Shown here piece by piece: positions 1 to 64,000 of a DNA stretch of 64,000 nt. Both the position numbers and the translations under genes were made by a program. Under the pieces are notes generated by a model. That model was not told the DNA's origin. It worked only from the letters and a program-made list of their open reading frames with translations, and did no database searches. The DNA comes from an uncultured virus (IMG/VR IMGVR_UViG_3300025697_003303) (Duplodnaviria > Heunggongvirae > Uroviricota > Caudoviricetes). The stretch lies in IMG/VR virus record IMGVR_UViG_3300025697_003303, one strand, 5' to 3'. Each line of letters opens with the position of its first letter. Positions within the stretch are counted from its first letter, which is position 1.

Positions 1-903
1 AGCCCCAACGCCGCCAAGCATTCCGCCAATACCCTTAATAGCCTTGAACCCGATAATCACAGGAGCAAGAAGAGCAGCCCATTTAGCTATATTTTGCGTC
101 CAAAAAACAATTGTATCTTTATTTTCTGTCATATAATCAGATACTTTTTTAATCAATGGAACAAAAGCCTCGCCAAGAATCATGGCAATCTTTTCAAATT
201 GAACTTTTACATTTCCCATCTTACTCACAAACTTATTCCATTGATCTAAATGCTTCTTATCTTCAGCAGATATATTCGATTGCTGGTCAATATAATCTCT
301 AAGACCTCTAGCTTGAGATGCATTTAACTCGCCAGTAAGTCTTAACATTCTAATATGATTTTTTAATCTTTTTTGATCTACTTTTTCAAGATTTTCAATA
401 GAATCTTGAAGAAATGGATATTGCATCGCCAGTTGAGCTAAATTCTGTCCCATCGACTTCATTGCATCAACATTAGATCCAACAACATTCTTAATGTTTT
501 TCATTATCTTTTCAAAACCACGAGCAGACACGATAGGAAAACCCTTTTCAAACTCAGAAAAAAGTCCAGCAGCTTCCATCCGAGTTATACTGAGAGTTTT
601 ACTCAAAGAGTCCATCTTTTTTTTCATTTGACCCGCACCGACATTATACTTTGACATCTGAGCAGATAAAGTAATCATGGTCTTATAATACTTCTCTACA
701 AAACCGATTGATTCTTTAAACCCCAAACCGCCCCCCACCAAAGCAGCAAGTTTTTGAATTGGGACCATAGCAGTTTTTGTAGACTTCCCAAGTCCAGAAA
801 TAGCTTTAGTGAATTTAACAGTAGCCTTTGATGCCTCTTCAGCACCTCTGGCTTGAATGTCAACTATAAATTTTGTCATTTCTTCTGGGGTATTAATAGG
901 CAT
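1..903 (-). CDS. Tape measure protein, N-terminal 301 aa (runs off the left edge)
   Basis: Not in the ORF track. ATG at 903 with a GGAG RBS reads MPINTPEEMTKFIVDIQARGAEEASKATVKF...LGEAFVPLIKKVSDYM...VIIGFKAIKGIGGMLGG; helical Ala/Gly/Lys-rich, directly downstream of the chaperones and tail tube. Confidence 0.8.
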   Translation of the reverse strand, partial: MPINTPEEMTKFIVDIQARGAEEASKATVKFTKAISGLGKSTKTAMVPIQKLAALVGGGLGFKESIGFVEKYYKTMITLSAQMSKYNVGAGQMKKKMDSLSKTLSITRMEAAGLFSEFEKGFPIVSARGFEKIMKNIKNVVGSNVDAMKSMGQNLAQLAMQYPFLQDSIENLEKVDQKRLKNHIRMLRLTGELNASQARGLRDYIDQQSNISAEDKKHLDQWNKFVSKMGNVKVQFEKIAMILGEAFVPLIKKVSDYMTENKDTIVFWTQNIAKWAALLAPVIIGFKAIKGIGGMLGGVGA

Positions 904-940
904 ATTGTCTCCAAAATAAAAAAGAGGAACCTTTCTCAGT

Positions 941-965
941 ATTCTAAAAGAACCTGTAGTTTCCT
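941..965 (-). promoter_or_regulatory. SigH-like promoter AGGA-N17-GAAT upstream of tape measure gene
   Basis: Minus strand AGGA(965-962) AACTACAGGTTCTTTTA GAAT(944-941), inside an AAAAAAGAGGAA/TTCCTCTTTTTT inverted repeat. Confidence 0.5.
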
Positions 966-1002
966 CTTTTTTTACGAATTAACGCTTTGAACGTATTATT
1001 TT

Positions 1003-1404
1003 CTAACCGATTATTTCTTCCATTCTTTCTAAAATTACAGAAGCAAGAGTTGGATGAAGACTGTCGATATTTTCCTTTGTAGCTGGCAATGTTTTTCCAG
1101 CACTATCAACTAAAGTCCAAGAAGTTAACAAAGAGATAAATCTCTCATACCTGACAGAAGAAGCGTCAAATTCAATGGTTTCTCCATTAGATGTAATTCC
1201 TCCACTTCTTTTCATTATTTCTATATTATCTTTATATGAAGGTTTTTTAAAAGTAAAACTAAAAGCTACAACTTGATCTTCTTTTAAATTTACATTCTCT
1301 TCTAATAAGCTTTTTTTTTCGCCATTTGCGTAAACTATACCGTCTTCTACTGCTACATATACATCAAAAGAAACTGTGTCTTTGGGACTGATAAATAAAT
1401 TCAT
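1003..1404 (-). CDS. Tail assembly chaperone-like protein (paralog 2)
   Basis: SWTLVDSAGKTLPATKENIDSLHP resembles SWDIKDIKGTPVPVTSEIIDTLPP of the 1699-2184 product; lies between tail tube and tape measure. Confidence 0.6.
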   Translation of the reverse strand: MNLFISPKDTVSFDVYVAVEDGIVYANGEKKSLLEENVNLKEDQVVAFSFTFKKPSYKDNIEIMKRSGGITSNGETIEFDASSVRYERFISLLTSWTLVDSAGKTLPATKENIDSLHPTLASVILERMEEIIG

Positions 1405-1477
1405 TTTTTTCTATTACGACAAATTTTAACTTCTAAATAAAAGAAATTTGCCGTTTCTCCTTTTGTTAATAGTTAAC

Positions 1478-1702
1478 CTATTTCCCTAATAATCCTTTTA
1501 TTGCTTGGTTTTGTTCAGATCCAGTTATCGACTTATAGGCAGAAAGCATCTTCATATATGTCTCTATGTCTACTGCGCTCATTTTTCTTGTAACTTCTGG
1601 TGGACACTTAAATTCTATAAACATTAAAAACTCGATAACTTTTTTCGGTAATTCTTTGCTGGATGATCCTCTTCCTCTAAGGAAATCAACCAGCTCGGCT
1701 AG
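1478..1702 (-). CDS. -1 frameshift extension (gpT-like) of the tail assembly chaperone
   Basis: Slippery A AAA AAC just before the TAG of 1699-2184; the -1 frame is open for 74 codons (LAELVDFLRGRG...IKGLLGK). Confidence 0.75.
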   Translation of the reverse strand, partial: LAELVDFLRGRGSSSKELPKKVIEFLMFIEFKCPPEVTRKMSAVDIETYMKMLSAYKSITGSEQNQAIKGLLGK

Positions 1703-2184
1703 TTTTTTTCCTGCTCATCCTGAGACCCTTCTGTTGTGGTATCGTATCTGTCAATAAGAGCAAAAACGATATCAGGAGGAAGCGTATCTATTATTTCTGA
1801 GGTTACAGGAACAGGGGTTCCTTTAATGTCTTTAATGTCCCAACTTTTTATACAAGACTTCATTCTCAAATCTCTAAATTTAAAATAGTCTATACCTTGT
1901 AATCCATCAGGGGTATACCTCTCACACATTTTAGATAAATTATTTTGATCTCCCCAACTCAAAACCTTCCACATCGTAGTTAAGACTTTAATAGGTCTGT
2001 CTGTCTCTTTTATTTCTTCCTGTTTCTCTTGCTTTTGTTTGATAAAATCTTCTTGTTGCTGAAATTGAATTTTCCCCTCTTTATCACTTAAAACAATGAT
2101 TTTATTAATACCACCACTTGTCACGATATCCTTATAATATAATTTTATTTCAACTATTTGATTAGTTGCACCAAATAAACCCAT
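1699..2184 (-). CDS. Tail assembly chaperone (gpG-like)
   Basis: Follows tail tube; ends GAA AAA AAC TAG slippery site; GGAG RBS. Confidence 0.75.
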   Translation of the reverse strand: MGLFGATNQIVEIKLYYKDIVTSGGINKIIVLSDKEGKIQFQQQEDFIKQKQEKQEEIKETDRPIKVLTTMWKVLSWGDQNNLSKMCERYTPDGLQGIDYFKFRDLRMKSCIKSWDIKDIKGTPVPVTSEIIDTLPPDIVFALIDRYDTTTEGSQDEQEKN

Positions 2185-2254
2185 TTAAAAATCTCCTATA
2201 TAATTACCCTCAAATAATTATCGACAAAAAAGAAAAAAACATCCACTACTAAAC

Positions 2255-2280
2255 AAAAAAAAGACCCTTTCGGGCCTTTT
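2255..2280 (-). terminator. Rho-independent terminator after tail tube gene
   Basis: GGCCC-GAAA-GGGTC followed by T8 on the minus strand. Confidence 0.8.
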
Positions 2281-2305
2281 CTTAATTATTCAATTGTTTC
2301 AATGG

Positions 2306-3292
2306 TTAAATACTACACTCTTCAACAAAATTCTCACTAGCACCGCCAGGTTCGCTAACAAAACGAACACCAGGAAGTGCATGCCAATTAACAGTAGTTT
2401 CAAAGAAATCATTCGTTATAGCCATCTCTTCTACCTCAAATACCACACATTCTTTAAATTGAACATTCCAAGATGACGAACAGTTTGCAGAAGCATCAAG
2501 AGTAGTACTATATCCAAAACAAATAGTATTATCGGCTGTACATCTTGTTTCATTGCCAGTCTTAGATTCGCCAGAATAACCATAAGCCCTCAATCCAAGA
2601 GAACTATTCCTACCAAGCAAAGTAAATGAACCAGTTATATCTCTTTTAGTCGGGACAACAACCGCCGGAGCCAAACTCGAATTCAAAGTATAAATTCTCT
2701 GTACATTATTAGCTACCGACGCTGTAAAACTACGGATTTCAGAAGGCTCTACACTTACGCCAGTTCCACCGATATTTACGTTTACATCGTTCCATGTAAT
2801 AATTCTGGTATTTCTTTGTGAATAATTTGGAAGATCAATATCTAATGCTGGATCAGTTTCCTGTTTTCTGTCTATGCCTATAACATTAACTGTTATATTA
2901 AGAACATCTTCTGCCGCAATATTAAATTCATACGAATCTATAACAGTCCCTGTGTATTTAAAACCAACACCATTAACATATTTAATATAAATATCTTGTT
3001 TGTTAGCAGGAACAATATCTCCACCGTCTGTTCTTTGAATTGCCCAATCCCATAATTGTACTAATGGAGATTGCGCAGTTCCAGGATACAACTCATATAC
3101 ACCTGGAAAACTAACGCTTCCACCAACCTCTACTGGACCCAACTGATAGACAGTCTTGTCTATCTTTCCGTCTACAACATCTGGTTTATCAATAGATTGA
3201 GTTGCACCAATATCAGCAGAAGTCGCTCGGACAAAATACGACGATCCGAAACGAACCCAACCAACAAATCCTAAATAATCACTTGCAGCCAT
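2306..3292 (-). CDS. Major tail tube protein
   Basis: 328 aa acidic beta-rich protein with ITWND...SFTASVANN...RDITGSFTL pattern; strong RBS and terminator; canonical position before chaperones and tape measure. Confidence 0.7.
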   Translation of the reverse strand: MAASDYLGFVGWVRFGSSYFVRATSADIGATQSIDKPDVVDGKIDKTVYQLGPVEVGGSVSFPGVYELYPGTAQSPLVQLWDWAIQRTDGGDIVPANKQDIYIKYVNGVGFKYTGTVIDSYEFNIAAEDVLNITVNVIGIDRKQETDPALDIDLPNYSQRNTRIITWNDVNVNIGGTGVSVEPSEIRSFTASVANNVQRIYTLNSSLAPAVVVPTKRDITGSFTLLGRNSSLGLRAYGYSGESKTGNETRCTADNTICFGYSTTLDASANCSSSWNVQFKECVVFEVEEMAITNDFFETTVNWHALPGVRFVSEPGGASENFVEECSI

Positions 3293-3315
3293 GTTTTATC
3301 TCCGTTTTTTAATGA

Positions 3316-3732
3316 TTAAGACCAAGATAACGTAGTATCTGTTTTAATTCTATCATGGTCAATAGGCCACCCAGCCTCTTCTGACATATCCGCATATGTC
3401 TCATAAACCTGTACACTCTCATCTCTTAACCAATCATTAATATCGGTATATTTTTCCCCTGCTCCGTCTAAAGCTCTATCGATAACATGCTGATGAAGTA
3501 CGCTAATGCTTGACAAAAGATTGGATGGAACCTGAGTTTCTGCGAGAGAAACTTGATAAGATTGCCAAAACTCGTTCAAAAGATCAACTTCAACGTCCAA
3601 ATAAGCCTCTTGCAAATTTACAATAACTACAACGCTATCATATAGTTCAGTTCTTTGCTGTATATTGGCTATACGAGCCTGTCCTATGTGGTCAGCGATT
3701 GTCGAAAAATCTGTATTAAGAATAACTGCCAT
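3316..3732 (-). CDS. Hypothetical virion-module protein
   Basis: 138 aa acidic ORF with GGAG RBS inside the structural module. Confidence 0.5.
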   Translation of the reverse strand: MAVILNTDFSTIADHIGQARIANIQQRTELYDSVVVIVNLQEAYLDVEVDLLNEFWQSYQVSLAETQVPSNLLSSISVLHQHVIDRALDGAGEKYTDINDWLRDESVQVYETYADMSEEAGWPIDHDRIKTDTTLSWS

Positions 3733-3829
3733 TTTAATTTTCTCCTATTTATTATGTTACTTTGCGTCTTTCCTTATATTACCTACTTCTACGTGTTATC
3801 CCTTTTCTTTTTTTTAAATTATTTTTTTA

Positions 3830-4726
3830 TCACAAAATACTTGTTTCTCTGGGGAATCTGTTCTGTATAAGTTCTTCCCAAGCGAACCAGTCTATCGTAG
3901 CAGCCTTTAACATAGTTCCCTTGAATATCTTGCCATAATCTATAGTCGCAGGCCAAGAATTAAAGAAGAACCTATCCAACTTAATAACCTGAGTATTATC
4001 AGAAACATTCCACGAATAACAAGCAGTACGATCCAATTGCAAAGTCTCAAAATCAACCACACTCTGAACCATAAACTCCTCAACCTTCCACCTATCCTCT
4101 ATATTTATTCTAGACCCTTTCTCAAAAAGACTAATATCATTAACTTTTATAAAAGTGTCATTCGAAGATATATCCGCTTTTAACGTAGTTGTATTATATG
4201 GACCAACCAAAGGATAAATATTCTGCTTCAATCCCTTCTGTATCGTATCAACCATCTGCAAAAGGAACCGATAAGCCCCCTCTTGATTAGAATCTCTAAC
4301 ATAAATAGCAATCTGTATATTATAAGTTTCTTGAGTACTACCCAATGTCAACCATTCAGAAGACCTATTAAGGGCAGTGACTGTTATTGCTGGGTATCTG
4401 GGGATAACATCAGGATCTCCAAGATAAATGCCTTGTACCATATTCTGATTAAACATCTTCTCAAGAATAGAATTATCATCAATTTCCCATCTAAAACGAA
4501 CTGGATCACTAATCTGTATATGAGTCTCGTCTAGAATACTGTCTACAAAGACTGGAGTCTCTCCTTGCGTTGAGTTTCTTATAATAACTTCATCATTCTC
4601 TCTAAAACGATTCGAAGTATTAACGGTAAGAATAGTGTCTCCAGGTTCAGCATCAACTGTTAATACAGTTTGAGTACTAACCCAACGAGCAATTATACGC
4701 CTCACACTGTCAAGAATATATTCCAT
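3830..4726 (-). CDS. Tail completion/terminator-like protein with two inserted beta domains
   Basis: IYLGDPDVIPRYPAITVT...YNIQIAIYV core typical of tail terminators; two similar inserts (TVLTVDAEPGDTILTVN.. and TTLKADISSNDTFIKVN..). Confidence 0.55.
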   Translation of the reverse strand: MEYILDSVRRIIARWVSTQTVLTVDAEPGDTILTVNTSNRFRENDEVIIRNSTQGETPVFVDSILDETHIQISDPVRFRWEIDDNSILEKMFNQNMVQGIYLGDPDVIPRYPAITVTALNRSSEWLTLGSTQETYNIQIAIYVRDSNQEGAYRFLLQMVDTIQKGLKQNIYPLVGPYNTTTLKADISSNDTFIKVNDISLFEKGSRINIEDRWKVEEFMVQSVVDFETLQLDRTACYSWNVSDNTQVIKLDRFFFNSWPATIDYGKIFKGTMLKAATIDWFAWEELIQNRFPRETSIL

Positions 4727-4727
4727 T

Positions 4728-5036
4728 TTACTTAATTAGGGTTTTTATAAAACCCTCTATAGCTCTTTTTGCTAATTCTTTTTTTATTACCGTTTCATTT
4801 ACTTCAGAGATTTTCTCTATTTCTTCAAGTATGATTTGCATCTTTCCAGTATCTTCTTCTAATTTAGCTTTATATAAAGCATCATATAAAGCTTTTAGAT
4901 CGCTATCTGCGACTTCTGTTTTAGGCAACATATCTTGAGTTTCTAATATTTCGCCTTTTGCCTTAGATAAAGAATTCCCCAATTTTTCTAATTTATTTTG
5001 AAACTCTTTCCCATTTTTAAAACTAACTTCTATCAT
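4728..5036 (-). CDS. Hypothetical neck-region protein
   Basis: 102 aa, translationally coupled, lies between adaptor and tail completion genes. Confidence 0.45.
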   Translation of the reverse strand: MIEVSFKNGKEFQNKLEKLGNSLSKAKGEILETQDMLPKTEVADSDLKALYDALYKAKLEEDTGKMQIILEEIEKISEVNETVIKKELAKRAIEGFIKTLIK

Positions 5037-5758
5037 AGTCTTTCAAGACCCTTCTTCCCACCAGGTGAGGCTCCCTCTAGTCCATACTGTCTTAACAGTG
5101 TTGGGTTGAAGAAAGCTCTACCAATCCTGTGCTGACCATGCAAAATTATTCCTCCACTCAAGATGTCAATCAAACTCTGATTCGCTATTTTTGTCAATAA
5201 AGCACTATAATCAGATTGGGCAGGAGAAGATTGAGCCATTACATATTTATCATAAATGTAGGCAGCAGCTAATCTGGCTGAAGTAACAGGGACAGGATCT
5301 GGGTATTGAACGCGAAAAACACGAGCACCCGCTTGAAAAGCATATCCAATAGCTTCTTCTGTTTCAAAAATATTTCTATCTATTGGATCTACAATGTCAG
5401 ATATGATATGACGCTCCTCGTGAGTTCCATCAGTTATAACGACAGAATCCCTTACAAAAAATGGAGCAGCCTCAGTAGTAATAATATAATCATTATACTC
5501 ACTAACGTTTGAGAATAATGAAGTTTCAAAATCAGCTAATTCAACTAAAGGGGTTATATATAATGAACTAAGATTACTATCTATTTCGCTGTCGGCAAAC
5601 GCTATATATTGAGCTACTGTATCAGTTGGAACCTGATTTGTATCTAAAGTATTTCCTATTCTAAGCAAATCTACTGGAGTCGTCAAATCTGTTGGAGTAG
5701 CACTAGTTAAAGCTTGTGCTAAAATTCTTTCGACTAAAGTTTGATTAGAATATCCCAT
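5033..5758 (-). CDS. Head-to-tail adaptor, Mu gp36/DUF1320-like, with inserted beta domain
   Basis: MGYS start, IAFADSEIDSNLSSLYITPL and PVPVTSARLAAAYIYD motifs. Confidence 0.6.
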   Translation of the reverse strand: MGYSNQTLVERILAQALTSATPTDLTTPVDLLRIGNTLDTNQVPTDTVAQYIAFADSEIDSNLSSLYITPLVELADFETSLFSNVSEYNDYIITTEAAPFFVRDSVVITDGTHEERHIISDIVDPIDRNIFETEEAIGYAFQAGARVFRVQYPDPVPVTSARLAAAYIYDKYVMAQSSPAQSDYSALLTKIANQSLIDILSGGIILHGQHRIGRAFFNPTLLRQYGLEGASPGGKKGLERL

Positions 5759-5762
5759 TTAC

Positions 5763-6812
5763 TTATCCTGTGTTGTTAGATTCTTTCGTTATTTTCTTAT
5801 TAGCGATGATAGCCCTTCTGAGACATCCTTTAACCACAGAATTTCTAGGATCGCTAGATTTTTTTACATTCCTAATCTCAAAAGGTAATTCGAGGTCTCT
5901 TACTATATTCTCAAAAACTTCGCAAAATCCCTTTGGCATACTTGTGCCGCCAGCAATAACAATGTCAAGAGGAACATCAAATTCGCTCTTTACTTCAATG
6001 AACTTCTTTGAAAACTTCTTTATAACGTTAGCTATCATAGCCTTATAACACGCGGTGAGAGCGAATAAAACCTCATCATCATAGTTATCTTTGCTCAAAT
6101 CAAGCTTAGTTTCCTTCATAGAAGTTACTTGAGATATAGGTTTACCTGTTTCATTCGATACAGTTTCGTCAATCCAGTCACCAGAATTCATACTAGACAT
6201 ACCAACTATAGGCATTCCTTTATACGCAAGAACACAATTTATTCTGCCAGACCCGAACGATATTCCGATTCCTGAAAAATTAAAAATCTTATCGTTTTCT
6301 GTCACTGTAGGATTCTCTGCAAAAATAACTGCCAATCCCTCTTCTATAACAACGACATTATACCCAAGACGAGAAAACATAGCTTCTAATCTAGCTTTAT
6401 GAAAAGTACTTGTTGTAGCTTCATCAACAGCTTCAGATGAAACACAAGTACAGACTACATCATTCGGACCAGTTGCTCTCCCAATAGAAGATTCTATTAA
6501 TTCAGCTAAAATTAGCATTTTTTTATCTTCATTTTTATTTAGAACACCATCTTGAAGAGGTCTTCTCAACTCTACTTGCCCAGGAAACATTTTCGCTACT
6601 CTAAGAGAGTCTTCTCCAATAACAAAATACTTATCTCCATCTTTAACATATTGCCAACTATTCTGTTTAAGAACATCTTCAATATCATCTATATCAGCAA
6701 CCTCTACAAACGCATTTCTAGTCGTTTTGATTACAAGTTTATCTTCATCGCCTTTCGTTGCTGTTTGAAAAAACATTGTGCCGCAATCTACTGAACATAT
6801 CTTATCACTCAT
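5763..6812 (-). CDS. Actin-like ATPase (ParM/MreB/FtsA superfamily)
   Basis: Phosphate-1 VDCGT, connect-1 IEEGLA, phosphate-2 ISFGSG, adenosine IAGGTS and connect-2 VVKG motifs. Confidence 0.85.
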   Translation of the reverse strand: MSDKICSVDCGTMFFQTATKGDEDKLVIKTTRNAFVEVADIDDIEDVLKQNSWQYVKDGDKYFVIGEDSLRVAKMFPGQVELRRPLQDGVLNKNEDKKMLILAELIESSIGRATGPNDVVCTCVSSEAVDEATTSTFHKARLEAMFSRLGYNVVVIEEGLAVIFAENPTVTENDKIFNFSGIGISFGSGRINCVLAYKGMPIVGMSSMNSGDWIDETVSNETGKPISQVTSMKETKLDLSKDNYDDEVLFALTACYKAMIANVIKKFSKKFIEVKSEFDVPLDIVIAGGTSMPKGFCEVFENIVRDLELPFEIRNVKKSSDPRNSVVKGCLRRAIIANKKITKESNNTG

Positions 6813-6834
6813 TTCTTTTTCCTTTCTCTGTTTA

Positions 6835-7416
6835 TCAAAAAAGATCTTCTAATAGACTCAGATCTTCTTCCATCGTATCGTCTGTAATCTCTTGATCTTC
6901 GTACTCTAAATTGCCTTCTGCTTTTTTTGTCATATTATCCATACTTCTTTTATGTATCTGTACCAAAGTTTCCTGATCAAGATCTAATTCTTCTCTTTTT
7001 TTCTTAGATACAACTTCGTCTTGAGATTGACCTTGGACTATGACAGTACTTTTTTGGTTTTTAACTAAACTAGAAAGCCCACTTATAGCTTTCATTATCT
7101 CTTGATTATCTTTATTTTGATTACTAACTTCTTGTTTAACCATTGCTGCTATAGATTTAACTAATTCTTCTTGATCTATAGTATTTATTGTATTGTTTAC
7201 TATCTTCTTTGAATCTTTTATCTTTTTTGATTTCTTAGAATCTTGTTTTAAAACTTTTATAGATCCACTTTTTATATATACTCTCAATTCACCCGATTTA
7301 TCTGGGTTCATTGCAAGATTAACTTTATGTAAATCTATTGCTTGCTTTACTCCTAAGCTGAGATTTAACTCATTTATAATAATTGCACGATTAGTTGTAT
7401 TTGCGACAAGAAACAT
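6835..7416 (-). CDS. Hypothetical protein upstream of actin-like gene
   Basis: 193 aa; helical middle and acidic C-terminus EEDLSLLEDLF. Confidence 0.55.
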   Translation of the reverse strand: MFLVANTTNRAIIINELNLSLGVKQAIDLHKVNLAMNPDKSGELRVYIKSGSIKVLKQDSKKSKKIKDSKKIVNNTINTIDQEELVKSIAAMVKQEVSNQNKDNQEIMKAISGLSSLVKNQKSTVIVQGQSQDEVVSKKKREELDLDQETLVQIHKRSMDNMTKKAEGNLEYEDQEITDDTMEEDLSLLEDLF

Positions 7417-7420
7417 TCTA

Positions 7421-7594
7421 TTACCTCATTGTACCGATTCTTGGTAACGGAGTTACAGGAGGCTTCATTTCCATCTTATATTCTTTTTTACACTTGGGAC
7501 AAACAAAATATATAACGTTATCTCTGAAATTTATTTCAAGAGTAGCCTCGTCGCTGGCGTGTTCTCCACATTTGCATACACAATATATTTTCAT
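7421..7594 (-). CDS. Small zinc-ribbon protein (57 aa)
   Basis: Not in the ORF track; MKIYCVCKCGEH...FVCPKCKK...RIGTMR fills the gap between neighbours exactly. Confidence 0.65.
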   Translation of the reverse strand: MKIYCVCKCGEHASDEATLEINFRDNVIYFVCPKCKKEYKMEMKPPVTPLPRIGTMR

Positions 7595-7595
7595 G

Positions 7596-10337
7596 TTATC
7601 TCAGTGATTCTATTCTGTTCCTGTAATCGTCTCCTACCTTATTTATCGTCTTTATTACATCTTCTCCTAAACCAAATCCCTCAAGTATTTGTTGAGATTT
7701 AATTAATTCTGTAAGGATAGAATTGCCGCTTTTATATAGACCATTAATAATCTGGGAGCTTTCTTTTGGAGCAGATTTCTTAGGAAGAGGATAAATAATA
7801 TTGCCCTTTTCGTCCTTTTTCCCCATTAAAGCCTTCCACCACTGACTAACAGTATATTCTTGTCCTCCCACATTTATTATAGATGAACCAAGGAGTGATC
7901 TTCTTGGTTTTTTTTCTCTTTCTCCAGCATTCCACTCTTTTATATCTTCTTCTCTTGATTTTTTCTTATCATCTCTCGTTTTTTGATCCCAGTTATATTC
8001 TGCGTGAGTGGGAAAAATATTTCCGAAAATATTTCTCATATCATCTAGTCTGTCAAGCCTATTCTTCATAGTCTCTGGATCGTCTTTATATGTTTGTCTA
8101 ATATTGTTTTCGGCATTAAGTATTGTCTCTATAGCCGGTTCTATAAAATGATCATGAGATATATTTACTACATTATTGAATGCTTTTACGTATTTTTTGT
8201 ATGTATTAATATCAGCATTTGGAGGAGGAACTGCATATTGCTTATTCATAGCATCTAATTCAGCAGCAGTAATTGCTCTACTTCTACTTATAAACCCATC
8301 ATCTTGAAGCATAGAATGAATTATAGGATTTCTATCTGCTGTAATTCCCTGCATATCAAGCTGTCTTGTTGCCTCTTGAGCAATCCTCCTTGGATCACTA
8401 CCTCTTTGAGCTAAATCTATTCGTGAAATAATAGCTTTAGTTTTAGCTACATCATTCATAACATTATACAAAGAACCACCGTTTACTAAACTACTCCATT
8501 TATCAATTCCAGATCCATCCATATTTAAAAAGACTTTTCCGTTGACGAGTCCTTCGGTATTCTCTATCACGCCTTTTTGCTTATTTCTCATTTTAAATGT
8601 TACAGGATCGATATCGTCCTTACTAACTGTATGATTATCTTTAAACAGAGTGTCTACTTGACTAATACCCATAAGCATAAGAGACTGTATGGTGTCTGCT
8701 ATTAAATTATTTTTTATTACATTTTTAGATGGATTTACAACAGCTAATTCTCCATTAGATATTTTATCTATTTTATCATTCAATAAGTTGGTTATTGGTT
8801 TTCCGATTTCATCATTAACTTCTCTAAGAACATTCCCAGCACCGCCATTTTCTGTAGACGCATACTGCTGCAAACTATTCCATTTTTGTTTATCAACGGC
8901 TATTTGGTATTCAGGTGATGTCTTATCTACTATTGATCCTAATTCACTTATTCTGCCTCCATTATCATCTAATATATTTTTGAAAGCCTTACCAGTCCCA
9001 GATTCTTTATCATACGACATCTGATTCTTTTCTTTTCTGTCGTTAATCGTATTCGCAACACGACTACTCATGCCATGAAGAATATAATTCAAAACATCTT
9101 CATTCTTAGTAGAGATAAGAGAAGACATAACCGGAGAGAGTTGAGTTCTAATATCCCACGATTTCTTATTAGCAGTAACTTGTTCAAGACTTATATTCTC
9201 TGGTAAATATTGAGGGAATTTTATAAAAAAATCAACAAGATAATCTCTAAGACAGATAGATTCACCTGTTTTTGGATTTAATCTTTCTGTTCTTCCTAAT
9301 CCAATATTATCTACAGTATTTATAGACTCCCATATCATACTATCTACATCTTGACCAACAATCTCTGATTCTAAATTAACGCTTTTTAAATATTTTTTGA
9401 CTTCACCAACTAATGATGAAATGTTAATATCATTACTATCTTTTAAAAATGTATCAAAAAACTGCTGAGATTCTGGAGAGTTCCATTTTATCGGATATCT
9501 GTCCATCGATTGTCTTTTTGATTTTCCAACCGTTTTCTTTCTAGGTCTTTCACCAACCACATATGAATCTCCCAATCTATCATTTAAATCAGCCATTCCC
9601 TTAAAAAACAAATCAGGTTGATCTATATTCCCATTACTAAGTCTTACCTTAATAGTCTCTGGTAGTTTGCCCTCAACGTTACCTGTTAGTCTCTGATCGA
9701 CTTGAGAAGCGTCCTGTTGAGGTCTTATTGAACGAATAGTATCCTCTACGTCTTTTTCTTCTAAACCCTTCTCAGTAGACAATATCTCTTTCAATACAGA
9801 TTGGAACAAACCAATATTATTTTCCGCTAACCAAGATGGATCAACAGAAGGAATAGTATCTAAACTGTTAACGTCAATAGCACGAGCATAATTTGCCATC
9901 TGAAGTTTTAAATTTTCATTTAATTCAACTTGTTGAGGCTGTTCTTGAATCTGTTCTTGAGGTTGAGTCTCTGTCCCAAGTAGAAAACCGACCAATTCAT
10001 CAACAATATCACTATCAATACCTTTTTCTTGCTTTAATATATAATTAGCAGTTTGAACAAAATACGGCATTAATTGAGGATTTTTGAAGAATGAAGGAAG
10101 TGGAGGAAGCACAGAATCTAACGGAGCTACCGGGTCTACCAATTCTAAAAATTCTCTAGCCTTAGTCACAACCATAGTAACTTGCTGCGGATTTAAACCT
10201 TTTGCCATCTGAGGCTGAACCTGAGGTTGAGAACGATCAATCGCTTCATCAACCTCTTCTATCGTATCATAACCAATGTCTTGTGCTTTTTTAAATCTAC
10301 CAGCTATTTTATTTACAATATTATTGAAAAAAGACAT
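7596..10337 (-). CDS. Large hypothetical protein (913 aa), possible internal virion protein
   Basis: Long ORF with GGAG RBS; N-terminal ..RFKKAQ; two ~75-aa internal repeats (PQQV...IL..EKG). Confidence 0.6.
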   Translation of the reverse strand: MSFFNNIVNKIAGRFKKAQDIGYDTIEEVDEAIDRSQPQVQPQMAKGLNPQQVTMVVTKAREFLELVDPVAPLDSVLPPLPSFFKNPQLMPYFVQTANYILKQEKGIDSDIVDELVGFLLGTETQPQEQIQEQPQQVELNENLKLQMANYARAIDVNSLDTIPSVDPSWLAENNIGLFQSVLKEILSTEKGLEEKDVEDTIRSIRPQQDASQVDQRLTGNVEGKLPETIKVRLSNGNIDQPDLFFKGMADLNDRLGDSYVVGERPRKKTVGKSKRQSMDRYPIKWNSPESQQFFDTFLKDSNDINISSLVGEVKKYLKSVNLESEIVGQDVDSMIWESINTVDNIGLGRTERLNPKTGESICLRDYLVDFFIKFPQYLPENISLEQVTANKKSWDIRTQLSPVMSSLISTKNEDVLNYILHGMSSRVANTINDRKEKNQMSYDKESGTGKAFKNILDDNGGRISELGSIVDKTSPEYQIAVDKQKWNSLQQYASTENGGAGNVLREVNDEIGKPITNLLNDKIDKISNGELAVVNPSKNVIKNNLIADTIQSLMLMGISQVDTLFKDNHTVSKDDIDPVTFKMRNKQKGVIENTEGLVNGKVFLNMDGSGIDKWSSLVNGGSLYNVMNDVAKTKAIISRIDLAQRGSDPRRIAQEATRQLDMQGITADRNPIIHSMLQDDGFISRSRAITAAELDAMNKQYAVPPPNADINTYKKYVKAFNNVVNISHDHFIEPAIETILNAENNIRQTYKDDPETMKNRLDRLDDMRNIFGNIFPTHAEYNWDQKTRDDKKKSREEDIKEWNAGEREKKPRRSLLGSSIINVGGQEYTVSQWWKALMGKKDEKGNIIYPLPKKSAPKESSQIINGLYKSGNSILTELIKSQQILEGFGLGEDVIKTINKVGDDYRNRIESLR

Positions 10338-10378
10338 AATTGACTCCTAATAATTAAACTATTCCTACATAATATTTA

Positions 10379-10403
10379 ATTACACAGAAAAGATTAAACT
10401 CCT
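10379..10403 (-). promoter_or_regulatory. AGGA-N17-TAAT promoter-like site
   Basis: AGGA GTTTAATCTTTTCTGTG TAAT upstream of the 913-aa gene. Confidence 0.4.
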
Positions 10404-10428
10404 TTTATATTTCGGAATTAATAGTCTT

Positions 10429-11115
10429 TTAGCTTATTGTTTTTGAATTGTATCTATCTTCAATGTCACTAATGATAGGATGCCTAACTATACTTTTAGC
10501 TGTCAACTCATTAAAAGAGATCCCTTTAATGCCTTGAAGTCTGTTCATAGCGTCTGTCATCCCATTTTCATGTCCAATGTCAGATTGCCTAACATCTCCA
10601 GTAATGACAATTTTACTATTTTTTCCAAACCTTGTCAAAAATAATCTCATTTGTTCAGGAATAGTATTCTGAAACTCATCTGCCACTATAAATGAATTGT
10701 TAAAAGTAATACCTCTATAATAGGCAAGAGGAATCGTTCTAATAATCCCCTCGCTAATATAATTGTTTATTTCTTTTTGAGATATGTACTGTTTTAGTAT
10801 TTCAAATAAAGGCATCATGTAAGGTGCAATCTTATCATCTGCGTCACCAGGAAGTGATCCTAACTTTTCACCCATAGATTCTTTACAAGGTCTTGTAAAA
10901 ATAAGCTGTTTATATCTACAAGCTAGAAGCTCTTTTAATCCATAAATAACTGCAAGGTGCGACTTTCCGCATCCTGCCAAACCATGAATGAAAGTTATTT
11001 CATTATTCTTAATTGACTTAATAACTTCTCTTTGTTCTTCTGTCTTTGCTGTTAATGCAATCTTCTTAAATGTCTTACCGTTCTCTGTTGTTTCCTGTTT
11101 GTTTTTTTTTGACAA
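10429..11115 (-). CDS. phoH: PhoH-family ATPase
   Basis: GLAGCGKS, TRP..E..G.LPG, YYRGITF, ADEFQN, LTRFG, TGD..QSD and IVRH motifs. Confidence 0.95.
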   Translation of the reverse strand: MSKKNKQETTENGKTFKKIALTAKTEEQREVIKSIKNNEITFIHGLAGCGKSHLAVIYGLKELLACRYKQLIFTRPCKESMGEKLGSLPGDADDKIAPYMMPLFEILKQYISQKEINNYISEGIIRTIPLAYYRGITFNNSFIVADEFQNTIPEQMRLFLTRFGKNSKIVITGDVRQSDIGHENGMTDAMNRLQGIKGISFNELTAKSIVRHPIISDIEDRYNSKTIS

Positions 11116-11119
11116 TTTA

Positions 11120-11515
11120 TTACCTTTTCAAAAATAAGCAAGCCATATCTCCTTCTTTTTCTATCATAACGTCTCCCAGTACGTATCTAAGATGGTTATC
11201 AGAATATTTAGATAAAGCTTCATTAATGTCTTTCCAATCGTCATATTTTATATATGTACATTTTCCACGTATAGCTTTTGATTTTATTTTTAATAGATCA
11301 ATTTTTTTATCTTTTTTAATATCATCAATAATACTATCTATACAATTTCTCATAAATAGATCTTCCCAACCACCCTGCTTATAAGATGTCTCTAGCTTAC
11401 GCCTCTCTTTGGATGGAAGACTAGAAAACAGAGTATTTCTCTGGTTGTTCGATAGATATTTGGTATAAGTCCAAAATTCATTAAAGTCTTGAAATATAGA
11501 ACATGACGATTTCAT
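11120..11515 (-). CDS. Hypothetical protein
   Basis: 131 aa, AGGAG RBS. Confidence 0.55.
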   Translation of the reverse strand: MKSSCSIFQDFNEFWTYTKYLSNNQRNTLFSSLPSKERRKLETSYKQGGWEDLFMRNCIDSIIDDIKKDKKIDLLKIKSKAIRGKCTYIKYDDWKDINEALSKYSDNHLRYVLGDVMIEKEGDMACLFLKR

Positions 11516-11560
11516 TTTTAACTCCTACTTATTTCTACAATTAGAATAGTCTCAATTCCT

Positions 11561-11812
11561 CTAAAAAACATTTATATCGACAGCATGATGAGTCACAAAT
11601 ACTATACATTCAATATCATTTGATTCAATGATTTCTGTTATTTTTCCTTCTATTGAGGCTATCTCACTATCGCTGGCAGAATTTATTTCGTTACCAACTT
11701 TGATATGAACGAATTTACCATCTATAGTAAAACTCTTTGCTTTTATATCTTTTGGTTTAATTGTTTTTACAGACTTAGTTTTGACCACTTTTTCTTCTTT
11801 TGCTTTTGCCAT
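11561..11812 (-). CDS. Hypothetical protein
   Basis: 83 aa, AAGGA RBS. Confidence 0.55.
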   Translation of the reverse strand: MAKAKEEKVVKTKSVKTIKPKDIKAKSFTIDGKFVHIKVGNEINSASDSEIASIEGKITEIIESNDIECIVFVTHHAVDINVF

Positions 11813-11821
11813 TAAATTTCC

Positions 11822-12139
11822 TTATAGTATATTTTGAATATTAATTGTGCTATCAACTATTTTAACTTCTCCATTTGATAGCATATATGAATTTTTTTGA
11901 TCTAGTGTTCCCTCTAACCATTTGAACAACATTTGTTTTTGGATTACCAATCCTTTATTTTCTAAAAGTATAGAAACAAATGTTGTTGAAATCCCAGTTA
12001 GCAATGGATTATTTCCATCTAATAACTCTTTTTTAAGTTTTTTTGAGGGAACAAAATAAATAGATATACTTGTATCTAACAATGCTTTTTTAATTTTTGG
12101 TAAATTTTCTTTTACTCTAGGATCGTTTGGTGAAAACAT
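11822..12139 (-). CDS. Hypothetical protein
   Basis: 105 aa, AAAGGA RBS. Confidence 0.55.
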   Translation of the reverse strand: MFSPNDPRVKENLPKIKKALLDTSISIYFVPSKKLKKELLDGNNPLLTGISTTFVSILLENKGLVIQKQMLFKWLEGTLDQKNSYMLSNGEVKIVDSTINIQNIL

Positions 12140-12297
12140 ATTTGTCCTTTCTACTTGAGATTAACTATCTTACTATCGGAATTAATAATCACAAACAATA
12201 ATCATCAATTCTATACATCACACGTCCCTTCTAAGCGACTTTCTTTCTCTAGGCGACCCATGGTGCCTTTTTTAAGTTTAAGTTAATTGGGAGGAAG

Positions 12298-13005
12298 TTA
12301 AGCCTTGTTCCTCGCCATCCTGTGGTATGCGTTAGCTACACCTAAACGGTATTTATTAGCCCTCATATGAGCAGTATAAATAACTATCAAATCATATTTT
12401 TCAAGTAACTTAGTTATATGAGAAATTTTATGAGTTCCTATGACCCTTCCTGTAAACATTTTATAGTCTTTTTTGCTTTTTGGTTTTAAGAAATAATTTC
12501 TATAAAGAGTACAATAATCGTTTTTATTTTTAGTGTCAGTAATTTTAAACGTAATAGTTTTCAAAAAGAACATTACTTCTTTGGTTGTCACCTTCTGTTT
12601 CTTACATTCAATTTTTAATTCTTTAACGGGAATTGCGTTTATCTGTTTCTCAAACGCTAATCCAAGTACCTGTTCTTTTTTTACTTTTTTATATTTTTCA
12701 AAGTATGCTATAAGAATATCTCTGTAAATTGTAGATGTCTTAACTTTTTTATTAAAAGTATATTTACCAAAAAGAAGATCAAAGTTAAAAGCATTAAAAA
12801 TATCTAAAGCTTTGTTGTACGCTTCTAAAGTATTATCGTTCTTTGCAACATATCTGATATATAATGATATGTTTTTTACAATGACTTCAGGATCTTCATC
12901 ATATAAATGTTTATACTCTAAGAATCCTCCTACAAGCTCTGTCATATCCTTTTTAAAAAGCTCTTCTAAATGTTGTTCTGATATTTTATAATTCTTATTT
13001 ATCAT
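12298..13005 (-). CDS. Basic protein with possible C-terminal winged helix (candidate initiator or regulator)
   Basis: KISHITKLLEKYDLIVI...ANKYRL resembles a wHTH recognition helix and wing; adjacent to iteron-like repeats. Confidence 0.35.
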   Translation of the reverse strand: MINKNYKISEQHLEELFKKDMTELVGGFLEYKHLYDEDPEVIVKNISLYIRYVAKNDNTLEAYNKALDIFNAFNFDLLFGKYTFNKKVKTSTIYRDILIAYFEKYKKVKKEQVLGLAFEKQINAIPVKELKIECKKQKVTTKEVMFFLKTITFKITDTKNKNDYCTLYRNYFLKPKSKKDYKMFTGRVIGTHKISHITKLLEKYDLIVIYTAHMRANKYRLGVANAYHRMARNKA

Positions 13006-13097
13006 GTCAATTTTCCTTCTATCTTAAAAAACACTTTTTCAAATATTAGACTGGAGTATTAAAGAGATATTACCTGGAGTATTACTACTATTATTAT

Positions 13098-13170
13098 GTG
13101 TGCCGGACCGTGTGCCGGACCGTGTGCCGGAAATGGGGTCTACCGTGTGCCGGACCGTGTGCCGGACCGT
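13098..13170. repeat. Five copies of the 12-bp unit GTGTGCCGGACC (3+2, third copy partial)
   Basis: Copies start at 13098, 13110, 13122, 13145 and 13157; GC-rich island in an AT-rich divergent intergenic region. Confidence 0.95.
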
Positions 13171-13429
13171 ACAATTTAAAAAAAATATTGCAATACATTT
13201 TTTGCGAAAATCAAATTTAGATATCATGTCCATAACGAAGCAAATATTTTTCTGTTTACTCGTCATTAAATCCTCTGTGATATCTATGGATTCTAGTCTC
13301 TCTAAAAGCAAACTATGAACGCCTCTCCAAGCTATTATTTTTCTATTATTAATCATCAAAAATACTATTATGATCACGCCATTATTAACTGTTTCGGTCC
13401 ATGATATCAAAAACTTTAATCACAAAAAA

Positions 13430-13454
13430 AGGAAAATTAGAATAAAAAACGAAT
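13430..13454 (+). promoter_or_regulatory. SigH-like promoter AGGA-N17-GAAT
   Basis: AGGA AAATTAGAATAAAAAAC GAAT, 46 nt before ATG 13501. Confidence 0.5.
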
Positions 13455-13500
13455 ATGTAATTAGAAAAAAATATCTAAACAATTAGTCAATATAACCATA

Positions 13501-14034
13501 ATGCCAAGTTACGATAAAATACTAAATGCCCAAAGAGTCGTAACTGTTTGGGATACAGAAACTTTCGGATTCACCGGAGAAGATGGAGAATGGGGAAGCG
13601 TTATCATCTCAGGAACCGTCTATCGAGTCGAAAACGATGATGGAAACTTTCTCTGGGATACACTAGGACACAAAGCAGATCAAGTAACTTTTGAACAAGG
13701 ACTAGATGAAAATACAACAATTAATTTTCAAGGAATATGGCAACCTTTTAACGTTACCTGGCTAGAATATACAGACAATATCCATATATTTACAGTAGAA
13801 ATAGAAGTAGAAGAAGAATGTCTCAGAATTAACAAAAAAATGACAGAAGAACTTACAATCCCACTAAACGAAGAAGTTGTAGAAAAAAATGCAAATCCGA
13901 CAACATGGGAAGATTTTAACTATATACATAGAAGATGGAAATTTATAAAAATGACAGGAGTCAAAGGTAAACAAACAATAGTATGTCAAGAAGATATTTC
14001 AGACGAACCAAAAGTAGAAGATTATCCAATTTGA
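13501..14034 (+). CDS. Hypothetical acidic protein
   Basis: 177 aa ORF with no competing long ORF on the other strand. Confidence 0.65.
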   Translation: MPSYDKILNAQRVVTVWDTETFGFTGEDGEWGSVIISGTVYRVENDDGNFLWDTLGHKADQVTFEQGLDENTTINFQGIWQPFNVTWLEYTDNIHIFTVEIEVEEECLRINKKMTEELTIPLNEEVVEKNANPTTWEDFNYIHRRWKFIKMTGVKGKQTIVCQEDISDEPKVEDYPI

Positions 14035-14087
14035 TTTTTTAGTCAAAATGTGCTAAATTTGATGATATAATGTAGCGGAGGTTAAAA

Positions 14088-14966
14088 ATGCATAAATTAA
14101 CGCTACTTATTCTCATTTTTGTTTTCTCGGGATGTACTATGCCAATCTTCGTAGAAACAGAACATCTATCTGTTTTTAAAAAAGACCATATCCCCAATAC
14201 AGACGGAGTTTTAGATGTACAAGTCAAAGGCTATAGTTACTATCACCTATGGGTTCCAAAAGAATCTACAACTCGACCAAAAACTAAACTATCTCCTATC
14301 ACCCAAGAACCAATATTTGATTTCTTTTCTGATGGAGAAGGAATAGAAGGAGCAATAAGAAAACTAAAAAAACGACCAGCATCATCATCAGGAAGCTGCT
14401 TCATCGTAGCCAAACAAAACGATTACTACTACGCCGTTACAGCAAGACACGTGATTATGATCGCAGATGCTATAATCCTAATAGATCAACAAAAAGGTGA
14501 AATTGTAACCGTTCTAAATAGAGCCGATATCGCTATTCTTAAATTTAAATCTAATAAGATTTACCCTATCTATAAGTCTTCATTAAATGCAAAAGTTTTA
14601 GACGACGCTTGGCTCGTAGGATATCCAGGAGATGTAATAGGAACTATCAGGAAATTTACCGTAAAAGGGAACGTATGTAATGTCTCAAAAATAGAAATAT
14701 GGTTCTCAGGAGGAGGAGCTAAGGGCATGTCAGGTGGACCTATGCTCAACAATAAAGATGAAGTGATAGGAGTTATTTCCAGATTTATCCCATCCATCCC
14801 AACTTGCGATAATTTTGTAAATAGCGTTCCAGCACGCTTCTTTAAATATGAATTAGAATTGATACTCTCAAAAGAAAGAATCAAAAATATCACAAATAGA
14901 ATAAACATACTAAAAAAGAAAAACTTAAAAGATCAAATAGAAATATTAAAAAAGAACAAATATTAA
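14088..14966 (+). CDS. Trypsin-like serine protease with lipoprotein signal
   Basis: Hydrophobic N-terminus with lipobox-like FSG-C; triad TARHV, ADIAIL, GMSGGP; GGAGG RBS. Confidence 0.85.
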   Translation: MHKLTLLILIFVFSGCTMPIFVETEHLSVFKKDHIPNTDGVLDVQVKGYSYYHLWVPKESTTRPKTKLSPITQEPIFDFFSDGEGIEGAIRKLKKRPASSSGSCFIVAKQNDYYYAVTARHVIMIADAIILIDQQKGEIVTVLNRADIAILKFKSNKIYPIYKSSLNAKVLDDAWLVGYPGDVIGTIRKFTVKGNVCNVSKIEIWFSGGGAKGMSGGPMLNNKDEVIGVISRFIPSIPTCDNFVNSVPARFFKYELELILSKERIKNITNRINILKKKNLKDQIEILKKNKY

Positions 14967-15039
14967 ATTCACCCGATTTGTATTACAATTCACCCGATTT
15001 ATTTGAGATCAAGGAGAGTGAACGGATTTTCACCCGATT
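14966..15039. repeat. Three direct copies of (AA)TTCACCCGATT
   Basis: 14966-14979, 14987-15000 and 15029-15039, at a convergent gene junction. Confidence 0.8.
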
Positions 15040-15394
15040 CTATGCCATCAATATTTAATGTTTCTCCCATTGGATCTAATGCTGCAAAATCACCCTCAAC
15101 AGTAGCATCTAAGATTTTGCCTATCTCCTCCTTCTTTCCCTCTATGGCAGACCGCAAAATAAACATGAGAGCCATCCTCTTAGAAGCAATAGCAATAGAA
15201 CCACTATCAGATATGTCTTTAATGTCAATCGCTATCCATTCATCCTGACCAGAACATTTAAAGAAAAAACCAACAAAAAATCTAGAAAAAATACTATCAT
15301 CCCTACATAACACACCAGTAGTATGAGAAAATAAAGCCTTCTCTAAAACCTTGTAATGGAACTCGTTAATAGTCTTGCAGATTGTTGTGATCAT
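14999..15394 (-). CDS. Hypothetical protein
   Basis: Start reassigned to ATG 15394 (MITTICK), just after the upstream stop. Confidence 0.5.
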   Translation of the reverse strand: MITTICKTINEFHYKVLEKALFSHTTGVLCRDDSIFSRFFVGFFFKCSGQDEWIAIDIKDISDSGSIAIASKRMALMFILRSAIEGKKEEIGKILDATVEGDFAALDPMGETLNIDGIESGENPFTLLDLK

Positions 15395-15395
15395 A

Positions 15396-15659
15396 TTATA
15401 TAGAAATAGCGGCTCTAATATCAAGAAGAGCCTTTCTATATTTTTCGACAATTTTATCTATTTCTGTCCATTTAGCAATATAAGGAATGTCGTTTTTAGT
15501 TAATACTATCTCCTTGGAACCACTAAAACATAATATGATCCAAGCTCTATTTCCTATCTCACAATCAGAAGTGAGAATCTCAAAATCAAACAAAATCTCT
15601 TTAACATGCTTCCCATCAATAATGTCACCCTTTTTGAATTTATCCATGATTTTATCCAT
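15396..15659 (-). CDS. Hypothetical protein
   Basis: 87 aa in tandem gene run. Confidence 0.5.
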   Translation of the reverse strand: MDKIMDKFKKGDIIDGKHVKEILFDFEILTSDCEIGNRAWIILCFSGSKEIVLTKNDIPYIAKWTEIDKIVEKYRKALLDIRAAISI

Positions 15660-15693
15660 AATTAAAAATACACTAAAAAAACAAAAAACTCCT

Positions 15694-15978
15694 CTATCTA
15701 TACAATTTTAAATATTCTACCTTAGTTTTTCCGTAAGCTAACTCGAAATCCTTATCACTCATAGCATTAACTTTATATGCTCTTCGTTTTGCATACCAAT
15801 AATTTTTATAAATAGGACATATCTTTAATGTTGACCAGAATTGCTTCTTAAAATTCCAACCTAAAAAGAAATCCTCTTTAGCCCACCACTCATTATTGTG
15901 ACCAAACCTTTTTGTTCGGAATAAATAATGAACCAATAATTTCCAATGAGTAATTCGATATATAAAACGTTTATTCAT
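15694..15978 (-). CDS. Hypothetical aromatic/basic protein
   Basis: Probable start MNKRFIY overlapping the upstream stop. Confidence 0.45.
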   Translation of the reverse strand: MNKRFIYRITHWKLLVHYLFRTKRFGHNNEWWAKEDFFLGWNFKKQFWSTLKICPIYKNYWYAKRRAYKVNAMSDKDFELAYGKTKVEYLKLYR

Positions 15979-16546
15979 TTTTTTCTGCTTTAACGCTAAC
16001 ATATTGACTCCAATACCAAATAGATTCACACAAATATTCTGCTGTATAGATTCTTGGAGTTCCACCCGGTTTACACAGCATGTTACGTGAGCAAGCTAAA
16101 GGGACCATAGGCTCATTTTCTATAAAAGACGCAATAATACAGACAATCTCCCAATCAGCGTCACAGTAGCGATCTCCTGCGTTTTTAGACAGTTCGTGTG
16201 CTGCATATAAAACAACTTTAGCAAACTTACAAGGCATTGGAGTCCCAGTAGCCTCAACTTTAACAAAACTATGCTCTTTTGGCTGTCTACAAGTCTTTTT
16301 AACGCTTAATTCTTCTACATTATCTATATGAATCGTAGTACTAACGAATTTATCGGGATTTACTGGAACAATACAAACATCATCTATACTATCTGCTCCA
16401 TCACCTTTAAAACGTTTATCCCAATTTGCTATAATTAGATCATGCAACTCAGAGTCTGATCCATTAAAATATGAAAAACCCATACCTTTCTGGTGACGAT
16501 CTTTAGCGAACTTGCTCCATCCAATACTAATGTTTTCTTTATTCAT
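15971..16546 (-). CDS. DUF3228-like protein
   Basis: VVLY..HEL, DADWEIV.I, EPM.P..RN.L...GGT, ESI.YWS pattern. Confidence 0.65.
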   Translation of the reverse strand: MNKENISIGWSKFAKDRHQKGMGFSYFNGSDSELHDLIIANWDKRFKGDGADSIDDVCIVPVNPDKFVSTTIHIDNVEELSVKKTCRQPKEHSFVKVEATGTPMPCKFAKVVLYAAHELSKNAGDRYCDADWEIVCIIASFIENEPMVPLACSRNMLCKPGGTPRIYTAEYLCESIWYWSQYVSVKAEKNE

Positions 16547-16590
16547 TTATTCATTTATACCATAAATAAAAGCACAATTAAGGATTAAAT

Positions 16591-16626
16591 AAAAAAACCC
16601 TGTCAGCCTAAGCCAACAAGGTTTTT
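16591..16626 (-). terminator. Rho-independent terminator
   Basis: AAAAACCTTGTTGGC-TTAG-GCTGACAGGG followed by T7. Confidence 0.75.
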
Positions 16627-16644
16627 CCCTCCGTCTTACGACTC

Positions 16645-16923
16645 TTATTTATTTTTTGCGACACAACAAGTAATTATATTATCTGTTACAGATGTCGGAA
16701 ACAACGTATATTTGGGATATTTTTCTAACATTATAGCAACCCAATCAGCTATCTCGTCTTCCGTCAATTCTCTCCCTTTAATGTTGTTAAATTCAAGAAT
16801 AATAGCTTTATAACATTCAACAATAAAGGATCTTGCTTCTTTGAGTATATCTTCCATATCTTTAACTAAATCGACAGAAAAATTTGACCAATTCAAAACA
16901 ACAATATTCGTTGGCTTATCCAT
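16645..16923 (-). CDS. Hypothetical protein
   Basis: 92 aa, coupled to upstream gene. Confidence 0.55.
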   Translation of the reverse strand: MDKPTNIVVLNWSNFSVDLVKDMEDILKEARSFIVECYKAIILEFNNIKGRELTEDEIADWVAIMLEKYPKYTLFPTSVTDNIITCCVAKNK

Positions 16924-17138
16924 TAAACCCTCGCAACAGGTTCACAAACCTGCAAAGGAGAAAGTATATGAATAAGACCAAACATATCTATATTTACACT
17001 AAATCCTTTAGGCAAACTATTAGTCATCTCTTGTGCTATTTCTTTTCTTTTGGCTTTGTTTGTAACCAAAACACTCATAGCCTCTATCATCTCAGAATAC
17101 GTCGCACTTCCAACTAGTTCTTGATTGGGTAGATACAT
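16923..17138 (-). CDS. Hypothetical protein
   Basis: Start reassigned to ATG 17138 (MYLPNQEL) following an AAAGGAG RBS. Confidence 0.55.
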   Translation of the reverse strand: MYLPNQELVGSATYSEMIEAMSVLVTNKAKRKEIAQEMTNSLPKGFSVNIDMFGLIHILSPLQVCEPVARV

Positions 17139-17175
17139 GTTGATCTCCTTTATATTTATATCGTCAAAATTTATG

Positions 17176-17439
17176 TTAACTAAACAGTGACCAAAGTTTT
17201 GCTTGCTCCTCAGTAGGAATAATTCCCTTGCAGTCAGCTTTAATGTGGATCTCTCCCGCTTCAGCAGCACGATCTCCCCACTTTTCTCTAACCTCTAAAA
17301 CACCTCCAGCATGATGTCTTTTGTCTCTATGAGCCGGACCCAACGATGCAAAAAACTCGTCCAACCAAATATGAACTTCAGAAAAATCTTCTCCTAACTG
17401 CTCTTTGCAATCTTGACAATGCTTTTCAAAACTTGGCAT
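17176..17439 (-). CDS. Small His-rich conserved protein (DUF6915-like)
   Basis: KH...VHIWLDE...HR..RHH..G...HI..D pattern. Confidence 0.45.
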   Translation of the reverse strand: MPSFEKHCQDCKEQLGEDFSEVHIWLDEFFASLGPAHRDKRHHAGGVLEVREKWGDRAAEAGEIHIKADCKGIIPTEEQAKLWSLFS

Positions 17440-17780
17440 TATTTTTTAGCCTCTTTAATCAACTTATTAAACGTTATAGCCTCTACTTGATGAGTCTTGC
17501 CTAATATTCTCATCATATTTCTTATACCATAATTATCGTCAGAATGTATAATCACAGGTACGTCTTTTTGAAGCTCATAATCAACCATATCAAATGCAAT
17601 ATCAACTCCATTATATTTTGGACTACTAATGTTATAATCTAAATAAACTTTCTCAAACTCTTCGCTAGATAATTTCTCAATTGCTTCTTTGTAATCGCAA
17701 GTGCAAAAAATATTCTCTTTTCCAAAATGCTGCTCGAACCATTCGATCCTATGCGGACTGTCTTCTAATATAAATATCAT
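17439..17780 (-). CDS. Stand-alone receiver-fold protein (cyclic-phosphate processing receiver-like)
   Basis: ILED..R, YLDY, NG.D, IIHS and M...L motifs; lacks the canonical KP. Confidence 0.6.
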   Translation of the reverse strand: MIFILEDSPHRIEWFEQHFGKENIFCTCDYKEAIEKLSSEEFEKVYLDYNISSPKYNGVDIAFDMVDYELQKDVPVIIHSDDNYGIRNMMRILGKTHQVEAITFNKLIKEAKK

Positions 17781-19125
17781 TATAACTCCTTAATTTTTCT
17801 AATAATCTTTCGCATTTTTCTGACAACAATTTTTTGACTGTATTGTGTTTTTCATATTCTAAAAGACAATTTTTTATCATGAATACTTTTTCTATACACT
17901 CCTGAACAGTCATAATCTCTCTACTTATTAGTTTATCGACTTTTATTTCTATTGGGTCATTATTGAGGATAATGCCGCCATGAACAGCTTTGGTCATAAA
18001 CATGCAATATTCTGCTTTATTGTTTGTATATCTATTCTCTTTAAGCGTTTTGACTGGTATGAAGTGTTCTATGTTAGTCTCAAATTTTTCATACTTTTTA
18101 AATTCGTCCCAGTTTGACAGATTGTAGGATTCGTATGCCTCTTGCTTCAATATCTCTAAATCGTTATACGGAATAAGGTACGGCTTGTTTTCTAAAAAGG
18201 TACAATAAACTAGTGGGTGAAATTTTTTCGGTATCTGCTTGATCCCTACTATGGTTTCAGGCATAAGCTCGTTCCATAATCTTTTTTGTTCACCCTGTGA
18301 TAGAGTTTTTCTTTCAAAATTATTAATATCTGGTATACGATCTGACGATGGATAATTAATTGCAATGAAATTATTTTCTTTAGCATCAAGCCCCACCGAC
18401 TCAGCAAGAAAAAAAGGATCGCTATACCAAGGGTGGGATAAATTGATGTGCCTAGGGTCTCTAGCATCAAACCAAATATGTCTTCGTATTTCTTTTATTC
18501 CACAATTGCCTATTCCTATATTATTCTCATCTAAAGTTCTATAAGCATACTTGTTGTCATTTATGAATTTCTCTACTTTTAAATTTTTTATTACACTCGT
18601 ATTTGGTGGGACTTTTGATCTAGCTTTTTGGATGATCTCATCGTTTATTTCGTGTTTTTTATTTTTGGCACGCATGGATATATGCCTCCCAAAACCAGGG
18701 ATACTAGTTAAACGTATCGTTTTAATTATTTTATTAAAGTCGCAGTTATCACCAAAATATTCTCTAACAAAATTTTCTAACTCATAATGGGCAAAACTAA
18801 GTGAACATGAAATTCTAGATTCTTTACCAGTTTTAGTTTGATTCCCGCCAAAAAAATCAATACCAAACGCTTTTGTATCTTCTTCATAGCACTGAAGAGA
18901 GACTCTTCCATAGTTGTTGAGATCTTCTGTCCTATTCATCTCATAGGGGCAAGAAAATAACCAATGAGCCAGCCATAGATAGCCATCACTCTTAGAGCAT
19001 TCTACGTCTTTTTCTTTTATCTTCCCCTTATCAAATAGGTCAGTCATATTTTTAAAAACTTCCCCTTTTCTATTTAACCATTCCCCAATAAACTTTGATT
19101 GTACTCTTTGTGCTTCTATTATCAT
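17749..19125 (-). CDS. Hypothetical protein (458 aa)
   Basis: Long ORF with GAGG RBS; no recognisable motif. Confidence 0.65.
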   Translation of the reverse strand: MIIEAQRVQSKFIGEWLNRKGEVFKNMTDLFDKGKIKEKDVECSKSDGYLWLAHWLFSCPYEMNRTEDLNNYGRVSLQCYEEDTKAFGIDFFGGNQTKTGKESRISCSLSFAHYELENFVREYFGDNCDFNKIIKTIRLTSIPGFGRHISMRAKNKKHEINDEIIQKARSKVPPNTSVIKNLKVEKFINDNKYAYRTLDENNIGIGNCGIKEIRRHIWFDARDPRHINLSHPWYSDPFFLAESVGLDAKENNFIAINYPSSDRIPDINNFERKTLSQGEQKRLWNELMPETIVGIKQIPKKFHPLVYCTFLENKPYLIPYNDLEILKQEAYESYNLSNWDEFKKYEKFETNIEHFIPVKTLKENRYTNNKAEYCMFMTKAVHGGIILNNDPIEIKVDKLISREIMTVQECIEKVFMIKNCLLEYEKHNTVKKLLSEKCERLLEKLRSYNDIYIRRQSA

Positions 19126-19127
19126 AA

Positions 19128-19355
19128 CTACCTCTCATCGTACCACTTTTTTATACAACAGATGTTAATTATTAATATGACTACTGCATTTATTATCATT
19201 GGATATGCTCCAACCCCTAAAGCTAAAAAATAACAAATCCATGGAATCTGCAAAAAAGACATTACAATAGGAGACCACCAAATCTTCCTTAACTGAAAAA
19301 AAATCAAAATACAAGTCAAAATATTCAATAAAATACCAAAAAGAATTACCATCAA
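19128..19355 (-). CDS. Small membrane protein, about 3 TM helices
   Basis: Three hydrophobic stretches; GGAG RBS. Confidence 0.55.
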   Translation of the reverse strand: MMVILFGILLNILTCILIFFQLRKIWWSPIVMSFLQIPWICYFLALGVGAYPMIINAVVILIINICCIKKWYDER

Positions 19356-19669
19356 TCTCCAACCTTTACAAAACTCTTTAAAACCTTATACTCAAACTCT
19401 TTATCACTCTCAAATAAAATCTTTCGAGCCTCTCTACTCGTAATCAATTTACATTCACCTAAATGACGAGACTCAAATGGCTCTCCACTCAAAGTTGTAC
19501 CATCTCCCTTACGCCAAATAGTATTAATAAGAGTTTTGTAACTATATGCTATAGCAAGACCTTTGTGAGATTCTCCGGTTGTGGGGATATCTGTGTAGGG
19601 ATCTCCCTCTATCTTCAATAAAACAAAATCAACAAAAGATCTTTTAATCTCTCTTAAATAATAATCCAT
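19352..19669 (-). CDS. Hypothetical protein
   Basis: 105 aa in tandem run. Confidence 0.5.
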   Translation of the reverse strand: MDYYLREIKRSFVDFVLLKIEGDPYTDIPTTGESHKGLAIAYSYKTLINTIWRKGDGTTLSGEPFESRHLGECKLITSREARKILFESDKEFEYKVLKSFVKVGD

Positions 19670-19673
19670 TAAA

Positions 19674-20072
19674 TCAATATAACCTCGATCTATAATCTAT
19701 GTCATTAAAAGTACGATCTGATTTTTTATCGTAACCGTCCGCTAAACGCTTAATATGAAAATCGCAAATTGGACAATCAGGGTAAGTAGTACCTACACTA
19801 CTCGCTCCCGTACATAATGTATCTATATCACAATCAGGACACTCTCTACATGTTCTCTGATTGTTATCAATGCGAGTCTTTTCATACCATCTCTCTACAA
19901 ACTCTTTAAATTTGTGATTTTTATTTTCTACTCGATCTGCCCATGAGCCAACCGCTCTCATCATCTTAACTTGACCAACTTTAAAACCTTGTTTGTAGCC
20001 TTCTAATTTAGCTTCAGCTATAGCGTCTTTTAACTCGTCTTTTGCTTTTTTATTTTCTGTCAAATCTTTCAT
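19674..20072 (-). CDS. Hypothetical Cys-cluster protein
   Basis: CRECPDC...C...CPIC. Confidence 0.5.
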   Translation of the reverse strand: MKDLTENKKAKDELKDAIAEAKLEGYKQGFKVGQVKMMRAVGSWADRVENKNHKFKEFVERWYEKTRIDNNQRTCRECPDCDIDTLCTGASSVGTTYPDCPICDFHIKRLADGYDKKSDRTFNDIDYRSRLY

Positions 20073-20104
20073 AATTTTATTATACTTTATTTTTATTTCA
20101 CTAC

Positions 20105-20782
20105 TCAGATTTTTCTCAAATCTATAGCTAAGGCTGAATAAGATTTTTCTACTTCTTTCTCATGATCGCACATAGATTGTATGAAATCACTTCTTTCTTT
20201 AATCCCATCTTTGTTATTTAAAATCTGCAACTCGTTTAATCTCGCCCTTTGCCAAAGTAAACCTCTTCCAGTTTGTCCCTTCCAAAAACTATATAATGCA
20301 CAACTTAAAGTAATTTTGCGAAAATTAAAGTCTCTATGCCAATAATTATTATCAACACTAAACAAACAATCACACAACAAATAGAAGGCTACATCAATAT
20401 AAGTCTCTGATATCTCGAAACACCTGTCCCTAACACTCGTATCAAAACCCCATTTTCTCTCACGTTCAGATTTCGCATGTCTACAACATCTTTGAATTTC
20501 ACTTAAATATAAATGATCTAAACAAAATACAGCATCCGATAATTGACTAAAATAAGGATCAGGAAGAGATTTTGTATACCACAATAAATTTTTGTCTTTA
20601 TAGTATGTCTCTCTCCAAATATTATATCTCTCTTCTTTCTTCTTTTCAAAATCAAGCCAATCAATTTTATATAAATTAACTGTCCGTCCTTCTGCCTCCG
20701 TTGGACTCGTAGATTTTATAATTGAACCTGTTTTAAAGAATTTGAGTTTTGGGAAATGAAATGTTCCGTTTGTTCCTAACAT
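20105..20782 (-). CDS. Hypothetical protein
   Basis: 225 aa, GAGG RBS. Confidence 0.6.
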   Translation of the reverse strand: MLGTNGTFHFPKLKFFKTGSIIKSTSPTEAEGRTVNLYKIDWLDFEKKKEERYNIWRETYYKDKNLLWYTKSLPDPYFSQLSDAVFCLDHLYLSEIQRCCRHAKSERERKWGFDTSVRDRCFEISETYIDVAFYLLCDCLFSVDNNYWHRDFNFRKITLSCALYSFWKGQTGRGLLWQRARLNELQILNNKDGIKERSDFIQSMCDHEKEVEKSYSALAIDLRKI

Positions 20783-20839
20783 AATATACCTCGTAATTTA
20801 ATAATCACGACCATTCGTGATATTCCTAAATATGTATCG

Positions 20840-21088
20840 TTATTTTTTATTTTCTCCTATTTTATTTCTTGATTTTCTATGCCTACTATCTTCACTCCAA
20901 CTAATAGAACAAGAACTTGAACGCCAGCCACCAGCATATTGAGAATAAGAACTAATACGAGCAAAACCGAAAGTAGGTCTTACTCGGCTAAAACTTCCAG
21001 ACTCTGACATATAGTGCCACTCAGCAAAACAATAACTGCAATTATCTAATTCCCGATTAGACTGCTTGTATCTTAATATCATCTTCAT
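20840..21088 (-). CDS. Ser/Arg-rich small peptide, MKMIL family
   Basis: MKMILRYKQS...SSSCSISWS; leader shared with paralogs. Confidence 0.65.
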   Translation of the reverse strand: MKMILRYKQSNRELDNCSYCFAEWHYMSESGSFSRVRPTFGFARISSYSQYAGGWRSSSCSISWSEDSRHRKSRNKIGENKK

Positions 21089-21089
21089 C

Positions 21090-21536
21090 TTAAAGTTTAG
21101 ATCCTAAAATATAGCTGCCAAAAGTTTGCTTTTCTGGAAGTGCGTCTGGTCCGAGTATGTCAGGATTAGCATAACAAAATAAACATGAAGTACCCATTTC
21201 AACCTCTAAACCATTTCCATCACAAAATAGTAATGGGATTTTACATTCTCTTCCTAAAAATGTTCCAACCAGAATTACATATACTTCTTCGTTTTTATAT
21301 CCTTTTTCAAAGTAATCTTCGGGAAAAAAATTAGAATAGAAAATATTTGCTTCCTCTTGATTTTCGTGAGGTATCGCTATTCCCATATTAATGCCACTAA
21401 AATGCTCATAATTTTTCATCGTCAGGTGAACAATAGCTAAAGCAAAGGCAGCAGTTATTGTTTGAGATTCCCACTCTCCAGTTTTATAGTTTATGTACTC
21501 AATATGCGTAAATTTAGGCTTTTTTAACTCTTTCAT
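21090..21536 (-). CDS. Hypothetical protein
   Basis: Start reassigned to ATG 21536 after GGAGAATAAG. Confidence 0.6.
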   Translation of the reverse strand: MKELKKPKFTHIEYINYKTGEWESQTITAAFALAIVHLTMKNYEHFSGINMGIAIPHENQEEANIFYSNFFPEDYFEKGYKNEEVYVILVGTFLGRECKIPLLFCDGNGLEVEMGTSCLFCYANPDILGPDALPEKQTFGSYILGSKL

Positions 21537-21537
21537 C

Positions 21538-21747
21538 TTATTCTCCCAATCTATTTCTTGAATCCGGTTCATTTAAACTAAAACAATAAGACTCACTTTC
21601 GCGGAAAGAAAACATAGAACAAGCTGGACCTCTTCCTCTCGTAAAAATAGGAGAACTTCTCGTTCTTGACCAAATATCATTTTTATTCCATAAATAGGAA
21701 GATCTTCTCCTCCCATGAGATAGCGTCGTTTTTAATATCATTTTCAT
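21538..21747 (-). CDS. Ser/Arg-rich small peptide, MKMIL family
   Basis: MKMILKTTLSHGRRRSSYLWNKNDIWSR aligns with the 23089-23286 product. Confidence 0.7.
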   Translation of the reverse strand: MKMILKTTLSHGRRRSSYLWNKNDIWSRTRSSPIFTRGRGPACSMFSFRESESYCFSLNEPDSRNRLGE

Positions 21748-21755
21748 AATTTATT

Positions 21756-21971
21756 CTACCATTCTAGCTTGATGTCATATTTAGACACATCTAATAATAC
21801 TATTCCATCTTCTAGCTCATAGTCGTGAGATGTTCTAGGAATTAGATCATCCATTCCTGTATTTTTATCCATTCCTGTTCGCCATCTATAAAAAATAATT
21901 TCATTTTCTCCAAACGTTATTTCTCCGTTCTGAGTTTTTACTTTCGTTATATGTTTAAAGGATGCTCTCAT
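21756..21971 (-). CDS. Hypothetical protein
   Basis: 71 aa between peptide genes. Confidence 0.5.
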   Translation of the reverse strand: MRASFKHITKVKTQNGEITFGENEIIFYRWRTGMDKNTGMDDLIPRTSHDYELEDGIVLLDVSKYDIKLEW

Positions 21972-21974
21972 AAT

Positions 21975-22181
21975 TTATTGTCGGAAATTACTTTTATCGC
22001 ACGGATATCCCCAACATACGCATCTGGATGATATGGTATACGAAAAAAGAGTAAACTCTTCCGTTTTTCTTTTTATTGTCAGAAGGTATGAATTTGTAGT
22101 GAGAGAGCAGTTTGTATTTTGACTATTCTTGTAGCTACTCATCTTTTGCGGATTAAATTGTCTGCGTTGTAGTATATTAAT
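21975..22181 (-). CDS. Small peptide, M[NK]ILQR/CxCW family, with ATT in place of ATG (non-canonical start or pseudogene)
   Basis: Not in the ORF track; reads (I)NILQRRQFNPQKMSSYK...SSRCVCWGYPCDKSNFRQ, a paralog of 22187-22381. Confidence 0.6.
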   Translation of the reverse strand: MNILQRRQFNPQKMSSYKNSQNTNCSLTTNSYLLTIKRKTEEFTLFSYTISSRCVCWGYPCDKSNFRQ

Positions 22182-22186
22182 ATTAT

Positions 22187-22381
22187 TTATTGTCGGAAAA
22201 TACTTCTATCTCGTGGATTACTCCAGCATAGACATGTAGACGTTGTACCATATCTATGATATGTTTCTGTCTCTATTATATGCCAATATCTATCCGATGA
22301 GCGTGAACGACTAGATCCAACGTGAACTTCTGTACGACTCATGTTGTAGGAGTTAATCAAACTTCGTTGTAATATGTTCAT
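22187..22381 (-). CDS. Small peptide, M[NK]ILQR/CxCW family
   Basis: MNILQRSLINSYNMSR...STCLCWSNPRDRSIFRQ. Confidence 0.7.
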   Translation of the reverse strand: MNILQRSLINSYNMSRTEVHVGSSRSRSSDRYWHIIETETYHRYGTTSTCLCWSNPRDRSIFRQ

Positions 22382-22458
22382 TATTTATTGTCGTCGCATG
22401 AATACTCCCAACATAAACATCTAAATGTTGGAATCAATGCAGTGCCTTTACAAGGGTT
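22381..22458 (-). pseudogene. 3' remnant of a CxCW-family peptide gene
   Basis: Reads NPCKGTALIPTFRCLCWEYSCDDNK then stop; abuts the truncated TnpB. Confidence 0.6.
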
Positions 22459-22973
22459 ACATTACCATATTTCAAACATCAGGAAAGATACTCTTCATAA
22501 AATCACAAGTGAGTTGACGAAAACCAAGTCAACTATTGTGATAGAAGATTTGAATGTATCTGGAATGATGAAGAATCATTGCTTGGCTCAAGCAATTTCA
22601 GATGTTGGATTATTTGAGTTTCGTAGACAATTATCTTATAAAAGTGACTGGTATGGATGTATAATAGTAGTAGCTGATAGGTTCTATCCATCGTCAAAAA
22701 CATGTAATGTTTGCGGTTGCATAAATAACAAACTTACTCTTTCGGATAGAACATGGACTTGTAGTTGTGGAGAAGTACATGACCGTGACTATAATGCAGC
22801 ATGTAATTTAGAAAATCTGGCCACCAGTTCGTTGGACAGTAAAAACGCTTGTGGAGAGATAAGCTCTGGCGACAGTGATGAAATTGTCGTGAAACTTGCC
22901 TCGTAGAAGCAGGAACTAAACAGAAAATCCAAGATTAAACGACTTGTAGATTTTTGTAGGTTTTAGGGAACGG
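22457..22973 (+). mobile_element. tnpB: 5'-truncated IS607-type element remnant: TnpB C-terminus plus right end
   Basis: LHYHISNIRKDTLHK, IVIEDLNVSGM, RFYPSSKTC..CG, W.C.CG..HDRD.NAA.NL; RuvC-I missing; downstream AAGCAGGAA...TTTGTAGGTTTTAGGGAACGG resembles IS607 right ends. Confidence 0.8.
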
Positions 22974-23092
22974 TAGCGATAAGAACTCATTAAAGACCCG
23001 CACGAATAATAACTATAAGTGATAGAAGATCTATTTGAAGAATAACCGTTCATTCTACAATAACTAAAATTTGTCTTCATTATCATCTTCAT
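22916..23092 (-). pseudogene. MKMI-family peptide gene interrupted by the IS607-type right end
   Basis: MKMIMKTNFSYCRMNGYSSNRSSITYSYYSCGSLMSSYRY then reads into the IS end at 22973; GGAGAATAAG precedes the start. Confidence 0.6.
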
Positions 23093-23286
23093 CTTATTCT
23101 CCTAATTATTTCTTGAACCCTTTCTTGAGAACTGAAACAACGACATACTCCTAATATGCCTCTGTTCGCTGATGAAGATATCACGGAACAATCATAGATC
23201 CCTTTTCTTGACCATTTATCATTCCTTCCCCACGAATATGATGATCCTCTTCTTCTGCTTGACGTTATTTTTAATATCATCTTCAT
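23089..23286 (-). CDS. Ser/Arg-rich small peptide, MKMIL family
   Basis: Start reassigned to ATG 23286; MKMILKITSSRRRGSSYSWGRNDKWSR. Confidence 0.7.
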   Translation of the reverse strand: MKMILKITSSRRRGSSYSWGRNDKWSRKGIYDCSVISSSANRGILGVCRCFSSQERVQEIIRRIR

Positions 23287-23287
23287 A

Positions 23288-23488
23288 TTATTTCTCCGAC
23301 AAGTTTTTTGCAAATCCAAAATTTAAACTTGAATATCTAGATCTTGAAATGTCAGTACCTATAGAACATCCATAGCCACTAGAATTTCTCGACCAATAAT
23401 CTAATATCCATGTATTCGAGCCTCCCTCCCATCCCAAAGATGCTCCCAACCTATGCGCCAATAATGTCGTTTTTAATATCATCTTCAT
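23288..23488 (-). CDS. Ser/Gly-rich small peptide, MKMIL family
   Basis: MKMILKTTLL...; AGGAGAATAAG RBS. Confidence 0.7.
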   Translation of the reverse strand: MKMILKTTLLAHRLGASLGWEGGSNTWILDYWSRNSSGYGCSIGTDISRSRYSSLNFGFAKNLSEK

Positions 23489-23497
23489 CTTATTCTC

Positions 23498-23707
23498 CTA
23501 ATTTATGAAACCTTTAAATCCTTGGCAATCGCTGCTGTCAAATGAGCTTTTCCAACACAAACATTCGGATGATGGAACAATTCTATGTGTAATCCCTGAT
23601 CTTGTGTGAAAATTATCATTTGTAGTCACTGAATAGCTATATCTAGCTCCAAAATCAATCCGACTCATTCGGAATGGATTAATAGATCTTCTTTGTAATA
23701 TCTTCAT
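23498..23707 (-). CDS. Small peptide, M[NK]ILQR/CxCW family
   Basis: Start reassigned to ATG 23707; MKILQRRSINPFRMSR...SSECLCWKSS. Confidence 0.7.
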   Translation of the reverse strand: MKILQRRSINPFRMSRIDFGARYSYSVTTNDNFHTRSGITHRIVPSSECLCWKSSFDSSDCQGFKGFIN

Positions 23708-23708
23708 A

Positions 23709-23858
23709 TTATTCTCCTGTTTTGAAATCGCTTTTATCACATGATTTTTCCCAACATAAGCATCTTGATGTTGGAGTAAATCTAGTAGTAGTGAATTCTT
23801 CTGTCACTGCTACTATTATGCTGAAATGTCTGTCTCTAACTAAAGAACAGTTTGTGTA
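23709..23858 (-). pseudogene. 5'-truncated CxCW-family peptide gene
   Basis: YTNCSLVRDRHFSIIVAVTEEFTTTRFTPTSRCLCWEKSCDKSDFKTGE then stop; similarity ends at the upstream region of the TnpB gene. Confidence 0.6.
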
Positions 23859-23939
23859 TCATTAACCTTTACATTTTTTTAGAAAAATATTTAATTTTGT
23901 AGAAGGAGTTTCTAGTTAAATCTGCTAATAGTATTATAT

Positions 23940-25145
23940 ATGATTAGATCTACACAAACTACATTAAAATTCTCCCACAAACAAAAAAGGAGACAACTTA
24001 ACGAGTTTATTAGAGAATATAAAACAGTCACAAGTACTTTTATTGATATGCTTTGGAAAGAAACTGAAATTCTTCAACTTATACCTAAAAAGTTAACTAG
24101 CAAAATAAATACTTGGCTATCTGCAAGAGCTATTCAATGTGCAGGAAAACAAGCTTCAGGAATCGTTAGAGGAGCTAGAAAAAAACAAGAAAAACGACAA
24201 TTCATGATTAACAAATTTAATGAATTAGGTATGTACAAGAAAGCAAGAAAACTACAAAGAATTTACAATGAAAAGAAAGTTTCTAAACCTGATCTAAAAG
24301 AAGTTAACCCAGAACTTGATTCAAGATTTATCAAAATAGATCTAAACAATGAAACGTCTTTTGACGGATGGCTAACTATCTCTTCAATAGGTAATAAACA
24401 AAAATTAATTCTTCCTTTTAAAAAGTCATGGCATTTTAACGAAATGTTATCTCAAGGAACTATTAAAGGTGGTATAAGAATTAATAAAAAAGATGTTACT
24501 TTTACATTTGAAATAGAAGATGTAGAAAAGAAAGAAATAGGTAATATTTTAGGCATAGATATAGGAAAAGTTAATGTAATTTCATGCTCTAATAATCATA
24601 TTAGTAAACCTAATAATGATAGACATGATCTTAATTCTATTCTTAAGATCATGTCAAGGAAGAAGAAAGGTAGTAAGGGTTTTAAACGTTGTGAAGATCA
24701 TAGAACAAATTATATTAACTGGTCAATTAACCAATTAAACCTAGTTAATACTAAACAAGTTAATCTTGAAAATATAAAATACCTTCGAAAAGGTAAAAGA
24801 AATAGCCGTATGTTAAGTCATTGGACTTATACTAACATTTTTGACAAGTTGATTAGTAAATGCGAAGAACAAGGTGTCCTTGTGAAACGCATTTCACCAA
24901 CTTACACGAGTCAAAGATGTAGTAAATGTGGCTGGGTTCGTAAGAGTAACAGGAAGCAGAAAGAGTTTAAGTGTAAGAAATGTTCTTTTGACTGTGACTC
25001 GGATTTAAATGCTTCTGTTAACTTATCTCTTAATCTTAGAGCTATTAGCAAAAAGAAACGATTACTTCAGAAAAATAGAACTGGTTTCTATTGGAATGAG
25101 GTAGGACAGGAGCATATAGTCCCTGTTGCCTTAAAAACTGGTTAA
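23940..25145 (+). mobile_element. tnpB: Full-length solo TnpB (IS200/IS605-type, Cas12f-like RNA-guided nuclease)
   Basis: RuvC-I GIDIG, RuvC-II LENI, zinc finger CSKC..CKKC, RuvC-III DLNAS; no TnpA in window; 3' hairpin GGACAGG-N10-CCCTGTT. Confidence 0.9.
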
Positions 25146-25200
25146 GGAATATTTTTTCCATATAATTATTAACTATAAAATAGTAGAGCCTACTAATATA

Positions 25201-25707
25201 TTGTCAGAAAGGATTTACCCGTTTATGAGAGAAGAATCATATCAAAAATATGCAAAGGGGAAGACAGGGGAAAAACTCTACTCAATATTAAACGAATTAA
25301 TAAAGATTTCTAGAAAACAACAAGAAGCATATGAGTCTGAACGCTCTCAATCTCTATCTTGGGCAAAAGAGTTTTGTACGATTCAACTCAAAGTATCGAG
25401 ACAGTCAGGACACACATACGCTATGATAGAAACCGCTCTCAGCAGATTTTCTGAATCTGTCATAATCTCTACAGCAACCTCAATTAATCATATAAAAAAA
25501 GATATAAAAGAACAAAGAGGATGCCAAAAAGGAAATACCACGCTACTAACTATTAACACACTAAATAAAATAAAAGAACTCAACAATATAGAAGCAATTT
25601 TTGTTGATTGCCACTCTACAATAAATAATGCAAAAGAAGAAGAAATATACGAGACTTGCCTACCTCTAATCACAGACAAACCGTTTTTCTTTATCTTTAT
25701 TCAGTAA
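25201..25707 (+). CDS. Degenerate P-loop protein, paralog A
   Basis: SRQSGHT (Walker A-like with K>H) and AIFVD; the start may be 25225. Confidence 0.55.
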   Translation: MSERIYPFMREESYQKYAKGKTGEKLYSILNELIKISRKQQEAYESERSQSLSWAKEFCTIQLKVSRQSGHTYAMIETALSRFSESVIISTATSINHIKKDIKEQRGCQKGNTTLLTINTLNKIKELNNIEAIFVDCHSTINNAKEEEIYETCLPLITDKPFFFIFIQ

Positions 25708-25767
25708 AAATCCGATAACAAAGTATAAATTAAATCCGACCAGTCAGTCGGGAAAGGAGTAGTTCCT

Positions 25768-26247
25768 ATGCAAAAATACGCTAGAGGTAAAGCAGGTGAA
25801 GAATTATATTCGATTTTAAACAAGCTGATAGACATTTCTGAAAAACAACAAGAAAAGTTCGAAAAAATGCATTTCTGTAGTTCTATATCTTGGGCAAAAG
25901 AATTTTGTACAATTCACCTTCAAACAGCAAGACAAGCAGGACACACATACGCACTGATAGAAACAGCTATCACGAGATTTAATAAATCAATCATTATATC
26001 TCCCAAAATCGCAATGAGCGAACGTATAAAAATAGAGATGAAGAAACAAAGAGAACCACAACAAACAGGAGAAGTGACCTTAGCAACAACTGATTCACTA
26101 GATAAACTAAGAGGTCTAGGAAACATAGATGCTATCTTCGTGGATTGCTCATTCATGTTAAGCAAAAGCAAAAAAGAAGAAATATATAATACATGCTTTT
26201 ATATGAAAAAAGAAGATAAACCGTTCTTCTTCATTTTCGTTCAATAG
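25768..26247 (+). CDS. Degenerate P-loop protein, paralog B
   Basis: ARQAGHT, AIFVD, KPFFFIF; clear tandem duplicate; AAGGAG RBS. Confidence 0.6.
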   Translation: MQKYARGKAGEELYSILNKLIDISEKQQEKFEKMHFCSSISWAKEFCTIHLQTARQAGHTYALIETAITRFNKSIIISPKIAMSERIKIEMKKQREPQQTGEVTLATTDSLDKLRGLGNIDAIFVDCSFMLSKSKKEEIYNTCFYMKKEDKPFFFIFVQ

Positions 26248-26587
26248 TACGACTATCTTTTAGATCGCTCTTTAAGAACAATATGCCTATATGTCTATCA
26301 TCTTTCTTGACAACCTCAAGATATGTCTCACTCTTATAGTTCTGTCGTTTTGAGTCTTTCATACAGACAAGATGAGTGAATGTACAGATTATGATTTCGT
26401 CAAGATCTATATCTTTCTCTTCTTTGACAAACTTCTTTATTTCTGTAATGGAAGTTGAGCAGAAAGTGAAAGCTGTGTCTTCTAGAGGTAGAGAGAATAT
26501 GCGCGAACAAAAATACAGAGGTTCTGCCTTCCTATTAGATCTGCGGAGCTTGATTATCTCCGTTAATATTTTCTTGAGCCATATCAT
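26231..26587 (-). CDS. Hypothetical protein
   Basis: 118 aa; overlaps neighbours, start uncertain. Confidence 0.4.
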   Translation of the reverse strand: MIWLKKILTEIIKLRRSNRKAEPLYFCSRIFSLPLEDTAFTFCSTSITEIKKFVKEEKDIDLDEIIICTFTHLVCMKDSKRQNYKSETYLEVVKKDDRHIGILFLKSDLKDSRTIERK

Positions 26588-26897
26588 TGTTAATCTCTGT
26601 AGTATCTTCTGGTTGTTTTACTGTGGACATTAAAGTATCATTAATTCTTCTGATGATATCTTCTCTGGCTGGGGTCATATCAACAACTCCATTAATTTTT
26701 GATGCTAACTGTAATGCAAACATAGTAGCTTGTTCTAAGATGGGACTGTATGGTATGGTAGATACTATACTGTAGATAGCTGCATCATCTACTATACGTC
26801 CCTTGTCTGCTTCCATGAGCATCTTAGATATACTAGCAGCAAGTCTAGTCACTTCTGGAGACATATTTAATTGTGCTTCTTTATACCAATTCATCAT
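26535..26897 (-). CDS. NWYK-tagged hypothetical protein
   Basis: MNWYKEAQ N-terminus. Confidence 0.65.
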   Translation of the reverse strand: MMNWYKEAQLNMSPEVTRLAASISKMLMEADKGRIVDDAAIYSIVSTIPYSPILEQATMFALQLASKINGVVDMTPAREDIIRRINDTLMSTVKQPEDTTEINNDMAQENINGDNQAPQI

Positions 26898-28354
26898 TAT
26901 GCCACCGGTTGTTCTTTCTGTTGTTTTTGTTTATGACTCCACCATTCTTGTAAATTCATTCCCTTATATTCCTGAAGTCCGCTATCTATATCTTTATATA
27001 AACTACGAGTAAATCCGAATGGCATCATATCATTTGTATATTCGTCTTGAGCTTCATAATATTTTTCCATAGCTTTATCATATTCTTCAGAGGTTTCAAA
27101 ATCTTCTTCTTGAGGATAGGGAATACCAATATCTACATCGTAAAGATACTCATTAGCATCTTCTTCTGTTTTTTGAATTAAATCAGTAAGAATCTTTATT
27201 CCATCATGTTTTTCGTCCATAGAATTTATAGCTGCATGTACCAAATCTTCTCCCATACCTTGATCCCCACTATAGCCATAACCTCGATCAAATTTATTAA
27301 GATGCTGAATTATCCCATTATATGCTTGTTCTATTTCATAATAATCCCATGGATGATGAGAAAGTCCATACTCCCCCCCATCATTAACTAAATCAGAAAA
27401 TATGTCTGATACATGTCCCGAACCATATTGCCCAAATATGTCATCCAATTCTCTACTAATATAATCTTCATCTCCTATATATTTTGGTGCATCATCGGAA
27501 TTTTGTATCCAATGTTTAATCATTGCTTTATACTCATCTGCTGGAGAATGATTAGAGTTTCCTTGAATCTGATCTACAACTACTCCATCGCCTCGCAATT
27601 CTATTGTGACATGAGGTTCGTTATCAGCGTCTCTCAGAGAAGCAATTGATAAATCGCCCCGCTCCACATCATTGCAATAATCACCCACACAGTGATTCAT
27701 CCTATTTCCTTCAGTAGATAAATCATTTTTGCTAGTTACATTTTGAATGGTCCAACCCTTATACTCTTCTATTTCTTTTCCGGTTTTATTGTCTATCCAT
27801 GTGGGTCCATATAAGATATTTGCTTGTTGAGTCGGCTCATAGATCTTACCTTCTCCCTGTCCAGCAACAGAAGCATGCCATTCATCAGAAGCTTCTACTG
27901 CTTGATCATATGAGTAAGAAGAAATGTCTATGTTCATTCCACTACGTGTTACAAAATCTGTTATCTCAGATAGTTTTTGACCAAAACGATTGACAGAAGC
28001 ATAAACCATACGAACAAAAGATACATAATCTTGATCAAACCCATCATTCAACTTTGAAGATCTCCACATCTTCCTTGTCTGCTTCAAAACCCACGATTGC
28101 ATAATTTCTGGGAATTTAGTCATAAGAGCATCTTCTAATTGTTTATTAATATCTGGAGCTTTATATTGTTTAGGCATTTGTACTTGTTGTATCTCATTAA
28201 TAGTCATTTGCGGTCTCTTCCTAAACTCATTAGTCATTAATTGAGCAGAATTCTCATCTAAGCTAGATATATATTGAATGATATCTTCTGACGCACCTAT
28301 AGAGCGTAAATAATCGTCTCTGTTAGTAGCGATAACTATTCTGTACCAACTCAT
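26897..28354 (-). CDS. SWY-tagged protein with PcfJ-like domain
   Basis: MSWYRIVIA; L..EG..M.HCVG.Y, SLRD...PHVTIE and QIQG..N motifs. Confidence 0.7.
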   Translation of the reverse strand: MSWYRIVIATNRDDYLRSIGASEDIIQYISSLDENSAQLMTNEFRKRPQMTINEIQQVQMPKQYKAPDINKQLEDALMTKFPEIMQSWVLKQTRKMWRSSKLNDGFDQDYVSFVRMVYASVNRFGQKLSEITDFVTRSGMNIDISSYSYDQAVEASDEWHASVAGQGEGKIYEPTQQANILYGPTWIDNKTGKEIEEYKGWTIQNVTSKNDLSTEGNRMNHCVGDYCNDVERGDLSIASLRDADNEPHVTIELRGDGVVVDQIQGNSNHSPADEYKAMIKHWIQNSDDAPKYIGDEDYISRELDDIFGQYGSGHVSDIFSDLVNDGGEYGLSHHPWDYYEIEQAYNGIIQHLNKFDRGYGYSGDQGMGEDLVHAAINSMDEKHDGIKILTDLIQKTEEDANEYLYDVDIGIPYPQEEDFETSEEYDKAMEKYYEAQDEYTNDMMPFGFTRSLYKDIDSGLQEYKGMNLQEWWSHKQKQQKEQPVA

Positions 28355-29127
28355 GTTTTTAGTAACTCCAAATATTTAACTGGAATAGAACCATAAAATA
28401 TGACTGTTTCCGGGTCTAATCCCTGTTCAATCTCATAATGATAATCCTCTAAACCTATTTTGCTTGCCAACGCTTCTACTTGTTCCGCTTCACTAACAGG
28501 TTCTTCCATAGAAACATTAGGCATATATCCGTCTCTCTTCATCGCTCCAACATCTATCTTGAATACGTTATCGTAACTATAATAAGCAGTTTCAGGGTTA
28601 GAGCTAGTGAAAACAGAGCTTCCTGTAGATCTATTGCTTATTCCTCTAGTTTCGTCTCTTGCTCTAATCCCATCTTTTAAAATATCATCGACTCTATCTT
28701 CATATGTTCCATGATAAAGAGCATATCCCTCTAAAACATCATCCCAGAATTCTTTACTAAAATCTCTTTCGTCTAAATATTGATAAACTACGCCACTAAA
28801 CGCTTTATCGTTCAACCATTCTTCTGGATCTTTTAATTCGAAATAATTATCATCTATCTCTATAATATGCGAATTTCCGTTAATGTACGCTATTATAACA
28901 CTTTCTCCGTTTGGAAACGTCATTTTCTCATAATCGTCAGACATCTGATCAAGAATGTTCTTTAATTCTTGAATATTTTGTGCATTTTCTACAGTTTCTT
29001 CTATGGATATATCTCCTAGTTCAGGAGTTGGTAATAGATGTTCTGGTCTTTTATCAATATATTGATTTCTGTTTTGTTCGTTCCAGAAATTAAATTGCAT
29101 TTGTTGTGCTGTCTTATACCAGTTCAT
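28351..29127 (-). CDS. NWYK-tagged protein with ADP-ribosyltransferase/Tpt1-like C-terminal domain
   Basis: MNWYKTAQ; LYHGT...IL..GI, VFTS...A..Y, VFKID, E.VIF..SIP..YL. Confidence 0.6.
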   Translation of the reverse strand: MNWYKTAQQMQFNFWNEQNRNQYIDKRPEHLLPTPELGDISIEETVENAQNIQELKNILDQMSDDYEKMTFPNGESVIIAYINGNSHIIEIDDNYFELKDPEEWLNDKAFSGVVYQYLDERDFSKEFWDDVLEGYALYHGTYEDRVDDILKDGIRARDETRGISNRSTGSSVFTSSNPETAYYSYDNVFKIDVGAMKRDGYMPNVSMEEPVSEAEQVEALASKIGLEDYHYEIEQGLDPETVIFYGSIPVKYLELLKT

Positions 29128-29465
29128 TAGGACACCATCTCAACGGCAGAAAAAAGTCCTTGCAAATTATTTGTGACATTATGACTATTAACAGAAGTTA
29201 AATTGCCAATAACGTTTTTAGCGACTTCAACTACTTGATGCTCTGATCCCTGAGAGACAGTGGGATATCCTTTCAATTTATCTATATATATTTTCATGGT
29301 ACTAACTAAAGGAGTAATTCTCTTCATGTATGCCTTGTAATCGTTAATATTATTAATCTCATCAAAAACCTTATACATATATTTAGCTATAGAAATAATC
29401 CACTTCTCAGTGCTAAGAGCTTTATTGTAGTCTATTTCTTGTTGTGCTCCTTTATACCAGTTCAC
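29127..29465 (-). CDS. NWYK-tagged hypothetical protein
   Basis: GTG start, MNWYKGAQ. Confidence 0.65.
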   Translation of the reverse strand: MNWYKGAQQEIDYNKALSTEKWIISIAKYMYKVFDEINNINDYKAYMKRITPLVSTMKIYIDKLKGYPTVSQGSEHQVVEVAKNVIGNLTSVNSHNVTNNLQGLFSAVEMVS

Positions 29466-30502
29466 ACTTGGACTCCAACCTCTCTAAGTTGTTTGTCCCA
29501 CTCAGGAACAAACGTACCGGCTGACAAATCTTCTAATACGCCTTCTATATTACCCGCCATCGTATCTTGTTCGATATAATCAGTCATAGCACCTGTTTGA
29601 TGAGCAGCGTTAAGAGCAATATTTACAGATGCCATAAACTCTTGAGTATTTTCTGGATTAGAACTTTCTAGTCTAGAATTTATCGTCTCAATGGTTGATC
29701 TTGTCTTGTCTATCCCTTGCTCTTTCCAGTGTGCATACCAAACAGGAAAAACAAAATTCTTATAAAGTTCTACCAAAACCTCTTCAACATCACCACCTTC
29801 TATAAAACTTGACAACTGCTCTATGTCCTCTGCATAAATAAGCTGATCAACATCTATATCTTCTATTTCAAGGTTTTCGATAAAAGCGTGAGCATCTTCT
29901 TCACTCTTAAATTCTTTATTATAACGTTCAGAAAATTCTTCTAAACCTTCTTCTGATAAATCCGAGTATAAAGACTGTCTTCGAATGTCTAAAACTTCGT
30001 CAAAAGTCCAACTTAAACTAGGAAATTTTTCTGTATTCTCGGCAATAAAAGTTAAAAACTCTTGTACCGCCTTATACTCGCTATTTCTAGATTCTGTCGA
30101 AGATGGAGGTCTATTACCAAATCCCTGGTCATACTTTAGATACTCCTGCAACAAACCACCAAAACGCTCTTCAATATTTAAACCGTCAAACTCATCTTTT
30201 GCTCTTTCTGCTGCCCAAGTCCCTGGGTCTAAAATAGCATGACTCGCCAACCACTTGCCAAAAACACCAGATAATACATGCTTAACATTATCAGCAACCT
30301 CATTTAAATTACTTCTAAGATGTTCTGATATGTTTTGACGACGCTGCTCTAAACCATTGAAAGGATGCTGATTGATCATAGACCACTTGTACTCTAGTTC
30401 ATATAAACTATGCAAGTTTATTTCAAACTCGTTGCCAAATTCGTCATATGGAGTGATATTCCAAATCTGAGCTATCTTTATAATACTATACCAGTTCATC
30501 AT
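29462..30502 (-). CDS. NWY-tagged acidic helical protein
   Basis: MNWYSIIKIAQ. Confidence 0.65.
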   Translation of the reverse strand: MMNWYSIIKIAQIWNITPYDEFGNEFEINLHSLYELEYKWSMINQHPFNGLEQRRQNISEHLRSNLNEVADNVKHVLSGVFGKWLASHAILDPGTWAAERAKDEFDGLNIEERFGGLLQEYLKYDQGFGNRPPSSTESRNSEYKAVQEFLTFIAENTEKFPSLSWTFDEVLDIRRQSLYSDLSEEGLEEFSERYNKEFKSEEDAHAFIENLEIEDIDVDQLIYAEDIEQLSSFIEGGDVEEVLVELYKNFVFPVWYAHWKEQGIDKTRSTIETINSRLESSNPENTQEFMASVNIALNAAHQTGAMTDYIEQDTMAGNIEGVLEDLSAGTFVPEWDKQLREVGVQV

Positions 30503-30800
30503 CTTCTCCGAAATTTGGCACTAAATCTATACCAAATTTTTTAGCCAATTTTACTAAAGCGAAAATTATTAAAGCTCCACCCGGTAATACAAACAATGAA
30601 GCTAAAACCGAACCTTTTAATAAATCTTTAGCACAATCATTAGCTAACGCAATTTCTCCAGGTTCAGCTTGCCCTCTAAGCCATTTAATGTAAATCTGCA
30701 TCATCTCTCTTGAAGATCCGGTACCACTAGAAATAGCGTCTTTAATCTCTAAGAGCTTTTTCTTAATAAACCCAAATTGTGCTGTTTTATACCAATTCAC
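30486..30800 (-). CDS. NWYK-tagged LETM1-like membrane-associated protein
   Basis: MNWYKTAQ; KDLLK...LFVLPGGALIIFALVK..LVP.F pattern. Confidence 0.55.
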   Translation of the reverse strand: MNWYKTAQFGFIKKKLLEIKDAISSGTGSSREMMQIYIKWLRGQAEPGEIALANDCAKDLLKGSVLASLFVLPGGALIIFALVKLAKKFGIDLVPNFGEDDELV

Positions 30801-30823
30801 TTGTTAATTCTCTGCAATTCACT

Positions 30824-31519
30824 TTATTTTATGCCTACGTAATCGGATGCAAGGATTAAATCTCCTGGACCCATTACAGTCATTAGATTTTCCCAACTAA
30901 CATTATAAAATCCTGTACTATACTTCTTCAAACGATATTTATACAATCCAACATGAGAGTCAACAATCATAGCCTCTTTTTTGTTGTATCCATTAACAAC
31001 GACTGCATGCTCTTCTGAATCTTCATCTATATCTTTCTTATAACGAAAAAACATCGTCCAATTAAATGTCGCTATCAACGGTTCACCATTATCAATAGAT
31101 TGACGAATATAATCGCCAAAATTATAGTCTATTATTAAACCGTTTTTACGCCTCTTCGTAAGAAATTTGTGCATCAAACGACAATACCATTTATAATCAC
31201 ACTTCTTGTCTTTAGTTTTATTAAAAAATAGTTCCACTAAGTCTTTCTTGCTTTTAGTGGACCACTCATAATCTAAAAAATCTAAATTAGAACTAACTAT
31301 AATTACTTTGTCAAATCCTACAGCATTCAGCAATAACCCCATCTTCTGTGTTTCAAGTCCTTCAAATGGCTGTCCCTTTTTTCTTCTAAATAATCTGTTA
31401 GCTATACTTTTAGTCTTTTTGTAGTCAATATCTTTATTATAAAAATTAGCAAGAGATGCAATAGAAGCTACAGCACAATGCGAAGGTTCTTGAACAAATC
31501 TATTAACATTAATTCTCAC
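30824..31519 (-). CDS. C39-like papain-fold cysteine peptidase
   Basis: Q-x4-C (QEPSHC), EHAVVVNGY and IVDS catalytic motifs. Confidence 0.75.
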   Translation of the reverse strand: MRINVNRFVQEPSHCAVASIASLANFYNKDIDYKKTKSIANRLFRRKKGQPFEGLETQKMGLLLNAVGFDKVIIVSSNLDFLDYEWSTKSKKDLVELFFNKTKDKKCDYKWYCRLMHKFLTKRRKNGLIIDYNFGDYIRQSIDNGEPLIATFNWTMFFRYKKDIDEDSEEHAVVVNGYNKKEAMIVDSHVGLYKYRLKKYSTGFYNVSWENLMTVMGPGDLILASDYVGIK

Positions 31520-32013
31520 TCATTAGTTCTCAAAACAGCCTTTGCAAAAAGAGCTTCAAATAATTTGTTGGCATCTTGTTCTTCATTGAAATGAGATTTA
31601 ATAATTGGGAAAAACACTTTCGTTATTTCCGCTTTATCCTTACCTCTCAAAATCTCGAACGCCATCTGCGAAGAAAAAGCCTCTATTTCTTCGGGATCAG
31701 CAAAATAGAACTCTTGTTCTTTCTGCCTTGTCAACCAGTGTATCATCTCATGTACAAAAAAATGAAGATTTTCTTTAAAAAAACTATCTTTCTCAAAAAG
31801 GGTTTCGTTCAAATATATTGTCTTACTGTCTGACTGAGCAAACTTCCCATCTAGATCCATTACTTCAAAACGGAGCTTATCTACATCTTCTATAGGTATT
31901 CCATACGTTTTAAACATACGAACAAAAAACGCATTTGTCCTAACTATATTCCTAAGCTTATCACTAAGCTCCTGATTAGACATTCCAATTTTAGCTTGTT
32001 TAAACCAATTCAC
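31516..32013 (-). CDS. NWFK-tagged zincin metalloprotease-like protein
   Basis: MNWFKQAK; IYLN, HEMIH (HExxH) and EIEAF. Confidence 0.7.
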   Translation of the reverse strand: MNWFKQAKIGMSNQELSDKLRNIVRTNAFFVRMFKTYGIPIEDVDKLRFEVMDLDGKFAQSDSKTIYLNETLFEKDSFFKENLHFFVHEMIHWLTRQKEQEFYFADPEEIEAFSSQMAFEILRGKDKAEITKVFFPIIKSHFNEEQDANKLFEALFAKAVLRTNE

Positions 32014-34463
32014 TGCACTTTCTCCCAGGTCATAGACAAACGAGCAGTATCTAAAAGATCGACCCTTACCTCGTTCCCTTTATGCTTTCCAGTCTCTATA
32101 ATTACCAACATCGCATTATCTCTAACATCTTTAACATATCCTTCTGTTTGACCCGCTCCCCAACCTCCAGTCCTAAGCCTGACTCTATCTCCGATTTGGT
32201 ATGGAGCAACCGCTCCAGAACCAAGAAAAGAAATATCCTCGTCAGCTTCCAATGTCTCAGGAAGACCGATATCTGTTGGAACAGAACTAGCATCAGCCGT
32301 TTTAACTTTCTTAAACCAATTAGAAGCTTGCGTATTCTGCTGCTTCCAATGATTTAACCAATTTCTAGAATTATTTCTAATAAACATTTCTGCCTCCTCC
32401 GGATTAGAAACACTTCTTTCCCATTGAGCAGTGAACAATTTATTCACAGCAAAAGCAAGATAATGAAGCATCTTACCTTTAATATTAAAGAAAGCATTAT
32501 TGTCTACAAGCTCAGGAACGGTCTCAGACAAGATCTCTCTGATCCTATTCCCATCAATAAGAGTCTTTGTGATAGCAGTCCCGACTTCTTGTCGATATTG
32601 ATTCATCGTATCTATGTGTCCCTGCTTTTGCGACTGTAAAGCCTCTATCTCTTCTGTAGACAGATATCCCTTGCCAAGCTGATCTGCATGACTATGATGA
32701 ACAATAGAATCATAAAAATCGCCTACTTCATTCAAGAATTTACCCATATGTTTGTTTCTGCTCTTGTCTTTCATATTTGGTCGATCAAGCATAAACGGCC
32801 ACATGTGATGTTTAACAACAGTATTCACAAACTTCTTAACATCTTTATCAAATCCCATTCTTGTCATAGCATCTTGAGCGATATCTTTCGATTTTGAGTC
32901 ATGACCAATGTATTGCATAACACCAGGTCTTTTAGGATGCTCTTTTTGAATCTTAGGATCTAACTTGCCAAAATCGTGGAAGAAAGCAGCTAAATTCAAC
33001 CATCCTCGTTGTTGATCTTCTGAACCAATCTCTTTTGAGATATTATTTACGTTTTCTAATACGCTGAGGATATGGTTCATAACAGTATAGGTATGGTGAG
33101 GATTCTGTTGGTCCATGTCGATGTCTTTTAGCTCGTCCCCTATGTCTAGTACCTTTTTATATAAACCTGTCTCAAAAAGGATCCTGACGGCATCAGCAGG
33201 CTTTGAGCCAGCCATCATCTTAACGAATTCCGTAGATGCTCGTTCTGGAGCCAATTTTGGAGGACCATAAAAAGCTTGTACTTTAGGATCTTTCAAAGCA
33301 TCCAAAACACTTGGATCTATAGTAGCATCCTTGAATCTACTATAAAACCTCAAAACCCTAAGCATTCTAAGCGGATCGTCTTGAAAAGTCTTCTCTGGAC
33401 TCAATGGAGTCTTGAGAGTCATCGTCTGCAAATCTTGCAAACCATTAACGTAATCCTCAACTTGCCCAGTCTCTATATTATAATACAAAGCATTGATAGT
33501 CAAATCTCTTCGGACAACATCATCATTAACATTATCGGTTCTCTGAATGATAGGTTGTCTACTATCATCTGTGTAGGTTTCTGTTCTCATTGGAACAAAT
33601 TCTACTTTCTGACCAAAGATCTTGATACCGCCAACCATCAAATCTGGATTAGAATCCTCATCTGTTGGTTCGCTCGATTTCTCCAAACTTACAGCATAAC
33701 CTTTACTAATGCCTTCGATATTATTTGAAGCTGCATATTGTTGAAGAAGTTCAGCAAACTCAATCCCTGACATTGAACTAATGGCAATATCAATATCATC
33801 GCTCTCTTCACCTAGCAACTTATCCCGACACCAACCACCGGCTACACGAAGGTCAACATTCCTTGCTTGAGGAATAGCGTTTTTGGCATTGATAAGGAAA
33901 CCAAATATCTTCTTTTCTAGATCGACTAATTGTATTGTTGTATTCATCTGCGAAAACTTCCTAAAGTTAAAGGCTTCAGCTAAAACTGGTTTAGCTATTG
34001 CTGGGACTGTTTCTAGATTAAAAATATCTAAACTTAGTTCTGGTCTTTCATCGCTAACTATATTATTAATGTCAATGATTTGACATTCTGACAAGTGGTT
34101 ATTAACGTATATTCTTTTAACGAGATCGCCAAGTTCAAAATGATTAAATTCTGTGGAAGCGATAGCATCGCAAACATCTAGTTTTTGGTTATCTAATCTT
34201 ACTCCTATAAAGACAGGATAGCTTTGTAGGTATTTTTTGGCAAAGCCTAGAGAGAAGAAACATACTTTCTTAGGGTTAAAGACTTCATTACTGGATAACA
34301 CTTTTCTTAGTTCTATAATATCGCATGGATAGTATACAGTATTAGATTCTATCTGATACTTCTCTATATCTCTCTCTACTCTTTTCGGGTACTTCTGCAA
34401 CTCAGCAGAAAGTCCTCTGAATAGCGAAAGAACGTTATCAAACTGTGATGAGTCTTTTGTCAT
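32010..34463 (-). CDS. cca: CCA-adding tRNA nucleotidyltransferase with HD domain and extra N- and C-terminal domains
   Basis: AGGWCRD, DIDI, R.E.Y...SR.P loop, RRDLTINAL, DDPLRMLR..RF; HD motifs H..H, FHDFGK, GH, HHM. Confidence 0.9.
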   Translation of the reverse strand: MTKDSSQFDNVLSLFRGLSAELQKYPKRVERDIEKYQIESNTVYYPCDIIELRKVLSSNEVFNPKKVCFFSLGFAKKYLQSYPVFIGVRLDNQKLDVCDAIASTEFNHFELGDLVKRIYVNNHLSECQIIDINNIVSDERPELSLDIFNLETVPAIAKPVLAEAFNFRKFSQMNTTIQLVDLEKKIFGFLINAKNAIPQARNVDLRVAGGWCRDKLLGEESDDIDIAISSMSGIEFAELLQQYAASNNIEGISKGYAVSLEKSSEPTDEDSNPDLMVGGIKIFGQKVEFVPMRTETYTDDSRQPIIQRTDNVNDDVVRRDLTINALYYNIETGQVEDYVNGLQDLQTMTLKTPLSPEKTFQDDPLRMLRVLRFYSRFKDATIDPSVLDALKDPKVQAFYGPPKLAPERASTEFVKMMAGSKPADAVRILFETGLYKKVLDIGDELKDIDMDQQNPHHTYTVMNHILSVLENVNNISKEIGSEDQQRGWLNLAAFFHDFGKLDPKIQKEHPKRPGVMQYIGHDSKSKDIAQDAMTRMGFDKDVKKFVNTVVKHHMWPFMLDRPNMKDKSRNKHMGKFLNEVGDFYDSIVHHSHADQLGKGYLSTEEIEALQSQKQGHIDTMNQYRQEVGTAITKTLIDGNRIREILSETVPELVDNNAFFNIKGKMLHYLAFAVNKLFTAQWERSVSNPEEAEMFIRNNSRNWLNHWKQQNTQASNWFKKVKTADASSVPTDIGLPETLEADEDISFLGSGAVAPYQIGDRVRLRTGGWGAGQTEGYVKDVRDNAMLVIIETGKHKGNEVRVDLLDTARLSMTWEKVQ

Positions 34464-34672
34464 TATTTATTTCTCTTTCTTCTACAACCACCGCAACCGC
34501 CTTTTTTAGACGCTGTTTTTTTAGTAGTTGTTTTTGTACTCTTCGATGTAACCTCAGATAATTTACGTACATTTAGCTTTTTTAACAACATCTTTTCTTT
34601 TGTTCTAATTATTCTTTTTTGTCTCAATGTTAGTTCTTTTTTTGTCTTTTTTTTTAATCTTTTTTTATTCAT
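34463..34672 (-). CDS. Small highly basic protein
   Basis: Lys/Arg-rich 69 aa ending GGCGGCRRKRNK. Confidence 0.55.
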   Translation of the reverse strand: MNKKRLKKKTKKELTLRQKRIIRTKEKMLLKKLNVRKLSEVTSKSTKTTTKKTASKKGGCGGCRRKRNK

Positions 34673-35302
34673 TTATTTTTCCACTATTAGGCTACCCATA
34701 GTATCTGCTAACTCGTTCAAAAGATCTAAAAACGCACGTTTAACTTCTTCGTTAGAGGTATTTTTGATTTTATCAGCTAGAATTCCTTGCAGATTCTCCA
34801 ACATAACTTCAATAGGAGTTAATTCGTTATCAATCTCATCTATCTTATCTTCTAGACCGGACATACCATCAGATAGTTTCTTTAATATATCTGCACTTCT
34901 ACGACGATCATCTATAGGCATACCATCTGTTTCTGCTGCTATCAAAACGAATTCTCTGCTCAGAGCCTTTATTCTACCATATAAATTAACTCTACGATCA
35001 TATTTATTACAAGAATATCTATCTACATCTTCGAGCCATTCTTTAACGCTTTCAAGCCTTTGACTTCCCAAATAATGTTTCAATAAATGATTTCTAACAG
35101 ATTGATAACATATTTCTTCTCCTTTGTCAAGTAAAAAACGTCTCACAGCCCTAACATTATTACTTTGTTCGTATTTTTCTTCAGCTTCTACTCTAAATTC
35201 AGACTGACACAACTTACAATTCTTTTTTGAAATTTTTGTGTCTTGAACTAAAGTAACCAACTTATCTTCTTCTTCTACCTTCTTAATCTCTTTTTTAGAC
35301 AT
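34673..35302 (-). CDS. Zn/HTH plus coiled-coil protein (terminase small subunit-like architecture)
   Basis: CKLC...VRAVRRFL..G..I.YQSVRNHL.KH followed by helices; start reassigned to 35302 (AAAGGA RBS). Confidence 0.4.
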   Translation of the reverse strand: MSKKEIKKVEEEDKLVTLVQDTKISKKNCKLCQSEFRVEAEEKYEQSNNVRAVRRFLLDKGEEICYQSVRNHLLKHYLGSQRLESVKEWLEDVDRYSCNKYDRRVNLYGRIKALSREFVLIAAETDGMPIDDRRRSADILKKLSDGMSGLEDKIDEIDNELTPIEVMLENLQGILADKIKNTSNEEVKRAFLDLLNELADTMGSLIVEK

Positions 35303-35669
35303 TTTCTTTCCTTTTTCTGGTGCGTTCAGGAAGTTTCTTCTCAATGAAATCTTTTCTATCTTTCTCCATTTCATCTACCTTTATAACCAGCATATCTACA
35401 GCCTCTTGACACAATAAATCAAACTTATTATAACTATCTAGAGACTTCTCAAACGCTACTTGAAGTATTTCCTTTATCTCTGGGAACGACGACATGATTT
35501 TATCTTCTACTATTCTCTTGACGATAGCACGAGCATGAGGAGCATTCTGATATACATATTGTGACAAATAATCGAGTTTTCTGACCATCTTCTTGAAAGC
35601 TCTTATTCGATCATTAATATCATTTCTATCTTTAAAAGTAGAAAGCTCAGATTGTTTATACCAACTCAT
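35295..35669 (-). CDS. SWYK-tagged hypothetical protein
   Basis: MSWYKQSE. Confidence 0.65.
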   Translation of the reverse strand: MSWYKQSELSTFKDRNDINDRIRAFKKMVRKLDYLSQYVYQNAPHARAIVKRIVEDKIMSSFPEIKEILQVAFEKSLDSYNKFDLLCQEAVDMLVIKVDEMEKDRKDFIEKKLPERTRKRKENV

Positions 35670-35672
35670 ATT

Positions 35673-35987
35673 TTAAAGTTCCTGATTGCGACTAAGCTGT
35701 AAAGCAAAGTTCTGTAGGGTTTCATTGTAATTATTCCATACATTTTCCAATTGAGCTATTTCTGTTTTTATTATCCTTACGTCTGATGCATCTTCTGCCC
35801 AATGTCCTTGATATTCATCTCCAGTCATGTCAGTCATTTCCTCAATCAGTTCTAAATCTTGTGTAAGCTCTTTATATCTGGACAAAACAGTAACAAGATA
35901 TTCTATGTCATCTCTATTTGATTCCATGAACTGTTGAGCATGCTCGACCATCGTATTTTCTCTTAATGATTGTTTATACCAACTCAT
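35673..35987 (-). CDS. SWYK-tagged hypothetical protein
   Basis: MSWYKQSL. Confidence 0.65.
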   Translation of the reverse strand: MSWYKQSLRENTMVEHAQQFMESNRDDIEYLVTVLSRYKELTQDLELIEEMTDMTGDEYQGHWAEDASDVRIIKTEIAQLENVWNNYNETLQNFALQLSRNQEL

Positions 35988-36687
35988 TTTTTGTCCTTTT
36001 AATGTAAAAACTTATTAATAACGATTCTGCCCTTCCATCATCTTTCTTCCTTTTGAAAGATTCAGACAACTCAGGGCATAAAAGAGCAGCTTCCTGTCGA
36101 GCATTGCTCTTAGCAGCAGATTTCACGCTTCTACCTAATTTTGCTATTTTGTTTTTATTTTCTTTTTGTTCTTTTTTTAATGCTGCTATTATCTTTTTAT
36201 TCTGGCTTTTTTGGTTCAAGTCCTTTACTTTTTTATTTGTTTCTTTCGTATCTTTCTCTTTTAGTGCTAATTCTTTATTTTTCAGCCTAATTTCTTTCTG
36301 TTCAGCTTTAAATGCTAAGATATCTGGTGTTACAAGGTTTGGAAACCCTTTCTTCCATTTTTGAGGCGTTACAGTAGTTAAATTAAATTTTGCAAATGTA
36401 ACTATTCCTTCAAGTTGTCCTATTCCCCTCCCAAAATTGAATGAACTAACAGAACCCTCGCCAGGCATTACACTTACTGATTCTAAAGCACATTCAACAT
36501 CTCTATCTAAATATTTGCTAAAAATCTCAATGATTTTGTGTAAGTCGTAATGCTGTTTTGTCTTTTTAGTTGAAGTGATCGTCGTATATGTGGGTATATC
36601 ATGAACAATAACCTTTTTTCCATCAATTATTGTTATTCCACCACTAAAGCCAGGGTCTATCCCAATATATACTATTTTCTTTGCCAT
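35974..36687 (-). CDS. RuvC-like Holliday junction resolvase with Lys-rich insertion
   Basis: IGIDPG, ALESV, FNFGRG.G, P..WKK and DGRAES motifs. Confidence 0.85.
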   Translation of the reverse strand: MAKKIVYIGIDPGFSGGITIIDGKKVIVHDIPTYTTITSTKKTKQHYDLHKIIEIFSKYLDRDVECALESVSVMPGEGSVSSFNFGRGIGQLEGIVTFAKFNLTTVTPQKWKKGFPNLVTPDILAFKAEQKEIRLKNKELALKEKDTKETNKKVKDLNQKSQNKKIIAALKKEQKENKNKIAKLGRSVKSAAKSNARQEAALLCPELSESFKRKKDDGRAESLLISFYIKRTKNELV

Positions 36688-36713
36688 TTTTATCCTCCAC
36701 TTATATAATCGGC

Positions 36714-36752
36714 AAAAAAAAGACCGCTACTCCAACGCACAGAGTAGCGGTC
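36714..36752 (-). terminator. Rho-independent terminator
   Basis: GACCGCTACTC...GAGTAGCGGTC (11-bp stem) followed by T8. Confidence 0.85.
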
Positions 36753-36820
36753 ACCGCAGAGAAAGAAGGCAAGTTTATATTATTAAAACAAACCTTGCCT
36801 TCCTTTTATTTTTTTCTAAA

Positions 36821-37030
36821 TCATCCACAAAGAGCTTCGTCGCCAACAAGATATTTTATCAAACCACTAGATTCAAGGAACTCTTCTATCTCAGAAGTAT
36901 CTATCTCCATAGACTGAAGTAATTGTAAAACCGCATCATTTTGTTCTTTAGTAGTACCCCTTTTTACTAAAATCTCACCAGTTGGTAATAAATCAAATTC
37001 TACTTCAACTTGCTTGTTCACTTGAAACAT
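36821..37030 (-). CDS. Hypothetical protein
   Basis: 69 aa, ends LCG. Confidence 0.5.
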   Translation of the reverse strand: MFQVNKQVEVEFDLLPTGEILVKRGTTKEQNDAVLQLLQSMEIDTSEIEEFLESSGLIKYLVGDEALCG

Positions 37031-37226
37031 CCTTAGTTAGAGTAGCAAGAGTTATAATCTCTTCCTCACCTGCTACATTAGTTATTTTTACCATTTCTGT
37101 ATTATCTGAACTGAACGCTTCTATTATAGTCCAATTAACGCCACCCAAACATACGATATTACCAACTGAAAATTTATTTCCAGTTATTACTCTAACACCT
37201 TTTGATGATACACTTTTCTTAAACAT
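37005..37226 (-). CDS. Hypothetical SH3-like small protein
   Basis: FSVGNIV...W.I pattern; AAGGA RBS. Confidence 0.5.
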   Translation of the reverse strand: MFKKSVSSKGVRVITGNKFSVGNIVCLGGVNWTIIEAFSSDNTEMVKITNVAGEEEIITLATLTKDVSSEQAS

Positions 37227-37237
37227 TTTGTAGTTCC

Positions 37238-38305
37238 TTATGCTATATTTTTTATTCTCTCAATATAATCTAAGATATTTTTATTATCGGCTTTCGGCCA
37301 GAGTTCTTCAATACTTTTTAATGCTTTTTCACATTCTTCGGAAATATCTTCTGGTATATCTATATTGAATATTATATACATGTCTCCTTTTTCCCCATAA
37401 GAATTAAAACGTCCACACTTAGGTTTTTTAATGGCATCCCCATGCTTTGTCCTCTTAGGAATGTCAATAGCTATAACATTTTGATTGATAGTAGGAACTT
37501 CTATACTATCTCCAAAGATAGCCTGATTAAGCGTTATTGGAACGTTAAAAACAATATGTTCATCTTCGATCTCAAAGAAATCATGCTCTAATACATTGAT
37601 AACAACATGCAAATCACCATTAGGACCACCATTAACTCCACAATTACCTTGTCCTTGTACAGCCATTCCATGAATCTGACCAAAGAAGTTAGGATCTCGC
37701 CAAACTGGGAGTGTAACTGTGATTTCCTTATCTTCTGTTATGCATCCAGTACCTTTACAATCATCACATTTATCTTCATCTGCTATTGATTGTCCAACAC
37801 CATAACAGACAGGACATATAGATATCTCTTGTCTAACAAAATTTTCAGATACTGTTCTCTTTATAAACTGTCCACTCCCTTTACATGTAGGACATTCCGT
37901 ACGTTTATGATCTGGCTTGAGACCTGTATTATTACAAGTCTTACAACGGGTTTTTCTCTTATAGGAGATAGTTCGTTGTACATCATCTTTTATAGACTCT
38001 TCTAATGTAGAATCTACGGCAACACGTAGGTGAGATCCTCTTAATGGAACTGTTCCCCTTTTTCTTTGTCTATTTACGAAGGGATTATACATTCCCATAT
38101 TGGGGTTGGGATTATCCCCGTGCATATCATAGAATTGTTTTTTATCAGGGTCTGATAAGATCTCATATGCTTCTGTGCATTCTCTAAATTTAACTTCATT
38201 GCCCCCAGTATCAGGATGATGTTTTAAAGCACCTTTTCTATATGCTTTTTTAATCTCATCTTGACTAGCGTTTTTTTTAATTCCAAGAGTGGCATAATGA
38301 TCCAT
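37238..38305 (-). CDS. dnaJ: DnaJ chaperone
   Basis: J-domain HPD, four CxxCxGxG-type repeats and C-terminal GDL/GDM domains. Confidence 0.95.
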   Translation of the reverse strand: MDHYATLGIKKNASQDEIKKAYRKGALKHHPDTGGNEVKFRECTEAYEILSDPDKKQFYDMHGDNPNPNMGMYNPFVNRQRKRGTVPLRGSHLRVAVDSTLEESIKDDVQRTISYKRKTRCKTCNNTGLKPDHKRTECPTCKGSGQFIKRTVSENFVRQEISICPVCYGVGQSIADEDKCDDCKGTGCITEDKEITVTLPVWRDPNFFGQIHGMAVQGQGNCGVNGGPNGDLHVVINVLEHDFFEIEDEHIVFNVPITLNQAIFGDSIEVPTINQNVIAIDIPKRTKHGDAIKKPKCGRFNSYGEKGDMYIIFNIDIPEDISEECEKALKSIEELWPKADNKNILDYIERIKNIA

Positions 38306-38310
38306 GTTAT

Positions 38311-38511
38311 CTATCTACTTTGCTTTATTTTAGTATCAATTTTAACTTTCTTATGATATTCTGCTTTTTTCTTTTTATCAGTAACCTTTCCTAACGACTT
38401 AAGCATATCATCGATAGCACCATCGCATTGTTTACCTTCCCAACCTATCTGATCAATAGATAAAGTTCCATCTGTATCAATAACAATTTCTATCTCTTTT
38501 TTCTGAGGCAT
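38311..38511 (-). CDS. DUF2997-like protein
   Basis: IEIVI..DG......G..G..C......LG pattern. Confidence 0.6.
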   Translation of the reverse strand: MPQKKEIEIVIDTDGTLSIDQIGWEGKQCDGAIDDMLKSLGKVTDKKKKAEYHKKVKIDTKIKQSR

Positions 38512-38519
38512 TTTTTCTC

Positions 38520-38774
38520 CTAAAGTTCAAATCCATCTTCTGTTTTAGTTGCGTCTATTTTATCTTCAAAAGACTCAACAATTAGTTTATTCATTGCAGC
38601 CTTCATCGCTGCATAATCTATATCAAACGCTTCAACTGCTGCTGCAAGTTCATCTATTCTTTCTTGCGAAATATTATTAACTACCTTCTCGCAAGATACT
38701 ATTATAGCAGATAGATTAACACTACTTTTTATGAATCTATCTTTGACTTCCTTGTAATATCTATTAAACTCCAT
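38520..38774 (-). CDS. Hypothetical protein
   Basis: 84 aa helical, GGAG RBS. Confidence 0.5.
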   Translation of the reverse strand: MEFNRYYKEVKDRFIKSSVNLSAIIVSCEKVVNNISQERIDELAAAVEAFDIDYAAMKAAMNKLIVESFEDKIDATKTEDGFEL

Positions 38775-39921
38775 GAGGGCTTCTCCGCAACGATGTCAAT
38801 ATAGTTGTGTTCAACATAGAACAAGCAGTCATGAGGACATTATCAACGGCTAACTTAATTTCTGCATCGCTATAGTAACAAGACCTTACTTTAAACAAAG
38901 ATTCATTCACAGATAGTAAAATATTGTAAATCTCTTTCCTAGAATATTTATTAATTGATGGCTCATATGAATAATTTCCAACTAAAGAATTTTTAGCCAT
39001 TCCTGCGGTATACTGTGCCTTTTCTTTAGCCTCTTTGTCTTCTGACTTCTCTAATTCATAAACAGTATAAGAACCAGACCCACTTCTTTTTAGTTTTTTT
39101 AATTCCGAAATATTCTGCAACGTTCGATCATCTTCATAACCCAAAATCTTAGATTCTTTCAAAAACAATAAAAGCCTATAACGCCAACGAATACTATTAA
39201 GTACCTGTACTGCCGACTCATACTCAGACTTAACAATATCTCTTGCTTTTTTATAGGTTCTTAAACAACTGATAAAATCTCTTTTATCCATGCAATTAAA
39301 CAAAGTAAACATGAGATATTCTTTATCATGATCTGCTGTTTTGATTACATCTGATTTAGTTATAGCGGGAATATCACCAACAAACGAAAATAATTTCTTC
39401 AAAGACAAGTATATTTTATCTACTTCTACGCCTTTTTTATACACTTCCCCAATAATCGATACTAAAGTCTCAGCACAACCATCTTCATATTTCTTATTAT
39501 TCTGTTTAAAAGCCTTTTCTATATGGTTTACAGCACTACTCTTTTGTAAGTATTTTGGAGACTCATAGACTTTTCCATTTTCATTAACAATCTTAAAAAG
39601 CCATTCGTTTCTCTTTCCTTTGTCAATTCCATTAAAGACAACTACGCAACCTTCTGGAACGCAACGGAGCATCTCTTCAAGCCGTTTTTTCGACTTAACC
39701 CCACCACTACCAAAAGAAGGGATGTGATCAAGAACAACAAGCCTTGTTGTCTCAAAAAGATTAACATTCAAGACTTGTTGTTCTATATATTCTGCAACGA
39801 CATCCTTACTATACAAATGCAACTCATACTTCTTTAAAAAACCCTTTATCTTGTCAAGGATTTCTAGTCGGAAATTAAAACCGCCAGAAAGAATGCATGT
39901 CCTTACTTTTTTATCAGGCAT
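38764..39921 (-). CDS. holA: DNA polymerase III delta subunit-like (clamp loader)
   Basis: NLFETTRLVV motif, LKKL..F..IT..DV, F.L...M pattern; next to dnaN and dnaX; start reassigned to MPDKK. Confidence 0.7.
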   Translation of the reverse strand: MPDKKVRTCILSGGFNFRLEILDKIKGFLKKYELHLYSKDVVAEYIEQQVLNVNLFETTRLVVLDHIPSFGSGGVKSKKRLEEMLRCVPEGCVVVFNGIDKGKRNEWLFKIVNENGKVYESPKYLQKSSAVNHIEKAFKQNNKKYEDGCAETLVSIIGEVYKKGVEVDKIYLSLKKLFSFVGDIPAITKSDVIKTADHDKEYLMFTLFNCMDKRDFISCLRTYKKARDIVKSEYESAVQVLNSIRWRYRLLLFLKESKILGYEDDRTLQNISELKKLKRSGSGSYTVYELEKSEDKEAKEKAQYTAGMAKNSLVGNYSYEPSINKYSRKEIYNILLSVNESLFKVRSCYYSDAEIKLAVDNVLMTACSMLNTTILTSLRRSPHGV

Positions 39922-41197
39922 CTTGTGACAACCTAGCAAAGAATATAGAAAACTTCTCATTCAATCCAGATGACTCATTCTTGCTGCTCAACATAGAACT
40001 ATCCTTAACATCATCAAGAGCATGATATCTTACAACTACAGGCATCTTAGGCTCTGAAGGGATCTCTATTTGTATGTTGTTCTGGTCCGTACCATGCTCC
40101 GCAAGCTCTTTAAGGAAAGCAGAATTACATACGAACTTAATATCATCTTCTTCTAAGACAGAACTCAAAACAGGTACTTTTCTAGAAGCTTTCATTACAC
40201 TATTACTCTTAACGATAAGAGAAGATGCATCCTTACTAACCTCAACACTCGCTCTACTCTGACGATGCTCTTTTTTAAGCTCTTCGCTATATGTAGCTAT
40301 GATACCCTTACCAACATATCCCCATTCTGAGATATTGGTAACAAATCTATTGGCTATGTTAGAATCCAAGAATTTATTTTCATCTGGATAATCTATGTCT
40401 GAATCCAAATTTACAAACAAGATATCATGAGATTTGGTTTTAATAGCAATCTGGTAGTTACTAGATTTACTGCTATTAGTTTTGATATTAAGTTTTTCAT
40501 CGTCTATAGAATTGAAAATCTTCTTTACAGATTCGGTATGATCTTTAGGAAATAATACTGTAAAAGGTTCATCGGAATGGCTATCTACAAAATTCTCTCC
40601 ATCAATATCCAAAACTGAAAATCTTCCGCCAGTTCCAGCAACAAATCTTGCTTTATTTTTACCGAGCCTCAAAGCCCAATGCAAATATTGTGGCATGTTT
40701 TCTTCATAGCCGATTGACCAAAATATCTTATTGACTCCATAGTTATATATAGACCTATCTATGGTTATTTCTCTTTCAAACTTTTTAACTGTCTTCGGCA
40801 TTTCGATATCTTCAGAAGCACAAGGCAATGTCTGATATTCCTCATGATCAGATTTCTTACTGATAAAAAGTTCTTTACCGTTATTGACATTGTTAACTCG
40901 AACTTCGATCTCATCATCTTTTTTAAACGATGAAAGAACATTCTGCAAATCGGCAGAACTAACTGTAACCAGACTCTCTGAAGAGCAAGAATACCCCAAA
41001 TCGCCAGAAGCGAGATCAGAAACGACGGAACGAACAGCGACCTTCCCATTGAAAGAACTGACTACTATTTCGGTCTGAGTTGATTCTAGACTGATTTTAC
41101 CAGCACTTCTAAAATCTTTAACAACCGAATGTGTAGAAACTCCAATCGCAGGTGCGATTCCATTTAACAAACCAGATACTTTACAAGAAAACTTCAT
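39914..41197 (-). CDS. dnaN: DNA polymerase III beta sliding clamp (divergent)
   Basis: MKF start, VAGTGGRF (ATDG.RL equivalent), DYPD, CNSAFL.E (N..YL.D equivalent). Confidence 0.75.
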   Translation of the reverse strand: MKFSCKVSGLLNGIAPAIGVSTHSVVKDFRSAGKISLESTQTEIVVSSFNGKVAVRSVVSDLASGDLGYSCSSESLVTVSSADLQNVLSSFKKDDEIEVRVNNVNNGKELFISKKSDHEEYQTLPCASEDIEMPKTVKKFEREITIDRSIYNYGVNKIFWSIGYEENMPQYLHWALRLGKNKARFVAGTGGRFSVLDIDGENFVDSHSDEPFTVLFPKDHTESVKKIFNSIDDEKLNIKTNSSKSSNYQIAIKTKSHDILFVNLDSDIDYPDENKFLDSNIANRFVTNISEWGYVGKGIIATYSEELKKEHRQSRASVEVSKDASSLIVKSNSVMKASRKVPVLSSVLEEDDIKFVCNSAFLKELAEHGTDQNNIQIEIPSEPKMPVVVRYHALDDVKDSSMLSSKNESSGLNEKFSIFFARLSQDA

Positions 41198-41267
41198 TTT
41201 TTAATCTCCTATCTTTTAAAATTATTCATCGAATACTACAACTATATTATACCATTATGGTTAACCA

Positions 41268-41981
41268 CTAAACATCTATTTTTTTGTAAATCTCTTTAGC
41301 TTTAGTTTTTACGCGAGATAGTGCATTATCTATAGATTTGACATTTATATCTTCTGACAGCAGCCGATTTCGATTAATAAAATCCGCTATTTCTTCATAT
41401 GAGTATTTTTTACAATACAATATGAAAACTTCCTTTTCAAGTGAAGAGAGCTTTGAATAAAGGTTTAATAAAAGCCTTTTTCTGTGATCTCTTTCATTTA
41501 TAGCAGAAGATACATCTGGATCTTTGCCTGCTAATATGTCGGACAAAAAAAGATTGTCCTCAGATCCTTTTGAACTCCTATCTTGGTCAAGACTTATTGA
41601 AGAATTTAATACTTTATTTTTATTTTGGAACGATGCTCTCAACTTTGTTGATAGGTGTCGCCTTATACAGAGGGCAGCAAATTTATCAAACGGTGAAACA
41701 TCTTGCAAATCGCTACGACTACAATCGTAATCCTTTATTGCTTTAAAACGTAGTGCGAATAGAGCTTCTTGATATAAATCTCCAGTACCTAATCCTGGTA
41801 TTTTAAACTTATATACAAGTTGTTGTATCTTTGGGTGCAACATTTCTATTATTTTATCAAATGCTAGATCAGACTTCTTCTTTGTTTTTCCAAACCTTAC
41901 TTCATCTACAAGTTTTACATATAATAATGTATTTTCTTTTTCTTTAGCCTTTGCCAAGTCGTTTTTTTTGCGACCTGCCAT
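41268..41981 (-). CDS. SigH-like RNA polymerase sigma factor
   Basis: DLYQE..AI.DY, F..FA.LCI.R, LN.SISLD, LS.LE..V, SY.EIA and KSIDNAL.R.K.K closely follow SigH (Spo0H) motifs. Confidence 0.85.
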   Translation of the reverse strand: MAGRKKNDLAKAKEKENTLLYVKLVDEVRFGKTKKKSDLAFDKIIEMLHPKIQQLVYKFKIPGLGTGDLYQEALFALRFKAIKDYDCSRSDLQDVSPFDKFAALCIRRHLSTKLRASFQNKNKVLNSSISLDQDRSSKGSEDNLFLSDILAGKDPDVSSAINERDHRKRLLLNLYSKLSSLEKEVFILYCKKYSYEEIADFINRNRLLSEDINVKSIDNALSRVKTKAKEIYKKIDV

Positions 41982-41997
41982 AAAACTCCTCAGATGG

Positions 41998-43119
41998 TTA
42001 TTGAGATTTTGGCTTAGGTTTTTGTCTCGCTCTCTCTATAAGCGTCTTTATTACAAAGTTTTCAAGCTGATATTGCGTATCCATATTATAAGTCAAGGCT
42101 CGTTGTATATCTATTATCATATCTAACATATATGAAACTAAAATCGGTGGTGCAATTTTCCCTTGATGAGCATATCTCTTGATTTCTTCTTCGGTAAACC
42201 CAAGTCCTTCTACTTTTTGCCTACAAGCGTTAATGGTTAGAAGATTACGTAAGTGTTCTTCTAATCCCTTAATTATTTGTTCGGCATTTTTACCTTTTAC
42301 CATCAATTGATTGATCAACAACATAGCTTTTGGCACATCAGGGATCATCATCGTTTCCACTAATTCAAAATACGAGCTATCGTCAACGACTCCAAGCACT
42401 TGCTGTACCGCATCAAGGGTTATCTTCTCCTCTCCACAAAAATCAATAGCAAACTGAAGATTCTGCAAAGAATCTCTTACACTACCTTTTGATTTCTTGG
42501 CTATTAACTTCAAAGCATCTTCTTCCGCTTCAACACCCTCTTTCTTCGCTATATTAACGAGATGTTCACATATCTCAAACCAAGATACTTTATTAAACGT
42601 AAAAACGATACAACGACTATGTATCGTTGGTTTAAGAGCAAAAGCCTCAGTGGTGCAGAGTATGAACCTAACATGCGGAGGAGGCTCTTCAATCGACTTT
42701 AAAAGAGCTTCAGCAGCTATGCCGGTTAGTGAATGGCACTCGTCTAGAATAATATACTTGGTTTTATTATATATAGGACAATTGGCAATCTCTTTCTTGA
42801 GATCACGAACATCATCAACGCCACGATTACTGGCAGCGTCGATCTCTTTAATATCATATGATTTGCCCGCAAAAATGTCTTTACAACTCTGGCAAACGCC
42901 ACAAGGCTCTAGAGTTGGTCCTTCTTCACAGTTCTCCATAGCAGCTAAAATACGGGACGCTGAGGTTTTCCCCGATCCATATTGTCCCTCAAAAATATAA
43001 GCATGATGAAGGTTTCCAGAGTTAAAAGCGTTAGTAAGAGTCTTTGTTACAACTTCTTGTCCTATCATGTCTGTAAACTTTTTAGGACGATATTTATTAG
43101 GCAGCGGATTCATCGACAT
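41998..43119 (-). CDS. dnaX: DNA polymerase III gamma/tau subunit (gamma-length)
   Basis: KYRP..F...GQ, HAY.F.G..GSGKT, Zn Cys cluster, EIDAASN.GVDD.R, ILDECH, EEPP, SRC, GS.RD. Confidence 0.95.
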   Translation of the reverse strand: MSMNPLPNKYRPKKFTDMIGQEVVTKTLTNAFNSGNLHHAYIFEGQYGSGKTSASRILAAMENCEEGPTLEPCGVCQSCKDIFAGKSYDIKEIDAASNRGVDDVRDLKKEIANCPIYNKTKYIILDECHSLTGIAAEALLKSIEEPPPHVRFILCTTEAFALKPTIHSRCIVFTFNKVSWFEICEHLVNIAKKEGVEAEEDALKLIAKKSKGSVRDSLQNLQFAIDFCGEEKITLDAVQQVLGVVDDSSYFELVETMMIPDVPKAMLLINQLMVKGKNAEQIIKGLEEHLRNLLTINACRQKVEGLGFTEEEIKRYAHQGKIAPPILVSYMLDMIIDIQRALTYNMDTQYQLENFVIKTLIERARQKPKPKSQ

Positions 43120-43129
43120 TCTTGTCTCC

Positions 43130-43879
43130 TCATGTAATACTTCTCATTTGTTTTTTAATATCTTCAACTTTGTTTCTTATTCTTCCAAAGAACGGTCTTG
43201 CAATTTCGTTTTTCTCTGATTCTGTCAGATCTTGGTTTTCTATAACCAAACAACGTTCTCCCAGCTTAGAAAAATCAAAAGTATCAAGTTCAGTTTCGCT
43301 AGGATGAGAGTCTTCACAGATCTTCCTTGTTAATCTAATAACATGACCATTCTCTTCTGCCATTAACGCATTAATCTCTGATTCAAAACGAGCATCAGCT
43401 ATCAAAGCAATAGGTGGATTTTCCTTTTTGATCAAGGAAATTGTAGCGTTAACCCAAATCTTGTCACTAAACATTCCCCTCATAATATCTGTGCCAAATA
43501 TCTGAAGAATCTCTCGACCTGTTATAGGACCAGTCCTAAGTGTTATCTCATACTTATCGGGAAACCACTCTCGTTCGGAATAATCGGTCACATCAGTATG
43601 AACCCATAATCCTGGAGAATCTGCTTTTATGCCAAATCTATGTCTAATATCAAAGGGCAAATTCTCCCAAATATAATCTGTAAACGTATTCTTATCATCA
43701 TCAGATCCATAGCACTGTTCTTCTTTTAGTCCCATAGCATCTATACAAAATCTTTTCAATGGGTCAGCAAACGAATAAATTTTAATATCACTACTATTAT
43801 ATTCGTCAGCAAGGAAATCACAAATGCTTGATTTCCCGCTTTGCTTTTTACCGCTAACACCGATAATATAGGTTTTCAT
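43130..43879 (-). CDS. Deoxynucleoside monophosphate kinase
   Basis: G.SGKKQSGKS, SFADPLK, REILQ.FGT..R, W, D.RF..E and HPSE. Confidence 0.85.
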   Translation of the reverse strand: MKTYIIGVSGKKQSGKSSICDFLADEYNSSDIKIYSFADPLKRFCIDAMGLKEEQCYGSDDDKNTFTDYIWENLPFDIRHRFGIKADSPGLWVHTDVTDYSEREWFPDKYEITLRTGPITGREILQIFGTDIMRGMFSDKIWVNATISLIKKENPPIALIADARFESEINALMAEENGHVIRLTRKICEDSHPSETELDTFDFSKLGERCLVIENQDLTESEKNEIARPFFGRIRNKVEDIKKQMRSIT

Positions 43880-43885
43880 ATTTCT

Positions 43886-44365
43886 TTATTTTTTCTTCAG
43901 GCTGTTTATGAAATACATTGTCTTATCTTCCATTGCGGAATCAGACAACGTATCTACCATGACCGTTTGCCCTGGTTTTCCCACCTTCTGTCTTTCAGCA
44001 AAGATAATATTCTTAACGTTGTTCTTACGATCAACAACAACCTCTCCAATATAGAACCTCATATTAACTTCTACATCCTTGATAAGATGCTCTGCAACAT
44101 CATCATTAATAAGATACATTCTATCTTTCCCACCAGGCGTCTTGCCTGCATAGATAGCGTTTTCAATGAGTTCTCCATTCTCGTCTAGGAACTCTACGAA
44201 ACACGAAGTCCATTCTCTTTTCTGCTCGGCTAAAGCCAAAGCATTTTCCATGTTATCAGCACAAACTAGCTTCTTTCCTTCTGTTATCAACACAGATAGA
44301 TCGTCAGATGATTTAACGATAGATACAGAATTATATTCGTCTCTTGTACAAAGTTGGTATTTCAT
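43886..44365 (-). CDS. Hypothetical protein
   Basis: 159 aa, AAGGAG RBS. Confidence 0.6.
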   Translation of the reverse strand: MKYQLCTRDEYNSVSIVKSSDDLSVLITEGKKLVCADNMENALALAEQKREWTSCFVEFLDENGELIENAIYAGKTPGGKDRMYLINDDVAEHLIKDVEVNMRFYIGEVVVDRKNNVKNIIFAERQKVGKPGQTVMVDTLSDSAMEDKTMYFINSLKKK

Positions 44366-44367
44366 TC

Positions 44368-44532
44368 TTACTCCTTGTTATCTTGTTCGTATTTTTTCTT
44401 AGCAGCTTTAAAAGCCTTTAGATACGAACAATGTTCTTTATAGTATTCTATCGGCTTATTCCATATGGTTCTACTAGACAACCCGTCAATGAAGATAGCC
44501 TTTGGTTTTGGTTTCTTTTCTTTATTTTCCAT
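44368..44532 (-). CDS. Small hypothetical protein (54 aa)
   Basis: Not in the ORF track; MENKEKKPKP...YEQDNKE fills the gap. Confidence 0.45.
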   Translation of the reverse strand: MENKEKKPKPKAIFIDGLSSRTIWNKPIEYYKEHCSYLKAFKAAKKKYEQDNKE

Positions 44533-44534
44533 TT

Positions 44535-44978
44535 TTATCGTTTCCAATCGACTTTATCGTCAAGAAGGTGAGGAACTTTTGTTTCGTCGTCCATGAAGTC
44601 TACGCCAAATGTTCTAAGCATAACAGCGAACTCATGCATATCTGGTGAAATCACTTTGCCTTCATCTTCATCGGTTGGAATAGACTGCAAAACGTCAGCG
44701 ACCATCATCAGTCTCATTTTATCATTCAATTCTTCCCAATCGGATTCAAAAAGAATAACATAATAAGAATATGGACAGTCCATTCTGATAGGTTGTTTAA
44801 CGGGGAGAATCGTCCAAAGCTTTTTCTTCGCTTTTCCTCGTTCTTTGTTTATAATCGAAACGCATTTCAGTCTGTCAACGTCGATCCCATCAAAAATCTC
44901 AGGATACTTATTCTTCAAACCTTTTGCATGTTTTGCAAACTCGTCTACTGTTGAATATTCTGCTTTAACTTGTGCCAT
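44535..44978 (-). CDS. Putative phage metallopeptidase-family protein with degenerate active site
   Basis: Y...F...W..L....R......L..I and PD.HEF..M.R.FG pattern; HExxH position reads DVLQS. Confidence 0.5.
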   Translation of the reverse strand: MAQVKAEYSTVDEFAKHAKGLKNKYPEIFDGIDVDRLKCVSIINKERGKAKKKLWTILPVKQPIRMDCPYSYYVILFESDWEELNDKMRLMMVADVLQSIPTDEDEGKVISPDMHEFAVMLRTFGVDFMDDETKVPHLLDDKVDWKR

Positions 44979-44993
44979 TGTGCTTTCCTTTCT

Positions 44994-45557
44994 TTAAATT
45001 TCATCCAATTGTTTTCTTAATAAAACCCATCTATCGTCTAATCCTACGTCTCCGTCATTTATTTTAACAAGATATTTTACACATTCTTCCTCATCATCGA
45101 ACATGAGGTTGTGATCTAAAATACCAAACAGCCACGCTGGTGCATTCTTCTTACCTCCTTCTATTATCGTCAAAATAGGTTTCTTTTCGATATCTGCTAC
45201 GAATATTTCATGGTATGAACCACACATATGAATATTTTTATCTACTCTAGCAATAACAAAATCTGAGAAATCAACTTGCCTAAGATCAACTCTCACAATG
45301 ACTTTCATGAAATTACTTAGATCTTTCCATCTCCCTCTTTCTCTATATCTGATTATCCTATCTTGTTCAGTTCCAACTTCTTGTTGAAGACCTTCAAGTT
45401 TATTTGTCGGATCTAAAAACTTTATTTTCAATCCATAATCTTGAGAAAGCTTAATAAGTTCTCTTCTCCATCCAATCCCTTGATCTTCAGCTTCATCTAT
45501 TGGTCCAATAAGATATGCTAGACTTTTATCTAGAACTCCCTTACCTACATCACTCAT
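44994..45557 (-). CDS. Nucleoside 2-deoxyribosyltransferase-like protein
   Basis: YL.GPI, WR, DP, DL..V..SD, GS.HE and KP motifs. Confidence 0.75.
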   Translation of the reverse strand: MSDVGKGVLDKSLAYLIGPIDEAEDQGIGWRRELIKLSQDYGLKIKFLDPTNKLEGLQQEVGTEQDRIIRYRERGRWKDLSNFMKVIVRVDLRQVDFSDFVIARVDKNIHMCGSYHEIFVADIEKKPILTIIEGGKKNAPAWLFGILDHNLMFDDEEECVKYLVKINDGDVGLDDRWVLLRKQLDEI

Positions 45558-45571
45558 AAAAAACTCCTAAC

Positions 45572-46441
45572 TTAAAATAATATGTTTTGGTTTACTTCTT
45601 GTCCTACATTAATTTCTGGTTCAACACCAGGTTCTCCCAACAACCATGCATCAATTTCTTTATTCTTTCTTTGTTGCGTCTTTTTATTCCAAAACGCCCT
45701 TAACTTTTTGATATGTATAACTTCGCTAGGAAGGACAAAATGCTCTTTTTCTAATATGCCACTAATAATACCTTGTTCTAGTGCGAGAGAACTATTCGTA
45801 GCTGCCATTAGATCTTGAAAATTACCTGTGTCTTTATCTACAAACTTTAAAATACTGCTTCTTTTTATGCATGCTAAATCTATAGGACTATCAGTCTGTA
45901 CCTCAAACCCACTATTATACACATAAACAGCAGATATGTCATTTATAGCCATACGCAACTGAGAGATATACTTTTCTGGAGGGTTTCCGTCAATCATAAT
46001 AAATTGATCTTTTGTTTTCTTCTTTTGTGTATTCATTAAACTGTCATCACAGACACCATCCCATTTTATTTTTTTTAGTTTTTTAGGCTCGTGAGGTTTT
46101 TCAGACTTATTTTTCTTTTTCGCAAAAAAGTTGTCTACATTATCTCCAGTCCAATCAGCTTTAAACATTATACTATTCTCATTAGAATGGAATTCGTTCA
46201 TACTAATAATAGGAATACTACGCAAACAATGAAACAGAATTTTCTTGCCATTACTCTTGTATGTTAGAAAAATATACATCCAAGGAAAAGAATTACGAAA
46301 ATGCTTATCTATGTGATTAAAAACAGAAACCATTTTATCAAACTTTATAGACCTGTCTTCAGGGTGTCTATAGAGTTCTTCTGGGTTACTTTTTAAATCT
46401 AATTTGATATTTTTCGTCATTCCGTTTTCTTTTTTCCCCAA
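45572..46441 (-). CDS. Hypothetical protein
   Basis: 289 aa; ends QNILF. Confidence 0.55.
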   Translation of the reverse strand: MGKKENGMTKNIKLDLKSNPEELYRHPEDRSIKFDKMVSVFNHIDKHFRNSFPWMYIFLTYKSNGKKILFHCLRSIPIISMNEFHSNENSIMFKADWTGDNVDNFFAKKKNKSEKPHEPKKLKKIKWDGVCDDSLMNTQKKKTKDQFIMIDGNPPEKYISQLRMAINDISAVYVYNSGFEVQTDSPIDLACIKRSSILKFVDKDTGNFQDLMAATNSSLALEQGIISGILEKEHFVLPSEVIHIKKLRAFWNKKTQQRKNKEIDAWLLGEPGVEPEINVGQEVNQNILF

Positions 46442-48426
46442 GACTTTTTCTTTTTACTTTGTTTCTTTTTGCTTTTTTCGATTACTTCACCATCCATTGT
46501 CATAATAGAATGGCAGGCCGGGAATTTCTGGCAACCGAGGAACTCTCCATAACGACCATTTCTGATTACCATCTTTGCTCCACATTTAGGACAATCGAAA
46601 TCTGACAGCACTGTTACCTTCTTAACTTTTTCAACAGGAATTCCATCCTTGCCAACGTCTGCCCTATAATCGCATTTATCATCTTTGCTATTATAATTCT
46701 CACATGAGTAAAATTTTCCCCATTTTGAGAACTTCAATAAAAGCTTTCCATCACATTTCTTACAATCGTAATCAGTCTTACTTTTTTCTTCTTTAATAAT
46801 CTTGGCTCTGCCAAGATCCTCTTTAAGAACTTTGTAAAAATTATTAAGAACACAAAGTTTGTCGCCTTCTGCTCTAGCGATTTTATCAAGATCATCTTCC
46901 ATATTAGCAGTAAAGCCCAAATCTACGAAACAGAAATTAGATTCTACCAAGAATTCTACAACTCCTATTCCCAAGTCCGTGACATTGATTGCCTTCTTTA
47001 TAATCTCAACATATTTTCTATTCTTGAGAGTATCTAATGTATTTGCAAAAGTTGAAGGACGACCAATCCCGAGTTTTTCCATCTGTTTGACGGACGAAGC
47101 TTCTGAATATCTAGATGGTGGCTTTGTCTGTTCTTCTGTCATACTAGAATCTATCAGATCTACTACATCTCCAACCTTCATTTCTGGGACAGTATAGTCT
47201 TCGAGCTTGCCATAATCCCAACATGCTCTCCATCCATCGAATGTGCATGTAGAACCTGTTGTAGATAAGACATATTCTTTGCATTTGAATTCTGCCTTAG
47301 ATCTTAGGAATACGGCTGCTGACATTTGGCTGGCTACTAATCTTTTCCAAACCATTTTATACAGCTTATTTGAATCGCCAGAACCAGGATTCTCTACGCT
47401 AATGTCTGTAGGACGGATAGCTTCATGAGCTTCTTGAGCGTTCTTACTCTTCGCGTAATGCCATTGTTTTTTTGGACAGTACTTTGCCCCATATTTAGCT
47501 TCTATGCCCACACGGACGCTCTGGACGACCTCTGGAACGATAAATTTAGAGTCTGTACGATGATATGTTATAAGCGACGACGCAAAAAGCTCTTGAGCTA
47601 CAGTCATTGTCTTTTTAGGACTCCAACCCAAAAACGAAGACGCACATTGTTGTAAGGTAGAAGTTGTAAATGGAGCATATGGTTTAGTAGATTTATTAAC
47701 CTTTTCATACGCAGATACTTTTATCGGTCCTTTTTTCAAGGTATCAATAATACCAGTAGCCATTTTCTTAGAGTTAACTTTAAGTTTTGTTGGTTTTGTA
47801 AGTGGGGCTACAGTTTTTTCTTTCTTTTTAGTAAGAAGTTCTGCCACAATATTCCAATAAGTGATTGGAACAAAGTCTCTAATTTCTTTTTCTCTTTCTG
47901 CGAGAAACCTTAGTGTAGAGCTTTGGACTCGACCTGCACTTTTCCCACCAGTAGCTTGTTTGACAGGCCAACTGCATTTAAATCCTACTATTCTATCAAG
48001 GATTCTTCTAGCCTCGTAAGCTGAAACCAAATCTTCATCTATTTCAGTAGCATTTTCAATTGCTTCTAGTAGATCTTTCTTTGTTATTGCTCCATAACGT
48101 ATTCTCTTGGTCTCTGTCCCTTTAGGAAGGATAGCTTTGATGTGAGAGGCAATTGCTTCCCCTTCACGATCTCTATCTGTTGCAAGATAAACAAGTTTTG
48201 CTTTCTTTGCTTTAGATAGAATATTTTTAACTACGCCTTGTTTCCCATCCATTATCTCGTAAGTGGGTTCAAAGTTCTTACCTTTTCTGAGATTAACGCC
48301 GATCTTATCTGGAGGAAGATCTCTGAAATGACCTACAGACGCTATAACCTCATATGAGGGACCAAGATACTTTTGGATACTTTTTGTTTTACTTGGAGAC
48401 TCTACTATTACTAAATATTTTGCCAT
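46417..48426 (-). CDS. topA: Type IA DNA topoisomerase
   Basis: IVESP.K, S.GH, ATD.DREGE, SAGRVQS, ITYHRTDS (catalytic Tyr), QEAHEAIRPT, GIGRPST and C-terminal Zn ribbons. Confidence 0.97.
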   Translation of the reverse strand: MAKYLVIVESPSKTKSIQKYLGPSYEVIASVGHFRDLPPDKIGVNLRKGKNFEPTYEIMDGKQGVVKNILSKAKKAKLVYLATDRDREGEAIASHIKAILPKGTETKRIRYGAITKKDLLEAIENATEIDEDLVSAYEARRILDRIVGFKCSWPVKQATGGKSAGRVQSSTLRFLAEREKEIRDFVPITYWNIVAELLTKKKEKTVAPLTKPTKLKVNSKKMATGIIDTLKKGPIKVSAYEKVNKSTKPYAPFTTSTLQQCASSFLGWSPKKTMTVAQELFASSLITYHRTDSKFIVPEVVQSVRVGIEAKYGAKYCPKKQWHYAKSKNAQEAHEAIRPTDISVENPGSGDSNKLYKMVWKRLVASQMSAAVFLRSKAEFKCKEYVLSTTGSTCTFDGWRACWDYGKLEDYTVPEMKVGDVVDLIDSSMTEEQTKPPSRYSEASSVKQMEKLGIGRPSTFANTLDTLKNRKYVEIIKKAINVTDLGIGVVEFLVESNFCFVDLGFTANMEDDLDKIARAEGDKLCVLNNFYKVLKEDLGRAKIIKEEKSKTDYDCKKCDGKLLLKFSKWGKFYSCENYNSKDDKCDYRADVGKDGIPVEKVKKVTVLSDFDCPKCGAKMVIRNGRYGEFLGCQKFPACHSIMTMDGEVIEKSKKKQSKKKKSWGKKKTE

Positions 48427-48466
48427 AATTACTTTATTGTTTAAGAATTAAAGATCGACTAACGGC

Positions 48467-48691
48467 TCATTTCTCAATTATCGTTAAAATTCTTCCAAGC
48501 TGTCGATCAGCAGACGGTTTCGCTGCGATGTACCAACCTGTTGCTCCGTGACGAGGAGCTACGCCTCTTAACTTCCCTCTTCTAGCCAATTGCACTACCT
48601 TCCCCTTAGTCATTCTTTTGCCATTGATAATGTAAGCAATTGTTCGTCTCTGAGAATTAACTATTCTTTTTTCTACTATTAATTGTTCCAT
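48467..48691 (-). CDS. Small basic protein (DUF3892-like)
   Basis: R....TI.Y...G..MT...VV..A..G.L.GV pattern. Confidence 0.4.
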   Translation of the reverse strand: MEQLIVEKRIVNSQRRTIAYIINGKRMTKGKVVQLARRGKLRGVAPRHGATGWYIAAKPSADRQLGRILTIIEK

Positions 48692-49103
48692 TGTTTTCCC
48701 TTTGATTCTTTTTTCTAACTTTGGTAACTGGTTTATTGGGATTTATATAGATAAGCCCAGACGCGATACCTGCGACATGGCACCAGGCATTTCGTGTCAT
48801 ATCTTTAGGTGTCATAGTTTCTACAGTCAATGCAGTTGAGCTAATGCCTGTTGCCAATAGCTCTGGGTCCATTCTAGCGTTAAATTCTTTAAGGAAAACG
48901 CCACCATAAAGCAATCTTTGAAATGGTTCCCACAAATCATCAGACGAAATGCCCAAATTCTTTGAGATATCATCTATAGTTGGTTTAACGCCTTTTAGGT
49001 AAGACAATAGGATTGCGACTCCAAGACCTCCTTGAAATTCTTCTTTGTTAACCGAACGCCAGTTTCTTCCGCAAACATCAGCAACGATCTCTTCATACTT
49101 CAT
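48657..49103 (-). CDS. Hypothetical HTH-like protein
   Basis: TIDDISKNLGIS..DL; start reassigned to 49103 (AAGGA RBS). Confidence 0.45.
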   Translation of the reverse strand: MKYEEIVADVCGRNWRSVNKEEFQGGLGVAILLSYLKGVKPTIDDISKNLGISSDDLWEPFQRLLYGGVFLKEFNARMDPELLATGISSTALTVETMTPKDMTRNAWCHVAGIASGLIYINPNKPVTKVRKKNQRENNGTINSRKKNS

Positions 49104-49163
49104 TTTGTTAGTCCTTGTTAGTCTTTGGTAAAACAAAAGTATATCAAAAAAGATATACACATA

Positions 49164-49520
49164 TTAAAAAAGTTGCCCTTCTTCTAGAAATTCATCTTTT
49201 AGCTCGTCTATATTTACATCGATTGGGACTTCATTAAAATTAGGATGTATTTTATATCTCATCCCTTTACTAAATTCTTGTTTATCGAATTCAAGAGAGC
49301 AGTCTCTCATTATATTCTCTATTACAGGTACAAGATCGAAATTATTTATCGTAACAATAACAATTTCTTTTTCTATTTGTACTTTTGTAATATATTGATA
49401 AAATTCATCTATGATATCAATTTTCGGTATTGTTTTGTGTTCCTTCACTTGTTTCTTTTTTGCTTTTTTCTTTAATGTCACTGCACTTTTATCGCTTTTA
49501 TTTTTCGCTTTCATTACCAT
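49164..49520 (-). CDS. Hypothetical protein
   Basis: 118 aa ending GQLF. Confidence 0.5.
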   Translation of the reverse strand: MVMKAKNKSDKSAVTLKKKAKKKQVKEHKTIPKIDIIDEFYQYITKVQIEKEIVIVTINNFDLVPVIENIMRDCSLEFDKQEFSKGMRYKIHPNFNEVPIDVNIDELKDEFLEEGQLF

Positions 49521-49546
49521 ATTATACCTAATCTATATACACAAAA

Positions 49547-50101
49547 TCAATCAATTTTTTGCAAGCCAGTACCAATTTCCTTATATTTACTTCCGCAAAC
49601 CTCGCACTGTAGGAAAGGTCCATTTGCTATTTTGACTCCGCACTCGCATATATATCCTTTATGTCTTGCTGGATTCCCATAAACAATAGTATAATCTGGA
49701 ACGGGTTTTGAAACTACTGAGCCTGCTCCGACTAAAGCATAATAGCCTATAGTTGAACCACAAATTATAGTTGAATTTGCCCCTATTGAGCATCCTTTTT
49801 TTAGAACAGTAGATTTGAATTCTGATTTTCTGTTTACAAACGATCTAGGATTTATGACATTAGTAAAAACAACAGACGGTCCTATAAAAACATCGTCTTC
49901 GACAGAAACGCCCTCATAGATACTAACATTATTCTGTATCTTTACTCCATTTCCTATGCTAACATTTTGTCCTATATTAACATTTTGTCCTATACAACAA
50001 TCTTCTCCTATCTTCGCTCCCTCTTGTATATGAGAAAAGTACCACACCTTTGTTCTTTTGCCTAACTCGACATTATCGTCTATAATAACAAAATCTTTCA
50101 T
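49547..50101 (-). CDS. Hexapeptide-repeat sugar N-acetyltransferase (WbpD-like)
   Basis: VKIQNNVSIYEGV, FIGPSVVFTN..NPRS, GANSTI, GNPA and C-terminal C.CG..C..C. Confidence 0.9.
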   Translation of the reverse strand: MKDFVIIDDNVELGKRTKVWYFSHIQEGAKIGEDCCIGQNVNIGQNVSIGNGVKIQNNVSIYEGVSVEDDVFIGPSVVFTNVINPRSFVNRKSEFKSTVLKKGCSIGANSTIICGSTIGYYALVGAGSVVSKPVPDYTIVYGNPARHKGYICECGVKIANGPFLQCEVCGSKYKEIGTGLQKID

Positions 50102-50108
50102 AAGTTCC

Positions 50109-51458
50109 TTATTTATTGGTAGTAGCTCCTGGTATTTTGAGCCAATCGATATCTTTTCTAATCCTCAAATTAATTTCCCAAGCTTTTTTCATTAAATCGA
50201 AATCATAATCAAGTTCATCAGCAGCATAGTTGATCATAGCGTTAATATCTTTTGGAAAGCAGTTATGAGTGACAATCCCTGTCTTTTGCTCTATCCAAAA
50301 CAAATCGTCTTTTTCAGAATCACTTGTCAATTCCAAATTATATACTTTCCCCTTATATCGTCTTTTTGTAATTTTATTTATTTGCATAGTTACATCATTT
50401 ATAATAAAAAACAAATCTGTTTCTTTTATTTTTTTTGCTTTAACAATTATTTTTTTACTATCGCGTAAGACTGGCATCAGGTGTTCTAGTGTACAACTGA
50501 ATTCTCCACTATTAGTTTCAAAAACAATTATTTCTTCATCAATTTCTCTTTCAGTTACGACTTTAATTTCTTTCCATTCTGCGTTTTCTAAATTAGCATC
50601 ACACGATTCTATAGAATATATGTTTGAATAACCGTTTCCCTTATCTTCTATAAACTTACTCAAATTTTCAATAGATACTTCTTCTTCATAAGATTCGGGT
50701 TGATCGTACTCATCAATAATCATAGTTTGTATTTTTGCCTTTGCGTCTGGGAGAACGCACTTCCCGCCCCAACCTCGATCTCCATCTGGACCAGGAACCT
50801 TACCGTGACTGTTACCCATTCTCGGATCTCCATGAAAAATTTCAGACAAAGTATCCCAAGAATCAGTACTGCCAGATGATTGGTGTATATCGTACATTTG
50901 ATTCATAAACGTAACTTTAAGAGCCAAATAACAATTCTCCATATACTTTAAAACGCCAGAAGAAATTAGATCACATTTAAAAAATTTAGTAGCTTTACAA
51001 ATACTATACTCTTTAAATAGGTCTAAAACGCTCTGTGCGTCTTCTTCCCTATTACTGCCGACTACAATCATAGGCTCTTCAATAAAAGCTTCCAGCGGGT
51101 TAGCATCAATTAAATACTCAGGACTCATACAAAGACGAAGATCAGAATATTTCTTAGCCCAATAAGCAAGATGAGATGGGATTACAGTGCTTTTACTAAT
51201 TACCACACCATTATAATTAAATGAAGCTATTAAATCCATGACAGAATCAATAATAGTTGTATCAATTTTTCCATTATCTTTCATATTCATCGGAGTAGGA
51301 ACGCCAACAAATATAAAATCAGCTTCTTTAGTCATCTGTTCCATACTAACAGACATATTTTTATAAGCTGGATCTAAAATCAATATCTCTGCGCTATTTT
51401 TAAAGCCATACTCGATAGCTTTGCCAACTACGCCGTAACCAACTATCCCTATCTTCAT
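50109..51458 (-). CDS. UDP-glucose/GDP-mannose dehydrogenase-family protein with intein
   Basis: GYGVVG, VPTP, KST, PEYL, KY..N..LA.K..F.N, D.RMG.SH; GWGGK|CFPKD split by an insertion. Confidence 0.9.
   Translation of the reverse strand: MKIGIVGYGVVGKAIEYGFKNSAEILILDPAYKNMSVSMEQMTKEADFIFVGVPTPMNMKDNGKIDTTIIDSVMDLIASFNYNGVVISKSTVIPSHLAYWAKKYSDLRLCMSPEYLIDANPLEAFIEEPMIVVGSNREEDAQSVLDLFKEYSICKATKFFKCDLISSGVLKYMENCYLALKVTFMNQMYDIHQSSGSTDSWDTLSEIFHGDPRMGNSHGKVPGPDGDRGWGGKCVLPDAKAKIQTMIIDEYDQPESYEEEVSIENLSKFIEDKGNGYSNIYSIESCDANLENAEWKEIKVVTEREIDEEIIVFETNSGEFSCTLEHLMPVLRDSKKIIVKAKKIKETDLFFIINDVTMQINKITKRRYKGKVYNLELTSDSEKDDLFWIEQKTGIVTHNCFPKDINAMINYAADELDYDFDLMKKAWEINLRIRKDIDWLKIPGATTNK
50262..50759 (-). 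other. Mini-intein (166 aa)
   Basis: Begins CVLPDA, block B CTLEH, block F VYNLE, ends THN followed by Cys+1. Confidence 0.9.
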
Positions 51459-51545
51459 AATAATCTCCTAATTTCTCTTAATATATTATTTCTTGCAAAA
51501 AACAGGCTACCGTCACCATTTAAAAAGATGTCTTTCCAAACTTTT

Positions 51546-51914
51546 TTATTTGATTATGCCATACGCCCCATTCTTCTCATACTCTCTAACCATACGTATC
51601 GTATTGATCGGGCTTCCTCCCCCAGCATCTCCATCAACAAGAATTGGAATAGAAATCCTATCACTTATTTTGTTGCAGAATTCAGAATAGTCTGAAACAG
51701 TAAGGATATCAGCGTCTGGCAATCTACATGTCGCATGAGATTCAAAAGAAGACAACCAAATACCTTCGAACCCAGCCTCTTCTATAATAGTAGCTGCTAA
51801 TGCGTTACAAGCCCCACATAATCTAACCATCTTACCAGTTTTAAACAAAGACTTAAAATCTGTTCTATTAACGAAAGTCCTATTGCCTTGATCTATTATT
51901 AAACGTTTATCCAC
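51546..51914 (-). pseudogene. Phosphoenolpyruvate mutase/isocitrate lyase family, N-terminal fragment
   Basis: GA.NAL.A..IEEAGF.GIW.SS, LPDA, IPILVD.D.G.G..IN..R.V; stops before IED..PK..S. Confidence 0.8.
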
Positions 51915-51946
51915 TATTATCTCCTAACTTAATATCGACAAATGAT

Positions 51947-52801
51947 TTAATTATCTCCTTTTTCCAGCATAATGGATCTAACTATTCTATCACTGATTTT
52001 ATCAGTACCTGGTACGCATTGATTATGTTGTTTAGAACAAAAGTGAATAGCATCGTTCGCATCTACATTTTTAAATATACCACGCTTAAACTTACCGCCA
52101 GTATCCATTATTTTAAAAGGTAAATATCCCCTCTCTTTAAATAAGTCTGGATTTGGGACAGCGGCAGATACAACATATTTGAATTTAAAACCTATATCGA
52201 CAAGATATCTCAATATGTTTTCAAAATTTCTTTCCTTACTGTAAGTATTTGGATGAACTTCAAGTAAGATTTTACATTTATTTATGTTTTCTAATGTTTT
52301 TCTAGCCCCATCAATTACCTCTATCTCGTAACCTTCAATATCCATCTTAATAAAATTTGGTTTCAAATTTAAACTATCTATCGTTTTTGTCTTGACTTGA
52401 TGTTTTTTGCATCTATCTTTTGGTTTTAATAAAGATGATTGATTAGGTTTCTTGGTATAATACATTTTTTTTTCACCTTTAAAATTTGACAAAGCAAAAT
52501 TATGAATTTCTACTTTTTTAGAATACCCGTTAATATCAATATTTTTTTTTAAGATTTTTCTACTAGTTTTATGTGGTTCGATAGCAATTATTTTTGAAAC
52601 ACTTTTTGAATTACACATAATTAATGTAGCATAACCTATATTTGCTCCCACCTCTAAAGCCAGACCTTCTGATTCATTCTTTAATAGCCATGTAAAACAA
52701 GGTTCCCAAAACCCTATATGTATTAAGTTGCCAGATATACCCACACCGGAACGATCTAGATACATCAAATTCCCATTAATTTTCTTTTTTACTAATTTCA
52801 T
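51947..52801 (-). CDS. FkbM-family methyltransferase
   Basis: EVGANIG, AIEP, ALS and IKMDIEGYE. Confidence 0.9.
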   Translation of the reverse strand: MKLVKKKINGNLMYLDRSGVGISGNLIHIGFWEPCFTWLLKNESEGLALEVGANIGYATLIMCNSKSVSKIIAIEPHKTSRKILKKNIDINGYSKKVEIHNFALSNFKGEKKMYYTKKPNQSSLLKPKDRCKKHQVKTKTIDSLNLKPNFIKMDIEGYEIEVIDGARKTLENINKCKILLEVHPNTYSKERNFENILRYLVDIGFKFKYVVSAAVPNPDLFKERGYLPFKIMDTGGKFKRGIFKNVDANDAIHFCSKQHNQCVPGTDKISDRIVRSIMLEKGDN

Positions 52802-53429
52802 TTATTATAAACGCCTCTTTATTTGATATTCCAAACCACATTAGAGGACCACCTTTATATTTTTTTATAGCCCTGTTTTTGAACAAGATATCTTCTTCTC
52901 TAAGAAGAACAGCATGAGATGCATTTGTTCTATAATATTCTTCGACTTTTTCAGACGACAGCGATTGGGCAATAACAAAATGATATATATCACATTCTTT
53001 AAAAACATCTCTAGCAACACGACCTATCTGTTTATGATGTTCATGTTTGCCCCAGTCTCCATCAATATTATGAGTAAGAACAGTATTATATTTCAACGGA
53101 TCTATACCTTTTTTTTTAAATCCATTTCTAATCACATTCGCATCTAACTTCCTCTTAGTAGAAACTTTACAAAACTTTAGAACATTCTCTCCCTTATATC
53201 TTTGCATTCTATGAAAAATAGGAAGAGTATATTGATTCGCTCCTGCACTCTTACATATCCTTTTAAATCTTTTTTTTTCACCAGGTAAATGTTCTTTGTT
53301 CGTACATGCTATTACATCCCAACCTTTACCATACTTAGATAAAGTCCCGCCAGTTATAAGGCTCTCATCATCCCAATGGGCTACGAATAACAATACCGGA
53401 GGCTTAAAATTAGGTTCTGTAAAATTCAT
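52776..53429 (-). CDS. PIG-L/LmbE-family deacetylase
   Basis: AHWDDE and TH...G..G.H.HH motifs. Confidence 0.8.
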   Translation of the reverse strand: MNFTEPNFKPPVLLFVAHWDDESLITGGTLSKYGKGWDVIACTNKEHLPGEKKRFKRICKSAGANQYTLPIFHRMQRYKGENVLKFCKVSTKRKLDANVIRNGFKKKGIDPLKYNTVLTHNIDGDWGKHEHHKQIGRVARDVFKECDIYHFVIAQSLSSEKVEEYYRTNASHAVLLREEDILFKNRAIKKYKGGPLMWFGISNKEAFIINEISKKEN

Positions 53430-53430
53430 A

Positions 53431-54057
53431 TTATTTTCTAGCAAAAATAATCACTGGTAATATACTATCTGTAAAAAATGTTTGTTTTTCTATCAATTCA
53501 TAACTTGTAAAAAACCCTCTTATGCCTTTCAGAGAAATTAGGTCTTGACTATTCGTAGGTTTTTTATGTTTAATATTAACACCAACGATTACTGTTTTTA
53601 ATCTATCCATAAGGGTTTTTAACAAATCTATCTCATCATTTTCCATATGATATAAAACTCTTGATACGCATATTGCTGTAATATCATCTGCATCAAACTG
53701 TCCAGATTCGACATAATTCTTAAAAGTTATATTTTTTATCTTGACGTTTGAAAGATTATATCCTTCTTTAGTAAAAATGGTTTTAGTTTTAACCGCTTTA
53801 TCATAAAAATCTTTTACCATATCAATACCAATAACATTGTCAAAATGACATGATAAAGCTGAGCACACGACACCATTATTGCATCCTATATCAAGAATAT
53901 TAAGTCCAGAAGATACTCTATTGTCTATCTGATTTATAGACTTAACAATATTATTTAATTTTTCGTTTTTTCCTTGATAGTTTGGGACGCTAGATACTGC
54001 TGTCCACGCTTTTTCTAATCTTGGCAATATTCTCTTTATCTCTTTATATTTAATCAT
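53431..54057 (-). CDS. Class I SAM-dependent methyltransferase
   Basis: LDIGCNNG, GID and VLYH; paralog of 62767-63405. Confidence 0.85.
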   Translation of the reverse strand: MIKYKEIKRILPRLEKAWTAVSSVPNYQGKNEKLNNIVKSINQIDNRVSSGLNILDIGCNNGVVCSALSCHFDNVIGIDMVKDFYDKAVKTKTIFTKEGYNLSNVKIKNITFKNYVESGQFDADDITAICVSRVLYHMENDEIDLLKTLMDRLKTVIVGVNIKHKKPTNSQDLISLKGIRGFFTSYELIEKQTFFTDSILPVIIFARK

Positions 54058-54064
54058 TTTAATG

Positions 54065-54892
54065 TTACTCGAAATCTATAAAATACCATTTTTTGGATTT
54101 CAGACAATACAATATATTTCCATACTGGTAATCTGGTATCCCATTTCCTCTTTTATGTATTCTATTTTTTTTTAGATATTCATCCTTAAAACATCTATTT
54201 AAAACATCATCAACAAAACCTTTATAACAGCGTTTCCTAAACTCTGCATGCTCAGTTGTAAAACTATCTCCATATAAGTCAGATAAAGATTTACGAGGTA
54301 TCTGCATCGGCCACATCTTTGGATTCCTATATGCAAATTTCATTACATCCATATGTTTCTTATTATCTATTTGTCCTCTACAGACAGGACTAAAAACTCT
54401 TTTCATTAGAATACCAAAAGCTGTGCCTTTTAGCTTAAAATTCTCATAAGCATAAATATTACTCTTTCTTTTTATATTAGATATATCGCAATCAAGCTCA
54501 ACTATACATTTTGATATTATTTTTGGGAACATATCCAACTTTTCTAAATATTTTGCTATTACATAATTCTTTTTAAATTCCTTTTCAGTATATATTCGAT
54601 CCTTCCAATGAACACTAGCAAAGACTAAAACTCCAAGATCTTCAGATATGGGATGAAAAAACTTACGCCGACCTGCCATGCAAAAAATATCATTATTCCT
54701 AACACCTAAATGTCCTTTATGAAAAAATAGCAATGATTTAACATTCTTGTCTTCCATTTTTAATATGCTTGCCTTAATCTTAGAAAATTTCAAATAGTTA
54801 GGAAGAACGGATACAACTTTATTATTACTGTCTAATAATAAGACCCTAGCACCAGTTTTTATTTTACCTTTTAAATTTATTGTTTTAATCAT
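54065..54892 (-). CDS. Kinase-like (APH/PKL-fold) protein
   Basis: C-terminal D...GNIL.......IDFE resembles catalytic and Mg-binding loops. Confidence 0.4.
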   Translation of the reverse strand: MIKTINLKGKIKTGARVLLLDSNNKVVSVLPNYLKFSKIKASILKMEDKNVKSLLFFHKGHLGVRNNDIFCMAGRRKFFHPISEDLGVLVFASVHWKDRIYTEKEFKKNYVIAKYLEKLDMFPKIISKCIVELDCDISNIKRKSNIYAYENFKLKGTAFGILMKRVFSPVCRGQIDNKKHMDVMKFAYRNPKMWPMQIPRKSLSDLYGDSFTTEHAEFRKRCYKGFVDDVLNRCFKDEYLKKNRIHKRGNGIPDYQYGNILYCLKSKKWYFIDFE

Positions 54893-54893
54893 T

Positions 54894-55682
54894 TTATTCC
54901 CAAAAGTCAGTATGCAACCAATCATCACTAATATCTATATAACTGGACATTTGCGATGCTATTTTTTTGTTTTGTTTCCCTATATGGGCAGATTCGTTAT
55001 TAATAGATTCCATAATACTATTTATATCGTCTCTTTCCCAATGAATAGCATTTGGAGTATTACCATTGTACATACATCTTCTTCCCATAAGACCCAGTTC
55101 TATAACGCTATTAGCAATTCCATCGTGCTTTGTTAATCTAAGACCTATAAAACATTTCTTATATATTTTATATAACTTTTTTCTAGAATATTGGTTACTA
55201 TCAGTGATAATATTTATTTTAAAATCACTTAGTTTTTTAAGTTTTTTAACAATATCTCCTCCGTAAAAGTTCCATCTAGATTTACGTATATATGTATATA
55301 TTTCATCACCTAGAATTTCTGGTTTTATGTGTTTAACAGGGGATGCAATAAGAGGAATAGATTTATAAGGGATACCAACATTATCCAAATCTTTTTCAAT
55401 GTATGATGATATGGCAACATTTTTAACCCAAGGCATTTTCTTAACAGCTTTTAAACATTTCTGCTTCCTTATATCACCACCACGCCAAATAAGAACCGCA
55501 AGTGATTTATGCCTTTTAAGCCTATTAATATCAGCATCAGGATCATACATTCCAAAAAAAATAGATGGTTTTCTTTTATCGTAAAACTTCACTAAATTAT
55601 GCATTTCCATAAAATTTAAGAATTTGCCCGAATGTTTAACCGTAGAGGCAAATTGACATTGTTTTATTCTTTTTGATTTCAT
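54894..55682 (-). CDS. Glycosyltransferase-like (GT-B) protein
   Basis: Y..CFIGLRLT.HDG.ANSVIELGLMGR; paralog of 58481-59254. Confidence 0.65.
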   Translation of the reverse strand: MKSKRIKQCQFASTVKHSGKFLNFMEMHNLVKFYDKRKPSIFFGMYDPDADINRLKRHKSLAVLIWRGGDIRKQKCLKAVKKMPWVKNVAISSYIEKDLDNVGIPYKSIPLIASPVKHIKPEILGDEIYTYIRKSRWNFYGGDIVKKLKKLSDFKINIITDSNQYSRKKLYKIYKKCFIGLRLTKHDGIANSVIELGLMGRRCMYNGNTPNAIHWERDDINSIMESINNESAHIGKQNKKIASQMSSYIDISDDWLHTDFWE

Positions 55683-56603
55683 TTATCCAAATAGTTCTTT
55701 ATATCTTTTAATATGTGTATGATTTCTTAATACATCTCTGGCTATATTATGATATGGTTTAAAATTCATATCCAACTTATCCTCTAAGTCGTCCCAATTC
55801 TTATAATTAATAACAAACTCGTCCAAATCTTTCATTCCATACCTAACTAAATCGCAATTTGTTAATACTGCTGCACCAGAAGCCGCGTATTCAAATATTT
55901 TAGACGGGACATAGTCTCCATATACACTTTCAGTTGGACAGACCAAAGCACTAGCACTCATCATTATAGACCAATATTTTTTCTTTTCATACATTCTCAG
56001 TACATTTATGCCAGGTTCAAATTTAATTCTCTTTTTAAATCTTTTATACATCTTTATTCTATGTTTATAAGCCGGTAATGTAGCTCTGCCCACAAAAAAA
56101 ACACCCTTTCTCTTCCTTTTTGTCTTTTTATCTAAAAGATTTTCTGGGACAGACCATTTAAACAATTTAATATTTTTCCATGTATCACAATTTTCCAAAT
56201 GCTTTAAAAACTTTTTTCTGCTACCAAGACCCTTGTGATACTTCTGAGAAGACTTCCCCCACCACGATGCCCGGCAATATAATGAATCAAACTGATTATA
56301 CCATTGATCTGTAGATGGACGACCCCACGTATCTGTCTCAACAAATACTTTTTCAACATTTATTTTACTAATATCTGGCAACCACTGTTCAGATGCCTTT
56401 CTGTTTGTGCCATAAATATAATCAGGTTTAAATGAATCTATCTTCTTTTGGAGAGAATCTATACTTGTCTCCGAAAATCCCTTTCCCCAAAATTCTACTT
56501 CATAACAATTTTGACAATCTGTTATCCATCCACAGTGTATAATCCTATTAGTCTTTTTTGTGGCTCTTATTTTATTATATATAAATAATATTTTCTTTTT
56601 CAT
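55683..56603 (-). CDS. Glycosyltransferase, CgeB-like GT-B
   Basis: FFVG....Y..R, K.FEYAASGA and HT...RY. Confidence 0.7.
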   Translation of the reverse strand: MKKKILFIYNKIRATKKTNRIIHCGWITDCQNCYEVEFWGKGFSETSIDSLQKKIDSFKPDYIYGTNRKASEQWLPDISKINVEKVFVETDTWGRPSTDQWYNQFDSLYCRASWWGKSSQKYHKGLGSRKKFLKHLENCDTWKNIKLFKWSVPENLLDKKTKRKRKGVFFVGRATLPAYKHRIKMYKRFKKRIKFEPGINVLRMYEKKKYWSIMMSASALVCPTESVYGDYVPSKIFEYAASGAAVLTNCDLVRYGMKDLDEFVINYKNWDDLEDKLDMNFKPYHNIARDVLRNHTHIKRYKELFG

Positions 56604-57682
56604 TATTTTAATTTTCTACAATATGCAGATAATTGAGTTTTTATAGATTCGGCGGTTTTTTCAATAGTGTACATAGATGCTTTTTGTATTAACTGAGAAG
56701 ATATTTGATTTCTCAAACTTTCATCATCTGATAATTTTTTTATTATTTTAACAAATTGTTTTACTTTATTTTTTGTTATAGGTGGTTCAAAAATACTTCT
56801 ATCTACAAATAGATTGTAATCATCACCTAAAACTTCTTTTCTAGCAATAGATTTGGGTAATATTAAAGGTACTCCGCATGCTGCTGTCTCTAACGTCCTT
56901 AAACTGCCATAATAATCCCAACCAGATTTATAATAAGTTATCATCACCAAATCACATGCAGATAACATATACGGCATTTTTTTATGACTAACTTTACATA
57001 CTTTAACACCAGTTTTTTTCTCTAGTTTTTCTCTTTTTTTGCGAGTATCACGCGTTCCTATAATAATCTTAGCATTTGGTATTTTCTTCATTATCTCAGG
57101 TATAGATTTTAAAAGAATATATGGATAATTAAACCCTCCCAAAGATTTGCTAAAATATCCTATGATAAAGTCTCCACCTATTTCTTCCCTTATCTTTTGT
57201 GTTTCAGCATGATCTTGAAGAGGTTTAAAACTAGGTAAAAAAGATTGTTGCAATGTGATTACTCTCTTATACTTAGAACCTTTTGGATTTATTTTTACCG
57301 CTTTTTTCCCATTCCTCAATACATCTGCCCAGGACATTGTTGTTGTTGCTAATATGGTAGATTTTTTAAAAGCCTTTTTTAAGAAACTATCAACAAACCA
57401 AATTATATTAGCATTAGGTCTTTTTTTTCTCAAAAATCTTAGTAACGGCATATTGTTTCTAATTATATACAAGTCATAATCTCTTTCCATAGATTTTAAC
57501 TCAAAAGTAGAACGATGAAATTTTGTTCCATAATGGGATTCATTTGGGGCAAATTTATAACCAGAATAATAGACTTCTGCAAACAAACTAAGAGCGCAAC
57601 ACATATTAATTGTTGTAATAACACCAGATCCCTTTGCAGGAGCAAGTCTCCGAACCGAACCGTGTTGCACAAATATTTTCAT
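56603..57682 (-). CDS. GT4-like glycosyltransferase
   Basis: M..LSACDL, LETAACGVP; start reassigned to MKIFVQHG. Confidence 0.8.
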   Translation of the reverse strand: MKIFVQHGSVRRLAPAKGSGVITTINMCCALSLFAEVYYSGYKFAPNESHYGTKFHRSTFELKSMERDYDLYIIRNNMPLLRFLRKKRPNANIIWFVDSFLKKAFKKSTILATTTMSWADVLRNGKKAVKINPKGSKYKRVITLQQSFLPSFKPLQDHAETQKIREEIGGDFIIGYFSKSLGGFNYPYILLKSIPEIMKKIPNAKIIIGTRDTRKKREKLEKKTGVKVCKVSHKKMPYMLSACDLVMITYYKSGWDYYGSLRTLETAACGVPLILPKSIARKEVLGDDYNLFVDRSIFEPPITKNKVKQFVKIIKKLSDDESLRNQISSQLIQKASMYTIEKTAESIKTQLSAYCRKLK

Positions 57683-57683
57683 A

Positions 57684-58478
57684 TTAATATTGCAAAAAAG
57701 ATGTATTATCGATAGTAATACCTTCTCTTTTCCTTTTTTCAAAAGATTTCTCAGAAGCAGCTATAATCACTTTATTTTTCTCTTTATTCTTTTTTCTCTT
57801 ATATCTCATGGACTTTCTATGATATCTATAATATGCTAATGATTTATTAACAAAAGCATGCGTTACCAATTTTTTATCATCATCAGACTTCCCAAAAAGC
57901 CTCCACCACATCTCTCTATCAGATCTAGATACTAAATCCTCATCATATAAACCATACTCCTGATATACATGCCTACGTACCATTACTGTTTGAGCATGTA
58001 TATTATACAAAGTATTACACATCTCTATAGAAGGTTTTTTCTTAGCATATAATTTAACATTTTGATATGGTAAATTCTTAAGTTTGTAACATTTTTTAAG
58101 AGAGATATCACCATAAACAGCTATAGCATTACCGTATACAAATTCAACATCGTTTAACAACAAAGACGACAGCCTATGCGACACAGACTTTTTTGTTAAC
58201 ATATCATCAGCATCTAACAATACTATAACTTCGCCCTTAGATGATTTAATACCTACATTTTTGCAAAAAGAATAACCCTTGTTTTCCGTCAATGCTATGA
58301 CCTTAACGTCATCAACAGAATTTGCAACATTCACTGATTCGTCTTTAGAACAATCATCTACCACAATAATCTCGATATTATCATAATCCTGTTTTTTGAT
58401 AGACAAAAGGCAATCTTTTATATATTTTTCATAATTATATAAAGTTACGACTACGCTCACAAGTGGGTTATTTAACAT
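57684..58478 (-). CDS. GT2 glycosyltransferase
   Basis: VSVVV..YN, VDDCSKD, N.G, LDADD and D.EMW.R. Confidence 0.9.
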   Translation of the reverse strand: MLNNPLVSVVVTLYNYEKYIKDCLLSIKKQDYDNIEIIVVDDCSKDESVNVANSVDDVKVIALTENKGYSFCKNVGIKSSKGEVIVLLDADDMLTKKSVSHRLSSLLLNDVEFVYGNAIAVYGDISLKKCYKLKNLPYQNVKLYAKKKPSIEMCNTLYNIHAQTVMVRRHVYQEYGLYDEDLVSRSDREMWWRLFGKSDDDKKLVTHAFVNKSLAYYRYHRKSMRYKRKKNKEKNKVIIAASEKSFEKRKREGITIDNTSFLQY

Positions 58479-58480
58479 TC

Positions 58481-59254
58481 TTATATCCAAAATTTAGGCT
58501 TTAACCAATCTTTCCCTATGTCTATATAGGATTTTACTAACTTATACAGAAATAAGTTAGTTTGTCCTATTTTTTTAGACTCAATATTTATAGATTCCAT
58601 TATTTTATTTACATTCCCTCTATCCCAATGTATAGCTCCAGGTACACGACTATCATTATATATAGATCTTCTTCCCATAAGTCCCAATTCTATTACGCTA
58701 TTAGCGATTCCATCGTGTGGAGTAAGTCTTATCCCTATAAAACACCTTTTATATATATCTACAAGTTCTTGTCTTGTATATCGTTTATCTCCACCTATAA
58801 TATTAATCTTAAACTTAGATTTACGCTGTATGTCTTTTATTATTTCCAACCCATAAAAATCTGGTTTTGAATTAGGTATATAAGTGTATATCTCATCGCC
58901 CAAAGGACAGGGTTTAAACATTTTTGCATTAGTTCCAATTATGGGTAAAAATTTATATTCAACACCTAATCTTTTAAAATCATTTTCTATAAAAGAAGAG
59001 ATTGCAACATGTTTTATATTAGATTTTTTTTTACATTTCTTAATTCTATTATCGCTCATAGCATCTGAGCCTCGCCAGACCGCTATGGCTAAAGATTTAT
59101 GACTAAGTAGAGTAGTTATGTCATTCCAATAAACGCCAAAAAAGATACACGGCTTGTTCCTATTCTTAATGTCACGCAAGCTGTATTTGTGCATAAAATC
59201 AGAAAATAAAAGCTTAGATCCCTTATTCATTCTACATTGGTTTATTGTAGACAT
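58481..59254 (-). CDS. Glycosyltransferase-like (GT-B) protein
   Basis: CFIGIRLTPHDGIANSVIELGLMGR. Confidence 0.65.
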   Translation of the reverse strand: MSTINQCRMNKGSKLLFSDFMHKYSLRDIKNRNKPCIFFGVYWNDITTLLSHKSLAIAVWRGSDAMSDNRIKKCKKKSNIKHVAISSFIENDFKRLGVEYKFLPIIGTNAKMFKPCPLGDEIYTYIPNSKPDFYGLEIIKDIQRKSKFKINIIGGDKRYTRQELVDIYKRCFIGIRLTPHDGIANSVIELGLMGRRSIYNDSRVPGAIHWDRGNVNKIMESINIESKKIGQTNLFLYKLVKSYIDIGKDWLKPKFWI

Positions 59255-60126
59255 TATTTTTCTAGAAGTATTGATCTAACTATTCTTGGACTTGTCTTAT
59301 CATATTTTGGTATATATTGATTATGAGATTTCTCACAAAAATATATTGCATCTTCATTACTTATATCTGTATATATTCCCCTAGCCCATTTTCCATCTTT
59401 AAAAACTTTATATGGACTATAGCCTCTATCTCTAAATAGGTCTGGACAAGCAACAGCAGCAGATACAACATATTTAAAATTATACCCTATACCCAATAAC
59501 TCTCTAAGAACCTTTGAAAAATCACGAGACTCACTATAAGTTTCTGGATGGACCTCTATCAAAATTTTACAATGCTTAGCTTCGGAAAATGTTTTCATTC
59601 CTCCCGATAAAGCTTCTATTTCATATCCCTCTATATCCATCTTTATAAAATCCGGTATATACTTTAACTGGTCTATTGTCTTGGTCTCTACTATCCCTGC
59701 TTTTTGTATTTTAGATTTATCAGGTTTGTTCATTGTCGTCAAATTAGGACTATCAGCATAATATATGTCTTGCTCTCCTACATGATCAGAAATAGCACAA
59801 CTAAGAACGGTTGTTTTTTCTTTAAAACCATTTTTGTCTATATTCTTTTTCAAAATCCGTCTTGTGCGGCTATCAACCTCTATGCATACAACATGATCCA
59901 TACTTCTACAGAGATACATACTTATATGACCTATATTAGCTCCTATATCAATAGCCAATGCACCCTTTGCTTCTTTTTTAATCATCCAAATAAATTCTGG
60001 TTCTCTTGATCCTGCGTGTAATAAGGCTGAAGACACTCCTTTATCTCTCGGATCTAAATAAAACTTAAATCCATCTATCTTTTTTTTAACAAGATGACCT
60101 TTACTAAAATTCATAATTAACTCCAA
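59254..60126 (-). CDS. FkbM-family methyltransferase
   Basis: DIGANIG and IKMDIEGYE; paralog of 51947-52801. Confidence 0.9.
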   Translation of the reverse strand: MELIMNFSKGHLVKKKIDGFKFYLDPRDKGVSSALLHAGSREPEFIWMIKKEAKGALAIDIGANIGHISMYLCRSMDHVVCIEVDSRTRRILKKNIDKNGFKEKTTVLSCAISDHVGEQDIYYADSPNLTTMNKPDKSKIQKAGIVETKTIDQLKYIPDFIKMDIEGYEIEALSGGMKTFSEAKHCKILIEVHPETYSESRDFSKVLRELLGIGYNFKYVVSAAVACPDLFRDRGYSPYKVFKDGKWARGIYTDISNEDAIYFCEKSHNQYIPKYDKTSPRIVRSILLEK

Positions 60127-60167
60127 TTCTTTCTGTGACCTACTATACTTTCGATATCAATCTAAGA

Positions 60168-60791
60168 CTACCTTCTAGAATATAAACGAGAAAAATCATC
60201 ATCAGAATTATGTCCAGTTAATTCAAATCCAAATTTATTAAGACAAGCAACAATGTTATTGTGATCTGTCTCGTTAACGTTTTTAATCTTTTTATAATGC
60301 CATTCACAAAATATCTTATCTATATAAGATATAGATCCTTCCGTTATCATGTGTTGAAACAAATTATACTCCTCTCCTTCTATATCCACTTTTAAAACAA
60401 TAAAATCATCTTCTTTAAAATTTTCAAGTATATACTGAGAAAAATCGACAGACTGTACATGTATAAAATTTTCTTTTGATATCTGTCCTGACGTTTTATT
60501 TATATTTAACGTAGAGCCTTCACTTATACCTGATTTACTTTTTTTGTTTTTCCCTACATAAAATTTCACCTTAGAATTGTCAACAATACTAGCCGCTTTA
60601 CGCTCTAAAGTAATTTTGTTATACAAAGAAAGATTTTTACGTTTCAACTTTTTTTTAAGACTTTTTTTTATAGATTTATATAAAATAGGAACTGGCTCGA
60701 ATCCTATGTAATGATCAAAGTCTGGAAAAAGTTTTATTCCTCGTAAAAAAGTAGACGCATCATACATTCCTAATTCAATATAATAGTTCAA
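60168..60791 (-). CDS. FkbM-family methyltransferase
   Basis: ELG..D, FEP, LKVDIEGEEY and EWH. Confidence 0.85.
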   Translation of the reverse strand: MNYYIELGMYDASTFLRGIKLFPDFDHYIGFEPVPILYKSIKKSLKKKLKRKNLSLYNKITLERKAASIVDNSKVKFYVGKNKKSKSGISEGSTLNINKTSGQISKENFIHVQSVDFSQYILENFKEDDFIVLKVDIEGEEYNLFQHMITEGSISYIDKIFCEWHYKKIKNVNETDHNNIVACLNKFGFELTGHNSDDDFSRLYSRR

Positions 60792-60798
60792 GATGTCC

Positions 60799-61725
60799 TC
60801 ACTTAGAAAGTGTTTCTAAAAAATACTCGTAATACTGCTTTGCAATCGAAACAATGTCAAATCTTTTTTTATCTGTTTTCATTCCTTCGTTCTTCATAGA
60901 TAGCATTGCTTCTGCTACTTTTCTTCTATCTATTTTTGGAGGCGAATATAACTTACATGGTTTAAAATCCCATTTCTGGTCATCTATCCCTATACCTGAA
61001 CCACTACCCAATTCTATATGCCCACCTGATTTCGTATATATAAGTGGACATCCAGCCATAATAGACTCTATCATGGCATTTGGACACCAGTCTAACCATG
61101 TAAGATGTACTGTACATATTGCTTTTGATAACAATATTTTCAACTCATCGACCTGTTGCCATCCAATATATCTAATTCTTTTGTGTTTCTTAATTTTACT
61201 ATCAGGTTTACCAGTAATAACAAGATCAGAATCCAAACCCATATCAAGAGCAATTATAAAAGACTTAACAATATCATTTAGCCTTTTATGTGGTCTCCAT
61301 TTGCAATTTGCTAAAATAAAATTCTCAGCAGATCTAGGTAGAAATTCGTAAGAATCTGCACCATTGTGTATAATCGCATATGGCTCTTTTTTTATTTTAA
61401 GAAACTTTCTATAAGCATTTTTGCAAAATGTAGATTGATACACAATAGCATCACACTTTTTTATATTATTTACTATTTTTTTATTTTTAATTTTATATTT
61501 TTGTTCACTATTCAAGATTAAACCATCAAGTCGCAAAATATTAACTTTTGCCTTTGTATTGCGTTTGTCGTTAGAATTCATTAAAAATATATCTGGGCTA
61601 GAAGACGAGACATTAATACCTTGCTCCTCAAAACATTTGGCTAACCTAATAAAAAAACGATGTTTACCAGAATTGACATCTTTCTCTTTTATATTTGCAC
61701 TAAATCCAATCTTCACTTGATCCAA
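60799..61725 (-). CDS. GT4-like glycosyltransferase
   Basis: IHNGAD, R..KR, CPNAMIES..G.P and GG..E. Confidence 0.85.
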   Translation of the reverse strand: MDQVKIGFSANIKEKDVNSGKHRFFIRLAKCFEEQGINVSSSSPDIFLMNSNDKRNTKAKVNILRLDGLILNSEQKYKIKNKKIVNNIKKCDAIVYQSTFCKNAYRKFLKIKKEPYAIIHNGADSYEFLPRSAENFILANCKWRPHKRLNDIVKSFIIALDMGLDSDLVITGKPDSKIKKHKRIRYIGWQQVDELKILLSKAICTVHLTWLDWCPNAMIESIMAGCPLIYTKSGGHIELGSGSGIGIDDQKWDFKPCKLYSPPKIDRRKVAEAMLSMKNEGMKTDKKRFDIVSIAKQYYEYFLETLSK

Positions 61726-62714
61726 CCTTCCTGTTTAGATACTATCAAAAGTTGTTTTTTCCAATCTTTAAACGCAACTGCTCTATATCTTTTCCCTGTA
61801 ACATCAAATACGATATCTGCTAATCTTTTAGAAGTTTTTAAAAAACCAAACTCTTTGTAATAACTATCTCTTATTTTACTTTGATCTAAAACCAAAACTT
61901 CTTTCATAGCCCTTTTTAAAGATTCAAGATAACACTCTTTTTCTATGCTATTAGGAGCATCCTCTATCCCAGGAGCATCAAAAAATCTTCCACTATTTTC
62001 ATTAACATATTTCCATCCACCATATATATTGCGATTAACAACAACTGGTCTAGAATTTACAATTGATTCTGTTATTATTCTTGGGCTACTATCAGCAGTA
62101 TTAGGGAAAAGAACAAATTTTGCGGAAGTTATAACGGAAGATAATTTATTATCGGTAAAAAGCTTATGTTTTGTTTCAATGTTCGTGAAACTTTTCCACT
62201 CATTTTTTGCTATCTTTAAAAGATTTTTATAGATAGGTCTTTTATACTTTTTTGAGTCATTAATGCAATAGTCAACAATAAGTCCATTTAGCCCAAGCTC
62301 CCTAGCCGCTCTGTCTATCAAACGAAGCATATAAAGACCCTTACATTTAATACCTTGCCTAGATAAAAGTGTAAAATAAACAAAATCATATTTAGGAATT
62401 TTAGACGGATTTCCTACAGCAGTCAAAAGATCATCACAAAAATCTGATTCAGATAATAAATATTGTGGAACAGATGGAGGCAAATGAGTTTTAATCCTAA
62501 ACGGATGACAAATAGCCTTTATCTTCTTAGACCAAGTTATATTTTTTTCTGCAAATCTATAATCACAAGAAATACAAATACCAACTTTTTTTATCTTTTT
62601 GTTCTGTACTTCAGCACCAAAAGGTTTTCTCATCAACGTAATATCTAAATTAGTGATTTTCCCACCTTTAGTAACTGCTATAAGTTTTTTAAAACTATCA
62701 GGCTTTACACGCAT
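61713..62714 (-). CDS. GT-B glycosyltransferase
   Basis: LSESDF, KF.LFPN..D.SPRII.E and GGWKYVN. Confidence 0.7.
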   Translation of the reverse strand: MRVKPDSFKKLIAVTKGGKITNLDITLMRKPFGAEVQNKKIKKVGICISCDYRFAEKNITWSKKIKAICHPFRIKTHLPPSVPQYLLSESDFCDDLLTAVGNPSKIPKYDFVYFTLLSRQGIKCKGLYMLRLIDRAARELGLNGLIVDYCINDSKKYKRPIYKNLLKIAKNEWKSFTNIETKHKLFTDNKLSSVITSAKFVLFPNTADSSPRIITESIVNSRPVVVNRNIYGGWKYVNENSGRFFDAPGIEDAPNSIEKECYLESLKRAMKEVLVLDQSKIRDSYYKEFGFLKTSKRLADIVFDVTGKRYRAVAFKDWKKQLLIVSKQEGWIK

Positions 62715-62736
62715 TAATTTTTCCTTTTATTCAAGA

Positions 62737-62762
62737 AAATCTGTTTTTCTTTTCTCTATTTT
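62737..62762. repeat. 26-bp direct repeat, copy 1 (AAATCTGTTTTTCTTTTCTCTATTTT)
   Basis: Identical to 63427-63452. Confidence 0.9.
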
Positions 62763-62766
62763 ACTA

Positions 62767-63405
62767 TCATCTTTTAGTTGCAACAAAAATAGGCCAATTT
62801 GTTTTCTTGTGATATATCTTATCTATATCAAATCCATTTTGTTTCAAGAATTTAGATATACTCTTTACCGTATACAGCCCAAACCTATTGTTCGTTTTAT
62901 TTTTGTCTTTCCTTGCACTACATATAAATATCTCAGCGTCTTCCATTATATCAAGAAGGACATCTATATCTTTATTGTCGAGGTGATAGAGAACCTGGCA
63001 TGCCAAAATCCCTTTGATATTATACAAATCGTTATTTTTAAAACCATTAAGTTTTTCATTCCTAAAAAATATTCTAGTGGTATCAAATCCCCTCTTCTTG
63101 AAAAATGTTTTTGTAATAAGAGCATTCCTATAAAATGTCTCGTTGAATTCCACTCCAATAACTTTGTCAAACTTCATAGACGCTACCACAGATAATATCC
63201 CATTATTACAACCAATATCAACTATTCCAAACGGATACTTTTCAGATATGTCACGCATAACATCAAGTGCATTCTTAAACCTTTTGTTAATCTTTTGATA
63301 GTGGCGAATCTTCTCTTTAGACTTAGGAAACTCTACATTCCATGCTCTTACTAATTTGTTATATATACCAGACAGATACTTCGTACTCAGTAAATCTTTT
63401 GTCAT
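62767..63405 (-). CDS. Class I SAM-dependent methyltransferase
   Basis: VDIGCNNG, GVE and VLYH. Confidence 0.85.
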   Translation of the reverse strand: MTKDLLSTKYLSGIYNKLVRAWNVEFPKSKEKIRHYQKINKRFKNALDVMRDISEKYPFGIVDIGCNNGILSVVASMKFDKVIGVEFNETFYRNALITKTFFKKRGFDTTRIFFRNEKLNGFKNNDLYNIKGILACQVLYHLDNKDIDVLLDIMEDAEIFICSARKDKNKTNNRFGLYTVKSISKFLKQNGFDIDKIYHKKTNWPIFVATKR

Positions 63406-64000
63406 TGTAGCAACTCCAAACCAGATAAATCTGTTTTTCTTTTCTCTATTTTTGCTTTTACTATTTTTTGCAATTTATCATTAATCAATAACTTAGCTTT
63501 AGATTTATGCATTTGCTTTCCGTGTTTTCTATATATGGCTACATGATCATTAACCCATCCTGTTTTAAAACCATGATTAAAAACCCTATAAAACATTTCC
63601 CTATCACTTTTAGATCTAAGAGATTCATCATATAAGCCTATTTTCCTATGTATATCTTTCAAAAGCATAACACCTTGAGCATGAACATATTTAGGATTTT
63701 TTGTCTTCTTCCATTTTTTTGTCATTCTAGATTCGCTTAATGCACCTTTTGAAAGATCTATAACAGGACCGTGAACGAAATCATATCCCATTTCTATTTT
63801 TTTCAACCTTATAGATAAACTATTTTCCGTCAACATGTCATCAGCATCAAGCATAACTAAAACTTCTGATGTAGCATTTTTTATCCCTATATTTTTCGCA
63901 TATGAATAACCTCTGTTCTCATCCAATTTTATATATTTAAGTCTATCTGTTTTGAATTTTCTAATTACACTATAAGGATTATCTGTAGATGAATCGTCTA
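63402..64000 (-). CDS. GT2 glycosyltransferase (5' end outside window)
   Basis: Frame open to the window edge: DDSSTD...NRG...LDADD...HAQ...SDREM; paralog of 57684-58478. Confidence 0.9.
   Translation of the reverse strand, partial: DDSSTDNPYSVIRKFKTDRLKYIKLDENRGYSYAKNIGIKNATSEVLVMLDADDMLTENSLSIRLKKIEMGYDFVHGPVIDLSKGALSESRMTKKWKKTKNPKYVHAQGVMLLKDIHRKIGLYDESLRSKSDREMFYRVFNHGFKTGWVNDHVAIYRKHGKQMHKSKAKLLINDKLQKIVKAKIEKRKTDLSGLELLQ
63427..63452. repeat. 26-bp direct repeat, copy 2
   Basis: Identical to 62737-62762; encodes KIEKRKTD of the GT2 C-terminus. Confidence 0.9.

Follow-up and report, generated by a model that had tools for sequence, protein, structure and literature searches.

A coupled array of small basic protein genes in a large tailed phage

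Organisation of the array

The window analysed here is the whole stretch of 64,000 nucleotides from an uncultured tailed virus (IMG/VR record IMGVR_UViG_3300025697_003303). Its minus strand carries, from position 20840 to 23858, a translationally coupled row of ORFs of about 60 to 80 codons, whose starts are nearly the same and whose bodies differ strongly (Table 1). All ORFs of the original prediction were found at their coordinates on this strand. The coupling that it described was also recovered, the spacing between a stop and the next start being -4 to +9 nt at ten successive junctions: neighbouring genes overlap stop/start or sit 1 to 9 nt apart, and a GGAG is often included in the tail of the preceding gene. 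On the other hand, the count of about ten units has to be lowered to nine family genes, since ORF c and the remnant C5 represent a single gene. The members a, b, c, d and e are of the MKMI type, whereas C1, C2, C3 and the remnants C4 and C5 are of the M[NK]ILQR..CxCW type, and the proteins comprise 58 to 84 aa. Two ordinary genes that do not belong to the family, X71 and g160, are embedded in the same operon. X71 (pI 5.2), of which two clusters are known in total, adjoins family genes both in the array and in the relative L004, where its counterpart displays 90% amino acid identity and a dN/dS of 0.075. The likely start of g160 is the ATG at 21536, behind GGAGAATAAG, and this gene has no match in Pfam, PHROG or PADLOC.

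Table 1. Features of the array and of its flanking TnpB gene (positions in the window).
Feature	Positions	Strand	Description
Full-length IS605-type TnpB gene	23940..25145	+	401 aa; opens the plus-strand island (to 26247)
C4 remnant	23709..23858	-	3' two-thirds of a CxCW-type gene; 5' part replaced by the plus-strand TnpB island
C1	23498..23707	-	Intact, 69 aa, MKILQR..CLCW
a	23288..23488	-	Intact, 66 aa, MKMILK leader, without C[W/F] motif
b	23089..23286	-	Intact, 65 aa; its stop and the start of c overlap in ATGA
c, 5' half of split gene c::C5	22973..23092	-	Codons 1-40; present ORF is 22916-23092
TnpB-fragment insertion	22455..22971	+	517 nt, inside split gene c::C5
C5 remnant, 3' half of split gene c::C5	22381..22454 (also given as 22381-22457)	-	Last 24 codons, with CLCW
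C2	22187..22381	-	Intact, 64 aa
C3	21975..22181	-	Family gene, start codon ATT instead of ATG
X71	21756..21971	-	Ordinary-looking acidic gene, 71 aa, embedded in the array
d	21538..21747	-	Intact, 69 aa
g160	21090..21536	-	Ordinary acidic gene within the operon
e	20840..21088	-	Intact, 82 aa; last member of the array

The first 18 nt of the paralogs are 78-100% identical, whereas the identity of their bodies (42-58%) is comparable to that of shuffled sequences (47-51%, sd 0.02-0.03), in agreement with the earlier description of leaders conserved in DNA and diverging bodies. When up to three mismatches are allowed, the SD and leader sequence GGAGAATAAGATGAARATGATA occurs four times for 0.03 expected and the MKMI leader ten times for 2.08 expected, the best five of these ten being array genes. 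The CxCW codon pattern is present five times in the 64 kb (0.22 expected), always in the array. At the protein level, the common start is M-[KN]-(M)-I-L-x-[KR] and most members display a C-terminal x-C-[W/F]. The conserved N-terminus is of 6 aa in the MKMI type and of about 16 aa in the CxCW type, without a conserved GG or similar site. The two types had been described as two families. They constitute a single superfamily, because they share the C-terminal motif and align together (alignment A5), the CxCW-type leader corresponds to the MKMI leader minus codon 3, and the protein P0011 combines a leader of the MKMI type with a CLCW tail.

The family proteins are basic and hydrophilic. Relative to the long ORFs of the phage, they are enriched 2.95 times in Cys, 2.44 in Arg, 2.34 in Trp and 2.25 in Ser. 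The pI is comprised between 9.0 and 11.3 in 14 of 15 members, for a median of 5.8 in the long ORFs. Because the proteins are basic, the decoys proposed among the initial functions are unlikely in the sense of DNA mimics.

Relatives and coding evidence

A profile search against 1.84 billion representatives gave 14 matches at E <= 0.001, corresponding to 11 cluster representatives of this lineage and three long tandem-repeat proteins. Judged from these sequences, the family is restricted to this lineage and previously undescribed. None of the ten small ORFs matched a Pfam or PHROG family, and no PADLOC, PDB (sequence search with the A5 profile) or Atlas relative, fold or family was detected. The two AlphaFold2 models have mean pLDDT values of 45 and 48, from alignments of only 8-9 sequences that may alone lower the confidence, and the Atlas model of e has a pLDDT of 0.31; according to these models, the proteins are probably disordered, without a stable fold.

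The frames are open to a degree far above chance. The probability that a body stays open under a dinucleotide shuffle is 0.00025-0.016 per unit (eight family units and X71), and the five alternative frames contain 2-12 stops per unit. Gene b and its ortholog in L004 (P0008) are 80% identical in DNA. Their 40 core codons display ten synonymous and eight nonsynonymous substitutions (dN/dS 0.17, binomial P 0.002), and the whole gene gives a dN/dS of 0.20-0.31, similar to the 0.28 of the neighbour g105; in the remaining sense frames, the values are 4.2 and 0.42-0.48. A haplotype of C2 detected in metagenomes carries eight changes in 45 nt, five synonymous, with AGA->CGG (Arg kept) among them, and three nonsynonymous (two residues altered). 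From one orthologous DNA pair (18-30 substitutions) and one haplotype (8), we conclude that the amino acid sequences of b and C2 are under purifying selection in exactly these frames.

Other orthologs are available as proteins only and keep length and frame: P0004, the ortholog of d, is 84% identical (11 of 69 residues differ) and P0009, the ortholog of e, about 87%. The ortholog cores (77-87% identical) contain no indels. A protein 99% identical to C1 (P0002) was found, with copies also in L005 and L006, and a protein identical to a (P0007) is encoded on 16 contigs.

Because the frames are open beyond chance and purifying selection acts in these same frames, the array units are, on comparative grounds, true genes and not repeats or RNA, and the family proteins appear to be genuinely translated. 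The proposal of a real family of small coupled genes is thus confirmed. The terms hypervariable and diversifying are not appropriate, since orthologs are 77-87% identical and the only DNA pair has a dN/dS of 0.17-0.31.

These genes do not resemble ordinary coding sequences. Their codon usage is atypical (per-codon log-likelihood from -0.21 to +0.11, for a reference of 0.26 +/- 0.08 with a 5th percentile of 0.12 in 302 windows of the long genes of the phage), and the second codon position has the highest GC content, a pattern also given by shifted frames. The protein-language-model recognition score of C2 is 1375, whereas 91 of 100 known-family proteins reach 2300. In the comparisons above, selection keeps frames that codon statistics, structure prediction and the language model find non-protein-like, and gene callers routinely drop small phage genes of such size and composition.

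Rearrangements and TnpB insertions

Gene number, order and neighbours vary among relatives and the breakpoints of the rearrangements are localized at the leaders. The homology between L006 and the window begins 6 nt before the ATG of C1, and C1 of L006 keeps the leader while the SD is absent. After X71, the next gene is d in the window and one of the CxCW type in L004, where three family members are kept despite a different arrangement of the ordinary genes. The genes of b and P0008 share their tail DNA, which is read in different frames. The synonymous sites of the leader are frozen: ATA is used in 6/6 cases (codon usage 0.43), TTA in 5/5 (0.31) and AAG in 6/7 (0.34). With the P0011 hybrid, these observations support the predicted recombination at common ends. 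The junction module (final codons of a gene, SD, and the six opening codons of the gene that follows) would act at the nucleotide level, as a strong initiation site and as a recombination handle by which cassettes may be duplicated, swapped or lost.

This strain has damage in three of its nine copies: the split with a TnpB fragment, the truncation by the TnpB island and the change ATG->ATT. Concerning the split gene, P0011 (64 aa) corresponds to residues 1-40 of c followed by the C5 remnant and is uninterrupted in L006; the original prediction had treated ORF 22916 and the remnant at 22381 as separate units, which are the halves of one gene. The remnant at 23709 is truncated by the full TnpB element. 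The present ORF c continues for 18 codons into the inserted element. This insertion consists of a 5'-truncated IS605-type TnpB (C-terminal ~150 aa) and ~65 nt past its stop. Since GGT is present at either end, the boundaries of the insertion can be placed only to within 3 nt. The empty site is found in L006. Two of four metagenome runs contain the joint 22454->22972, and the insertion is polymorphic in the population; the split and intact alleles coexist (depth of 10.6 versus 19.1 in run X1). Since an insertion-free allele exists, the 517-nt fragment is an intruder in a family gene. The fragment ORF (22388-22906) matches PF07282 (E 8.3e-21) and PF01385 (E 6.4e-8) in Pfam, and the full-length TnpB matches PF07282 (E 6.9e-18). 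These are the RuvC-like/OrfB_IS605 and Cas12f1-like TNB zinc-ribbon domains of IS200/IS605 TnpB, and the two ORFs are only distantly alike (31% over 51 aa). The full-length gene is absent from L006, which has a DUF4238 gene there, and its left end occurs with other flanks in metagenomes. The sequence CCTTTACA is present at or within 3 nt of the left junctions of both insertions. The C4 remnant aligns to C3 from '..NTNCSL' through the CxCW tail, and the homology stops at ~23858, beside the TnpB upstream region. In C3, the listed ORF begins at an internal ATG (22142); its relative P0003 has an ATG start. We infer that every family copy is individually dispensable and, given the three damaged copies, the family could be decaying.

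The best reading is an accessory birth-and-death family shuffled at a conserved junction module, and we are confident that the genes form a real, selected family shuffled at its junctions. As described in PMC2839356, the PeSL (promoter-early stem-loop) cassettes in the hyperplastic regions of T4-type phages are non-essential ORFans shuffled between short regulatory modules at gene boundaries. When the window, L006 and L004 are compared, the breakpoints are similarly at the junction modules. Contrary to the PeSL, the module of the array is a translation-initiation junction in a coupled operon and not a promoter with a terminator (no excess was detected, with 42 promoter-like sites for 34.8 +/- 6.0 expected), and all its cassettes belong to a single family of paralogs. 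Integron gene cassettes were also considered and rejected: there are no inverted repeats at the unit boundaries, and the scanned ORFs did not include an integrase family.

Possible role of the products

Taken together with the role proposed here, the explanation that we somewhat favour is that the array forms one translationally coupled operon, located where the genome of this large tailed phage is accessory and rearranges fast. The products would be polycationic and disordered and would bind either nucleic acid or acidic proteins of the host, acting in host takeover or counter-defence; this biochemical role is put forward tentatively. A fairly unlikely extension is a gene nursery, in which a portable initiation and recombination module (tail, SD, ATGAAGATGATATTA) would capture or duplicate short random-like stretches and selection would keep the useful polycationic, disordered binders. 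In this extension, the acidic X71 might be a partner or chaperone of the family proteins.

According to PMC3012670, the T-even internal proteins IPI, IPII and IPIII and their polymorphic relatives are small and basic and have adjacent genes, a short conserved leader and diverse bodies; they are individually dispensable and variable among related phages. The array is alike in all these features, so far as its copies are dispensable, and its products could likewise be packaged in the virion and ejected, the leader being a capsid-targeting signal and the basic bodies neutralising different host nucleases. We consider this quite unlikely, because the array has no sequence or profile similarity to internal proteins (no PHROG or Pfam link for the ten small ORFs) and no adjoining head genes. 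The leader has only 6 residues, its conserved synonymous sites point to a constraint on DNA or RNA and not to a peptide signal, and C1 of L006 retains it without the SD. The prohead-protease site motif [LI]-x-E ends an N-terminal targeting peptide of ~10 residues; it is found within the first 20 residues in none of the eight window members. The prochlorosins, multi-copy RiPP precursors, also consist of many small paralogs with a conserved leader and a variable Ser/Cys-rich remainder. The array resembles them by its multi-copy genes with conserved ends and variable middles rich in modifiable residues (Ser 16.1%, Cys 3.9%, Thr 5.1%), and a Peptidase_C39-like protein is encoded at 30824-31519 (E 7.8e-10). 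RiPP-like precursors whose maturation enzyme would come from another part of the >129-kb genome or from the host are nevertheless very improbable: as anticipated for the vicinity, YcaO, LanM/LanB/LanC, radical-SAM, RRE proteins and other maturases are absent from the 87 ORFs of the window (Pfam E <= 1e-4 / 0.01), RiPP leaders are usually longer than 6-16 aa, no Gly-Gly site is conserved, the products are basic throughout their 58-84 aa, and the conserved part after C[W/F] is DNA in different frames and not a follower peptide.

The ORFs may also mainly relay ribosomes to X71, g160 and g225, or be young, nearly neutral de novo genes, with peptides of little or no function. As described in PMC6195259, overprinted or de novo viral proteins display Arg/Ser enrichment, predicted disorder and deviant codon usage. 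The known cases are single genes of eukaryotic viruses. The family shares these three features, and the random-like composition, the poor codon adaptation with GC2 > GC1, the low language-model recognition, the body similarity no higher than in shuffles and the three damaged copies of nine, one of them polymorphic in the population, agree with such an origin. However, the array is a tandem family with no overlapping ancestral frame at present (five frames closed), and off-frame ORF matches to the units were absent from the window, L004 and L006, 32/32 matches (176 query ORFs) being on annotated frames. With purifying selection acting on the amino acids that b and C2 encode in this very frame, ortholog cores without indels and the three members kept in L004, we regard this explanation as unlikely. 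Non-coding repeats, either structured RNAs or IS200/IS605 relics (PATE-like) tied to the two TnpB genes, are extremely improbable. In their favour, the array contains two TnpB insertions with CCTTTACA at or near both left junctions, and a weak RAGATH-18 match was obtained at 22848-22915 (E 0.75, below gathering), but it lies inside the inserted element and outside the family units. Moreover, substitutions follow the codon periodicity in frames open far above chance, the fold z-scores (-2.0 to +1.6 for nine units on both strands) give no consistent signal, no Rfam match reaches the gathering threshold in the 64 kb, the units have no flanking inverted-repeat ends, and the insertion-free allele indicates that the TnpB fragment intrudes into a family gene. 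No tRNAs were found in the 64 kb.

If the products are functional polycationic effectors, as in the role that we propose, the locus supplies nine variants from nature, the TnpB-split copy as a natural knock-out and a junction module with defined limits, which together are suited to examining the creation, shuffling and loss of microprotein genes in phages. If the products are functionless, the array illustrates clearly that ORFs may be translated and look selected, and calls for caution against over-reading a dN/dS based on few substitutions. The metagenomes that contain DNA of the array are labelled as salt-lake.

Anatomy of the array

The region 20840-23858 holds a genuine lineage-restricted microprotein family, organised as a coupled, cassette-like array that has been invaded twice by TnpB elements. 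In the order of transcription (from 23858 to 20840, on the minus strand), it is composed of the C4 remnant, C1, a, b and c, then of a TnpB fragment on the plus strand, and finally of the C5 remnant, C2, C3, X71, d, g160 and e, where C denotes the CxCW type and a to e the MKMI type. At ten consecutive junctions, a stop and the next start either overlap by up to 4 nt or are separated by up to 9 nt, and GGAG is found within the last codons of the upstream gene at several of them. Both the leaders and the codon pattern for CxCW are limited to the array region and far above chance, with 4 occurrences of the former for 0.03 expected and 5 of the latter for 0.22. The anatomy put forward in the original prediction was right. 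The same is true of leaders conserved in DNA while the bodies diverge: the identity between paralogs is 78-100% in the first 18 nt and 42-58% in the bodies, the latter being no better than for shuffled sequences (47-51%). X71 and g160 are ordinary genes placed among the family members. The product of X71 is acidic, with a pI of 5.2, and its gene lies next to family genes in the window as well as in L004, metagenome DNA of a diverged relative. Only two clusters of X71 are known, and a sequence search of the PDB gave no structure match for it.

The two types had been described as separate families. They can be aligned jointly and form one superfamily with a common start and, in most members, a C-terminal x-C-[W/F] motif (CRCF in b, SYCF in d, SYCW in a member from L004); the leader DNA of the CxCW type is the MKMI leader minus its third codon. 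The ORF named c and the C5 remnant at 22381 were likewise treated as separate units and turn out to be two parts of a single gene. In the database protein P0011 (64 aa), residues 1-40 of c are joined directly to the final 24 residues of C5, and the gene is intact and uninterrupted in L006, the DNA of a near-identical strain. Relative to L006, the window carries here a 517-nt insertion (22455-22971, ends ambiguous by 3 nt) that encodes an IS605-type TnpB reduced to its C-terminal ~150 aa. Another insertion has truncated C4; it is a plus-strand island opening with a full-length TnpB that is only distantly related to the fragment. The start codon of C3 is ATT, whereas relatives have ATG, which is intact in the C3-like protein P0003. 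From these three lesions, we count nine family genes in this strain, six intact and three damaged; of the array of about ten microproteins first described, the array stands and the count is corrected, c and C5 being a single gene.

Coding evidence and rival readings

A dinucleotide-shuffled body would stay open with a probability of only 0.00025-0.016 per unit, and the other five frames contain 2 to 12 stops per unit. Orthologs were found on other contigs by a word-indexed protein search, and a metagenome scan added DNA from three sources, the diverged relative L004 and two near-identical strains, L005 and L006. The database protein P0004 differs from d at 11 of 69 residues, P0009 shows about 87% identity with e, and P0008 is the match of b. 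Between b and its ortholog in L004, the DNA identity is 80%, inside the range of the neighbouring genes (74-88%). In the 40-codon core of this alignment there are 18 changes, 10 of them synonymous and 8 nonsynonymous (dN/dS 0.17, binomial P 0.002), and the other two sense frames give 4.2 and 0.42; one antisense frame is also low (0.11) but is closed by stops. For the whole gene b, dN/dS is 0.20-0.31, with 0.28 for the neighbouring gene g105 and 0.075 for X71. In contigs of two runs, a C2 haplotype carries 8 substitutions in 45 nt, of which five are synonymous (among them AGA to CGG, arginine being kept) and two residues are changed. The dN/dS check of the frames proposed at the outset falls below 1 for b (0.17-0.31), and 5/8 changes are synonymous for C2, as read from few substitutions (the DNA of one ortholog pair for b, one haplotype for C2).

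Other signals argue against coding. Codon usage is poor, scoring between -0.21 and +0.11 bits per codon where this phage scores 0.26 +/- 0.08, and the GC content is highest at position 2 of the codon, as shifted frames typically show. AlphaFold2 gives mean pLDDT values of 45 and 48 (alignments of 8-9 sequences), the Atlas model of e has a pLDDT of 0.31, and the recognition score of C2 by a protein language model is low (1375). An alternative or antisense coding frame, hinted at by the excess of GC2 over GC1, was rejected on the ground that every other frame carries stops. When 176 ORFs of the window, L004 and L006 were compared with the array by tblastn, no ancestral overlapping gene was detected, all 32 hits lying in annotated frames. 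A structured RNA or tRNA array was also set aside: there is no Rfam match at the gathering threshold, no tRNA, and the folding z-scores range from -2.0 to +1.6. That the units are non-coding repeats or relics of insertion sequences is contradicted by the existence of an empty-site allele and by the codon-periodic substitutions. A reading in which the ORFs are translated but functionless accounts for the random-like composition; the pattern of substitutions does not fit it. Taking the poor codon and model signals together with the openness of the frames and the substitutions, we consider that these sequences look random-like and yet behave as selected coding DNA, and the array ORFs very probably constitute a genuine, selected gene family.

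Probable reshuffling at the junctions, and TnpB insertions

As the orthologs are conserved (d and e with P0004 and P0009, b with its low dN/dS), the family does not show hypervariability of the kind expected from diversifying selection acting on an individual gene, contrary to what had been supposed. What differs between relatives is which genes are present and how they are ordered: family members number only three in L004, downstream of X71, which in the window sits between C3 and d. Recombination at shared ends, on the other hand, is supported, since the homology between L006 and the window starts 6 nt ahead of the C1 start codon and the context of X71 differs in L004. The synonymous sites of the leaders are frozen (ATA 6/6, TTA 5/5 and AAG 6/7, for codon usages of 0.43, 0.31 and 0.34), and past C[W/F] the tails of b and of its ortholog are the same DNA in different reading frames. 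The junction (tail of one gene, SD and first six codons of the next) may thus be constrained as nucleic acid; it would be a strong initiation site, and its homology would mediate duplication, exchange and loss of cassettes. In this, the junctions resemble the PeSL cassettes known from hyperplastic regions of T4-type phages (PMC2839356), from which the module differs in working at translation starts inside one operon.

The population comparison used contigs from four DNA runs. The same metagenomes contain both the split and the empty-site allele of c::C5. Two of the four runs have the joint of the empty site, whose depth in the run X1 is 19.1, compared with 10.6 for the allele carrying the insertion. 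Strains also vary upstream of C1 (window 23860-26247 (+), L006 1-1089). The window has there the C4 remnant, the full TnpB and a pair of phrog_2586 paralogs on the plus strand, and L006 has a 307-aa DUF4238 gene (E 3e-7) and no C4. An apparent deletion joint from 21695 to 23077 was not counted (one contig, depth 3, one side of 22 nt) and comes more likely from a relative with a P0004-like gene.

The 8-mer CCTTTACA occurs at 22445-22452 and 23866-23873 (+), at most 3 nt from the left junction of each TnpB insertion and on the tnpB strand; the window contains 5 copies against 2.6 expected. Metagenome copies of the full-length TnpB element also read ..CCTTTACAT(C) ahead of the shared part. The 8-mer may include a TTAC-type target/TAM, or the left end may begin within it. 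A canonical IS605 insertion was rejected for the TnpB fragment, which is without a left end and whose junction lies 3-6 nt off TTAC. At the 3' end of the fragment, a weak match to RAGATH-18 of Rfam (22848-22915 (+), 22.8 bits for a gathering threshold of 44.9, E 0.75) could represent the remains of its guide-RNA scaffold.

Outside the insertions, the window and L006 show no difference across 19948-22451 and only three across 22969-23713. In the 92-aa gene at 16645-16923 (-), there are 24 substitutions relative to L006, including a stop in L006, and more differences downstream, which points to a recombination patch from a diverged relative. The synteny of L004 with the window is broken by LAGLIDADG-type homing endonuclease genes. 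The body of gene a (23348-23425 (-)) weakly matches a 112-aa protein of L004 (9242-9580) over W..WS..SG[YF]GCSI (12/26 residues), and relatives of the latter protein are found at 15694-16546 of the window; the similarity is too faint to bear an interpretation.

Character of the proteins and of the phage

The family is hydrophilic, with Cys, Arg, Trp and Ser enriched 2.3- to 3-fold and Ala, Val, Asp and Glu depleted. Of 15 members, 14 have a pI of 9.0-11.3, where the long ORFs of the phage have a median of 5.8, and the basic character of these members does not support the decoy function initially suggested. Pfam, PHROGs and the PDB contain no match, PADLOC recognised none of ten proteins and the Atlas gave no usable match; the AlphaFold2 models were of too low quality for a fold to be assigned. 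An exhaustive profile search of 1.84 billion representatives recovered 14 hits, of which 11 belong to this lineage and three are long proteins with tandem repeats. Our best inference on function, held with low confidence, is that the products are polycationic, largely disordered proteins that would bind nucleic acid or acidic host proteins and serve as accessory host-takeover or counter-defence factors; it draws on the charge, the individual dispensability and the place within a variable region rich in mobile elements. The closest functional analogy is with the internal proteins of T4, described in PMC3012670 as diverse small basic proteins with only a capsid-targeting leader in common; the array proteins are likewise small, basic and diverse with a common leader, but the model fails in that PHROGs and Pfam show no homology to internal proteins and an [LI]-x-E site is missing from the first 20 residues of the eight members compared in the window. 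The earlier idea of RiPP precursors is not supported, as no modifying enzyme was detected among the 87 ORFs scanned in the 64-kb window and the conserved N-terminus (6 aa in the MKMI type, about 16 aa in the CxCW type) is hardly convincing as a leader. The sole peptidases near the array are of the Peptidase_C39-like and trypsin-like types, and no link between them and the microproteins could be shown.

Positions of features in the window and in L004
Feature	Position (strand)	Basis
Actin-like protein, phage-encoded	window 5763-6812 (-)	Pfam Volactin over full length, E 3e-65
Trypsin-like peptidase	window 14088-14966 (+)	E 5.5e-11
X71, ordinary 71-aa gene	window, between C3 and d	
Peptidase_C39-like	window 30824-31519 (-)	E 7.8e-10
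Sliding-clamp-type processivity factor	window 39914-41197	PHROGs
Long sugar/polysaccharide gene block	window 49547-63926 (-)	Pfam
Homing endonuclease	L004 3043-3786 (+)	PF03161, E 9e-28
Homing endonuclease	L004 8233-9087 (-)	judged by eye from motifs

Concerning relatives, GenBank contains no similar phage; 50 records align to only ~4% of a 6-kb query, corresponding to the TnpB segment, with 66-68% identity. IMG/VR yielded no relative: the leader pattern was found at three loci, all unrelated, and pattern searches with g160 and with X71 gave 24 and 7 matches, none of them confirmed. The public DNA runs carrying the stretch are labelled as salt-lake metagenome; at least half of its sampled words are present in 13 of the 24 listed runs, none of which is an RNA run. 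The virus is a large tailed phage with a window GC of 29-39% and nearly all genes on the minus strand. The Pfam scan of the window detected a tail tube protein, PhoH, a volactin-like actin, DnaJ, a clamp loader, a dNMP kinase, a topoisomerase IA, a CCA-adding/poly(A)-polymerase-like enzyme and the polysaccharide-synthesis block. The latter includes a UDP-glucose dehydrogenase-like protein, a PEP mutase fragment, a hexapeptide transferase, several FkbM methyltransferases and glycosyltransferases.
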